Positions 1 through 41,528 of a stretch of DNA of 41,528 nt are shown one piece after another. The stretch is taken from contig MHCP01000028.1 in the NCBI GenBank assembly GCA_001816655.1, positions 99,848-141,375 of the forward strand, written 5' to 3'. Numbering within the stretch: the first letter of the stretch is position 1; every line of letters starts with the position of its first letter. Below the pieces are notes generated by a model. The model saw only the letters and a program-made list of their open reading frames with translations, ran no database searches and had not been told where the DNA came from. The stretch comes from Candidatus Woykebacteria bacterium RBG_13_40_15. Lineage in GTDB: Bacteria > Patescibacteriota > Microgenomatia > Woykebacterales > RBG-16-39-9b. Made by a program: the position numbers and the translations under genes.

Positions 1-226
1 CTTGTTTTTCTTCAATTTCCGCTGGTTTATTAGAAGCCTTTGGAACAATCTCTTTTTTTACAATTCGCAAACATTTCGTGCAAAGACGAACTCTTTTTGT
101 CATACCGCCAACATTCAAATTAAACACATGAAGGTTGGGTCTGCTTCTCTTTTTAGTTCTTATGTGGCTGTGGGATACATTCATCCCAACCTGCACTCCC
201 TTACCACAGCGATAACATTTCAACAT
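1..226 (-). CDS. rpmB: 50S ribosomal protein L28; C-terminus runs off the left edge
   Basis: My reverse-strand translation from ATG at 226 gives MLKCYRCGKGVQVGMNVSHSHIRTKKRSRPNLHVFNLNVGGMTKRVRLCTKCLR, the L28 pattern (SHS..RTK.R..PNL). GGAGAA Shine-Dalgarno lies 4 nt upstream. Absent from the ORF track because no stop lies in the window. Confidence 0.9.
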   Translation of the reverse strand, partial: MLKCYRCGKGVQVGMNVSHSHIRTKKRSRPNLHVFNLNVGGMTKRVRLCTKCLRIVKKEIVPKASNKPAEIEEKQ

Positions 227-288
227 AGTTTCTCCTAATTAGAGTGGCTATTATAGCATACCACACACAATATTTTTAATGGTATACT

Positions 289-945
289 ATGGCTATTATG
301 CTAGACGTAACAAGCGCAAATCCGGCTACAATGTTTGCTTCAATACTTATTTTCCTTATTATCATTGGCTTTGTAATTTCTATGCACGAAGCTGCTCACG
401 CTTTTGCCGCCAATCGTTTAGGCGATCCCACAGCAAGATTACTTGGCCGAATGAGCCTAAATCCCGCAAGTCATATTGATCCAATTGGAACAATTTTGCT
501 GCCTTTGATCCTTTTAATTATGCATGCTCCTGTTTTTGGTTGGGCCAAACCAACACCGATCAATCCTTTCAATTTTCAGTACCCACGGCGCGACACAGCG
601 ATTGTCGCTTTCGCCGGTCCTGCTTCCAATTTTTTGCTGGCGATTTTTCTTTCCCTGATTTTTAGATTAGCCCCAGTTACCATCGCAAGTTCTTTTCTTT
701 TAAACTTCATAGTAATAAACCTGATTCTTGGTATCTTCAATCTAATTCCAATACCACCACTGGACGGGTTCAAAATTTTGGTTGGGGTTTTGCCTAAAGA
801 AGCGGCTGCACAGGTTTCGCTTCTAGAAAGCTATGGCCCAATACTTCTCCTTGTTGTATTACTACTTCTACTACCTATACTCTCACCTATTATATTCCTT
901 GTCCTAAATTTACTTTTAGGTATTTTAACTGGTGTTACTATCTAG
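289..945 (+). CDS. Site-2 protease family (peptidase M50) membrane metalloprotease
   Basis: HEAAH zinc motif in the first TM helix, the NLIPIPPLDG motif typical of M50, and multiple hydrophobic helices. Confidence 0.85.
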   Translation: MAIMLDVTSANPATMFASILIFLIIIGFVISMHEAAHAFAANRLGDPTARLLGRMSLNPASHIDPIGTILLPLILLIMHAPVFGWAKPTPINPFNFQYPRRDTAIVAFAGPASNFLLAIFLSLIFRLAPVTIASSFLLNFIVINLILGIFNLIPIPPLDGFKILVGVLPKEAAAQVSLLESYGPILLLVVLLLLLPILSPIIFLVLNLLLGILTGVTI

Positions 946-967
946 GTACCTAGCCCTAGAAAGAGTC

Positions 968-996
968 TTGCAAATTAACCGTATTTGTGCTTAAAT
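968..996 (+). promoter_or_regulatory. Sigma70-type promoter for the downstream orphan RNA
   Basis: TTGCAA (968-973), a 17-nt spacer, then TTAAAT (991-996). Confidence 0.55.
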
Positions 997-1002
997 GGAC
1001 TT

Positions 1003-1240
1003 GCCTGTTAGAATAAAGGCGCCCCTGCCGCAGGGACACAGGCTTTGAGGTTTATCTTCCTCAATTTTTCTTTCTTGGACGGGTTGACCCGGAGAGTTTC
1101 CGTAGACCGTGGTCTATCGGAACAGGGTTCCCACTTAACAGTCTAGGAGGAAACCGAATAAGCCGCCCGAGGTGCAGGGAGGACTAATTTTTAATAACGG
1201 ATTGAATTAAAGGACCCTTTGTGGGTCTTTTTTGTTTATT
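1003..1240 (+). ncRNA. Candidate structured small RNA of about 230 nt; family not identified
   Basis: It has its own promoter and an intrinsic terminator (stem 1211-1217/1223-1229 plus T-run 1228-1233). It is locally G+C-rich with strong hairpins, for example 1098-1122 (10 bp with one bulge) and CCCTG/CAGGG at 1023-1035. There is no ORF. Confidence 0.5.
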
Positions 1241-1342
1241 TTTTCTAGTTTTGCTAAAATCAGGAGATATGAGGGCTGAGGAAATCGATACTGACAAAAA
1301 CAAGTTAATAATAAATTTGTACGACAAATCCGCAACCCGCAT

Positions 1343-1984
1343 TTAGTTCCTCGGGATTGTTTTCTTTATCTGTGGAAAATCAAAAATGAATAAGAACAAG
1401 AAAGTATATTCATCTCCCGAGAAGCTCACTTCTTTTGAAATTACGTATTCTTGAGCCTTACTAGTTAAATCCTTAAAGTCACCACGAAAGTTTTTACCAA
1501 CATACAATTTTATTGTAACTTTGTCGTTCTTTTCCTTGGGAATCTGAATGTCCTTGACCTGAACAAAAGCACTGTTAGCAGTCTTCGCTTTATTAAAGTA
1601 CTTCTCTAAGCTAGTACCCTCCATATTCAAGGCCATTGTAGTTACATAAGTGAGCTTTAACGGGTCACTGAAGTCAAACTGTTGGTTCTTATAAATATCT
1701 AACTGATCAAGATTCTTGCCAGCAACTCTATTACTCAAAGTTGGATGATTCTTCAGTTGAGCAATGGTGGCTGGAAGTTGCTCTACACCACCATCTTTGA
1801 AACTGGTTACCTTGAAAGTGACACAATTATTTGGCGTGTGTAAGCTGAAGTGACTATCAACAGAGACACCATTCTGAAAGGCAGTTGGGTATGACAATAG
1901 AAAATCCCTTCCCTGATGCTGTTTGGTTAGTTTTATCAGACCTCGGCCGTTTATTTTAATTCTTAATAGATTGTCTTTAATCAT
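1343..1984 (-). CDS. Hypothetical protein; no recognisable motif
   Basis: Long ORF. I prefer the ATG at 1984 over the TTG at 1990 used by the track. No TM helices and no family signature I recognise. Confidence 0.6.
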   Translation of the reverse strand: MIKDNLLRIKINGRGLIKLTKQHQGRDFLLSYPTAFQNGVSVDSHFSLHTPNNCVTFKVTSFKDGGVEQLPATIAQLKNHPTLSNRVAGKNLDQLDIYKNQQFDFSDPLKLTYVTTMALNMEGTSLEKYFNKAKTANSAFVQVKDIQIPKEKNDKVTIKLYVGKNFRGDFKDLTSKAQEYVISKEVSFSGDEYTFLFLFIFDFPQIKKTIPRN

Positions 1985-2055
1985 AACCAATTACAGTGGC
2001 AAAATACACCGAAAGTGAAAACTGGCAAGCCCGGGAGGAATTGCCCGCCTAAATT

Positions 2056-2130
2056 TGGCAGGGCCAAGAGGTATCGAACCCCTGCTTCCGGTTTTGGAGA
2101 CCGGCGTGCTACCACTAACACCATGGCCCT
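2056..2130 (-). tRNA. tRNA-Trp (anticodon CCA)
   Basis: Hand-folded 75-nt cloverleaf: acceptor AGGGCCA/TGGCCCT, anticodon arm CCGGT-CTCCAAA-ACCGG, T-loop TTCGATA, encoded 3' CCA. Confidence 0.9.
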
Positions 2131-2156
2131 AAATTGGCGGGTTGGAGACCGCCGTT

Positions 2157-2222
2157 ATAGATCGCTCCGTAAATAAATTATTCGCTTGAAGCTTAATAAT
2201 TTAGGTACTCTCGCGCTCTGCG
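2157..2222. repeat. Dispersed intergenic repeat, empty-site copy (pairs with 11407-11502)
   Basis: Shares ATAGATCGCTCCGTAA, GGTACTC and TCGCGCTCTGCG blocks in the same order with 11407-11502. Confidence 0.7.
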
Positions 2223-2264
2223 TCGCTAGCTTCCTAAACAATTAACTACGGGCCTACGATCTGC

Positions 2265-2429
2265 TTACTTCACTTCTCTATGCAATATTACTTTCTTACA
2301 GCCTTTACAAAACTTCTTTAGTTCCAACTTCCCTTGTAAGTTTTGTTTATTCTTTTCAGTTGTGTAATTCTGCCTTTTGCACTCTGTGCATTCTAGAATT
2401 ACTAGGTTTCTTGGTCCTTTTTTTGCCAT
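2265..2429 (-). CDS. rpmG: 50S ribosomal protein L33
   Basis: [54 protein letters not shown] is a CxxC...CxxC zinc-ribbon L33. AAGAGG RBS precedes the ATG at 2429. The track ORF is extended upstream into the tRNA. Confidence 0.9.
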
Positions 2430-2452
2430 ATTTACCTCTTTTAATAATAATC

Positions 2453-2527
2453 TGGAGCCGACGGTGGGAATCGGACCCACGACCTAGCCCTTACCAAGGG
2501 CTCGCTCTGCCACTGAGCCACGTCGGC
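2453..2527 (-). tRNA. tRNA-Thr (anticodon GGT)
   Basis: GCCGACG acceptor, anticodon arm AGCCC-TTGGTAA-GGGCT, T-arm GTGGG-TCCGATT-CCCAC, encoded CCA; 75 nt. Confidence 0.9.
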
Positions 2528-2529
2528 AA

Positions 2530-2618
2530 TGGTGCCGAGAGTAGGATTCGAACCTACGTAGCCGCAAGGGCGCCTGTTTTACAGACAGGTGCATTTGACC
2601 ACTCTGCCATCTCGGCAC
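2530..2618 (-). tRNA. tRNA-Tyr (anticodon GTA), long variable arm
   Basis: Anticodon arm CCTGT-CTGTAAA-ACAGG, long variable arm GCGCCCTTGCGGC, T-loop TTCGAAT, encoded CCA; 89 nt. Confidence 0.9.
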
Positions 2619-2628
2619 GTCTCATTCA

Positions 2629-2703
2629 TGGAGCCGACTGTCGGATTCGGACCGACGACCTACTGTTTACAAAACAGTTGCTCTACCGCTGAGCTAAGTC
2701 GGC
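2629..2703 (-). tRNA. tRNA-Thr (anticodon TGT)
   Basis: GCCGACT acceptor, anticodon arm ACTGT-TTTGTAA-ACAGT, T-arm GTCGG-TCCGAAT-CCGAC, encoded CCA; 75 nt. Confidence 0.9.
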
Positions 2704-2718
2704 ATTTTAGCGGAATGG

Positions 2719-2757
2719 ATTATATCTCGCCAGAGAAACAATCCACGAGATGTAATC
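2719..2757 (-). promoter_or_regulatory. Inverted-repeat promoter element, copy A (upstream of the tRNA operon)
   Basis: Minus-strand reading is GATTACATCTCG-TGGATTGTTTCTCTGG-CGAGATATAAT. The TATAAT lies 15 nt upstream of the tRNA 5' end. Homologous to 9875-9913 and 19831-19905. Confidence 0.6.
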
Positions 2758-2840
2758 CTAGCGGATTATATCAGAGTTTACTTATAGCTTCAATTAATTA
2801 TATGTGATTAAAGCTTTTATTTTTGGTATAATTAAAGTTG

Positions 2841-3233
2841 ATGGAAACAGAGCCACTTTCAAAAAAAGTTTTATTGGCTGACGATGACCCTTCTTTTACA
2901 GAACTCTACACATCAATATTCCAATCGTCAGGAATAAATTTTTCGGTCGCCCAAAACGGCCTCGAGACCATAGAAAAAGCTAAAAAGGAACAGCCTACAA
3001 TAATTCTTTTAGATATTATGATGCCTGATATTGATGGTTTCGAAGTCTTAAAAAAGTTGAAGCAAGACCCTGCTACCTCCAATATCCCTGTCTGGATGTT
3101 AACAAACCTTGCCCAGCAACTAAATCAAGAGACAGCTGTTTCTCTGGGAGCAGGGGGTTACATAGTTAAAGCGGAAACTACTCCAAACCAGGTCGTCGCA
3201 AAAGTCAAAGATTACTTTAGCCAACTTCCTTAG
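2841..3233 (+). CDS. Stand-alone response-regulator receiver domain (CheY-like)
   Basis: LLADDDPS, ILLDIMMPDIDG (phospho-acceptor Asp), MLTN and YIVKA motifs. An extended -10 TGGTATAAT (2824-2832) ends 8 nt before the ATG and there is no SD. Confidence 0.85.
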   Translation: METEPLSKKVLLADDDPSFTELYTSIFQSSGINFSVAQNGLETIEKAKKEQPTIILLDIMMPDIDGFEVLKKLKQDPATSNIPVWMLTNLAQQLNQETAVSLGAGGYIVKAETTPNQVVAKVKDYFSQLP

Positions 3234-3278
3234 CTACCTTTACACACCAACTCCTCTATGCTAGAATAATCCGACTAA

Positions 3279-3467
3279 ATGATCAGCAAAGTTTTTAAAT
3301 TTCTTAACGAAGTAGCGGACGAGCTTAAAAAGGTTACCTGGCCTACAAGACAAGAGGCTATTAAAATGACGTTTACTGTAATAGCCGTAAGTGTTGTAGT
3401 TGCGGTTTTCATAGGAAGTCTGGACTTTGTTTTAACCCAATTTATTAGTAAAATCTTAACAAGATAG
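3279..3467 (+). CDS. secE: Preprotein translocase subunit SecE
   Basis: 62 aa with KVTWPTRQE followed by a single TM helix, positioned immediately before nusG. TGCTAGAAT extended -10 at 3259-3267. Confidence 0.85.
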   Translation: MISKVFKFLNEVADELKKVTWPTRQEAIKMTFTVIAVSVVVAVFIGSLDFVLTQFISKILTR

Positions 3468-3486
3468 TAGTAGAGGTTAATTAACG

Positions 3487-4089
3487 ATGGCTAAAGCTAA
3501 AAAAGAAAAGAAAGAGCAGGAACTTAAAAACGAGGAGGCTAAAAAGGAAACAAAAAAAGCCCCAGCCGGAGCTGCTTGGTATGTCGTTCACACTTATTCC
3601 GGCCATGAAAATAAGGTGGCAGCAACACTTAAACAGAAAATTGAAGCCAACAAGTTGCAGGATCGAATTTTTGACGTAATAGTACCAACTCAAGAAAAGA
3701 TTGAAATCCGTGAAGGAAAGAAACAGACTATACGGGAGAGAATTTTTCCCGGTTATGTTCTGGTTCAGATGCGCTTAGACGATGGAACTTGGTATACAGT
3801 CCGCTCAACCGCAGGCGTAACTGGTTTTATAGGGGTTGGCAACAAACCCACCCCATTAGACGAAAATGAAGTTGAAACCATCCAAAGATTTTCCAAGATG
3901 GAAGCACCAACTTATAAGGCTTCTTTCAGTGTCAATGAAGCTGTTAAAATCATTGATGGCCCCTTTGCCGATTTTATTGGAAAAATCGATGAAATTAATG
4001 AGGAAAAAGGCAAGCTTAAAGTTTTAGTATCAATTTTTGGCCGAGAAACCCCAGTTGAGCTTGATTTTCTCCAAGTAGCAAAACTATAA
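3487..4089 (+). CDS. nusG: Transcription termination/antitermination factor NusG with a Lys-rich N-terminal tail
   Basis: [17 protein letters not shown] start and a C-terminal KOW ([14 protein letters not shown]...[17 protein letters not shown]). About 28 aa of K/E-rich extension precede the NGN domain. Confidence 0.92.
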
Positions 4090-4143
4090 AGAATTACAAA
4101 ATTAGCTCAAACTTGTCCTGAGCGAACGAAAGTGAGTCGAAGG

Positions 4144-4566
4144 ATGGCAAAAAAGGTAAAGACAGTGATTAAACTTAATATCCCCGCTGGCGAGGCTACA
4201 GCAGCGCCTCCAGTCGGCCCCGCGTTGGGTCAGCATGGTTTGCCTATAATGGACTTCGTGAAGGCCTTCAATGAACGCACAAGCGACCAAAAAGGCAATA
4301 TCTTGCCTGTAGTCATCACCGTTTTCGAGGATCGCACTCTTTCTTTTATAACAAAGCAACCCCCAGTGGTAGAAATGATCAAAAAAACCTTGAATCTAGA
4401 AAAAGGATCGGGCGTTCCACACAGAGAAAAGGTCGGTAAATTAACAAAAGAGCAGGTTAAACAGATCGCAACAAGTAAAATGCCTGATTTGAATGCCGAT
4501 ACCCTCGAGGCAGCGGAAAAAATCGTTGAGGGTGTAGCTAGAAGTATGGGAGTCGATATTGAATAA
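4144..4566 (+). CDS. rplK: 50S ribosomal protein L11
   Basis: [32 protein letters not shown] is the canonical L11 N-terminus. Start placed at the MAKK ATG (4144) with a GAAGG RBS. Confidence 0.93.
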
Positions 4567-5411
4567 TGGGAAAAATTAGAACCAAAGTAATCGAAACGGC
4601 AATCGAGCCGGAAAAATTGAAAAAAATCGAAGAATTAGAATTAGATAAAGAATCTAAGCCTGAAGAAGAAGGGGAAGTAAAAATCGAGAAAAAGAAGACA
4701 AGAGAGGGTAAGGCAAGGCAAAGAAGCCGCCGTTACAGGGATCTAAACGCAGGTATAGATAAATCAAAGGTATATTCTGTAGAAGAAGCTTCGGAACTTA
4801 TCAAAAAAGCGGCCAACACAAAATTCGACGAAAGTATCGAAGCAAATATCAACCTGGGAGTTTCCCCTGACAAACAAGAGCACCAAGTGAGAACCAGCGT
4901 AATACTCCCCCACCAAGTCGGTAAAAAAATTAAAATTCTCGTTTTTGCTGAAAAAGACGCTGCTGAAATCAAAAAACTCGGCGCTAGCGTTGGAAACGAA
5001 GAAATTTTGAAGGAAATTGAAGGCGGGAAAGTTGGATTCGATAAAATTATCGCCGACTCTTCTTGGATGCCGAAACTGGCAAAAGTGGCCAAGGTTTTGG
5101 GACCAAGGGGCTTGATGCCAAACCCAAAATCAGGCACTGTAACAGAAAATCCAATAGCAGTTTTAAAGGAATTTGCTCAAGGAAAGGTGGAACTACGAGC
5201 CGAAAAAGTTCCTATAATCCATACAGTCATTGGAAAGCGAAGTTTTGAAACCAGGAAACTCTCCGAAAATTTAGCCTCGATAATTACCGCAGTCAGAGCC
5301 GCAAAGCCGGAAGGGTTTAAAAAAGAACTTATCAAAAGCGTTTACGTCTCTTCCACAATGGGCCCATCAGTAAGAATTGATCTATCTTCTCTTCAACCAA
5401 CTGAAAAATAA
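4566..5411 (+). CDS. rplA: 50S ribosomal protein L1 with an N-terminal extension of about 45 aa
   Basis: TAATG overlap with rplK. The canonical L1 region begins near RRYRDLNAGIDKSKVYSVEEA, with MPNPKSGTV later. It is preceded by [44 protein letters not shown]. Confidence 0.9.
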   Translation: MGKIRTKVIETAIEPEKLKKIEELELDKESKPEEEGEVKIEKKKTREGKARQRSRRYRDLNAGIDKSKVYSVEEASELIKKAANTKFDESIEANINLGVSPDKQEHQVRTSVILPHQVGKKIKILVFAEKDAAEIKKLGASVGNEEILKEIEGGKVGFDKIIADSSWMPKLAKVAKVLGPRGLMPNPKSGTVTENPIAVLKEFAQGKVELRAEKVPIIHTVIGKRSFETRKLSENLASIITAVRAAKPEGFKKELIKSVYVSSTMGPSVRIDLSSLQPTEK

Positions 5412-5538
5412 GATCGCTCGTATTCTTAGTCCACAAAGTGGTCGCAGGACGCTTTAGCGGTCTATGCCTCTTCGCTTATCAGTCAGAGCCGAATACTACG
5501 CGTCTTTATTTCTCGCATTGCTCGAAAATAATCGTGGC

Positions 5539-5776
5539 TTGACAAGCAGTCACTTATTGGGTTAAACTCCCGTTTGACCGAAGACAGTAGCCCCTCGATG
5601 AATTCGGGATAAAGTCCCGCAGAGTCGAGCTAAAGCAGAACTCGTTTAGGCTTTATCCTGAACGAAGGGAAGGACTACCGAGGCGTAGTAAATGAATAAC
5701 AAGTGACAAGACAAACGTAACAAGTTTTTAAACTTTTCACCTGTTACCAACGACCTCGGTAACCCGAGGTTTTTTA
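5539..5776 (+). promoter_or_regulatory. Internal promoter plus rplJ (L10) leader ending in an attenuator hairpin
   Basis: TTGACA (5539-5544), 17 nt, TTAAAC (5562-5567). A leader of about 200 nt follows, ending in ACCTCGG-TAAC-CCGAGGT (5753-5770) plus TTTTT. That lies 15 nt before the rplJ start, just ahead of its AGGAG RBS. Confidence 0.6.
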
Positions 5777-5790
5777 GTTTCAGGAGATTT

Positions 5791-6324
5791 ATGAAAATTA
5801 CAAAAGAACAAAAAGTAAAAACAGTAGCCGACCTCAAAGATAAACTTTCGCGAGCTTCCGGTATGGTTTTAGCCAATTACCATGGTCTTTCCGTCCCCCA
5901 AATGCAGGAGTTAAAAAAATCTCTGAAAGAAGAGGATGCGGAATTTGTAATTTCAAAAAACACCCTGATAAGCCGCGCAGCCAAAGAAGCAAAGAAGGAA
6001 ATTCCAAATGAGCAATTAGAAGGTCCAACTGCTATTTTATTTTCTTTTGGGGACGTGCTAGCGAGCGTAAAGAAACTTGCAGATTTTATAAAACAGTATC
6101 AGCTTCCTGAGATCAAAATTGGCGCTATCGAAAACAGAATGCTAACAAAAGAGGAGGTCTTGGATTTGGCCGAAATTCCTTCCAAACAGGAGCTTTATGC
6201 CAAAGTCGTCGGAAGCTTAAACTCTCCTATTTACGGTTTGGTAGCAACTTTAAGAGGAAATTTACGAAACTTAGTTTACGTTTTAAAACAAGTTGAAAAC
6301 TCGAAAGGAGGTGCTACTAATTAA
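5791..6324 (+). CDS. rplJ: 50S ribosomal protein L10
   Basis: Position between rplA and rplL, the N-terminal [15 protein letters not shown]...[16 protein letters not shown] pattern, and an AGGAG RBS. Confidence 0.92.
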
Positions 6325-6326
6325 TT

Positions 6327-7031
6327 ATGGACGAAGAAAAGAAGCCACAAGAAAAAGTTGAATCCTCCTCCGCTCAAAGTACGGAGGACAAGGAAGCTTC
6401 AGAAGAAGCAGAAAAAGCCGAAGGTTCTGCTGAAGAAGCCAAAGAGGCATCCGAAGAAGCAAAAGAAGCCGCAGAGGAAGCTAAAGAAGAGGTAAAGGAA
6501 GAAGTTGCTGAAGTTAAAGAGGAGGTAAAAGAAACAGTTGCTGAGGCTAAAGAGAATCCGCCAGCTGGCGGAAAGGCCGAAGCTCCAAAACCGGAACCTA
6601 AAAAAGACCTGCCTGCCGGCAAGGCAGGAATAAAAGTTACTGGCAAATTGGCCGATATCATTAAGGATCTTGAAGGACTGTCAGTTCTTGAGTTAGCTGA
6701 TTTAGTAAAGGCTTTGGAAGACCGTTTTGGCGTAAGTGCTTCAGCACCAGTCGCGGTAGCAGCCGCGGGAGCAGCTCCTGCTGGAGGAGGCGCTGAAGGT
6801 GCACCAGAGGAAGGCCAAACTACTTTCAACGTAATGTTGGCCGATTCAGGGGCTAATAAGATAGGTGTAATAAAGGTAGTTAGGGAACTAGTTCCTACAC
6901 TTGGACTTAAAGAAGCAAAAGACCTAGTTGACGCCGCTCCAAAGCAGGTTTTGGAAGGTGTAAATAAAGAGACGGCAAACGAGGCTAAATCCAAGTTAGA
7001 GGCTGCTGGAGCAAAAGTGGAGTTAAAGTAA
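6327..7031 (+). CDS. rplL: 50S ribosomal protein L7/L12 with an acidic low-complexity N-terminal extension of about 100 aa
   Basis: The C-terminal 125 aa are canonical ([29 protein letters not shown]...KVELK). The first 100-107 codons are an open E/K/A-rich frame. An in-frame TTG at 6648 is a possible alternative start. Confidence 0.88.
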
Positions 7032-7054
7032 GCACGAACTGAAATAGAAAAGCA

Positions 7055-7085
7055 AAAAGCCCCCATTTGGGGGTTTTTTGTTTTC
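7055..7085 (+). terminator. Rho-independent terminator of the rplJL operon
   Basis: AAAGCCCCC-ATTT-GGGGGTTTTTTG immediately after the rplL stop. Confidence 0.85.
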
Positions 7086-7156
7086 AGAAGAACTGGAGGC
7101 GCAGGAAACGATTGAGACTAGCTCGCTCGTCCCCCACGCCCCCAAAGTAGTCGCCG

Positions 7157-7191
7157 GTGAGGTGGGAAGCTCGGAAGCCCGAGAACCTCAC
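7157..7191 (-). terminator. Compound 3' hairpin of high-G+C cassette A
   Basis: Outer stem GTGAGG/CCTCAC and inner stem CTCGG/CCGAG, beginning 12 nt after the stop of 7203-7805. No U-run. Same architecture as 10046-10086. Confidence 0.5.
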
Positions 7192-7202
7192 TGACACAGT
7201 AG

Positions 7203-7805
7203 TTAGCCGAGTGCCACTCTGATCACTTCCGGTGTTCCCCCAAGGTACTCACCGTTGGGCTTCTTCACCAAGACAGAGGCCACTCCCGGTTGGCTAATAC
7301 CCTCAAGCAAAGCGACCTTGGTTCGCGCCTGCTGCTCTTTCATCGGCTTCCCACTTTCATCAGCAGGCGTGTACACATACGAGGGCATTGACATGGTGTA
7401 CCCACCACGTACCTCCAGGAAAATGCTAAGCGCCGCGTTCTTGTGGAGGTTCTGGGCTGTTTTGTGTGATTGCTCGAGCAAACCTATGGCTGCGTCCATC
7501 CAGGCCTTATCATTCCTAATGAACGCAATCACCTCCTGCCACGCTTCGCATGCTGGGCCTTCAAGGCTGCCGCTCTCTACAAACTCATCGGCAGCCTTTA
7601 TGACAAGGTCAAGATAGCCGCGGTCCTGCAGGAAAGGAATGGCCATCTGTTTCGCGCTACCTGCGTGTGTACGATCCTTCTCCGCGATCTCTGCCTTTAG
7701 TTTCTGGTTATCCGCTGTGATGTCCCCCCGAATGACCAATAGTATGATCACTGCGACGACCAGAAGCGCGCCTAAGAACAATAGGCTACCGGTTAATGCG
7801 TCCAC
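7203..7805 (-). CDS. Hypothetical N-terminally membrane-anchored protein, high-G+C cassette A
   Basis: GTG start with a perfect AAGGAGG RBS 5 nt upstream. N-terminal TM helix LLFLGALLVVAVIILLVI. I counted 53-55% G+C in two 60-nt lines, against 33% in a neighbouring DUF2207 line. Confidence 0.65.
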   Translation of the reverse strand: MDALTGSLLFLGALLVVAVIILLVIRGDITADNQKLKAEIAEKDRTHAGSAKQMAIPFLQDRGYLDLVIKAADEFVESGSLEGPACEAWQEVIAFIRNDKAWMDAAIGLLEQSHKTAQNLHKNAALSIFLEVRGGYTMSMPSYVYTPADESGKPMKEQQARTKVALLEGISQPGVASVLVKKPNGEYLGGTPEVIRVALG

Positions 7806-7940
7806 AACGACCTCCTTATCCAGGTCTTTGAACTTTCTTCACATTGTGCTCTGAAGAGTGAAAGCTCTTCCCTAGCTTCCAAACCTCGCAGAAACTTCCT
7901 GCTGTTTATTGACAGCAATTTACCATTAACAAAATTAACA

Positions 7941-8020
7941 GCAAGTTGTTATCGGCAAACTCTAAGGGATTCTAGCAAAAAAGAAACGAGAAGTAAAGCT
8001 ATGGGACTAAAGCTAATTTA
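7941..8020 (-). promoter_or_regulatory. Promoter and leader-start module of cassette A (paralogue of 10681-10752)
   Basis: On the minus strand: TTTACT (rc of 7992-7997), 17 nt, then extended -10 TGCTAGAAT (rc of 7969-7977). Flanking TAAATTAGCT and CAACTTGC blocks are shared with 10681-10752. Confidence 0.6.
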
Positions 8021-9868
8021 GCCAGCGCCGCCTCCACCGCCTCCCCCTCCTCCACCGCCTCCACCGGAAAATCCTCCACCACTACCAGCTGCAAAACCAG
8101 AAGCCACACTACTCGAAACGCCACTTATACCTACCGAAAAGGCGGCAAAGGAAGAAACAGCCGCTCCACCTGAAGAAGTGTACCAGGAAGGTACTTGTTC
8201 ACCTAAAATTTGCGGCATCAACTTTAAGATTTTTTCAGTTTTGCCAAAAAGTGCGCCAAAAACTAAGTACTCTTCCCAAATTGGCAATAGCTGCGGAAGA
8301 GTGTCTTTAAAATGAGAAAAGTCGCCCAAAAAGTTTTTAAAACCCTGCCATTTATTGGCTTCCAGACCGTATGAGAGGGTCCAGCGTTTCATAAATGAAA
8401 TGGGTGCTATGCCAAGCCTATGAGCAATAGCCATGAACACAATACTAAGGAAAACTATTCCATACAATAAATTGGTAATGATAGGGATCGCAGCATCTGT
8501 TTGGGATATAAAGACCAACACGTAAAGGCCAAAAAGAGCAGCAAGTGAAATTAAAAAATATCTATTTTTACTAACACTTCCCTGCTCCAAAAATCCAAGA
8601 TTCTCTCCTTCTTTTTTAATTTGCTTGCCCCAGTTTGACCAAAAACTTTTGAAACTGCTTGTTTTCATATTCTTTTTTAGATCTTCCAACTTAAAGGCCG
8701 CCAAAAGATCTGTTTGTTTTAAGCCAAAGCCAATCATTTCCTCATTTGAAAAAACGCTTGTAATACCTCCCAGGAGGACTAAGAAGTCCATTTCAAAAGA
8801 TTTTAAGCTCTGGTCAGCCATTATTTCTTGTTGGCTCTTTTTTAGAACAATCGCATACTCATCTACTTGCCTTGAGTAAAATAAGAAATTTTTCAAAACT
8901 CTTCTATTGGCAATGGTCAGATATTTTCTTCTCGCTAAATCTAGTAGGGTAGCGGTGAACGCGTTGGGAGTAATATTATTTCCTTGATCTAAGAGGACTT
9001 CTACCAAAGCCGGTGGCAGGTCCGAGGGAGGATCATTTACATAGTAAGGAACCCCTGCTTGTTTGTACTCCTTCCCATATTTATACCATTGCCAGATCCA
9101 ATAGAGGGCCCAAGCGATGGTAAGAAGGAAAACAATTACCAAAAAGATTTTTTTATAATTTTCCCTATTCTGATAATCCTTTTCCTCAGCAAATACATCC
9201 TTCAAGGTCTTGCCTGATCGCTGAACCGAAGCAAAAGAGCCTTTCGGAAAAACAAGGCGGACCTCAACAAACTTTTTTGGCGCCACATCCGAAACCGTAA
9301 ACTGGACACTATTTTCTGAGATAAAGTCATATTTTCCGTTTGTAGGCCCGTGAGCAAAAGCATAAACTTGGTTTTTTGAAATGTTTTTTGGGTAGTTAAC
9401 TAAAATTTGGGCCTCATTTGTCCTCACATCCCAGTCCATCCCAACCACTTGCCAATAAAATTCATCGAAATCGGCCCCGCTAGATAAAGCGCCCAGTAGC
9501 TTGTAGGAAATATCAAAGGTGCGCTCTTCATTGGATGCAGAATAAGTCCAACGGGCATAATATTTTGTTCCTTGAACCCCGTTATCTGTCGGAGGAAGCG
9601 GCTTTCCGTTCTCAGAAACTTGAAAATTTTCGATCGTAGCAGAGTAAGTGTTTCCGTTTCTAGTTATCTGCAAAGGGATGTAGATATCTGCCCAACTGAA
9701 GCTTCCGTCGAAAGAATACGTGCGGTGCTCCAACACATCAATTGAGCCATCTTGACCAATTGTGTAGGTACTAGCAACCTTTGGAAAATAATAATCTTTT
9801 GCAAAGGTAGGTTTGGTAAAAAATAAGACTAAAGTAAGAAAAGGAAGGAAGATAAGAAGCCGTTTCAT
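8018..9868 (-). CDS. DUF2207-type membrane protein with a C-terminal poly-Gly tail
   Basis: Signal peptide, a large extracytoplasmic N-domain, several TM helices and the characteristic C-terminal GGGFSGGGGGGGGGGGGGAG tail. Confidence 0.75.
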   Translation of the reverse strand: MKRLLIFLPFLTLVLFFTKPTFAKDYYFPKVASTYTIGQDGSIDVLEHRTYSFDGSFSWADIYIPLQITRNGNTYSATIENFQVSENGKPLPPTDNGVQGTKYYARWTYSASNEERTFDISYKLLGALSSGADFDEFYWQVVGMDWDVRTNEAQILVNYPKNISKNQVYAFAHGPTNGKYDFISENSVQFTVSDVAPKKFVEVRLVFPKGSFASVQRSGKTLKDVFAEEKDYQNRENYKKIFLVIVFLLTIAWALYWIWQWYKYGKEYKQAGVPYYVNDPPSDLPPALVEVLLDQGNNITPNAFTATLLDLARRKYLTIANRRVLKNFLFYSRQVDEYAIVLKKSQQEIMADQSLKSFEMDFLVLLGGITSVFSNEEMIGFGLKQTDLLAAFKLEDLKKNMKTSSFKSFWSNWGKQIKKEGENLGFLEQGSVSKNRYFLISLAALFGLYVLVFISQTDAAIPIITNLLYGIVFLSIVFMAIAHRLGIAPISFMKRWTLSYGLEANKWQGFKNFLGDFSHFKDTLPQLLPIWEEYLVFGALFGKTEKILKLMPQILGEQVPSWYTSSGGAAVSSFAAFSVGISGVSSSVASGFAAGSGGGFSGGGGGGGGGGGGGAG

Positions 9869-9874
9869 ACCTTT

Positions 9875-9913
9875 ATTATATCTCGCTTAGAGAAACAAGC
9901 GCGAGATGTAATC
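9875..9913 (-). promoter_or_regulatory. Inverted-repeat promoter element, copy B (upstream of DUF2207)
   Basis: Minus-strand reading is GATTACATCTCGC-GCTTGTTTCTCTAA-GCGAGATATAAT. The TATAAT ends 6 nt before the ATG at 9868, a leaderless geometry. Confidence 0.6.
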
Positions 9914-10045
9914 TTGCGATTATTGATTTTTCTGCCTATAAATGCAACGCGGAAATCTCAACTCGGAGGATTTTAGCAAACTCTAAACAGGAGTGCTTAG
10001 AGCCCAGTCCCAAAAAGACCTAAACTTTTGGATCTACTTAGGACT

Positions 10046-10086
10046 TGGCGAGGAGGGGAAGAGCCGATTTCTCGGTTCCCTCGCCA
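10046..10086 (-). terminator. Compound 3' hairpin of high-G+C cassette B
   Basis: Outer stem TGGCGAGG/CCTCGCCA and inner stem GAGCCGA/TCGGTTC, beginning 14 nt after the stop at 10101. Base-pair-preserving differences relative to 7157-7191. Confidence 0.5.
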
Positions 10087-10100
10087 GATGTGAGCAGACG

Positions 10101-10547
10101 TTAGCTAGAGTCGCCGTATATGCAGTTAGTCCAGGATAGATAGATGTACGGCTTCTTCCCAGACTTGTCAGCGTCCGTGACTTGGATGTAACAGCCGAAC
10201 TTCTTTGTTATTGCTTCATGGATACGGGTGAGGGCAATATGGACCTCTGTAATCCTCACCCAACCATTTGCGGTTATTTCTTCCTCAAGGATACGCCAAC
10301 GGTCGCACTGTTTTCCCCAAGGATGGCCTTTTTTGCTCCTTTCTTTAGCTGCCAAATATGCAGCCGGTGCGTACACCTCCCTAATGAACGCAAGGGCGTG
10401 AGACTCCTCTTTTCGTTTATCAAGGAGTCGAACCAGACATGCCACATTCTTGACTCTGGGGTAGCAGAAAGCCCTGAAAGCCACCCCACTTGCCAAGACG
10501 GCCAGTGAAATGCCTAGTACCCAGATCAAAAAAGTCTCGTCTCCCAC
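10101..10547 (-). CDS. Hypothetical N-terminally membrane-anchored protein, high-G+C cassette B (start uncertain)
   Basis: TM helix FLIWVLGISLAVLASGVAF followed by a globular part of about 120 aa. I counted 48-57% G+C in two 60-nt lines. I prefer the GTG at 10547, because the track start at 10718 overlaps the -10 element. Confidence 0.55.
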   Translation of the reverse strand: MGDETFLIWVLGISLAVLASGVAFRAFCYPRVKNVACLVRLLDKRKEESHALAFIREVYAPAAYLAAKERSKKGHPWGKQCDRWRILEEEITANGWVRITEVHIALTRIHEAITKKFGCYIQVTDADKSGKKPYIYLSWTNCIYGDSS

Positions 10548-10680
10548 CTGATTCTCTCTTTCTGCTCCAGCGGTTCTTTGTCGGTCCCGGTGCTTTGGAA
10601 GTATCCTTCCCCAGACCCTCCGGTGCTTTGGAATTCGAGGGTGATTTGCTGGTAGCAAGCTGCAATCGAAAACCTTCAAT

Positions 10681-10752
10681 CGCAAGTTGCTACCAACAAC
10701 TTGCAAAAATTTTAGCACAAATAAAACAAAAAGTAAAGCCTATAGCTAATTT
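10681..10752 (-). promoter_or_regulatory. Promoter and leader-start module of cassette B (paralogue of 7941-8020)
   Basis: On the minus strand: TTTACT (rc of 10731-10736), 17 nt, then TGCTAAAAT (rc of 10708-10716). TAAATTAGCT lies at 10743-10752 and a hairpin GCAAGTTG/CAACTTGC at 10681-10703. Confidence 0.6.
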
Positions 10753-10917
10753 ACTCTGCCTACAGGTACCGCTATTACGAAACTAGCGTCTTTGAACTAG
10801 CTAAAAACTGAAGAGGAAACTGGAACTGAACCGCCAGCTGTCGGTGAATTCCAGAGGATGTCCCGAAGTTTTTAGCGTAGTTCAACAGCTAGCGAAGTCT
10901 AGCGGCAATTTTAGTGC

Positions 10918-10937
10918 TACCTTTTTTGCAAAAGGTA
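10918..10937. repeat. AT-rich palindrome TACCTTTT-TTGC-AAAAGGTA (partner copy at 11766-11789)
   Basis: Two 8-bp arms, followed by ACAAAAA exactly as in the 11766-11789 copy. Confidence 0.6.
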
Positions 10938-10978
10938 ACAAAAAGGGATTGGCCCGCCGAATTTTAGCATTCGCCTTT

Positions 10979-10998
10979 CCTGCCTGACGGCAGGCAGG
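10979..10998. repeat. GC-rich palindromic micro-element, prototype copy
   Basis: CCTGCCTG-ACGG-CAGGCAGG is a perfect 8-bp stem. Near-identical copies lie at 6608-6628 and 19881-19900. Longer or degenerate relatives lie at 11460-11490, 22098-22118, 30901-30945 and 39658-39677. Confidence 0.75.
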
Positions 10999-11046
10999 TC
11001 AATATTGTTCATATACGGCTCGTGCTGCAATTTATGGCGGGTCTGC

Positions 11047-11109
11047 GCCCCGAACCAAGAATTTCTTTCTGGTTCGGGGCTTGACAACTTATTTTCTATT
11101 GTGATACTT
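11047..11109 (+). promoter_or_regulatory. 11-bp perfect hairpin abutting the promoter of the HTH gene
   Basis: GCCCCGAACCA-12 nt-TGGTTCGGGGC (11047-11080) is directly followed by TTGACA (11081-11086), 17 nt, then ATACTT (11104-11109). Confidence 0.5.
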
Positions 11110-11166
11110 TTAAGACCACTTAATTATAAGAAAGGTAGTGAACTGTCCAGAAAGGATATCTTTCTT

Positions 11167-11367
11167 ATGTCTCTTGGAGATGAATTACCAGAGCTATTGA
11201 CTGTAAAAGAAGTCGCAACTTTCTTGAGGGTTTCTCCACTTACAATCAAACGCTGGGGCAAGCGTGGTAAACTTCCCGCCATCAGAATCAACGCACGCGG
11301 TGATAGACGGTACAAAAAGGAAGCTGTATTGTGGTTGTTAGGTGAGATGAAGAAAGAGGTTGCTTAA
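11167..11367 (+). CDS. Excisionase-family (MerR-superfamily) helix-turn-helix DNA-binding protein, 66 aa
   Basis: LLTVKEVATFLRVSPLTIKRWGKRGKLPAIRINARGDRRYKKEAV is the classic excisionase-type HTH pattern. Start placed at the ATG at 11167. The upstream part of the track ORF runs through the hairpin and promoter. Confidence 0.75.
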   Translation: MSLGDELPELLTVKEVATFLRVSPLTIKRWGKRGKLPAIRINARGDRRYKKEAVLWLLGEMKKEVA

Positions 11368-11406
11368 TTCTCTTTACCCTTTTAAATTGCTACGCAATTT
11401 GGTGAG

Positions 11407-11502
11407 ATAGATCGCTCCGTAACTTCAGAATTTTCGCCTACTCAATTCTTCAGGTACTCCCCGCCTGCCAAAGCTTTAGCGGCGGGCAGGTCGCGCTCTG
11501 CG
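11407..11502. repeat. Dispersed intergenic repeat, filled-site copy carrying a 31-nt GC palindrome
   Basis: Same blocks as 2157-2222, but with CCCGCCTGCCAAAGCTTTAGCGGCGGGCAGG (11460-11490) between GGTACTC and TCGCGCTCTGCG. Confidence 0.7.
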
Positions 11503-11765
11503 CTTCGCACTTCGCGCCAAGCTTGAAGAAAGAAATAGCCTAATAAGTTAAATTCGAAAGCTCAAATCCGAAACTCTAAACAAATTCCAAATTTCACCAT
11601 TATTTAATCCGGCCTTAGATTAGTCAGCGTTAAGAAATTGAGCTCTTCGAGGCGGCCTGAAAGGAAATTTTTCATGTTCGAATCCTGAAGCTTTGAAGGA
11701 GAGTTTGAAAAATTAGGTGAGAACAGCGAGATTTTAGCTGGAGGATCTTGGCCGGCGCCTTTGGT

Positions 11766-11789
11766 GTCACCTTTTGCGCAAAAGGTGAC
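11766..11789. repeat. Perfect 24-nt palindrome GTCACCTTTTGCGCAAAAGGTGAC
   Basis: Perfect dyad 5 nt after the GH94 stop codon. There is no U-run on either strand. It is related to 10918-10937. Confidence 0.7.
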
Positions 11790-11794
11790 AAAAA

Positions 11795-14170
11795 CTACTT
11801 AGTTAACCCCATTTCTACCTCCACTTTGTGACGGCCAGATTTGAAAACAGTTAGTGTTTGCCCATCTAAAACCTCACCGTCAACCCTGACTTCCCGTACT
11901 CCTTTACTCAAACCCCCACGGTTTTTCACGTAAACGTGATAGGAAGCGCCCCGGAAAACCCTTTTAATATAAAATTCTTTCCAGTTCTTGGGAATACAAG
12001 GGTCAATTATCAAACCGTCTAATGTTGGACGGAGTCCTAAAATAAAATCTGTACAAGCGCGGAAAAACCAAGCAGCGCTTCCTGTCATCCATGAATAACT
12101 TCCCTGCCCAAAATGAGGGCTTTCAGGACCATAAACAAATTCTGAATAAACATAAGGCTCTGTCTTATAAAGATCTGGGTCTTTTCCCATTGTTATAAAC
12201 GAGCTTCTTTTCCAAGCATCATAGGCTTTTTCAGCTCTTCCAAGTAAACACTCTGCCATAACCACCCAAGCATTTGGATGGGCAAATATTGTTGCGTTTT
12301 CTTTTGCCCCCGGCGCAAACTGCGAAATAATCCCCAAAGCTGCATTAACTTTTGTATATGCAGGTGTAAAAGTAAGTGCTCCATAAGGAGTCATCAGATA
12401 CTGCCAAAGCGAATCCATAGCTTTTTTTCCTCTTTGCTCGCTAGCTACGCCACTCATAATTGGCCAGGTTTGACCATTGATATGAATTTTTCCTTCTTTA
12501 TTCTTTCTGGTTCCAATTAAACTCCCATCATCAGCCGTAGCCCTGATGTACCAACTTCCATCCCAAAACACATCGTTAATAGTTTTTTTTATACGATCAT
12601 TTATGTGCTGATACCTTTTTACCTTAGCTTTTTCTCCAATTCTTAAAAGAAGTGGAATAATCTCTGAGATATTCCAAACTACTTGATTTGCAACCATCAA
12701 AGATTCGCCTCTACCCAGATGACCGCCTGCCAAAGCATCGTTCCAATCAGCTGTCATACGTAGCGGAATACCATTCGGACTAACATGATAAAGTGTATAC
12801 TCTAATGCTTTTATAATGTGGGTCAGTACTGTAGCTTCTCCTCTATCAAAATATTTGACCTTTTCCTTTAAGAATTCCAGATCTCCAATCTCTTTAACGT
12901 GATTTAAAACAGCCATAACTAGCCACTGTGGATCGTCGGAGTGTTTTGTTGTAAAAGCTTCTTTGGTAAGAGTGTTCCAACCATGAGCCACATTACCCTC
13001 TTCAAATTGATGCTCAAGAAGTTCAATTAATTTTTCTCTGGCTAGTTTTTTGTCAATCGGCAGAACTCCATATAAATGTTGACATTCATCTCTAAAGCCC
13101 CAATTTCCCGCGCCAATATAATATGAATCCATTTCCCCCATCTGACTTGTAATCCAAGTTTGGTATTTGTTCCAGATATTTACTGAAAGGTCGAAATCGG
13201 GGTCCGGGGTTTTGACAATTAGTTCATCTAAATTATCTTTCCAAAACTTTTTTATTTCTTTTAATTTTTTTTCTACAAAATCTCTTTTTGCAATTTTTTT
13301 TATCTTTCTATTAATACTCTCAACGTCTTTCTCTATCCCAATAACAATGTGAAAATTTTTTTCATCACCAACGCCTAGCTTCATTTTTTTCATTAAAGCG
13401 CCAATAGCATCCTCGCTCTCACCATAACCGTTTTTATATGCACCTTTTTCAATAGCAATGGGGTTTGAAGGATAACGATACTCTCCAATAAAGTCTTCTT
13501 TCACACAACTTACACCATCAAACTGCACAGAACCAGTCATATACGCCCAATGATCCCAAGCAGTACCGGGTCTGTCGGGGCGATCCCATCTTCTTTTTGT
13601 AGCGTATATTACGTTGTTTTTAAAGTAAACATCATTAAAAAATGAATCAAAAACCCGATCTTCTAAATCTTTTGCATAGCTCCCCAAAACCCACTCTATA
13701 TAACCAGTCACTGAAATATCTCTAGGTCTGTCGGACAGGTTTTTAATATGGATATCCCAAACCTCTAAATCTTCGTCCAACGGAACAAAGAAAGTAACTT
13801 CGCTTTTTATTCCACTCTTGATAGAAGAGATTTTATTGTAGCCTAAACCGACTCTCGCCTCCCAAAAATCAGCACTCTTCATCACTGGTTGCCAACCGAC
13901 TGCCCAGTATTCTCCAGTGTCATTATCGCGAACATACAAATGTCGGCCAGGACGGTCAGATAAAATCTGGTCACCCGGCAGTTCTCTTGTGATACGATTA
14001 AACGCAGAATCGACATAAAAGGAGTAGCCACCACCCGTGGCAGAAACTAAAGCAGTATATTTACCGTTTGTAAGGAAGTTTATCCAAGGCCGTGGTGTAT
14101 CGGGGCGGGTAATAATGTATTCTTTTCCGTCTTTAGAAAAATAGCCATATTTCGTAGAAGGGGCAACCAT
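11795..14170 (-). CDS. GH94-family glycan phosphorylase (cellobiose/chitobiose phosphorylase-like)
   Basis: The N-terminus YGYFSKDGKEYIITRPDTPRPWINFLTNG...GGGYSF and the RMTADWNDAL catalytic-region motif are typical of GH94. The 791-aa length fits. Confidence 0.8.
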   Translation of the reverse strand: MVAPSTKYGYFSKDGKEYIITRPDTPRPWINFLTNGKYTALVSATGGGYSFYVDSAFNRITRELPGDQILSDRPGRHLYVRDNDTGEYWAVGWQPVMKSADFWEARVGLGYNKISSIKSGIKSEVTFFVPLDEDLEVWDIHIKNLSDRPRDISVTGYIEWVLGSYAKDLEDRVFDSFFNDVYFKNNVIYATKRRWDRPDRPGTAWDHWAYMTGSVQFDGVSCVKEDFIGEYRYPSNPIAIEKGAYKNGYGESEDAIGALMKKMKLGVGDEKNFHIVIGIEKDVESINRKIKKIAKRDFVEKKLKEIKKFWKDNLDELIVKTPDPDFDLSVNIWNKYQTWITSQMGEMDSYYIGAGNWGFRDECQHLYGVLPIDKKLAREKLIELLEHQFEEGNVAHGWNTLTKEAFTTKHSDDPQWLVMAVLNHVKEIGDLEFLKEKVKYFDRGEATVLTHIIKALEYTLYHVSPNGIPLRMTADWNDALAGGHLGRGESLMVANQVVWNISEIIPLLLRIGEKAKVKRYQHINDRIKKTINDVFWDGSWYIRATADDGSLIGTRKNKEGKIHINGQTWPIMSGVASEQRGKKAMDSLWQYLMTPYGALTFTPAYTKVNAALGIISQFAPGAKENATIFAHPNAWVVMAECLLGRAEKAYDAWKRSSFITMGKDPDLYKTEPYVYSEFVYGPESPHFGQGSYSWMTGSAAWFFRACTDFILGLRPTLDGLIIDPCIPKNWKEFYIKRVFRGASYHVYVKNRGGLSKGVREVRVDGEVLDGQTLTVFKSGRHKVEVEMGLTK

Positions 14171-14197
14171 TGTAATTTCATTTTATTGGGAAATTGT

Positions 14198-15301
14198 TTA
14201 AAGAGCAAGAAGTTTCTCAGAAAGTTTTGTTTTATTAAAACCTATTTTGATATGTCTCGCTAGATTTACGTAAGCCAATAAATAACAGATGGTAGATTCT
14301 GCTCCTTGGTTCAAGTTTACCCCTGCCTCGTTTATCCCATCGTAACATCCCGACGTATTTTTATCATAAACTTTAATTCCCTTAATATTGAAGCCATGAA
14401 ACCAAGAGAACCATTTTTTGGCTGCTGTTAGATATTTTCTACCTCTTACTACTGAAAATGACGCTAAATTAGCTAAAACAGCGTAAGTTGGATCCATTGC
14501 TTGTTGATCGTAAATTGCCTTCTCTTCCCCTTTCTTAAACCACCCAAAAGAACCTATCGGACAAGGAGTTCCTTCTTTATTAGTTTGCTCTTCGAGGAAT
14601 TTCAATGAGCTTGATGCGACTTCCAAAATTGCTTTATCTTTCAAATGTTTGTAGGCAAAAAATAAACTGGCTGGCAAAATATGATTTGCATAAACAAGAT
14701 ACTTCTCAAACCAATTCCAACCACTACTTTGGTTTTTCTTATAAAGTACTAGTAAGTCTTTCGTAAGCTTCTTTAAGGTTTCAACTTCAAAGTCACCGCC
14801 CTGTGAGCTATTTAATATAGCGCATAAGCCGATGATAATATAAGCTTTCGCACGAGGTGAAGTTAATTTAAAAATGTTTTCTTTAACCTCGTTGTACAAG
14901 CTACCTGCCGCCAACGTCAAATCACTTCTTGGTTTTGCGGCCATTGTTACTCCAAGTGCCCAGATACATTCCCCAAAGGCGTCTTCAGAAATTACCGTTT
15001 TAAATTTGTGGTCAAAGCTCTGGAAATTGTTGAAAAACCTGTCCTGACGTTTTGAATGTGTCAGGTAAGAAAGATAAACAACTGCTAAATCTAGGTATTC
15101 TTTTTTCCTATATAGTTTGAAAGCCTCTACTACAAAAATAAGGGCCCTAGCGTTGTCATCCAAAGCATACCCCCAAGAACGCTCCGGTACGCCGAACTTA
15201 GCGTGTTGCATTATTCCTGTTGGCGTAGTTAGCCTTTTGAGAAAGTCTATTTTAGGGGGTTTGGAAAAATCTACTCCGTAAAGGAAATTTCTTTTTTTCA
15301 T
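14198..15301 (-). CDS. Hypothetical protein, predicted all-alpha (six-hairpin-like); function unknown
   Basis: 367-aa ORF tightly packed between GH94 and GT4. The fold guess rests on sequence character only. Confidence 0.6.
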   Translation of the reverse strand: MKKRNFLYGVDFSKPPKIDFLKRLTTPTGIMQHAKFGVPERSWGYALDDNARALIFVVEAFKLYRKKEYLDLAVVYLSYLTHSKRQDRFFNNFQSFDHKFKTVISEDAFGECIWALGVTMAAKPRSDLTLAAGSLYNEVKENIFKLTSPRAKAYIIIGLCAILNSSQGGDFEVETLKKLTKDLLVLYKKNQSSGWNWFEKYLVYANHILPASLFFAYKHLKDKAILEVASSSLKFLEEQTNKEGTPCPIGSFGWFKKGEEKAIYDQQAMDPTYAVLANLASFSVVRGRKYLTAAKKWFSWFHGFNIKGIKVYDKNTSGCYDGINEAGVNLNQGAESTICYLLAYVNLARHIKIGFNKTKLSEKLLAL

Positions 15302-15308
15302 TTCAGGC

Positions 15309-16493
15309 TCAAGCCTTGGCTCGGCGCAGGATAAGCCTAAATAAATCCAAGTATTGCAATCCGACAGACGGCCAGGTCATAATTCTACCATAATCATAAG
15401 CTTTTCTTTCTATTTGACTTTTGAATTTTTGGTCGGAGTGAATTTTTATTATCGCTTCAGAAATAGATTTGGATTCACGAAACGGCACTAAAATACCACG
15501 ATTTTGATCTAAAACTTCTTGAGCATAGATATAAGGTGTTGAAATACACGCCTTTCCGGCTCCTACAGCGTAAGACAGCGTACCGCTCGCTACCTGTCCT
15601 GGATCTAAGTACGGGGTAATATAGATATCCAATGAACGTAAATAATTAACAAGCTCTTCCAAAGGCAGGTATGAATTGATGAATTTGACATGCTTGGTCA
15701 TCTTTAGGTTTTTTACTAATTTTTCTAATCTATGGCGATATTCTTCACCTTTTTTGGTTTTAACGACCGGATGTGTCTCACCAATTATTAGATAGATAAA
15801 ATTTGGAATTTTTTTAACTATTTCTGGAATGGCTTCGATTGCATATTCAATTCCCTTATTTTCAGAAAGTAGGTTTATCGACCCTAAAACAAACTTACCT
15901 CGAAGTTTTTGCTGCTTTTTAAAAAACTCTGTACCTCCAAATGGAACATCCGGAACACCGTGTGGGACAAAAACAATCTTTTTCCTACTTACTTGATATG
16001 TTTTAACCAGCCGATCGGCAATACTTTCAATCATAACCACTACGGCTGAAGACAGTAAGCTAATTCTTTTGATTATTTCTTTTTGAGTGGGGGTTGGATT
16101 TTCTTTTACTGTATGGAAAGTTGTAACAATTGGTTTTTTTATTCTTTCGAGAAAAGAAATTGCGTATTCACCATCCTTTCCGCCAAAGAGCCCAAATTCG
16201 TGCTGGAGACAGACAATCTCAGCGCTACTATCATTAATGTAATCCGCAGCCCCTATATAAGTCCGAAGGTCGTCTTGATTGATTCTAAATTTTACCTCCC
16301 ATGGATAATCGTAGCCGTTGTTATTGAGAACCATTATTTCAGCCAAAGCCCTTGGGTTAAGCGCGTTAATTGCATTAGTTAAATCTTTTGTAAATGTTGC
16401 TATTCCACATTTCCGAGGAATATAACTAGCAACATAGATTGACCTTATGAGTCGCTCTTCCAATTCTAAATTTTTCAAGTATTTCTTAGCCAT
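15309..16493 (-). CDS. Glycosyltransferase, GT4-like (group 1)
   Basis: GT-B type layout with a C-terminal nucleotide-sugar binding region (GTLSYAVGAGKACISTP...). GGAG RBS. Confidence 0.75.
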   Translation of the reverse strand: MAKKYLKNLELEERLIRSIYVASYIPRKCGIATFTKDLTNAINALNPRALAEIMVLNNNGYDYPWEVKFRINQDDLRTYIGAADYINDSSAEIVCLQHEFGLFGGKDGEYAISFLERIKKPIVTTFHTVKENPTPTQKEIIKRISLLSSAVVVMIESIADRLVKTYQVSRKKIVFVPHGVPDVPFGGTEFFKKQQKLRGKFVLGSINLLSENKGIEYAIEAIPEIVKKIPNFIYLIIGETHPVVKTKKGEEYRHRLEKLVKNLKMTKHVKFINSYLPLEELVNYLRSLDIYITPYLDPGQVASGTLSYAVGAGKACISTPYIYAQEVLDQNRGILVPFRESKSISEAIIKIHSDQKFKSQIERKAYDYGRIMTWPSVGLQYLDLFRLILRRAKA

Positions 16494-16876
16494 AAATTAA
16501 AATTAACTCCAAGGACGAAGAACCGTGGTTTGAGATGATAAAAGTATCCTAATTTTAAATTTTACTCATTTTACACCATTACGTCAATAAAACGCTCCTC
16601 TATTTAGAATTTTGAACCTGTTTCCTTGACATAAATACCTCTTCTGTGAAATACTTTTTACTAGTGTTACCCCTTTTGATTGGAGAAGAGCCGAAAGCTA
16701 TCGCTAGATAAGTTAATTCTAGCTAGCAGCACACTTAAAACTTGCCCTTCTGAACAGCCATCTGTAAACCTGCCCAAGAAGTGCGCAGTTAGCCAGACTT
16801 AGCTTAAAAATAGTGGGAGAGGGTTCCTCAAATGCCGGAGAATCTGTGTCCTCCGTCTTGCCCAAGCGGAAACACA

Positions 16877-16920
16877 GTAGCCCCTCGTTGGGGCTACTAA
16901 CAAAACCCCACGAGGGGCTA
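16877..16920 (-). terminator. Terminator region with mutually exclusive helices after the mreB-GT4-GT26 operon
   Basis: GTAGCCCC/GGGGCTAC (16877-16897), or TAGCCCCTCG (16878-16887) pairing with CGAGGGGCTA (16911-16920). On the minus strand the hairpins are followed by TTTTGTT and TGTGTTT. Confidence 0.55.
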
Positions 16921-16946
16921 TTTCTTTGGGATAAAAAGTTTTTTAA

Positions 16947-17690
16947 TTAGTGGGATTGGAAAATATTTCTTAGTTTTTCTCTGGCAATCAGATAAGTGAA
17001 TATCGGAATAGCTAGTTGTCTTTTAAACCGCCACGGCTGCTTAATTAGGCGGAAAAGCCATTCCAAACCAATTTTTCTTATAAAAACCGGGGCTCTTGCT
17101 ACTCCCCCAGAGAGGAAATCAAACGAACCCCCTTCGGCAATCATCAATGGTACGTGTACCTTTTCTAGATTTCTCTCGATCCATTTTTCTTGTTTAGGAA
17201 ACCCTATGGCTACGAAAACAACATCCGGACCGTATTTTTTTATATCGTCGATCACTTCGTTGTCATCCAAAGCATACCCATGATGGTAGGATACCAAATT
17301 TATCCCTTGATATTTTTCTTTTATTTTATTCGCTAATCTCTCCACTACAGGCGGCCTACCACCAAATAAATATATGGAATAGCCCTTTCCAGCACACATT
17401 TCAATGATTTTTTCCATTAATATCGCGTCGCCAACTCTCTCTTTCAAGGGATTTTTAAGAAGCCTTGAGGCTAAAAGAAGACCAAACCCATCAGGTACTG
17501 CTAAAGAGGCCTTATTTAAGATTTGGCGGAAGCCTTGATCCTTATTAGCTAAAACTAAAATTTCTGGGTTTGGCTTAACGACATAATTTCTTTTTCCTCT
17601 TCTTCCCTCTTGAATAAGAGCGTCAATTTTTTCTAATGTCTCCTTTTGATTAAGATTGTCGATTTTGACCCCTAAAAACTCAATTTTCAT
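16947..17690 (-). CDS. WecG/TagA/CpsF-family glycosyltransferase (GT26)
   Basis: The FLGVKIDNL...PNPEILV...PDGFGLL...GFPKQEKW pattern. Start placed at the ATG at 17690 (ATGAAAATTGA overlap with the upstream stop). Confidence 0.8.
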   Translation of the reverse strand: MKIEFLGVKIDNLNQKETLEKIDALIQEGRRGKRNYVVKPNPEILVLANKDQGFRQILNKASLAVPDGFGLLLASRLLKNPLKERVGDAILMEKIIEMCAGKGYSIYLFGGRPPVVERLANKIKEKYQGINLVSYHHGYALDDNEVIDDIKKYGPDVVFVAIGFPKQEKWIERNLEKVHVPLMIAEGGSFDFLSGGVARAPVFIRKIGLEWLFRLIKQPWRFKRQLAIPIFTYLIAREKLRNIFQSH

Positions 17691-18807
17691 TGATTTCCGT
17701 CCCTTTTCTATAAACTTTATCAAACACTTTTAGTGTTTCGGTGGCTGTTTTTTCCCAACTAAAGTCTTCTATCCGCTCAAACCCTAGGGATCTTAATTTA
17801 TTTCTTAAATCTGTATCCACCGCCAGATTTCTAAAACCTTCGCTTATCCCATCAATTTTTTTAGGATTAACTAAAAAGGCTGCCCGCCTAGCAATCTCCT
17901 CTGTAGCACCAAAATTAGATGTCATTACAGGGCAACCACAAGCAAAGGCTTCCAGTATCGGCAAACCAAAACCCTCATATAGTGACGGAAACACAAAGGC
18001 GACTGCTCCACTATATAAGGCAGGTAGATCTTCGGTTGGTACAAAACCTAAAAATTTAACTTTATTCTCGATTGAAAGTTTCCGAGGCATATCATAAATA
18101 TTATCGGATAACCAACCCTTTTCGCCTACCAAAACAAGCTTTGTTCTACTTAAATTGGCCTTGGCAAACGCCTCTATAACTCTGGCCAGGTTTTTTCTAG
18201 GCTGAATAGTCCCTACATAAAGAAAATATTTTTCGCTAAGGCCGTATTTTGCTGCTACTTTATCGATTTCTTCAGTTCTTTTTGGCATAAAAACGCCCCT
18301 ATTCACACCTTCGTACACTACAGAAATCCTGTTAGCTGGGACCTTAAGTGTCTTCATTAAATCCCTTTTGGTTGAATTTGATACAGCAATTAAATGGGTA
18401 GCATATTTTGCTACAAATTCGGTGGACCAATTAAGATAAAGCTTCTGGGGAAATTGATGATAAGCTTCAAGAAATTCTGCTCCTAAATCATGGACTGTTA
18501 CAATTGTTTTTAAACTAGGTCTTCGTATAACCGGTATTGTATGCGCAGGAACAAAAAGAATATCAGGGGGAAAGAGAAGGCATTCCCAGGCAAGCCTGAC
18601 TTGGGTCCAAAGCCTTGGCGATCTTATAATTTTAGTGCTAAAATTTGGATGGCTAATCTCAAAAAATTGCGGTATTTTATTAAAATAAAGAACGTAGCGG
18701 TTTTTATTATCTACTAATGATAAACCTTTAATCAGATCTGAGCTATAATTTTCAGTACCAGTTTTTATCTCCTTGGAAATTCTTGAAGCGTCTATTCCAA
18801 TAATCAT
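17680..18807 (-). CDS. Glycosyltransferase family 4 (group 1)
   Basis: PSLYEGFGLPILEAFACGCPVMTSN is the canonical GT4 EX7E region. Confidence 0.85.
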   Translation of the reverse strand: MIIGIDASRISKEIKTGTENYSSDLIKGLSLVDNKNRYVLYFNKIPQFFEISHPNFSTKIIRSPRLWTQVRLAWECLLFPPDILFVPAHTIPVIRRPSLKTIVTVHDLGAEFLEAYHQFPQKLYLNWSTEFVAKYATHLIAVSNSTKRDLMKTLKVPANRISVVYEGVNRGVFMPKRTEEIDKVAAKYGLSEKYFLYVGTIQPRKNLARVIEAFAKANLSRTKLVLVGEKGWLSDNIYDMPRKLSIENKVKFLGFVPTEDLPALYSGAVAFVFPSLYEGFGLPILEAFACGCPVMTSNFGATEEIARRAAFLVNPKKIDGISEGFRNLAVDTDLRNKLRSLGFERIEDFSWEKTATETLKVFDKVYRKGTEINEN

Positions 18808-18815
18808 TACGGTGG

Positions 18816-19820
18816 CTACCTCTTAATAATGCTCTTTCTGTACAGATCAATGTTTTCCAGTACCATGCCTGTTCCATAAACTACACACAACATTGGATCT
18901 TCCGCAACATGACACGGCACACCTAAACTTTCAGTAAAAAATTTATCAATGTTTTTAAGTAAGGATGTACCTCCACTCATTACGATTCCCTTATCTATGA
19001 TATCACTCGCAAGCTCAGGTGGTGTCTGTTCTAAAACTTGTTTAACTGCGTCTAATATTTGATTCAGTACTGGCAAGATGGCATCAGTAGCTTGGCTACT
19101 CTTTAAATCGACTGATTTTGGCAAGCCAGTAATACTATCCCTTCCTCTAATCTCCATAGTCGTATCCTTTTCAAGAGCCGTAGCACTTCCAATAGTTAAT
19201 TTGATTTCCTCAGCTGTCCGCTCACCAATTATCAAATTAAATTTCCTTCTTGCGTAAAGGGCGATCGCCTCATCAATTTTATTACCCGCTACCTTAGCAC
19301 TGTTATAAACTACAACTCCACCAAGCGAGATAACAGCAGCATCGGTCGAACCACCCCCAATATCAACTATCATGTTTCCCGAAGGGGTCGCAATTGGAAT
19401 CTTTGCTCCAATAGCTGCGGCGAGAGGCTCATCAATCAGGTACGCGGTTTTTGCGCCGGCTGAGACTGTTGCATCTAAAACCGCACGCCTTTCTACGCTT
19501 GTTATCCCTGCGGGAACACAGACCATTACTTCTGGTTTAAACAGGCGGAATCGGCCAGCAACTTTGTCTAGGAAAAAACTAAGCATTGCTTCAGTAACTA
19601 TGTAATCAGCAATAACCCCATCTCGAAGTGGTCTGGAAGCTTCTATTTCGTCTGGAGTACGTCCAAGCATCTCCTTTGCCGTATTCCCCACTGCTAAGAT
19701 CCCACCTGTTTCTGAAGATACGGCAACAACCGTCGGTTCATTTAAAACCACACCCTGACCTTCCAAATAAACTAAGGAATTAGCTGTACCTAGGTCAATC
19801 CCGATTTTTTTGGAAAACAT
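18816..19820 (-). CDS. mreB: Rod-shape determining actin homologue MreB
   Basis: IGIDLGTANSLVY, the DGVIAD region and IVDIGGGSTD phosphate and adenosine motifs; 334 aa. Confidence 0.92.
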   Translation of the reverse strand: MFSKKIGIDLGTANSLVYLEGQGVVLNEPTVVAVSSETGGILAVGNTAKEMLGRTPDEIEASRPLRDGVIADYIVTEAMLSFFLDKVAGRFRLFKPEVMVCVPAGITSVERRAVLDATVSAGAKTAYLIDEPLAAAIGAKIPIATPSGNMIVDIGGGSTDAAVISLGGVVVYNSAKVAGNKIDEAIALYARRKFNLIIGERTAEEIKLTIGSATALEKDTTMEIRGRDSITGLPKSVDLKSSQATDAILPVLNQILDAVKQVLEQTPPELASDIIDKGIVMSGGTSLLKNIDKFFTESLGVPCHVAEDPMLCVVYGTGMVLENIDLYRKSIIKR

Positions 19821-19830
19821 GATGGCTTCT

Positions 19831-19905
19831 ATTATATCTTGTCAAAGAAACAATAGAAAGCTTCGCTTCTACGCGAGATGCCTGCCTGCCGGCAGGTAGG
19901 TAATC
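19831..19905 (-). promoter_or_regulatory. Inverted-repeat promoter element, copy C (upstream of mreB), interrupted by two insertions
   Basis: ATTATATCTTGT...AAGAAACAA...GCGAGATG[20-nt CCTGCCTGCCGGCAGGTAGG]TAATC. The TATAAT (rc of 19831-19836) ends 10 nt before the mreB ATG. Confidence 0.55.
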
Positions 19906-20032
19906 TCACTATCATATATTTTGTTCAAAAAGTTTATTAGTCTACAAGATTTTGATTTTTGTAAGTAGTTCAGAAATATCTCAAATGGATCAGATTACTA
20001 ACTAAATATGGTTTTTAACAATCAGCGACTCA

Positions 20033-20061
20033 TTGTACGTTCGTAAAAAATAGAGTAAAAT
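20033..20061 (+). promoter_or_regulatory. Promoter of the PEGA-domain gene (leaderless geometry)
   Basis: TTGTAC, 17 nt, TAAAAT (20056-20061), then 7 nt to the ATG at 20069. No SD. Confidence 0.55.
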
Positions 20062-20068
20062 TTTGCTT

Positions 20069-21205
20069 ATGAATAATCTTTCCAAAATGAAGAGCCTTTT
20101 TGGGCTTCTTACTTTTCTGATAGTTACTTTTATTTTAACAACAGGTTTAATATTTTACGCCAAGGGTTACAGGTTTAATTTAAAGGGGCATTCAGTTGAT
20201 CCTACTGGAATTGTTACAGTAAAATCAAAACCTTCAGGTGCATCAGTTTATATCAACGGGGAGAAAAAGGGACTAACTGATCTTGACATAACCGATCTTT
20301 CTCCAAATAAATACACTATCAAAATAGTAAAGGAGGGTTTTTTCCCTTGGGAAAAGGAAATCGAGGTTAAAAAGGAGGCAGTTAAACTAGTTGAAGTTGT
20401 TCTTATACCCACCGCACCAAGCTTAAAAGCGCTTACATTTACAGGAGTAAGCAGCTTTGTCTTGGCTCCAGATTTAAGCAAGATAGTTTTTTCAGTGACT
20501 GAAAAAGGGTACGCAGGAATCTGGGCGTTGAGCCTTTCAACCCGCCAACTTATAAATATACTTTCTCCAAAACAACTAACTAAAATAGTTACAGATACTA
20601 GCGAAACCTCCTTTTCAACTGCCCCCTACAGCTTCGCTCCTGATGGAAAAAAGATATTGGTAAAGGCGCCCTCACAAAATCCTAGATATTTTATTTTGGA
20701 CCCTTCTACAACAAATGAATCGCCACAAGAAATAAGTGCGGATGAAACCAAAAAGATCGAAACTAGTTGGGAAAACAAAACAAAAGAAATAGAAGTAACC
20801 GAGTTGAAAGCTTTGGGTAGTGAGGCGCAAGAACTAGCTACCACCTTAAGCCAAATCTCTTTTTCGCCGGATAAAACTAAATTTATTGGAACAAACAAGG
20901 AGGGGGTTACATTTCTTTTTGACTCAAAGCTAGAAAGAAACTCCTCTGAAAAGGCTCAGAGCCTTACTTTACCACTCGCAAATAATTATATTTGGTATCC
21001 AGATAGTAAGCACCTAGTTCTAGTTAATAATGATTCAATTTCGCTTATAGAAACTGATGGGACAAATCACACCGTAATTTATACAGGTAATTTCGACCAT
21101 AACTTAGTCGCCCCTACAAACGATGGGTCAAAAATTATAATTCTTACAACTCTCAATTCATCTCCGAGCAAACTGCCCAATCTGTACGCAATCGAATTAC
21201 GCTAA
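20069..21205 (+). CDS. Membrane-anchored PEGA-domain protein with TolB-like beta-propeller repeats
   Basis: N-terminal TM helix and a PEGA motif (SKPSGASVYINGEKKG...YTIKIVKEGF). Repeated xAPDxSKIVF, FAPDGKKILV and FSPDKTKFIG blade-like motifs follow. Confidence 0.75.
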   Translation: MNNLSKMKSLFGLLTFLIVTFILTTGLIFYAKGYRFNLKGHSVDPTGIVTVKSKPSGASVYINGEKKGLTDLDITDLSPNKYTIKIVKEGFFPWEKEIEVKKEAVKLVEVVLIPTAPSLKALTFTGVSSFVLAPDLSKIVFSVTEKGYAGIWALSLSTRQLINILSPKQLTKIVTDTSETSFSTAPYSFAPDGKKILVKAPSQNPRYFILDPSTTNESPQEISADETKKIETSWENKTKEIEVTELKALGSEAQELATTLSQISFSPDKTKFIGTNKEGVTFLFDSKLERNSSEKAQSLTLPLANNYIWYPDSKHLVLVNNDSISLIETDGTNHTVIYTGNFDHNLVAPTNDGSKIIILTTLNSSPSKLPNLYAIELR

Positions 21206-21217
21206 ACTAAACAAGAG

Positions 21218-21904
21218 TTAGATTTTATCAAGCTTGGCCGTGATAATAAGCCGGCGCAGGCTACTGCCTGGTGGATCACAGGTTTGAAGAGTGAGAATGG
21301 GGTCTTTTGAAACTTCCGATAAATATCTCGTGTCAGTCGCTTCTACAACTTGTTTATTGGTAACAATATAATCATATCTTTGTCCTTGATAAAAAGTTGT
21401 CACCCTATCTCCTACCTCTAGCTTTCTAAGTAAATAAAAGACGCTGTTATACTTTTTTGCTTCGAGGGCGTTTATCGCTGAGTGGGCAAATAAAAAGACA
21501 TTGTTATTACCGTTTTTTGTTGATCCAGGAAAAGCTGTCCCTTTAGCATGTGCGACTCCTTTTGAAAGTGCAGCGATATATTCTGGGTAGTTTGCTGCGT
21601 TCACGTTGGCAACTACAGGCGCATTTACATCAATTTTTTCAATAACAATACCGAAATTAGTATCGACAGGAGCTAAACTTAGTGGTGGGAGAGTTTTCTT
21701 TGGCTTGGAAGTGTTAATTTCTTCAGTAACAACTGTTTTTTTACCGTAATGCGAGTGCCACCAATACCATATTTCCTTTTCGATATATGGAGAAAAGGCA
21801 AAGAAGGAGAAAAGAATACCAGATATAATAAGTATGTTGGCAACAGTTCTTATCGCCAGAAAAACCCAAAATCTTTTTCTTTTTGGCAATTTAAGTTTTA
21901 TCAT
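21218..21904 (-). CDS. Sortase-family transpeptidase
   Basis: N-terminal TM anchor, conserved His (FLFAHS), the TLQTC active-site motif and a downstream Arg (LRRLII). Confidence 0.8.
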   Translation of the reverse strand: MIKLKLPKRKRFWVFLAIRTVANILIISGILFSFFAFSPYIEKEIWYWWHSHYGKKTVVTEEINTSKPKKTLPPLSLAPVDTNFGIVIEKIDVNAPVVANVNAANYPEYIAALSKGVAHAKGTAFPGSTKNGNNNVFLFAHSAINALEAKKYNSVFYLLRKLEVGDRVTTFYQGQRYDYIVTNKQVVEATDTRYLSEVSKDPILTLQTCDPPGSSLRRLIITAKLDKI

Positions 21905-22011
21905 AGTTTTTAAACTGAAATAACTGGCGCCCCTGGGAGGACTAGAATACTCCGCATCCTGCGACCACTTCGTGGGCTACGAACTCCAACCTTTCCTTAG
22001 GAAAAAGACGA

Positions 22012-22088
22012 TGGCGCCGATGGAGAGACTCGAACTCTCAACCTTACCCTTAGGACGGGTCTGCTCTGTCCAATTGAGCTACATCGGC
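22012..22088 (-). tRNA. tRNA-Arg (anticodon CCT)
   Basis: GCCGATG acceptor, anticodon loop GTCCTAA, T-arm GAGAG-TTCGAGT-CTCTC, encoded CCA; 77 nt. TGCTAAAAT extended -10 (rc of 22122-22130) lies upstream. Confidence 0.85.
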
Positions 22089-22158
22089 AGTGTAGGCTTG
22101 CCTGACAACGGCCAGGTTTGAATTTTAGCACAATGTGGATTAGAATAAAAGGATTCCG

Positions 22159-22233
22159 CGGGGTGTAGCTCAGAGGAAGAGCGCTGCGTTCGGGACGCAG
22201 AGGTCGCACGTTCAAGTCGTGTCACCCCGACCA
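22159..22233 (+). tRNA. tRNA-Pro (anticodon CGG)
   Basis: CGGGGTG/CACCCCG acceptor, anticodon arm CTGCG-TTCGGGA-CGCAG, T-loop TTCAAGT, encoded CCA; 75 nt. Confidence 0.88.
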
Positions 22234-22289
22234 GCTTAAAAATCCTTTCTTTTTTACTCCGAATTTTATTTCTGCTAAAATTAAGTTGC

Positions 22290-23558
22290 ATGAAGAAAAA
22301 AATTATTTTCGGCTCAATTATAATTTTGTCAGTATTACTAATTGGGCTTGCCTTTCTTCTTTATCATAGAAATTCCTCAAACAATAGCACTCCAACTGCC
22401 CAAAACACAAAAGTAGCAAGTTTTAGCAATATTATTGATGCCAATAATCAATTTGCCTTAGATTACTATTCCAAATTAAAAGGTTCGGAGAAAGGAAACA
22501 TCTTTTTTTCACCATTTAGTATCTCAAGCGCATTAGCAATGACCTATGAAGGAGCAAAGGGGCAAACAGCTAGCGAAATGAAGGGGTTATTTTACTTTCC
22601 TGACATTAGTATTTTAAGAAATGAATATGCTGCTTTATTCGAAGAGCTCAACAAAACCGACAAAAAATATACCCTTAGTACCGCTAACGCCCTTTGGGTA
22701 GAACAAGATTATAAATTTCTGGCCGATTATCTTCAGAGAATAGAAAAATATTACGCCGGTAAAGCTACAAATCTTGATTTCAAAAAAGATCCTGAACGCT
22801 CTCGCATCGAGATAAATAACTGGGTAGAAAAGCAGACACAAGATAAAATAAAAAATTTAATACCATCCGGAGTGATTGACTCATTAACGCGATTAGTTCT
22901 AACCAACGCAATTTATTTTAAAGGAGACTGGGTAAAAGCTTTTAATGAAACGGATACAAATGATGAGAATTTCACCGTTAGCGAAGGTAATAATGTGAAG
23001 GTCCCAATGATGAGCCGAACAGACAAAGATGCCCTCTTTAACTATAGCGAGAATAAGGACCTTCAAATCCTTGAGCTGCCCTATTCTGGAGAGGAATTAT
23101 CAATGTTGATTCTACTACCAAAGGGAAAAAATCTAAACAAAGTAGAAAGCGAGTTAACAACTAAGAAACTAGCAGAGTGGGAAAAAGGTTTTAAAAATGA
23201 AAGAGTTGATATATATATTCCAAAGTTTAAATTCGAAACTAATTACTTTATGGCTGATGATCTGAAGGTGATGGGAATGTCAACCGCTTTCAGCTCAAGA
23301 GCAGATTTTTCAGGGATGGATGGAACAAGAAATCTTTACATCGGACAAGTGATCCACAAAGCATTTATCGAGGTAAACGAAAAAGGAACTGAAGCGGCGG
23401 CCGCTACTGCAGTAGAAATGAAATTTACGTCAGCACCTGGAAATGAGGAACCTAAAATTCCAATCTTCAGGGCAGATCACCCATTTATATTCCTGATTCA
23501 GCAGAAGACTTCAGGTAATATATTGTTTATGGGAAGAGTTACTAACCCTGAACAGTAA
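22290..23558 (+). CDS. Serpin-family protease inhibitor with an N-terminal signal or anchor
   Basis: FSPFSISSALAMTYEGAKGQT and NAIYFKGDWVKAF motifs, hinge and reactive-centre loop GTEAAAATAVEM, and C-terminal FRADHPFIFLI. Confidence 0.88.
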   Translation: MKKKIIFGSIIILSVLLIGLAFLLYHRNSSNNSTPTAQNTKVASFSNIIDANNQFALDYYSKLKGSEKGNIFFSPFSISSALAMTYEGAKGQTASEMKGLFYFPDISILRNEYAALFEELNKTDKKYTLSTANALWVEQDYKFLADYLQRIEKYYAGKATNLDFKKDPERSRIEINNWVEKQTQDKIKNLIPSGVIDSLTRLVLTNAIYFKGDWVKAFNETDTNDENFTVSEGNNVKVPMMSRTDKDALFNYSENKDLQILELPYSGEELSMLILLPKGKNLNKVESELTTKKLAEWEKGFKNERVDIYIPKFKFETNYFMADDLKVMGMSTAFSSRADFSGMDGTRNLYIGQVIHKAFIEVNEKGTEAAAATAVEMKFTSAPGNEEPKIPIFRADHPFIFLIQQKTSGNILFMGRVTNPEQ

Positions 23559-23599
23559 AATTTACCTATTTCGTTCTGGCATTTTCCTTTGTTTTATGT

Positions 23600-23628
23600 T
23601 TGACAACCAAACACTCTTTATTTATAGT
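23600..23628 (+). promoter_or_regulatory. Consensus promoter of the pilin-like gene (leaderless geometry)
   Basis: TTGACA, 17 nt, TATAGT (23623-23628), then 7 nt to the ATG at 23636. No SD. Confidence 0.65.
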
Positions 23629-23635
23629 TTAATTA

Positions 23636-24070
23636 ATGAGCTGCTCTCTCTCCAAAAAGAAAAACCGAGGTTTTACACTCGTTGAACTTTTGATTGTAAT
23701 TGCTATTATTGCTATTTTGATTTCCATCGGTTTTGCTTCCTATGGCAGAGTTCAAAAAAATAGCCGTGACACGCAAAGAAGATCTGATTTAAGAAGTGTC
23801 GCCGGGGCTTTGGAGCAATACTACTCAGATTTTAATAGGTATCCACCAATGTTAGACACTTTAAAAGATGATGTTTTACCTTCAGGATCTCACGTTACAT
23901 ATTTGAAGGATATACCAACGAATCCAACAACCAGCACGCAACCTACCTACAACTTAACTGGAGGTGGAACTCAATCTTACTGCTTAGGTTACCCCTTAGA
24001 AACGGTAACAAATGATAAAAGCTGCGGTGCTACAAGTGGGTTGGGTATTGTCTTAACACCTCAGGATTAG
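23636..24070 (+). CDS. Type IV pilin / pseudopilin-like protein (prepilin N-terminal cleavage/methylation motif)
   Basis: KKKNRGFTLVELLIVIAIIAILISIGF is the class III signal peptide (G/FTLxE) with its hydrophobic helix. Confidence 0.88.
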   Translation: MSCSLSKKKNRGFTLVELLIVIAIIAILISIGFASYGRVQKNSRDTQRRSDLRSVAGALEQYYSDFNRYPPMLDTLKDDVLPSGSHVTYLKDIPTNPTTSTQPTYNLTGGGTQSYCLGYPLETVTNDKSCGATSGLGIVLTPQD

Positions 24071-24152
24071 ATTTCTACTATGCTTTTTAGCCTACGACCT
24101 ACCTACTAACAGTCAGAGGTAGCCGCAAACGAGCTTCCATAGCAAAATATTA

Positions 24153-24716
24153 TTACTCCCCTGCTCGTTCATACGTATGGATTTCGCTTTCATGAAACCA
24201 AAGTTTTTCTTCAAACTCTGCTTCCTCTTTTGAACCAGAAACATGAACAATATTTTCCACACCTCGCTTTTCCGCATTTGCATAGGCTGGCGAATCTGTT
24301 GAAAAATCACCCCGGATAGTACCTGGAGGAGCATTCACCGGCACCGTCGGACCAGCAATTGCCCTAGCGTTATCAACTGCGTGCCTACCCTCAAGTAAGA
24401 TTGCTACAAGTGGGCCAGATCCCACATAATCGATTAGCCACCCTCGAATCATTCTACCTAATTCCAAGGGGTCACTTGTCCCTAAATCTTTATCCGAATC
24501 CTTCCCGTACTCCTTATAGGTTTTTAGAGTCTTCTTGCCTAAACTAATTAAAAAGTCTTCCTTGTCCGTATAATGCTTTTTTAAATGGTCCTCCTGCGCC
24601 CACATCATCTTAATCGCCACAATTTTTAGGCCCATTCTTTCATACCTACCAACCACCTCTCCAACCAAACCGCGTCTCACCCCATCCGGTTTTACTAAAA
24701 CAACAGCACGCTCCAT
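24153..24716 (-). CDS. ndk: Nucleoside diphosphate kinase, long form with internal insertions
   Basis: VLVKPDGVRRGLVGEVVGRYE, GTIRGDF and NIVHVSGS (catalytic His). About 35 extra residues follow the HY motif compared with 140-150-aa NDKs. Confidence 0.85.
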   Translation of the reverse strand: MERAVVLVKPDGVRRGLVGEVVGRYERMGLKIVAIKMMWAQEDHLKKHYTDKEDFLISLGKKTLKTYKEYGKDSDKDLGTSDPLELGRMIRGWLIDYVGSGPLVAILLEGRHAVDNARAIAGPTVPVNAPPGTIRGDFSTDSPAYANAEKRGVENIVHVSGSKEEAEFEEKLWFHESEIHTYERAGE

Positions 24717-24767
24717 AAAACCTCCTTAGAATAACTTAAGATAAAAATTATAATTAACCTTGGTTTT

Positions 24768-26036
24768 TCAGCTTAACTTTAATATTTTAACAAACTCACC
24801 CTCTTCCTTGTAAGGGCCAATTATTGCAAGGTTCAATTTGCTATCTCTGAAAATATCAGAAGCAGTACTTTTTACATTATCCGCACTAACACGCTCCACA
24901 TTTTCCATTATTTCCTCTGGAGTTCTAATTTTATTTTCCAAAAGTTGCTGTAGACCAAACATACTTGCTACTTCCCTAGAGTCTTCAAGTTCAAGCACAA
25001 TTTTCCCTTTGATATACTCTTTTGCTTTCTTTAGCTCGTCTTCTAATACATTTTTCGCTGAAAGCTTGTTGAATTCCTCTAAAATAACTTTTGTCGCTTC
25101 TTGTATGTTTTTAGGCTCGGTTCCAACCTGAGTAACGAAAAAACCGCTATCAGTATATTCCTCGACTGTAGACCTAACATAATAAGCAAGGCCTCTTCTT
25201 TCCCGAAGCTGAATGAATAATCTTGAACTCATTGAAACACCTAAAATTGTGTTTAAGACAGCAAGTTTATATCGGTTTTCATGCCCTCGAGGGTAAGCGC
25301 GAACACCAAGGCAAAAATGAGCCTGTTCCGTCTTTTTGTTCATAAGTTTAATTGCTGGTTTTTTCTGTTCCTCTTTTACTGGAAGGAAATTTTTAACATC
25401 CTTATCAGAAAGATCTGATAAATACTGGTCTGGTATCTTCAAAATTTCGTTTCCTACCCCACCCGAAACAGAAACTACCATATTTCTCGGTTGATAAAAT
25501 TGCTCTAGGTAAGAAATAAAATCCTCGCGATTAATGTTTTTCAAAGAATCGATAGTACCAGTGATATGCCAACCGAGTGGGTGGTCCCCATACAAAAGTA
25601 TCTCAAAAAAATCACTAATGTAGCGTGCCGGAGTATCGAGATTCATCCTAAGTTCTTCGGAAATAACCCCTCTTTCACGGTCAATTTCCCTCTGATCAAA
25701 TTTGGAGTGAAGAATCATATCTGTAAGTACATCAAAGGAAAGTGGCAAATGCTTACTTGCTGCTTTAATATAAAATCCTGTAAATTCCTTCGCAGTAAAG
25801 GCGTTGAACTCTGCTCCGACACTGTCTACCGTAGATGAGATATCTAGCGCGGTTGGTCTCTTTTTTGTACCCTTGAAAAACATATGTTCAGCAAAATGAG
25901 CTATTCCATTTTGTTTTTTCTGCTCATACCTGCTACCTGCGCGAACCAGAAAAAGTGTCGTAGCACTAGCTACGTTTGGCAACTTAGTAACCAAAACTTG
26001 TAGGTTATTTTTTAATTTAGTTATTTCGGGATTCAA
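24768..26036 (-). CDS. Peptidase M16 (pitrilysin/insulinase family)
   Basis: HFAEHMFFKGT inverted zinc motif (HxxEH); 422 aa with a two-domain layout. Confidence 0.85.
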   Translation of the reverse strand: MNPEITKLKNNLQVLVTKLPNVASATTLFLVRAGSRYEQKKQNGIAHFAEHMFFKGTKKRPTALDISSTVDSVGAEFNAFTAKEFTGFYIKAASKHLPLSFDVLTDMILHSKFDQREIDRERGVISEELRMNLDTPARYISDFFEILLYGDHPLGWHITGTIDSLKNINREDFISYLEQFYQPRNMVVSVSGGVGNEILKIPDQYLSDLSDKDVKNFLPVKEEQKKPAIKLMNKKTEQAHFCLGVRAYPRGHENRYKLAVLNTILGVSMSSRLFIQLRERRGLAYYVRSTVEEYTDSGFFVTQVGTEPKNIQEATKVILEEFNKLSAKNVLEDELKKAKEYIKGKIVLELEDSREVASMFGLQQLLENKIRTPEEIMENVERVSADNVKSTASDIFRDSKLNLAIIGPYKEEGEFVKILKLS

Positions 26037-27694
26037 TCTTTCCTCCTCATTTCCTCCGGGGCTAAGATCCCCATCAAACCAAGGGTGTTTGCTAATACAG
26101 TCTTAGTTGCTGTAACTAAAGAAAGTCGCACCAAAGTCAACTTTTTATCTTCACTAATGACTCTAACCTTTTCATAGAATTTGTGGAAGAGATCGGCAAG
26201 CTCTTTGCTGTATGTTGGCAGGCTATGAACCGCGTAATTTTGCGAGATATCTTCAACTAACTCGGGTAGTTTAATTAGATGTTTGATCAAAGATAGTTCA
26301 GTAGCTTCCTTCAGCAAGCCGAAGTCTTCCTCACTTATCTGACCGTCGCTAAGACCCTCCTTTTGCGCCTTTTTTAAAACACTGCTGCAACGGGCATGGG
26401 CATATTGGATATAATAAACTGGGTTCTTCTCACTTTGCTCCTTGGCGAGTTCAAAGTCAAAATCCAAATGCGTATTAGGAGCCCGAGAAATGAAAAAGTA
26501 CCTAGCAACGTCCAACCCAACCTCATTTACTAATTCTTCCAAAGTAATAAACGTGCCTGTCCTCTTTGACATTCTTACTTCCCTACCATTTTCCATTAGC
26601 CTCACTAATTGGACAACTATAATATCCAGTTTGTCTTTAAAATCCAGCTCCGACATAGAAGCTTTCATTCTTGGAACATAACCGGCGTGATCTGCACCCC
26701 AAATATCAATTACTTTGTCAAACCCGCGCTCAAATTTGCCTAAGTGATAGGCAATATCAGCTAGAAAGTATGTTGGGCTTTTTTCACCTGCAATCCCACT
26801 CCTAACCAAAACTCGATCCTCCTCGGCTCCAGGAATTTTATGTTCTTTCTTAGGTTTAAACCAAAAAGCTCCTTCTTTTTCCTGAACCAAACCTTTCTTT
26901 TTAAGCGTGTCTAGTGCCTTATCCACCCTGCCTTCGCCATGAAGACTTTCCTCAGAGATGAATTTGTCAAAATTAATATTTAGCTTCGCTAACGAGGGCT
27001 TAATAAACGTATCCATGACAATTTGAGCTGCTAGTTTCCCAAGTTCGTAAGGTTTCATTCTGTAATTTTCTATATCAACTCCTCTATTTTTTAGTTTTTC
27101 TGCAAGCTCAACTATGTATTCGCCTTTATACAAATCCTCCCGTTCTTCAATTTTTATGCCTGAAACATCTAGTATCGAAAGGCCTAAATTGTTAATCTGA
27201 TTTCCGGCGTCATTAATGAAATACTCTCGTTCTACTTTAAACCCCGCCTTCTCCAAGCAATTTGCTAAGGCATCTCCAGTAAAGCCTCCCCGACCGTTGC
27301 CAAGGGTAAGGGGCCCAGTGGGATTTGCTGAAATAAATTCAACTTGTACCTTTCTACCTAAGCCTTTCTCCAACCGACCAAAATCCTTATTTTCTTCGAT
27401 AATTTTTCGTAAACTTGTTTGCAAAAATTTCGGAGAGATTCGGAAATTTATGAAGCTGTTTTTAGCGATTTCGGTGGTGAAAACGTTGTCATTTTTTGGT
27501 AGCCTAGCTACTAAAAGTTTAGCAATTTCTGACGCTGACTGCTGATTTTTGAGCTTGGCCAGCTTGAGTGCTATATTTGAAGCGTAATCCCCAAATCTCG
27601 GATCATTTGTTTGGGAAATTTCAGGCCTGAGCTTACCATAACCGGCTTCCTTTACAGCCTTCGCTAGCTTTTCCCCTAAGATCGCTCTAATCAT
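26033..27694 (-). CDS. argS: Arginine--tRNA ligase
   Basis: ISANPTGPL...GDALANCLE, INDAGNQI, DHAGYVPRM and MSKRTG motifs. Start placed at the ATG at 27694, downstream of TTGACT-18 nt-TATACT. ATGA overlap with the M16 gene. Confidence 0.9.
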   Translation of the reverse strand: MIRAILGEKLAKAVKEAGYGKLRPEISQTNDPRFGDYASNIALKLAKLKNQQSASEIAKLLVARLPKNDNVFTTEIAKNSFINFRISPKFLQTSLRKIIEENKDFGRLEKGLGRKVQVEFISANPTGPLTLGNGRGGFTGDALANCLEKAGFKVEREYFINDAGNQINNLGLSILDVSGIKIEEREDLYKGEYIVELAEKLKNRGVDIENYRMKPYELGKLAAQIVMDTFIKPSLAKLNINFDKFISEESLHGEGRVDKALDTLKKKGLVQEKEGAFWFKPKKEHKIPGAEEDRVLVRSGIAGEKSPTYFLADIAYHLGKFERGFDKVIDIWGADHAGYVPRMKASMSELDFKDKLDIIVVQLVRLMENGREVRMSKRTGTFITLEELVNEVGLDVARYFFISRAPNTHLDFDFELAKEQSEKNPVYYIQYAHARCSSVLKKAQKEGLSDGQISEEDFGLLKEATELSLIKHLIKLPELVEDISQNYAVHSLPTYSKELADLFHKFYEKVRVISEDKKLTLVRLSLVTATKTVLANTLGLMGILAPEEMRRKD

Positions 27695-27754
27695 ATTCCC
27701 AACTAGTATAACATTAGTCAAATAAAATAAGTCAATAATGTACCTGCTCGGAGA

Positions 27755-28609
27755 TTACTTAGTTTGGACTTCAAAGCCACTACCGTTGCTTATAACTTCT
27801 ATTGTTCCATTTTTATCTGTTCTGTATATCTTTGATCCCATCTTTATTAATAAATAGAGAGTATTTTGATTGGGATGCCCGTAATTATTTTTCGCGCCGA
27901 CAGAAACCACGCTAAGATTAGGAGATAATAATCTAACAAACTGTTCCTTGAGTGAGGTTTTTGATCCATGATGGGGCACCTTAAATACCTCAATGTGATT
28001 AATGTTACTTGTATATGGTTGGGTACCTTGATCGGCGTCGCCAGTTAAAAGAGCATCAAATTTCTTAAATGTCACTTGGACTACAATAGAGCCTTGGTTT
28101 AAATTTTTAGTTTCAAAATGATTTATCCTCGGCCATAATACCGTAATCGTAGTTGAGTCTGGAAACCTCATAGAGTCGCCTTGGGAAACAATGGTAGATG
28201 AAATATTTTTCTCCTTAATTATTTTTTCCCAATCTTTAAAAATTTTCGAGTCGTTCGAATCACCATTGATCCACAAATTACTAATCTGATATTCTTTGAC
28301 CACTCTTATTAGGCCTGTTAAATGATCAGCTTCAGGGTGGGTGAGAATAAGTAGATCTATTCTTTTTGAGTAGAAAGGTAAATCAGTCCCTAGGTAATTT
28401 AGGACTTTATCATTTGGCCCCCCATCAATCAAAATTCGATACCCCTTGGGGGTCTCTAAAAGAATTGAATCTCCCTGCCCTACGTCGTAGAATTTCAAAT
28501 GAAGATTGCTGTCCGGAAGAGAAAAATAAAAATTCCAAATTAAAATATTTCCGACAATCAAGCTTAAAAAAGCCACCTTTATCTTATTTTGATTTAGCCA
28601 ATCGACCAT
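27755..28609 (-). CDS. comEC: ComEC C-terminal module: TM helix plus metallo-beta-lactamase domain, as a separate ORF
   Basis: FYDVGQGDSILL, LILTHPEADHLTGL (HxHxDH-type motif) and KVPHHGS. Confidence 0.8.
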   Translation of the reverse strand: MVDWLNQNKIKVAFLSLIVGNILIWNFYFSLPDSNLHLKFYDVGQGDSILLETPKGYRILIDGGPNDKVLNYLGTDLPFYSKRIDLLILTHPEADHLTGLIRVVKEYQISNLWINGDSNDSKIFKDWEKIIKEKNISSTIVSQGDSMRFPDSTTITVLWPRINHFETKNLNQGSIVVQVTFKKFDALLTGDADQGTQPYTSNINHIEVFKVPHHGSKTSLKEQFVRLLSPNLSVVSVGAKNNYGHPNQNTLYLLIKMGSKIYRTDKNGTIEVISNGSGFEVQTK

Positions 28610-29813
28610 ATATCAAGTATAAAAAGATAACTAATACACAAAGATAATAAAAAACTAAGACAAGGATATTGCTCGGCTTGAACGTAAAGTAAGAAATTGG
28701 AAGTTTACTAAAAATATTTACTAAGCTAATAAACGTGAACAAAAGTGCCCAAATGATCCAGCCTATTATGGTCGCTATAGGCATGAAAATAAATGCTGCC
28801 AATAGAAAGATAAAACCCAAAATAGTTGCTATTGGAATTATCCACAAAACAGCGGCGTTAGCCGCCGGGGAAATAGCAGAAACAGAGCCAAAGTGATAAA
28901 AGATTACCGGTGCAACCAAGAGCTGAGCTGACACTGTCGTGGAAAGATCGTCATTCAACGGTTTAGGTAGCAACCTAAAAATTGAGAGTACTCGTTTTTG
29001 AAAAACAACGATTCCTGCTGTGGCCAAAAAGGAAAGTTGAAACCCAATATTTGATAAAACAGCCGGTTCAAGAATAAACATCAAAGATCCAGCCAAAATT
29101 AATGCGTAAAAAGTAAAGGTTTGCCGTCCGAAAAACGCAGCGAAGAAAGCTAAACCGCCCATAATCGCAGCACGGACTGCCGGTGGATCGGCACCTACCA
29201 GAAAAGTATAAAAAGCAATTCCGACCAAACCTAAAATTATGGCGACTCTTCTATGAACAAAGCCAGCCAATCCAATTAGGAATCCCGACACAACACTGAT
29301 ATTGTAGCCAGAAACCACAACTACATGAATAGTCCCGCTTCTAACTAAAGAATCTTTCAAATCGGCAGGCAAATTTTCCTTTTCACCTAGAACGATTCCA
29401 GCTAAAAGAGCCGATTCTGGTTGAGGCAAGGTAGCAGTGATTTTGTCGTTTAACTTTTGCCTAAAAAAGTAAAGTTTTCTTTGCCATGTAGACTCACCAA
29501 CTTTCTCTATCAAGGGACTGGAAAGTTTACCACCTACTAGCTGCCCCTTAATTTTTAATATGTCTCCATACTCAAAAGTGGGATCAGAAACGGTTTGTAA
29601 AATATATCCATCTATATCAAAATACTGCCAGTTTCTGAAGATTTTAGGCTCTTCCAATAAAGTGGCTTTGAATTCAACAAAACCTTCCTTAGGCTTTTCT
29701 AAGAACGTGGCAAAACGGATACAAAGCAAAGAAGTCGTCGTAATTAAAATGATTAGTGTGGTAAATTTTTTCCAGCTACTACTCTGTGGCGATTTTGTCT
29801 TTGATGTTTTCAA
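28584..29813 (-). CDS. comEC: ComEC/Rec2 N-terminal module: OB-like (DUF4131) plus polytopic competence domain
   Basis: The N-terminal fold-like segment (YGDILKIKGQL) is followed by at least 8 hydrophobic helices typical of the competence channel. It overlaps the MBL ORF by 26 nt in another frame. Confidence 0.8.
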   Translation of the reverse strand: MKTSKTKSPQSSSWKKFTTLIILITTTSLLCIRFATFLEKPKEGFVEFKATLLEEPKIFRNWQYFDIDGYILQTVSDPTFEYGDILKIKGQLVGGKLSSPLIEKVGESTWQRKLYFFRQKLNDKITATLPQPESALLAGIVLGEKENLPADLKDSLVRSGTIHVVVVSGYNISVVSGFLIGLAGFVHRRVAIILGLVGIAFYTFLVGADPPAVRAAIMGGLAFFAAFFGRQTFTFYALILAGSLMFILEPAVLSNIGFQLSFLATAGIVVFQKRVLSIFRLLPKPLNDDLSTTVSAQLLVAPVIFYHFGSVSAISPAANAAVLWIIPIATILGFIFLLAAFIFMPIATIIGWIIWALLFTFISLVNIFSKLPISYFTFKPSNILVLVFYYLCVLVIFLYLIYGRLAKSK

Positions 29814-30168
29814 AAGTAGCTTCCCCTAGGACTTTTTTATTTAGAAGATCCTCAATTGACTCGTATGGCCGGTTTTCTATAATTTTTTCAGCTCTAACAG
29901 GACCAATTCCAGGCAGTGAATCAAGTTCTTTTTCTGTCGCAGTGTTAATATTAATTTTGTCCGATATCTCGGCTTGAACATTGTTGGTGGCTTGTGTTTG
30001 ACTTTTTTCTCCTGCAATAAACTGAGGCTCTGAATTGTTTGAAAATAGTTTTCCAGCGGAAAGCCCAACACCAATGAAAGCAAGGCCCGCTAAGGCTAAA
30101 ATTAGGGAAACTTGATACTCTTTAACTAAACTAAAAGCCCTTTCTACTCCCTCTTTTTGAGCGGCCAT
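29779..30168 (-). CDS. comEA: ComEA-type DNA receptor (TM anchor plus helix-hairpin-helix)
   Basis: ININTATEKELDSLPGIGPVRAEKIIENRPYESIEDLL is the tandem HhH motif. N-terminal TM helix. Confidence 0.85.
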   Translation of the reverse strand: MAAQKEGVERAFSLVKEYQVSLILALAGLAFIGVGLSAGKLFSNNSEPQFIAGEKSQTQATNNVQAEISDKININTATEKELDSLPGIGPVRAEKIIENRPYESIEDLLNKKVLGEATFENIKDKIATE

Positions 30169-30212
30169 AGAGAAACTTTAAAAAAGGCGAGCTACTTTGT
30201 CAAGAAAATATT

Positions 30213-30602
30213 TTAGATACTCTTGATATACGCTTTGACCCAGGATTTGTAGAAAGTAATGAGGTGGCCCAAGCCACGTTTAGTCATTTCTTTATCAATT
30301 ATTCCTCCTCTGTGAGGATAGCGGGATAGCCTTGGCCCAGGTGTTGGAAAACCATGAGCATAATGACAAAGCTCGTGCGAAATAGTGTGGTCAATGATAT
30401 CGTCTGGGTATTTTTCGTCCTGGAAGCGACCATTGATCGTAATACGAACTGATCTATCGTTGTAGCAATAACGAATAGAACCAAATCTATAGTTAGCCGC
30501 CCGGCCAAAGCGTATATCTATCTTGTTCTTCCTGGGAACATCAAAGAAGCGATTTTCCCAAATGGAATCCAAACGTTTTGATAGGTATAAATTGGTACGC
30601 AT
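30213..30602 (-). CDS. Small zinc-metallopeptidase-fold protein (DUF45/SprT-like, HExxH)
   Basis: HTISHELCHYAHGF contains HELCH; 129 aa. Confidence 0.6.
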   Translation of the reverse strand: MRTNLYLSKRLDSIWENRFFDVPRKNKIDIRFGRAANYRFGSIRYCYNDRSVRITINGRFQDEKYPDDIIDHTISHELCHYAHGFPTPGPRLSRYPHRGGIIDKEMTKRGLGHLITFYKSWVKAYIKSI

Positions 30603-30629
30603 TATTCCCTCAGATAAACTTGGGATTAC

Positions 30630-30657
30630 AAAAAATTACTCTTGGATGCCCTCCAAG
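30630..30657 (-). terminator. Rho-independent terminator downstream of leuS
   Basis: Minus-strand CTTGGA-GGGCA-TCCAAG followed by AGTAATTTTTTG. Confidence 0.6.
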
Positions 30658-30767
30658 TATGGTTTTTAGGTTACTATTTTTGGGGGGTATAATCAACAAG
30701 CAACCTTTCGGTGAAACAGGGTTTCTAGGGCTTTTGAGGGGCTTACAGAGGATATTTTCAGACCTAC

Positions 30768-33368
30768 TTAATCAATCTTGTCTAATACGTAGTTTATTAT
30801 CTTTCCAGGCACGTAAATTACATTTTTTAGCTTCTTTCCTTCGATATAAACCTTTATCCTCGGCTCTTCTCTAGTTCTCTTATCCACTTCATTCTGAACT
30901 CCTGCCTCACCGGACTTCGGCGAGCTCAGTCGAGTCGCAAGCAGGCTTAATTCCGAATTCTGAATTTCGATGGTGCCTCGAAGCTTACCATTAACCTGGA
31001 CAGCAATCGTCAGCTTCTCTTCTTTTAAGCTCTCTTCATCGAAAGTTGGCCAACTTTGATTGTGTATGGAATATTTCTCGCCTATTTTGTTCCAAAGTTC
31101 TTCTGATATAAAAGGTGCAAAAACCGAGAGAAGAATTAAGAATTTCTTTAGTGTCTTTCGATCAATCTCCCCTTTATGATTGTAAGCAAAATTTAAAAAC
31201 TCCATTAGCGCTGCAATCGCTGTATTAAATCTTAAAAATTCAATATCTTCGGTAATTTTTTTCACCAATTTATTTATTTCTCTAGCCACCAAAGAATTAG
31301 CAGAAGGGGCTGCCTGGTCGCTAATTTCGTGCGTAATTTTCCAAACCCTGTTTAGGAAGCGGTAAACTCCGCTAATCGCTACATCAGCAAAATCCCCGCC
31401 CAGCTCATAAGGGCCAATAAAAAGTAGATACATCCGCAACGTATCTGTGCCATAAGTATCCATATACTCATTTGGATTAACTACGTTGCCACGGGATTTA
31501 CTCATTTTCGCACCGCCGTGAATAATTAAACCGTGGGATCTAAATTTTTTGAATGGCTCTTCGAAGTCAATTAATCCTATGTCGTTTAAAGCCATCGTTA
31601 CGAAGCGGGTGTAAAGTAAGTGCAATACCGCGTGCTCGTTACCACCGATATACATATCAACCGGCAACCATTTCTTTGTTACGCCTTTGTCAAAAGCTAC
31701 TTCTTTCGAATTTGGCTCATTTACTGTCGGGTAACGCAAAAAATACCAACTAGAGTCTAAAAATGTATCAGAAACATCAGTCTCCCTTCGTGCCTGACTA
31801 CCGCATAAAGGACATTTTACGTTGACAAAATCGGAAACAGCAGCAAGTGGGCTTACCCCTGCTCCTTTTGGCCGGTAATCTTTAATATCCGGCAAAAGGA
31901 CTGGTAGGTCTGAGGAAGGAACAGTATACCAACCCGGTAATAATACCTTGCCTTTTACCTCTTCCCCCTTACCTTCCTTTCCACACTTTTCACAGTAAAT
32001 CATCGGAATCGGTGGTCCCCAATATCGCTGCCGAGATATTAACCAATCACGAAGATGGTAATTAATAGCCCTGCTTGCAATTCCTTTCTTCTCTAAGTAT
32101 TTAATTGCCTCTTCTCGAACCTCTCCCCATCGACGGCCAGTAAATTCCTTTGGTTGTTCAAGCACACCTTGAAGATCGCGGCAATATGCAACTTCTAGAT
32201 TGCGGACTTTTTCGGCAAGCTTTCTATCCTCAGGAAACATAACTGGGCGAAGGGGAATACCGTATTTCTTGGCAAATGCAAAATCGCGTTCATCATGAGC
32301 ACTACAATGAACAATACCAGAACCATATCCCATAACCACAAAAGAAGATATCCAAATAGGTAAATCCCCAGTTCCAAAAGGATTATCAACATAGCGACCC
32401 GTAAAGATACCTTCAGTTTCTATATTTGGATCGTAACCCTTAACAGTTCTTTCCTTCTTTATTTTCTCAACGAATTCTAAAACAGGCTTTTCAAAAGCGG
32501 TTCCCTTTACTAATTCTGGCACCAATGGATGTTCTGGAGCAATAATTGTGAACGTCTGAGCCCTAAATGTTTGTGGCACAGAATCAAAAGCTTCAAATTC
32601 AATCTTAAGATCTTTAATTTTGGAATGGATATTAACCCCCTCGCTTTTACCAATCCAGTTTCTTTGCATTTGCTTTGTACTTTCAGACCAATCAATGTGA
32701 TCTAGATTCGCAAGTAGCTTTTCAGCATAGTCAGTTATTTTCAAAAACCACTGCTCCAGCTCTTTTTGAACCACGCTAGTTCCACAACGCTCACACTTGC
32801 CCGCAATTACTTGCTCGTCAGCAAGCACGGTTTTGCAGCTTGGGCACCAATCCACCGGCGCCTTCTTTCTCATAGCCAAACCTGCTTTAAACAATTGGGT
32901 AAAGATCCACTGGGTCCATTTGTAGTAATCCGGATCAGAAGTAATCGCTTGGTGGTCCCAGTCAAAAAGGGCTCCGAGCCTTTTTAGCTGCTTCTCTCGG
33001 AAAAAAGTCGTTGTCTCCTCTATCAGTTCTTTAGGGTGAATGTTTTTTTTAATAGCATAGTTTTCAGAATGGATTCCAAACGAATCAAATCCCATTGGCT
33101 CAAAGACATCAAACCCGCTCATCCTTTTAAACCGGCCAAAGGTGTCACTTCCACTAAAAGCATAAACATGGCCAACGTGAAGCCCTTCGCCTGAAGGATA
33201 TGGGAACATCATAAGATTGAAGAAAGGCTTTTTAGCCTTTTGGACATCCACATTGAAGAGCTTATCTTTGCTCCATTTTTCTCGATACTTTTTTTCAATT
33301 TCTTTTGGATCGTATCTAGGTATATCCATAGGTTTCGCTATTGTACTAAAAAGTGGTTTTTTGTTCAA
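30768..33368 (-). CDS. leuS: Leucine--tRNA ligase
   Basis: HVGH and KMSKS signatures, the CP1 editing domain, and the C-terminal VQVNGK...IYVPGK motif. The true start may be the internal Met at 33329. Confidence 0.93.
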   Translation of the reverse strand: MNKKPLFSTIAKPMDIPRYDPKEIEKKYREKWSKDKLFNVDVQKAKKPFFNLMMFPYPSGEGLHVGHVYAFSGSDTFGRFKRMSGFDVFEPMGFDSFGIHSENYAIKKNIHPKELIEETTTFFREKQLKRLGALFDWDHQAITSDPDYYKWTQWIFTQLFKAGLAMRKKAPVDWCPSCKTVLADEQVIAGKCERCGTSVVQKELEQWFLKITDYAEKLLANLDHIDWSESTKQMQRNWIGKSEGVNIHSKIKDLKIEFEAFDSVPQTFRAQTFTIIAPEHPLVPELVKGTAFEKPVLEFVEKIKKERTVKGYDPNIETEGIFTGRYVDNPFGTGDLPIWISSFVVMGYGSGIVHCSAHDERDFAFAKKYGIPLRPVMFPEDRKLAEKVRNLEVAYCRDLQGVLEQPKEFTGRRWGEVREEAIKYLEKKGIASRAINYHLRDWLISRQRYWGPPIPMIYCEKCGKEGKGEEVKGKVLLPGWYTVPSSDLPVLLPDIKDYRPKGAGVSPLAAVSDFVNVKCPLCGSQARRETDVSDTFLDSSWYFLRYPTVNEPNSKEVAFDKGVTKKWLPVDMYIGGNEHAVLHLLYTRFVTMALNDIGLIDFEEPFKKFRSHGLIIHGGAKMSKSRGNVVNPNEYMDTYGTDTLRMYLLFIGPYELGGDFADVAISGVYRFLNRVWKITHEISDQAAPSANSLVAREINKLVKKITEDIEFLRFNTAIAALMEFLNFAYNHKGEIDRKTLKKFLILLSVFAPFISEELWNKIGEKYSIHNQSWPTFDEESLKEEKLTIAVQVNGKLRGTIEIQNSELSLLATRLSSPKSGEAGVQNEVDKRTREEPRIKVYIEGKKLKNVIYVPGKIINYVLDKID

Positions 33369-33385
33369 TACAACTTGCTTAAAAG

Positions 33386-35891
<2,506 letters not shown>

Positions 35892-35899
<8 letters not shown>

Positions 35900-37361
35900 A
35901 TAAGCTTTGGTTTAATTTGGTCGCTTGATTTTTAGTTATAGAAATCAAATCTTTTAGTTTTTTAGCTTGCAATACCTGCTCCGTAACGTCTCTAAATGCT
36001 CCTTTTTCATATTTTTCGATAAGTTTGATTAGGTCAACTTTCATCATACTTGCATTTTTTTGATCCCAAAAACCGGAAAAAAGAAGTCCAAACAAAACCA
36101 TCTGCAAGTCCCGCGGCACCAGCGTATCGGAATCTTGGTTAAAAATAAGTTCGATCTTTTCTCCAAGATCCATCTCCCGCCGCGTAGATTCAGGCAATTC
36201 AACCCCAAAACGAGCAATCTCTAAATCTTTTTTATATTTAGCCAAGGCTTCTCTTAAAGCTTGGGCCAATTCCCGATCGATTGTCTCTTTGGTTTGATTA
36301 CCGACACGCGAAACAGAAAGTGCATAATTAATCGCTGGTCTCTGACCTTTTCGAAATTCTTCAATATCAAAAAAAATATGTCCATCTGTTATAGCCATAA
36401 GATTGGTTTGAATATAGCCAGTCAAATCCCCTTCTAAGGTCTCGGCAACAGGAAGAGCAGTGATACTTACTGTTCTCTCTTGATCTAGTTTTACATTACC
36501 AGCTCTCTCAAGCAAAGCCGCATGAAGGTGAAAGATGTCTCCTGGATACGAAGCCCTACCTGGTACTCTTTTTGAAAGAAGTGAAATTTCACGGTAAAAC
36601 TTAGCGTGATTGCTAAGATCATCAAAAACAATTAAAACGTCACGTCCCGAATCGCGGAAAAATTCTGCCACCGCCAATCCCGAAAAGGGTGCGAGGTAAA
36701 CCATTGTCGCTGGATCTGCAGAATTTGCAACAACCAAACAGCAATTTTTCGCTACTCCTGCTTTAGCCAGATAATTTTCAATATTTTTTACGTCACTTTG
36801 GCGCTTCCCAATTGAAACATAAACGCAAGTTACACCAAGCCTCGCCTGAGTAGCGATAGCTTGTAACAAGAACGTGCTTTTGCCGGTTTTCTTATCTCCA
36901 ATAACAAGCTCCCGCTGACCGTATCCAATTGGAACAAGAAGGTCCACAATGGTTACTCCTGATTCAAGAGGTTTGTTAACCTTTTGACGTTGTATAATCG
37001 GAGGGGCCACTGCATCAATTGGTTGCATAGTCTTTTCGCCAATCACTGGACCTCTACCATCTATTGGCAGGCCGAAAGGGTTGACAATCCGACCTAATAT
37101 CGATTCTGATACACCAATTTTGAATGTTTCATTGGTCCTAGCCACAGCCAAATCGTTAGCAAGATCATGAGTGTCAAGCATTAGAACTTCTGCCAGATCA
37201 GGCAGAAGCGATTGAACAACACCACGCTGGCCACCGGCTGCTACAATCATCTCTTTCAATCTTAGGGATGGCAGCCCAGAAACATAAACAATGGAGTGGA
37301 CAACTGATTTTATATAGCCAACTTCTCCAACCTCTTTTAAGTACTCATCAAATGTTTTCAT
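35892..37361 (-). CDS. atpA: F1 ATPase alpha subunit
   Basis: GDKKTGKST Walker A, LIVFDDLSNHAKFYREISLL, PGRASYPGDIFHLHAALLERA and ITDGHIFFD. Confidence 0.9.
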
Positions 37362-37374
37362 TTAGATCTTACAT

Positions 37375-37860
37375 CTAGTTAATCAGGTTTCTTCTGTCTA
37401 GCAATTGCTCTAGCTCGCTGCTAAAGGAGTAGTCTCTGTAATTCCCTTCAAACTCAATAACAGCCCCACCGAGAATTTTACTATTGGCATAGATGTCCAA
37501 GAAAACTTTTCTACCTACTTGCTTTATAAACCAATCTTCCAAATTAGATAAAAAGCTCTGCCTAGGTACAAAGGCAAGGGTGATTTTGCAAACAGGTATT
37601 GATTGGCTATATTTCTTCAATTCTCTGAAGAATTCTTTTTGCGCCTCCGGATCCTTAGAAAAAAGGCCTTTTTCCTCTGCTAAAATCAATTTCTTACGGA
37701 AACTTTCGGAAACATCGCTACTTAATTTTGCACTTAGAGGCTCTGATAATGTGCCTTTGTAGATAAAACTTAAGGCAATTTCAATTTCGTCGGAAAGACT
37801 TAAAAGTTGTTCTTTAGTAATCAAGTCTTCTACGAATTTTTCAAAACTTTCGTTTTTCAT
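37375..37860 (-). CDS. atpH: F-type ATPase delta (OSCP-like) subunit
   Basis: 161 aa located between the b-like and alpha genes. The C-terminal ILGGAVIEFEGNYRDYS matches the delta C-domain pattern. Confidence 0.7.
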   Translation of the reverse strand: MKNESFEKFVEDLITKEQLLSLSDEIEIALSFIYKGTLSEPLSAKLSSDVSESFRKKLILAEEKGLFSKDPEAQKEFFRELKKYSQSIPVCKITLAFVPRQSFLSNLEDWFIKQVGRKVFLDIYANSKILGGAVIEFEGNYRDYSFSSELEQLLDRRNLIN

Positions 37861-37862
37861 CT

Positions 37863-38546
37863 TTATTTGCCTTCGAAAAACTTTTCCTTTTTTGCCTTTT
37901 CAAGGGCTTCCATTACCAATTCCTCATGGGTTGACATGTCAACAGAGCGGCCGATTGTATTTTTGGCAACTTCACTAATTATTTGATAGATTTGTGTGTC
38001 CAGCTGCTTAATTTTTTGCTGCTTATGAGTTTCGACTTCTTTATCAACCCTAGCTATTTCCTGACTCAGTTTCTCCTCAACCATCCGTGGAATTTGCTCT
38101 AGCTCCTTTTGAAGGCTTGGTAAAAGTTGTGAGACCTTCTCCTTCGTCTCTGAACTAACTTCTCTATTTAAGACGGAAAACATAGTTTGGTAGGTTGAAA
38201 TGATATCCTTAGATTGGTTTTGAAATACTTTTTTACTTTCCGCTATTGTTTGTTCTACTCCCGTTCTCATTCTATTCTCGATATCTAAACGGAATTCTTC
38301 GGAAAGCCTCAAGTTACGTTTGGATTCTTCAATAGAGTTGTTAACAAGTTCCGATGCCATAGAGATTGTTCTTGCTAGCACTTCATTTGCTTTTTTTCCT
38401 ACAGTATGTCTTGCTTGTTCCCCCTCCTTCAAAAATGGCTGAAATTCGCTTAAGACCTGGTTCGTTTTATAAACCATATAAGCAACAGCCAAAACCATTA
38501 CTATATTTAGAACAAGGCTTATGATTAAAATTATTTCTGCACTCAT
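37863..38546 (-). CDS. atpF: F-type ATPase b-like stator subunit (227 aa: one N-terminal TM helix plus a long coiled coil)
   Basis: The single TM helix IILIISLVLNIVMVLAVAYMVY is followed by about 190 aa of charged heptad-like sequence, in the atpF position. Confidence 0.65.
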   Translation of the reverse strand: MSAEIILIISLVLNIVMVLAVAYMVYKTNQVLSEFQPFLKEGEQARHTVGKKANEVLARTISMASELVNNSIEESKRNLRLSEEFRLDIENRMRTGVEQTIAESKKVFQNQSKDIISTYQTMFSVLNREVSSETKEKVSQLLPSLQKELEQIPRMVEEKLSQEIARVDKEVETHKQQKIKQLDTQIYQIISEVAKNTIGRSVDMSTHEELVMEALEKAKKEKFFEGK

Positions 38547-38559
38547 ATTTTCCTCCTAT

Positions 38560-39348
<789 letters not shown>

Positions 39349-39705
39349 TTATCAGATCTAAGATGCAAGATGTAAGCTATTTATAATATTTCCCGCTTAA
39401 ATCTCAAATCTAATTAAATGATAGCATAATTTTTTTGCTGCTTAGGCGTTTCCTCGACTTTAAAAAATTCTCCCGCCGCAGGTGCCTTATTTAGCCTTAT
39501 TTCCCTTGACGGGAAACGCTATTTTAGTTATAGAAGGGTATTGACAAGTTAGAAGGAAGGCCGTAGAAAGCGGTTAGCAGATTTTTCGCATTGCTTAATT
39601 TTCTGCTCACAGCTCAGCGATTCATGCTTCCTACTTACTATTATCTGCCAGACCCGTCTTGCCTGTCGGTAGACAGGTCCAGCAGGCGGGTTCACGGAAG
39701 AAAAC

Positions 39706-39734
39706 TTGACTTATTTTTCCACGGTGGGTACAAT
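39706..39734 (+). promoter_or_regulatory. Strong promoter of the MerR-like/giant-protein gene
   Basis: TTGACT, 17 nt, TACAAT. A structured 5' UTR of about 50 nt and an AAAGGA RBS follow. Confidence 0.65.
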
Positions 39735-39788
39735 TTAAATAGGGTTTCCCGTAACGGAAACGAACTGGAAACCCAAAGGACCTACCAA

Positions 39789-41528
39789 ATGCCAGAAGGG
39801 GATCTGCCTCGCCAGCCGGCGAACCCTGAGAAACCGCTTGTTCCGCCAACTGGCGGAGGAAGCGGAAAATTAATATCGTTTGACGACTTAATTGCCCGTG
39901 CAAAACGCTTGGGTGTTTCTTTTGGGAAAGGCGACCCTTACAATCGCCTTCGCTACTACACCAAAATAGGCCTTCTACCTCATGCTAAACGAAAGTCTTT
40001 TGCTGGTAGCCCCCCTCAAGGGGCCTATCCAGAATACGTCTTAGACCAGATACTTAACATAGATCGACAACTAAGAGCTGGTAAAAGTATTCAGGCGATT
40101 TTAAATGAAGGTGTTTCTAAAGAAAGTTCAGAAGGCAGTGGTCAAGAGCAAAAGGATATACAAGAAGTAGCCGAAAAAGTCTACTCGCCAACTATTGAAG
40201 GCCTTCTACCTCCAATTACGATCACCCACATACCAGTAATAAAGCCGCCTCCCCCAACCTCCCAAGTAACTACACCCCCATTTGGGAAAGGTCCTTCTTT
40301 GGATTTGCTCCCCTCGCAAGAGATAAAGGCTAGACATTTTAAGATAAAACCGGCCCATTTGCTAGTGGCTTTAATTTTGTTAATAGGTTTATTGCCAATT
40401 GCCTACTCCACACAATCAGTGTTTAAACCCATATCGAACCGCTTCGCAGTTGGTATGTTAAATAACATATCCAAAGATATCTTTATATCTCTTAAAGGGT
40501 TAAATACTATACTTTCGCCCCAGAAAGAAGGGTTGGTACAGCTCACACCTTCCGAAAATCAAGTACTTGGAACAATCACTGACCCCTACCTTAATATAAA
40601 TGTAGAGACTGATGTTAATAAACAACTGAATGCTAAAGGGGGTATAAAGACGCATAATACTGATGTTGATGCGGGAACTGGCCGAGTCTATGCTTCCAAT
40701 ATATTATATGGGATTTCTGCAGGAGCCAATGTTGCGATTTCTGGTAATAAACAAACTCCAACTATTTCGGTCCCTTATGTTGGCAATGGTGATATTACAG
40801 GGGTATTAGCCGGAACTGGTCTTTCCGGCGGCGGAACAAGTGGTACTGTAACTCTTGGGCTAACTAGCTCTTCCCTAACAATTGCTGCTGGATCTGGCTT
40901 GACTGGTGGGGGTAGTGTTTCCCTAGGCGGGACAACAACGCTAAATATAGGCGCTGGGAATGGGATAACCGTTGCAGCTAATAGTGTTGGAATAAATCTG
41001 CAATCAGGTTCTGGTTTACAAGTGAGTGGGTCGGGTCTTTCAGCAAGGAGAGACTGCACTGACGCTCAAGTTATCAAATGGGACGTTGGAAGTTCATCAT
41101 GGTTGTGCCAAGACGATGCAGGCGGTGTAGTGGGTATTATAGAGGTCCAAGAGGAAGATCTCACAATTAGCGGTACCGCTAGTCGACTTGATTTCCGCGG
41201 TAGCCACTTCGACCTTACCTCTGAAGATGGTGGAAATGAAGTTCGCGTCGAACTTTCTGAAGGTACTCCTGGACAAGTTTTACTGACCAATGGAACGCCA
41301 GAAGCTGTGTGGACCACTCTATCAAGCGACATTACCGTAGCCGCCACTGGAGCAGTAACAATCCAACTCGACTCTGTAGCTTTAGGAGCTGATACAACTA
41401 ATGACTATGTCGAATCAATTACTAATGGCAATGGAATCACTGGCGGAGATGGTGGTAGTGAAGGAGCTACTTTAACCTTAGCTTTAGGTAACCTAACCGC
41501 TGATTGGAACCAGACCGCTGCTTTTGAT
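39789..41528 (+). CDS. Partial large membrane protein: N-terminal MerR-like HTH, one TM helix, Gly/Thr/Ser-rich repeat ectodomain (continues past the window)
   Basis: My translation is open for 580 codons from the ATG at 39789 to the window edge. It is not in the ORF track because there is no stop. LISFDDLIARAKRLGVSFGKGDPYNRLRYYTKIGLLP is MerR-like. The TM helix is HLLVALILLIGLLPIAY. The remainder contains repeats such as GTGLSGGGTSGTVTLGL and GSGLTGGGSVSLGGTTTLNIGAGNGITVAANSVGINL. Confidence 0.8.
   Translation, partial: MPEGDLPRQPANPEKPLVPPTGGGSGKLISFDDLIARAKRLGVSFGKGDPYNRLRYYTKIGLLPHAKRKSFAGSPPQGAYPEYVLDQILNIDRQLRAGKSIQAILNEGVSKESSEGSGQEQKDIQEVAEKVYSPTIEGLLPPITITHIPVIKPPPPTSQVTTPPFGKGPSLDLLPSQEIKARHFKIKPAHLLVALILLIGLLPIAYSTQSVFKPISNRFAVGMLNNISKDIFISLKGLNTILSPQKEGLVQLTPSENQVLGTITDPYLNINVETDVNKQLNAKGGIKTHNTDVDAGTGRVYASNILYGISAGANVAISGNKQTPTISVPYVGNGDITGVLAGTGLSGGGTSGTVTLGLTSSSLTIAAGSGLTGGGSVSLGGTTTLNIGAGNGITVAANSVGINLQSGSGLQVSGSGLSARRDCTDAQVIKWDVGSSSWLCQDDAGGVVGIIEVQEEDLTISGTASRLDFRGSHFDLTSEDGGNEVRVELSEGTPGQVLLTNGTPEAVWTTLSSDITVAATGAVTIQLDSVALGADTTNDYVESITNGNGITGGDGGSEGATLTLALGNLTADWNQTAAFD

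Follow-up and report, generated by a model that had tools for sequence, protein, structure and literature searches.

Two short G+C-rich ORFs on either side of a gene for a DUF2207 membrane protein, with similar promoters and 3´ hairpins, raise the question of whether these flanks capture unrelated genes, as in a cassette system, or were inherited with one gene family. A preliminary description favored the former. We examined the locus in the 41,528-nt stretch of DNA available (the window), together with related genomes.

ORFs A and B belong to one membrane protein family

Both ORFs were found where they had been placed, on the minus strand: ORF A (positions 7203-7805) encodes 200 aa, and ORF B (10101-10547) encodes 148 aa from a GTG at 10547. 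A 201-205-aa version of ORF B with a start further upstream was rejected, since that start would fall within the promoter. As reported, the two ORFs are compositional outliers, with 54% G+C (GC1/2/3 = 0.61/0.39/0.62) for ORF A and 49% (0.51/0.43/0.54) for ORF B; G+C content is 40% in the whole window, and GC3 of host genes is ~0.32 (range 0.28-0.38). Given that GC1 exceeds GC2 and GC3 is high, that ORF A is preceded by a ribosome-binding site (AAGGAGG-5 nt-GTG), and that its AlphaFold2 model is confident, we take both ORFs as coding. The intervening gene (8018-9868, minus strand; 616 aa, Pfam PF09972 and PF20990) is host-like in composition, with a GC3 of 0.38 and 41% G+C overall (36-43% in 300-nt windows) rather than the 33% given previously, and has its own -10 box, TGCTAAAAT, at 9970-9978. 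It is a separate, host-composition insert sitting between two paralogues.

The two proteins had been described as unlike each other, and compared head-to-head their similarity is indeed not significant (BLASTP E = 0.28), but remote homology emerges through relatives. A phmmer search of 1.84 billion representative proteins yielded three remote ORF A homologues (P0035, P0036 and P0037) that align over the full length with 26-31% identity, P0035 with E = 1.6e-12 and 31% identity. The P0035 locus, L064, mirrors the window, with an HTH_17 gene, then cargo, and last the homologue of ORF A, which faces rplL. The gene at positions 1285-1944 of locus L068 adjoins HTH_17 and GH94 genes, like ORF B, and its product matches A-type genes and ORF B alike (BLASTP E = 2e-5 with ORF B); as a jackhmmer seed, it recovers all six known members, three of which lie on contigs shorter than 1 kb. 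An hhalign comparison of the A4 profile with ORF B gave a probability of 75.6% and P = 2.4e-5. The link between ORF A and ORF B runs through one bridging sequence and profiles from 5-6 sequences. These comparisons indicate that ORF A and ORF B (A-type and B-type, respectively) are anciently diverged paralogues of one undescribed membrane protein family, so far seen in Woykebacteria-like Microgenomates (CPR) only.

The six-sequence alignment has five invariant columns (A55, A72, E74, W89 and H114 in ORF A numbering). Family members range from 150 to 220 aa and have a tiny N-terminal tail and a single TM helix, predicted to be followed by a long helix rich in Lys, Arg and Glu, then a helical bundle and finally a small beta domain; in the AlphaFold2 model of ORF A (five-sequence input, pLDDT 87), the TM helix and stalk span residues 2-61, the bundle 64-120 and the beta domain 127-190. 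Since the tail (3-7 residues) lacks Lys and Arg in all six members and the segment after the TM helix is Lys/Arg-rich, the positive-inside rule suggests an N-out, C-in topology. The soluble part thus probably faces the cytoplasm, judging from charge distribution alone, which would reverse the short cytoplasmic tip suggested before. No match for the family was found in Pfam, NCBIfam, PADLOC, the PDB or the viral structures of BFVD, nor any homologue in IMG/VR, and the sole PHROG hit (weak, to ORF A, E = 1.3e-4) is absent from the other members. A small protein with an N-terminal TM anchor encoded beside a DUF2207 gene recalls LemA-DUF2207 neighborhoods. However, neither ORF matches LemA (PF04011) even at E = 1, and family members occur without DUF2207 (L064, L068) as does DUF2207 without them (L001, L002, L149).

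Promoters, leaders and 3´ stem-loops

The ORF A promoter module (7941-8020, minus strand) consists of TAAATTAGCT at 8011-8020, the first three bases of which (8018-8020) are the DUF2207 stop codon, a -35 TTTACT at 7992-7997, an extended -10 TGCTAGAAT at 7969-7977, and CAACTTGC at the transcript start. In the ORF B module (10681-10753, minus strand), TAAATTAGCT is at 10744-10753, TTTACT at 10732-10737 and the extended -10 TGCTAAAAT at 10709-10717. Each promoter is scored as TTTACT-17-TA(G/A)AAT carrying a TG extension. The likeness noted previously is real: an alignment of the 5´ regions extends from TAAATTAGCT to CAACTTGC, the modules are ~78% identical, and the local alignment score of 39 compares with 17.4 ± 2.4 for shuffled sequences (z = 9). 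The core, however, recurs at three further sites in the window, 3239(+), 22122(-) and 22253(+), and the 29-nt core of ORF B has six differences from the serpin promoter and six from the ORF A core. The core is a general host consensus, which leaves TAAATTAGCT and CAACTTGC as the only pair-specific elements. Whether the module flanks further G+C-rich ORFs had been proposed as a check; it had no matches in 185,579 GTDB species genomes or in JGI metagenomes, and matches in IMG/VR were unrelated. Because family orthologues elsewhere lack TAAATTAGCT and CAACTTGC, we infer that promoter sequence was copied between the paralogues. The likeness has two sources, the host consensus and, probably, this copying.

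The leaders, put at about 150 nt in the preliminary description, are ~157 nt for ORF A (7806-7962) and ~155 nt for ORF B (10548-10702). The former contains a hairpin (7860-7880) with AGGGAAG in its loop (GGAAG at 7867-7871); the latter begins with a 25-bp 5´-terminal hairpin (10646-10699, z = -4.8) and carries a 14-nt direct repeat (10587-10600 and 10620-10633) as well as a GGAAG (10606-10610) that pairs with an adjacent CUUCC.

The compound hairpins stand where they had been described, 11-15 nt past the stop codons, with the nested architecture. That of ORF A (7157-7191, minus strand) pairs GUGAGG with CCUCAC around an inner CUCGG-GCUU-CCGAG hairpin, lacks a U tract and leaves CUUCCC (7164-7169) unpaired within an internal loop; that of ORF B (10046-10086, minus strand) pairs GGCGAGG with CCUCGCC and has CUUCCCC at 10055-10061. 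The 3´ UTR is likewise G+C-rich. Taken alone, however, the 3´ regions show no significant similarity to each other (z = -0.7), and the stem-loops are no more stable than shuffled sequences (z = -0.6 and -1.7). Their relatedness becomes convincing only after homologues are added. The arms of the ORF B stem-loop are those of the terminator of its L068 orthologue, with which it has CTGGCGAGG...CTTCCCCTCCTCGCCA in common, but an inner stem-loop has been added and the U tract is gone. Pairing of the hairpin stem holds in 90.5% of cells, and two pairs are compensatory. A covariance model, R1, matched ORF A at 7152-7196 (33.7 bits) and the ORF B stem-loop (40.5 bits); in 1.64 Mb of related loci, all copies were family-associated, including a relic in L071, and none lay beside any other gene. 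The leader motif and 3´ hairpin are inherited along with the gene, the B-type arms being identical in another genome. The ORF A transcript probably ends at the intrinsic terminator hairpin of rplL, CCCCCATTTGGGGG (7060-7073), which has T runs on both strands; it was flagged on the minus strand, and the plus-strand T run is visible in the sequence.

The only 5-mer common to all six family 5´ UTRs is GGAAG, usually in a hairpin loop, and the only one common to all six 3´ UTRs is CTTCC, its reverse complement, a coincidence that arose in 0 of 2000 shuffles. At the positions flanking the 5-mers, G-C is replaced by A-U and by U-A. A GGA in a loop together with a Shine-Dalgarno sequence is the known architecture of CsrA sites, and in five of the six leaders a short hairpin presents GGA in its loop, with an AAGGAGG-type Shine-Dalgarno 42-67 nt downstream. 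The GG(G)AAG loop might thus be a candidate site for CsrA or another protein, along with the GGA-containing Shine-Dalgarno, and the 3´ CUUCC a coincidence or part of a terminator, but the exact complementarity and the paired changes at flanking positions make this reading unlikely. Pairing between the 5´ and 3´ UTRs of one mRNA has been described for icaR of S. aureus (PMC3868564) and hbs of B. subtilis (PMC5737220). As in those mRNAs, a C/U-rich 3´-UTR motif (CUUCCC) is complementary here to a purine-rich 5´-UTR sequence (GGGAAG), and the complementarity appears to be kept across family homologues. The icaR motif, however, pairs with the Shine-Dalgarno region (PMC3868564), whereas the partner here is a separate hairpin loop ~60 nt upstream of the start, and the predicted contact would be loop-to-loop and only 5-7 bp.

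A variable gap beside the ribosomal protein operon

The genes lie between rplL (L7/L12, 234 aa with an acidic N-terminal extension; 6327-7031, plus strand) and a gene for a 66-aa BldC/excisionase-like HTH_17 protein (11167-11367, plus strand; promoter ~11081-11108), the conserved left and right flanks of the gap. The HTH_17 protein is 89-97% identical in relatives and 77-97% across the class, and in 105 related Microgenomates loci rplJ-rplL lies upstream of it on the same strand; it is a conserved chromosomal neighbor of rplL in more than 100 genomes and no mobile-element marker. Across these loci, the gap ranges from 100 nt (empty) to 6197 nt, is empty in 34, and holds very diverse cargo (124 ORFs in 95 clusters). 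It is empty in L148 (HTH_17 97% identical), L152, L153 and L156, holds only a VOC-like gene in L151, and in L149 has DUF2207 directly adjoining HTH_17, without ORF B between. The gap is a gain-and-loss hot spot throughout Microgenomates.

The foreign-looking composition noted before also recurs. The small gap genes of Woykebacteria-like relatives are repeatedly G+C-rich, with GC3 of 0.60 and 0.64 in L064 against 0.34-0.39 in its flanks, and 0.65, 0.61, 0.69 and 0.50 in L151, L070, L067 and L068; DUF2207, cupredoxin-like genes and a 1497-aa protein are without high G+C. Because high G+C recurs in this way, we infer allele replacement rather than one recent foreign transfer: alleles would be replaced from a higher-G+C pool by recombination in the conserved flanks. 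Alternatively, the outliers may have arisen in situ through selection or biased gene conversion.

The locus resembles flexible islets and hot spots, such as defense hot spots and capsule or O-antigen loci, in its conserved flanks (here rplL and HTH_17), highly variable content with empty sites in close relatives, and atypical cargo composition. Unlike these, it is tiny (0.1-6 kb), immediately follows the rplKAJL operon, in the position usually taken by rpoB, shows no integrase, tRNA or repeat boundary, and has as cargo individual small genes that each possess a promoter and terminator of their own. The one-gene-sized units in tandem and in one orientation, with a structured element at the 3´ end and in a variable locus, are also reminiscent of integron gene cassettes. 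Those, however, are promoterless and end in attC sites recognized by an adjacent IntI, whereas the units here have their own promoters, the 35-41-nt hairpins lack attC core sites, no integrase is present and the two "cassettes" are paralogues.

Weighing origins for the gene pair

A true cassette system, in which promoter module and hairpin are boundaries or recombination sites capturing unrelated foreign genes, would account for self-contained units with similar promoters, foreign-looking composition, and gain and loss at the locus. It is close to refuted by the homology of the two ORFs, the lack of further modules in GTDB genomes and JGI metagenomes, the restriction of the hairpin to the family in related loci and the absence of integrases or recombinases among annotated neighbors; in addition, other cargo families have unlike promoters and hairpins, the VOC-like cargo having a conserved hairpin of its own. 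The inference thus fails by the test proposed with it, since these searches located the module nowhere else and the ORFs are distant paralogues. Somewhat less improbable is a single recent transfer of both genes, flanks included, from a higher-G+C donor such as a phage, plasmid or the symbiont's host. The GC3 values, the G+C-rich 3´ UTR, the weak PHROG hit and the adjoining excisionase-type gene would fit such a transfer, but other genomes carry the family, with an orthologous B-type hairpin, at this very site, the HTH gene is a conserved chromosomal neighbor of rplL, IMG/VR yielded no homologue and BFVD no structural match, the promoters fit the host consensus, and the ORFs are far too divergent for a recent duplicate. 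A reading of the G+C-rich segments as structured non-coding RNAs, with ORFs that are accidents of composition, is scarcely credible: the UTRs are structured and the opposite strand has long shadow ORFs, but the G+C asymmetry among codon positions, the ORF A ribosome-binding site, the confident model, the full-length protein homologues and the lack of an Rfam match all speak against it.

Overall, the best explanation is, probably, a diverged paralogue pair in a variable islet beside a ribosomal protein operon. Each gene would form its own transcription unit, in which a strong sigma-70-type extended -10 promoter and a structured leader of ~155 nt precede the coding sequence and a G+C-rich 3´ stem-loop follows it. 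The common flanks come with one gene family and do not serve as boundaries capturing unrelated genes. Given the self-contained units, the recurrent foreign-looking composition and the gain-and-loss hot spot, the arrangement is nevertheless modular at the level of the locus. Based on strong expression signals, on the extreme divergence of the family and on its presence in some genomes but not others, our tentative best guess is that the family might act in conflict or envelope interaction, for example in phage exclusion or host contact.

The rplL-HTH_17 gap

At ~40% G+C, the window resembles a Patescibacteria (CPR) genome. On its + strand, a tRNA cluster and secE-nusG-rplKAJL end at 7031 and are followed by ORF A (7203-7805, -; start AAGGAGG-5 nt-GTG), a DUF2207 gene (8018-9868, -; Pfam PF09972 and PF20990), ORF B (10101-10547, -; GTG start at 10547), a small HTH_17 gene (11167-11367, +) and, beyond it, a GH94 gene (-). 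ORF A is 54% and ORF B 49% G+C, with values of 0.61/0.39/0.62 and 0.51/0.43/0.54 at codon positions 1/2/3, while G+C at the third codon position (GC3) is 0.28-0.38 in 18 other window genes. This codon-position pattern argues for genuine coding sequence. Outside the promoters, both genes are G+C-rich throughout, at each codon position and in the transcribed UTRs. The DUF2207 gene, counted at 33% G+C in the preliminary description, was measured at 41% (GC3 0.38). Its product ends in ~17 glycines encoded by (GGN)n (8021-8080), which makes the 3´ end of the gene locally G+C-rich and gives it tandem 9-nt repeats. The neighboring HTH gene matched Pfam HTH_17 with 39.9 bits (cut-off 27) and NCBIfam HTH_BldC with 43.6, under the cut-off of 77, and thus is BldC-like only loosely. 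We also noted that L7/L12 is 208-234 aa long in the window (6327-7031) and at the related loci L064 (4077-4763), L067 (3598-4254) and L069 (6083-6763); a Glu/Lys/Ala-rich N-terminal extension of ~100 residues, common to Woykebacteria-like relatives, precedes the normal protein.

The gap was examined at loci anchored on HTH_17, 80 each from the GTDB species genomes and the JGI metagenomes. The best matches were Candidatus Woykebacteria and the rest Microgenomates, save some obviously mislabelled records. At 105 loci, rplJ-rplL lay 5´ of HTH_17 on the shared strand, separated from it by 100-6197 nt; 34 of these 105 gaps were empty (<350 nt), and the gap ORFs of at least 80 aa (n = 124) fell into 95 BLASTP clusters. 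Empty gaps were found among the closest relatives (L148, with an HTH protein 97% identical, L152, L153 and L156). At L149, the 5´ end of DUF2207 abuts the HTH promoter and ORF B is absent, and other gaps held a VOC-like gene alone (L151, GC3 0.65), another 187-aa TM protein (L070, GC3 0.61), a 103-aa signal-anchored ORF (L067, GC3 0.69), or a relic of the ORF A/B family hairpin and nothing else of the family (L071). Since gap content varies among close relatives, some with none at all, the rplL-HTH_17 gap is a gain-and-loss hot spot, a flexible islet between conserved core genes. In the Woykebacteria-like clade the small gap genes are repeatedly G+C-rich; larger ones (DUF2207, cupredoxin-like genes, the gene for a 1497-aa protein) are not.

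One locus, L064, which encodes the ORF A homologue P0035, has the layout of the window, and the HTH_17 genes of the two are 89% identical. At L064, HTH_17 faces away from a 183-aa VOC/glyoxalase-like gene, followed by the ORF A homologue converging on rplL; both cargo genes are 52-58% G+C with GC3 0.60-0.64, and the flanks are 35-39% G+C. Given that family, position and composition are shared, the G+C-rich gene of the window is not a one-off foreign insert. Anchoring synteny on DUF2207 was tried and rejected; the nearest DUF2207 relatives share ~50% identity and occur in another context, with UvrD and RmuC adjoining.

A VOC/glyoxalase-like protein with a hydrophobic C-terminal tail is a second recurrent G+C-rich cargo of the gap (L064 2537-3088, L151 6237-6797, L065 1-169; GC3 0.60-0.65). 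The conserved terminator hairpin of this family, GGGTGCGCG...CGCGCACCC, differs from that of the ORF A/B family. Between the ORF B promoter and HTH_17 there is, in addition, a conserved element of ~170 nt (window 10770-10942, L155 987-1157, L147 595-768). The three copies are 78% identical despite their differing neighbors and can be folded into a long hairpin, with two-sided changes at 10 pairs among the three sequences; the element matched no Rfam family, and its terminal hairpin was found again at window 11750-11793. The element may be a new small RNA. Several relatives have a hairpin, GTCAACCCC...GGGGTTGACAAC, whose 3´ arm is the -35 box (TTGACA) of the conserved HTH_17 promoter (L148 ~905-960, L156 ~2210-2260, L149 ~270-350; window 11060-11110), and L149 has two copies of the box, ~40 nt apart. 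This could be an insertion or deletion scar at the gap edge.

A rare family of membrane-anchored proteins

With ORF A and ORF B as queries, word-indexed searches of 5.8 billion proteins retrieved nothing beyond the queries themselves. Searching 1.84 billion representatives exhaustively with phmmer detected three distant relatives of ORF A (P0035, P0036 and P0037), the first of which has 204 aa and 31% identity to ORF A (E = 1.6e-12). A further member adjoins HTH_17 at L068, where the HTH protein is 94% identical and, just as in the window, GH94 lies beyond it. This 219-aa protein matches the ORF A profile (E = 1.5e-7) and also ORF B, the latter in BLASTP with E = 2e-5 and 31% identity over 64 ungapped residues. 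A phmmer search from it matched ORF A, ORF B and the L066 protein, and jackhmmer with the same starting sequence gathered all six family sequences. In hhalign, the five-member profile matched ORF B with 75.6% probability (P = 2.4e-5), and with P = 0.0013 when the L068 sequence was left out of the profile. All six members, ORF B included, have an N-terminal TM helix and a conserved core of five invariant residues (A55, A72, E74, W89 and H114 in ORF A numbering). These comparisons indicate that ORF A and ORF B are a paralogue pair of one new, rare family, with A-type members in the window and at L064, L065 and L066, and B-type members in the window and at L068. Direct alignment of ORF A with ORF B was not significant against shuffles, so the duplication is old. 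The GTG at 10547 is likewise favored as the ORF B start by the six-sequence alignment; an alternative ORF B version of 201-205 aa was rejected, as it would start within the promoter.

AlphaFold2 with a five-sequence alignment gave a model of ORF A with pLDDT 87 and pTM 0.65, in which a long helix (2-61, TM segment and stalk) leads into a bundle of helices (64-120) and then a small beta domain (127-190); the single-sequence model of ORF B (pLDDT 53) was too poor for comparison. Foldseek searches of PDB and BFVD with the ORF A model gave matches all with E > 0.04 and query-normalised TM-scores of at most 0.25, and searching PDB sequences with a profile yielded no match. Neither Pfam, NCBIfam, PADLOC nor PHROGs provided a consistent match for the family, and searching viral contigs with ORF A yielded no relatives. 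LemA (PF04011) is the usual small TM neighbor of DUF2207, but ORF A and ORF B did not match its profile at E <= 1, nor did the six members at E <= 0.05. The N-terminal tails of all six proteins are 3-7 residues long and free of Lys and Arg, whereas the segment after the TM helix is Lys/Arg-rich. By the positive-inside rule, this distribution would place the domain in the cytoplasm, the orientation opposite to the cytoplasmic N-terminal tip of the preliminary description. That these are conflict or interaction genes is a guess, and a rather unlikely one, suggested by features typical of such genes: strong promoters, extreme divergence beside highly conserved neighbors and presence/absence variation. 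The PADLOC anti-phage models matched none of ORF A, ORF B and DUF2207; the HTH gene alone resembles mad1.

Promoters, hairpins and complementary UTR motifs

Both genes have a predicted sigma-70 promoter with an extended -10 element (TGnTAnAAT), TTTACT-17-TGCTAGAAT and TTTACT-17-TGCTAAAAT, of the common form TTTACT-17 nt-TGCTA(G/A)AAT. The 5´ regions are ~78% identical from TAAATTAGCT through CAACTTGC (z = 9 vs shuffles); in the ORF A copy, TAAATTAGCT overlaps the stop codon of DUF2207 with its first three bases. The core TTTAC-N17-TGCTAnAAT also occurs upstream of secE (3239-3267, +), a tRNA (22122-22150, -) and a serpin gene (22253-22281, +), and TTTAC-N17-TGCTA(A/G)AAT (weak -35, extended -10) seems to be the strong-promoter consensus of the organism. 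Of the 29 positions in the ORF B core, 6 differ from the serpin promoter and likewise 6 from the ORF A core. The likeness of the two promoters is thus partly generic, with only TAAATTAGCT and CAACTTGC specific to the pair. In the orthologues elsewhere, TAAATTAGCT and CAACTTGC are missing, the leader is without its additional 5´-terminal 50-60 nt, and the promoters are others (TTGACA-17-TAAGAT at L064-L066, a different one at L068). The window's two promoters resemble each other more than their respective orthologues. The ORF A promoter nevertheless keeps an A-type mark, TCCCATA directly 5´ of the -35 box, as at L064. We infer adaptation to the host consensus together with a copying event between the paralogues. 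A 14-nt exact in-frame match, TTGCGTTCATTAGG (AFIR), is also shared by ORF A (7515-7528) and ORF B (10380-10393); an equal score was reached in 1 of 300 shuffles, and as the positions are non-homologous in the family alignment, the match reflects chance or a small conversion patch.

The 3´ hairpins of the two genes were found where they had been described. With only the two compared, their similarity was not significant (z = -0.7), and neither is more stable than shuffles, but their kinship emerged through a scheme shared with the homologues. The L068 gene ends in CTGGCGAGG-AA-CTTCCCCTCCTCGCCA followed by T7; the ORF B hairpin has the same arms, with an inner stem-loop added and the T run absent, and the scheme also fits L065, L064 and the L071 relic. 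The window hairpins lack a U tract and were not flagged as intrinsic terminators, in contrast to the orthologous L068 (T7) and L065 (CTTTT) hairpins, which have one. Across the stem, 90.5% of cells are paired, with two-sided changes at two positions; the observed values were reached in 40 of 500 shuffles, and all slid registers were worse. A covariance model of the hairpin (R1) found only family-attached copies in the window and 163 related loci (1.64 Mb), and no Rfam family was detected in the region by gathering or E-value thresholds. The hairpin appears to be inherited along with the gene family and to travel with it.

The leaders of ORF A and ORF B are both ~155 nt long, and that of ORF B opens with a 25-bp hairpin (z = -4.8). 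GGAAG is the sole 5-mer common to all six family leaders, and its reverse complement CTTCC the sole 5-mer found in all six 3´ UTRs, a coincidence reached in 0 of 2000 shuffles, though the six sequences are related and so are not independent observations. As background, GGAAG occurred upstream of 13 and CTTCC downstream of 10 of 135 ORFs. Five of the six leaders carry GG(G)AAG in a local hairpin loop, 42-67 nt 5´ of the start codon, on stems whose sequences vary from member to member. In window ORF A and L068, CUUCCC(C) is likewise unpaired, within the internal loop or loop of the 3´ hairpin. The complementarity spans 5-7 nt in all six members, and two positions flanking the core covary (G-C to A-U in L065, G-C to U-A in L064), with one pair broken in L066. 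The two ORF B motifs, by contrast, each pair with a local partner close by. Pairing between 5´ and 3´ UTRs is known for icaR and hbs (PMC3868564, PMC5737220), and the family's motif pair resembles it. In icaR-type pairing, the contact between complementary UTR motifs controls translation or decay. We hypothesize that the two UTRs of ORF A/B family mRNAs pair; whole-UTR RNAduplex energies were no better than shuffles (z -1.5 to +1.6). A rival reading takes the GGA in the leader loop as a CsrA-type protein-binding site.

Possible exchange at the gap and persistence of composition

The features reported in the preliminary description were largely right. Its interpretation of them, conserved flanks around unrelated foreign cargo, stands in part: the units are modular and the locus fluid, but the unrelated cargo and the cassette boundaries have to be given up. 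On the refutation test that the preliminary description itself set, the cassette reading fails. ORF A and ORF B belong to the same family by hhalign, BLASTP and jackhmmer. The full promoter module pattern, proposed as a mark of further units, had 0 matches in GTDB genomes and JGI metagenomes, and in IMG/VR the matches to parts of it were limited to generic promoters and one unrelated phage coding sequence. Likewise, the hairpin scan gave no copies at other genes in 1.64 Mb. In integrons, the attC recombination site at the 3´ end is carried by many unrelated cassettes, whereas the ORF A/B hairpin is attached to one gene family in the 1.64 Mb scanned, has a stem of 6-9 bp and lacks attC core sites. 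Integron cassettes are promoterless and served by a common Pc promoter with an adjacent intI, while ORF A and ORF B each have their own extended -10 promoter and the neighbors are rplL, DUF2207, HTH_17 and GH94, with no integrase. A flexible islet holding a paralogue pair is an arrangement of an already known kind, and this documented explanation replaces the cassette with foreign cargo.

It leaves two features unexplained: that the composition stays G+C-rich, and that the UTR loops hold complementary motifs. The orthologues are at most 31% identical, compared with ~90% for the adjacent HTH gene, and evolution in place alone would have brought silent sites to host G+C long ago. Two explanations are left: either a higher-G+C pool repeatedly supplies replacement alleles, the two conserved flanking genes being obvious homology arms for this, or some force maintains G+C in place. 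A bolder reading, with mRNA closure by conserved loop-to-loop contact and integrase-free cassette exchange at the rplL-HTH_17 gap, we consider unlikely. The 5´-UTR hairpin would present GGGAAG and the 3´ hairpin CUUCCC, the contact between the loops closing the mRNA, and both ORF B motifs would instead have gained local partners. The gap would be a site of recombination-driven exchange among Microgenomates, in which highly divergent G+C-rich alleles of small conflict-type genes are swapped, with the flanking genes as homology arms.

The family is new, with six sightings in ~15 billion predicted proteins, and has a confident predicted fold with no counterpart among solved or viral structures. 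Its mRNAs offer a compact, testable candidate for communication between the 5´ and 3´ UTRs of a bacterial mRNA. G+C-rich cargo at no more than 31% identity beside an HTH gene at ~90% raises the question of how composition persists. The hypervariable site right after the rplKAJL operon is common to Microgenomates and provides a handle on gene flow in CPR genomes, whose bearers are not culturable.

Follow-up and report, generated by a model that had tools for sequence, protein, structure and literature searches.

Short GC-rich palindromes at filled and empty sites in a Woykebacteria-like genome: a probable family of very small insertion elements

When two copies of a repeat agree to the base on either side of a junction and only one of them holds a short GC-rich palindrome there, has the palindrome been inserted, and is it, or was it once, mobile? 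The question arises twice in the stretch of DNA analysed here (the window: 41,528 nt of contig MHCP01000028.1 from Candidatus Woykebacteria bacterium RBG_13_40_15), where an earlier note had compared the copies of a 66-nt repeat and of an inverted-repeat promoter element and had proposed that the palindromes inside them moved in. The window has a G+C content of about 40% and comes from a tiny uncultured Woykebacteria-like bacterium; its genes include tRNAs, nusG-rplKAJL, mreB, glycosyltransferases, competence proteins, aminoacyl-tRNA synthetases and an F-type ATPase operon. A pilin-like ORF at 23636-24070 gives a weak match to ComP_DUS, the DNA-uptake-sequence receptor pilin (E = 3e-4, under the curated cut-off), and comEC and comEA homologues are found near it at 28584-30168.

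Three MAGs are the closest public genomes, with shared genes 65-75% identical in nucleotides: Candidatus Woykebacteria GWB1_45_5 (MHCO01), Woykebacteria LejiaB_43_27 (JBBDPN01) and DASVHF01, the last of which carries a 'Nanoarchaeia' label, yet has repeats and gene order in common with the window. The public runs X1, X2, X4 and X5 were used as assembled Logan contigs only, with contexts known as 30-base ends; X1 is possibly the source sample, X2 is possibly not independent of X1, and X4 belongs to a different study. An exact-protein look-up found no further assembly with an identical MreB or HTH ORF protein, and the MreB relatives in metagenome contigs, with identities of up to 71%, come without either host repeat and thus offer no orthologous sites.

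Two palindromes and their empty counterparts

The first comparison concerns the 66-nt repeat and involves the following features.

2157-2222, plus strand: host repeat copy 1, empty (GGTACTC followed directly by TCGCGCTCTGCG), between rpmG and tRNA-Trp
11407-11502, plus strand: host repeat copy 2, filled; an AT-rich hairpin, adjoined by the 31-mer, lies within the module TAGATCGC..GCGCTCTGCG
11460-11490, unstranded: 31-nt imperfect GC-rich palindrome CCCGCCTGCCAAAGCTTTAGCGGCGGGCAGG, a cargo-less family member with termini CCCGCCTGC...GCGGGCAGG

In the alignment, AGGTACTC runs straight into TCGCGCTCTGCG in the empty copy, whereas in the filled copy the same two sequences are separated by CCCGCCTGCCAAAGCTTTAGCGGCGGGCAGG; the insert is 31 nt long, the junction does not slide and no duplication is present. 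The clean 31-nt insertion that the earlier note had read from these copies is thus confirmed in coordinates and letters. Its description of the flanks as colinear holds for the junctions, which are base-exact, but has to be qualified further out, since the two copies are alike only in a 17-nt 5' block and a 20-nt 3' block, and the AT-rich hairpin between these end blocks differs, with both arms changed and pairing preserved. The GGTACTC junction is also empty in the family members L084:1615 and L120:6309 and in an X1 contig with the same AT-rich host repeat (GGTACTC followed directly by TGACGCTCTGCGACC), and the right junction of the 31-mer is covered by X1 and X2 contigs. The module of this host repeat is TAGATCGC-TTC-GCGCTCTGCG, of which there is a sister form, TAGAAAGC-TTC-GCTTTCT, with both stem arms changed together. 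Both the AT-rich hairpin and the 31-mer are positioned where the small loop of the module would be, and the minimum-energy fold of the base module does not predict the proposed triloop hairpin stem.

The AT-rich hairpin itself (window 2173-2208 and 11423-11456; L084:1615, L120:6309) keeps its stem by way of two-arm changes and has a conserved loop, TTCGC..CTCAAT, and it may be a structured RNA or DNA element of its own. Close to the empty copy, the acceptor strand of tRNA-Trp finishes with CCTGCCA, and this 3' end is overlapped by CCCGCCTAAATTTGGCAGG at 2044-2062, which represents a decayed member of the family next to the tRNA or else a chance terminator hairpin.

The second comparison is between three units of the promoter element.

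2719-2757, plus strand: promoter unit A, empty, upstream of the tRNA-Thr/Tyr/Thr operon
9875-9913, plus strand: promoter unit B, empty, upstream of a DUF2207 gene
19831-19905, plus strand: promoter unit C, filled; left arm containing TATAAT (19833-19838, minus strand); extra module TAGAAAGCTTCGCTTCTA in the loop (19854-19871); right arm CGCGAGATG (19872-19880); TAATC (19901-19905)
19881-19900, unstranded: 20-nt palindrome CCTGCCTGCCGGCAGGTAGG, which interrupts the right arm of unit C upstream of mreB

Units A and B read CGAGATG followed directly by TAATC, and unit C aligns as CGAGATG, CCTGCCTGCCGGCAGGTAGG and TAATC; the sequence GCGAGATG plus TAATC, unbroken at 2745-2757 and 9901-9913, is broken by the 20-mer at 19881-19900. 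The insert is 20 nt long, its junction slides by one base (G), and an X1 Logan contig reproduces 19700-20093 with zero differences. Here, too, alignment bears out the clean insertion in copy C that had been noted against A and B, both in position and in letters, and the remark that neither site has a visible target duplication stands, as the alignments have none at 11460 or 19881. Unit C furthermore holds a second extra piece, the TAGAAAGCTTCGCTTCTA module in its large loop, which is absent from the earlier note. As single-stranded DNA the empty unit is predicted to fold, in a calculation on unit B, as CGCGAGAT-GTA-ATCTTGCG, which would place the insertion point after the first base of the loop, G^TA.

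The promoter repeat has some further properties. In the window (2719-2757, 9875-9913, 19831-19905) and at L171:6802-6892 and L158:6583-6690 the minus-strand TATAAT lies 6-18 nt before the downstream start, which is that of a tRNA or an ATG, and this spacing suggests, as far as can be judged from sequence, leaderless or near-leaderless transcripts. In the related genomes the units are arranged in tandem, with GATTATA common to neighbours. About one third of the units have a nested module, TAGAAAGC-TTC-GCTTTCTGCGTCG..CTCCTA, in their large loop, always after AGAAACAA; it is found at 19854-19871 in the window, at L136:7457, L142:4623 (minus strand), L178:3087 and L179:1201 (minus strand), and in reverse orientation in L133 and L159. 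Compared with the sister form TAGATCGC-TTC-GCGCTCT both arms of its stem differ; its ends form a short inverted pair, TAGRAR/YTYCTA, and it has the look of a further small insertion element.

The palindrome family, its sites and its longer relatives

The two inserts belong to a family with three further members in the window, one of them decayed.

6608-6628, unstranded: 21-nt palindrome CCTGCCTGCCGGCAAGGCAGG, read in frame as DLPAGKAG within the N-terminal extension of rplL
10979-10998, unstranded: 20-nt palindrome CCTGCCTGACGGCAGGCAGG, upstream of a MerR/HTH_17-type ORF at 11005-11367
22097-22116, unstranded: decayed family member CTTGCCTGACAACGGCCAGG, between tRNA-Arg(CCT) and tRNA-Pro(CGG)

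When all members are aligned, the conserved parts are termini of 9-10 nt, CC(C/T)GCC(T/C)GC(C) on the left and (G)GC(G/A)GGC(A/G)GG on the right, between which lie variable centres of 0 to 24 nt; sizes are 20, 21, 31, 36, 40 and 42 nt, and 107 nt with tRNA cargo. In the longer members two mismatches between the arms, C opposite A and T opposite G, are retained throughout, and the left and right ends are therefore distinguishable. Chance is excluded by the abundance of such sequences, since the window has five dyads of the form CC[CT]GCC..GGC[AG]GG against a mean of 0.02 and a maximum of 1 in 100 first-order Markov simulations, and 30 occurrences of CCTGCC against 13.4 expected. A sequencing or adapter artefact was likewise considered and rejected, as the copies are found in frame in conserved genes and in independent assemblies and runs, and vary in sequence.

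Several members recur as identical or nearly identical units. The 31-mer is found in at least six contexts including the window, the others being in X1, X4 and X5 at 90% identity or more and with ends 0-3 bases from those at 11460/11491; they comprise a promoter unit (X1), a host-repeat-like sequence (X4) and at least three unrelated contexts (X4, X5). The rplL 21-mer recurs exactly in X5 in another A-rich context, and the perfect 20-mer occupies 42 sites in 35 stretches of IMG/VR viral contigs, mostly GC-rich, a number far above chance, as any particular 20-mer should turn up once in 10^12 bases. One viral contig of 29.5 kb (L215, L222 and L223) has six perfect 20-mers, two of them inside long inverted repeats 1.4 kb apart, and in another (L228, 3915-4142) at least ten 21-nt units, CCATGCCTACCGGCAGGCAGG, form a tandem array that runs to the contig end; the family is apparently open to tandem amplification. 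Reading the ORFs between paired copies in the GC-rich phage contigs was uninformative, as all six frames are open.

How often the host sites are occupied was determined for the promoter repeat by a scan of genome contigs with the left half of the unit as query, which found true members only in the three related genomes; the census covers 204 kb of these genomes plus the window and includes 28 right arms. In 24 of these the arm is unbroken and reads (C/T)(G/A)AGAT(G/A) followed directly by (T/C)AATC, and the remaining four are filled, every one at the bond GATG^TAA. The fillings are CCTGCCTGCCGGCAGGTAGG in the window, CCTGCCTGTCGGCAGACAGG in JBBDPN01 and the 36-mer CCCGCCTGCAACGCTAGGCGTAGCATTGCGGGCAGG twice in MHCO01, that is, three different inserts at one bond: two 20-mers and one 36-mer in two copies. 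The X4 contigs add two promoter units with a 20-mer at the same bond and one long-form unit that is empty, and in X1 the 31-mer occupies this bond in a variant unit, ATATCCTGCAAGGAAACAATACGCAGAATG^TAATAC, whose counterpart in MHCO_L136 is empty. Scoring the copies of both host repeats in the window and the related genomes as filled or empty, a check which the earlier note had proposed, accordingly finds most copies of both to be empty.

Orthologous loci differ in the same way. MHCO_L133 is syntenic with window 19444-24435, and its unit directly upstream of mreB is empty (GCGCGAGATG followed directly by CAATCTCGTG); in the same locus the spacer between tRNA-Arg(CCT) and tRNA-Pro(CGG) is without the 21 nt that hold CTTGCCTGACAACGGCCAGG and otherwise aligns base for base, the junction being ambiguous over 3 nt (AGG). 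In DASV_L128, the syntenic counterpart of window 456-7031, rplL has the same acidic N-terminal extension without the DLPAGKAG residues, while its rplA has a perfect CCTGCCTGCCGGCAGGCAGG in frame (NLPAGRQG) that window rplA is without; since the linkers are too diverged in DNA, the genes being 65-75% identical, these two comparisons are of presence and absence and not of base-exact empty sites. The differences at mreB, the tRNA spacer, rplL and rplA show that the set of occupied sites is particular to each genome. The copies in ribosomal-protein linkers have lengths divisible by three. The long acidic or lysine-rich N-terminal extensions of rplL and rplA (window 6327-6645 and 4566-4700), which house the in-frame copies, are themselves conserved in DASV_L128.

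Some relatives with the same termini are larger and carry a tRNA gene. In MHCO_L092 a 107-nt element (5736-5842) with the family termini contains a complete tRNA-Val(CAC) gene and itself occupies the anticodon loop of a second tRNA-Val(CAC) gene, which is now split; when the flanks are joined a tRNA-like call is obtained with an anticodon loop one base short. The 31-mer consists of the first 15 and last 15-16 bases of this element. L005, a metagenome contig with an MreB about 70% identical to that of the window, holds two nested elements with the same termini, and removal of the inner one restores a tRNA-Pro(CGG) call, this tRNA-Pro being the cargo of the outer element. Viral contigs (L196, L219, L226) have the 20-mer within tRNA loops, namely the variable loop in tRNA-Met genes and a D loop. 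A different arrangement is seen in L128 of DASVHF01 (6800-7070), where a resident tRNA-Tyr is split and an intact replacement tRNA-Tyr lies between the halves together with a TAGATCGC-type module.

Target sites, possible mechanism and alternative explanations

As for a target motif, for which the earlier note had suggested a search, the left flanks (GATG, ACTC, CTTT, AAGA) have no 4-mer in common, and the one regularity is a T/C bias in the base next to the element: of 78 half-sites, 33 have T (20% expected, p = 1e-5) and 27 have C (30% expected). Sites in coding regions follow A-runs. Viral sites lie in a loop with a stem of at least 5 bp in 7 of 42 cases against 6% of control positions, a modest enrichment, and some are the centres of other palindromes (L217, L222, L215), while no hairpin is found at sites 10979, 6608, L131 and L169. 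Insertion into hairpin loops as a general law was consequently dropped, in view of the weak viral enrichment and of the base module of the 66-nt repeat, which lacks the triloop fold. The preference for hairpin loops is rather to be seen as a lineage-specific tendency with the promoter repeat as a real hot spot, and insertion tends, not universally, towards folded or single-stranded DNA.

Taken at the level of sequence, the comparisons demonstrate exact insertion without duplication into repeats, intergenic DNA and ribosomal-protein linkers. We consider it reasonably probable that each palindrome is a copy of a very small insertion element and that these elements form one family, for which we infer a targeting of folded DNA and an enzyme acting in trans. 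The elements would be very small and non-coding, with fixed, slightly asymmetric inverted termini, and would be inserted as exact units without target duplication. Insertion would favour DNA that folds on itself, such as the 3-nt loop of the promoter repeat and, for the cargo-bearing relatives, tRNA anticodon loops; a protein encoded elsewhere would recognise the folded termini, cut and join, and this step would probably take place on single-stranded DNA, at replication or DNA uptake.

Small stand-alone GIY-YIG nucleases are a candidate for this enzyme and only that. Motif searches of the window and of 331 kb of 20-mer-bearing viral loci found no GIY-YIG sequence, and Pfam scans of 29 of the larger window ORFs found no nuclease or transposase families. 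In 139 kb of MHCO01 there are three GIY-YIG ORFs of 72-85 aa (PF01541; L184 2030-2520, L134 6305-6627, L189 496-880), one of which lies between two tRNA-like genes, by eye tRNA-Ser(GCU) and tRNA-Ser(UGA), behind a GC-rich imperfect hairpin, and another directly after a promoter repeat unit; none of the three is flanked by a family member. A search of PDB sequences with one of them gave UPF0213 proteins (1zg2, 1ywl) as nearest. We raise only tentatively the wider possibility of an undescribed class of prokaryotic mobile DNA with asymmetric hairpin termini of about 10 nt, exact insertion into loops, tRNA cargo and circulation among candidate-phyla bacteria and phages, in which the palindromes would be the smallest members; its loop targets would be tRNA anticodon loops, promoter hairpin triloops and loops of other copies, and its enzyme would be structure-specific, possibly a minimal GIY-YIG nuclease together with a host ligase.

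The short palindromes might alternatively be leftover ends of larger elements with tRNA or nuclease cargo that have lost their interior, and so not be mobile themselves. This fits the composition of the 31-mer, which is identical to the L092 element reduced to its outermost bases, 15 on the left and 16 on the right, and it fits the 36-, 40- and 42-nt members, whose centres are unrelated to one another, as independent internal deletions predict. However, identical short forms recur, the 31-mer in six or more contexts, the 21-mer in two and the perfect 20-mer at the 42 viral sites, and independent deletions would not yield identical products; furthermore, a tRNA-sized insert in the frame of rplL or rplA would have been lethal before its deletion, and clear pairs of cargo-bearing termini were found at only two of the loci examined, L092 and L005. 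We therefore regard this origin as unlikely. Still less can be said for passive spread, in which a small number of old insertions, perhaps a single one, would have passed between host repeats through gene conversion or duplication with no dedicated transposition; we consider this distinctly improbable. The promoter units do have 12-45 nt of common flank and a tandem arrangement, and the two filled L142 units hold identical 36-mers in the same orientation, so that the recurrence at one promoter-repeat bond could in part reflect copying between units. Such spread does not, however, account for members in mutually non-homologous contexts (rplL, rplA, the tRNA spacer, the 66-nt repeat, phage contigs and tRNA loops), for three different inserts at one bond across genomes, or for the empty orthologous mreB unit.

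An ancestral filled form, from which the hairpin was precisely deleted to leave the short forms, is an alternative that the earlier note itself had named; palindromes are unstable during replication, and beyond this general instability no specific support for such deletion was found here. Against it stand the 24 empty arms to four filled, the empty mreB orthologue, the mostly empty members of both host families in four genomes, the absence of flanking direct repeats that could guide an exact deletion, and inserts at the same site that vary between genomes. On the ratio of empty to filled arms, the empty mreB orthologue and the missing direct repeats, insertion is by sequence comparison far more economical, and we hold the ancestral filled form to be very improbable. 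It is hardly credible, finally, that the palindromes are selected functional sites, operators or terminators, which arose in place and were never inserted: several copies do lie near promoters or gene ends and stable hairpins are predicted to form, but the differences from paralogues and orthologues are clean indels rather than gradual convergence, copies lie in frame within ribosomal-protein genes and within disabled tRNA genes, and the same 20-mer is present in unrelated GC-rich phage contigs. The notion in the earlier note that the palindromes were inserted and are, or once were, mobile is thus supported by hosts that are mostly empty, by empty orthologues, by different members at one bond and by unrelated contexts.

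If, as the insertion reading has it, units of 20-40 nt truly move, they are among the smallest mobile DNAs known, and they show how nested hairpin mosaics are assembled in promoter regions and provide a route for extra peptides into essential proteins of ultra-reduced bacteria. A one-bond target in a 3-nt loop and relatives that carry tRNAs are furthermore a concrete substrate and product for a biochemical hunt for the enzyme, and recognition of the family in annotation would account for many odd in-frame inserts, split tRNA genes and assembly breaks in candidate-phyla bacteria and phages.

Relation to known systems

A literature search found no description of the sequence or of the phenomenon, and the family is best placed by comparison with known repeats. 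It resembles the REP, BIME and REPIN sequences of Proteobacteria, which are associated with RAYT proteins (Y1 HUH, IS200/IS605-like), in that these are also short imperfect GC-rich palindromes of 20-40 nt in many copies, non-coding, inserted without target duplication, marked by conserved mismatches that distinguish the arms, and found in mosaics with other repeats. However, the present family has no GTAG-type head and its flanks differ at every site, all copies are single with no inverted doublets, copies are also found in frame in genes and in tRNA loops and may carry tRNA cargo, and one sequence is common to different phyla and phage contigs; a RAYT-type family was not found by Pfam scans of the larger ORFs of the window. 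With MITEs the family has in common terminal inverted repeats, here with 9-10 nt conserved, and a variable centre, but the target-site duplication is absent at 11460, 19881 and the other filled promoter units, where at most a short junction ambiguity is seen (1-3 nt over all sites). At the loci examined the only longer elements with the same ends carry a tRNA gene and not a transposase. Elements of the IS200/IS605 family have hairpin ends, cause no target duplication and insert 3' of a fixed 4-5-nt target. The first two properties are shared here, as is likely a preference for single-stranded DNA, whereas a fixed target of 4-5 nt is in disagreement with left flanks that have no common 4-mer.

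In-frame insertion into essential protein genes of a reduced genome also recalls the Rickettsia palindromic elements that Ogata and colleagues reportedly described in 2000 as palindromic repeats in frame in essential genes. These are said to be tolerated as an extra surface peptide, to measure about 100-150 nt and to be confined to one genus, while the present family measures 20-42 nt and is common to candidate-phyla bacteria and phages.

A further parallel is found in Neisseria, where SsnA, a small GIY-YIG nuclease, cleaves dRS3/NTS hairpin repeats and Ssn-related motifs in single-stranded form (Chenal et al. 2025, PMC11893778), a study that shows cleavage and an effect on transformation, not insertion. 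The likeness lies in a hairpin repeat of about 20-30 nt in many copies in genomes with very small stand-alone GIY-YIG nucleases, and by analogy a structure-specific enzyme acting on single strands is a plausible partner of the palindromes. The SRM motif of that system, HGTCWY N0-2 YYVSBRH N0-5 WNVSBRG N0-2 RNCYNB (PMC11893778), nevertheless matches no palindrome copy, its one match in the window, at 37029-37055, being unrelated. The GC clusters of yeast and fungal mitochondria are flanked by AG or ACT direct repeats reminiscent of target duplications (Wu and Hao 2015, PMC4478555). They too are GC-rich hairpins in AT-rich DNA with presence/absence polymorphism, merging and shuffling and no known mobilising enzyme, but here flanking repeats are absent, the host is bacterial and the sequences are unrelated. 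Since at least one defining feature of each of REP/REPIN-RAYT, SRM, GC clusters and IS200/IS605 was looked for and is missing from these palindromes, the family is set apart from all four, as it is from the Rickettsia elements, and we file it under the general kind of small palindromic elements that encode nothing themselves.
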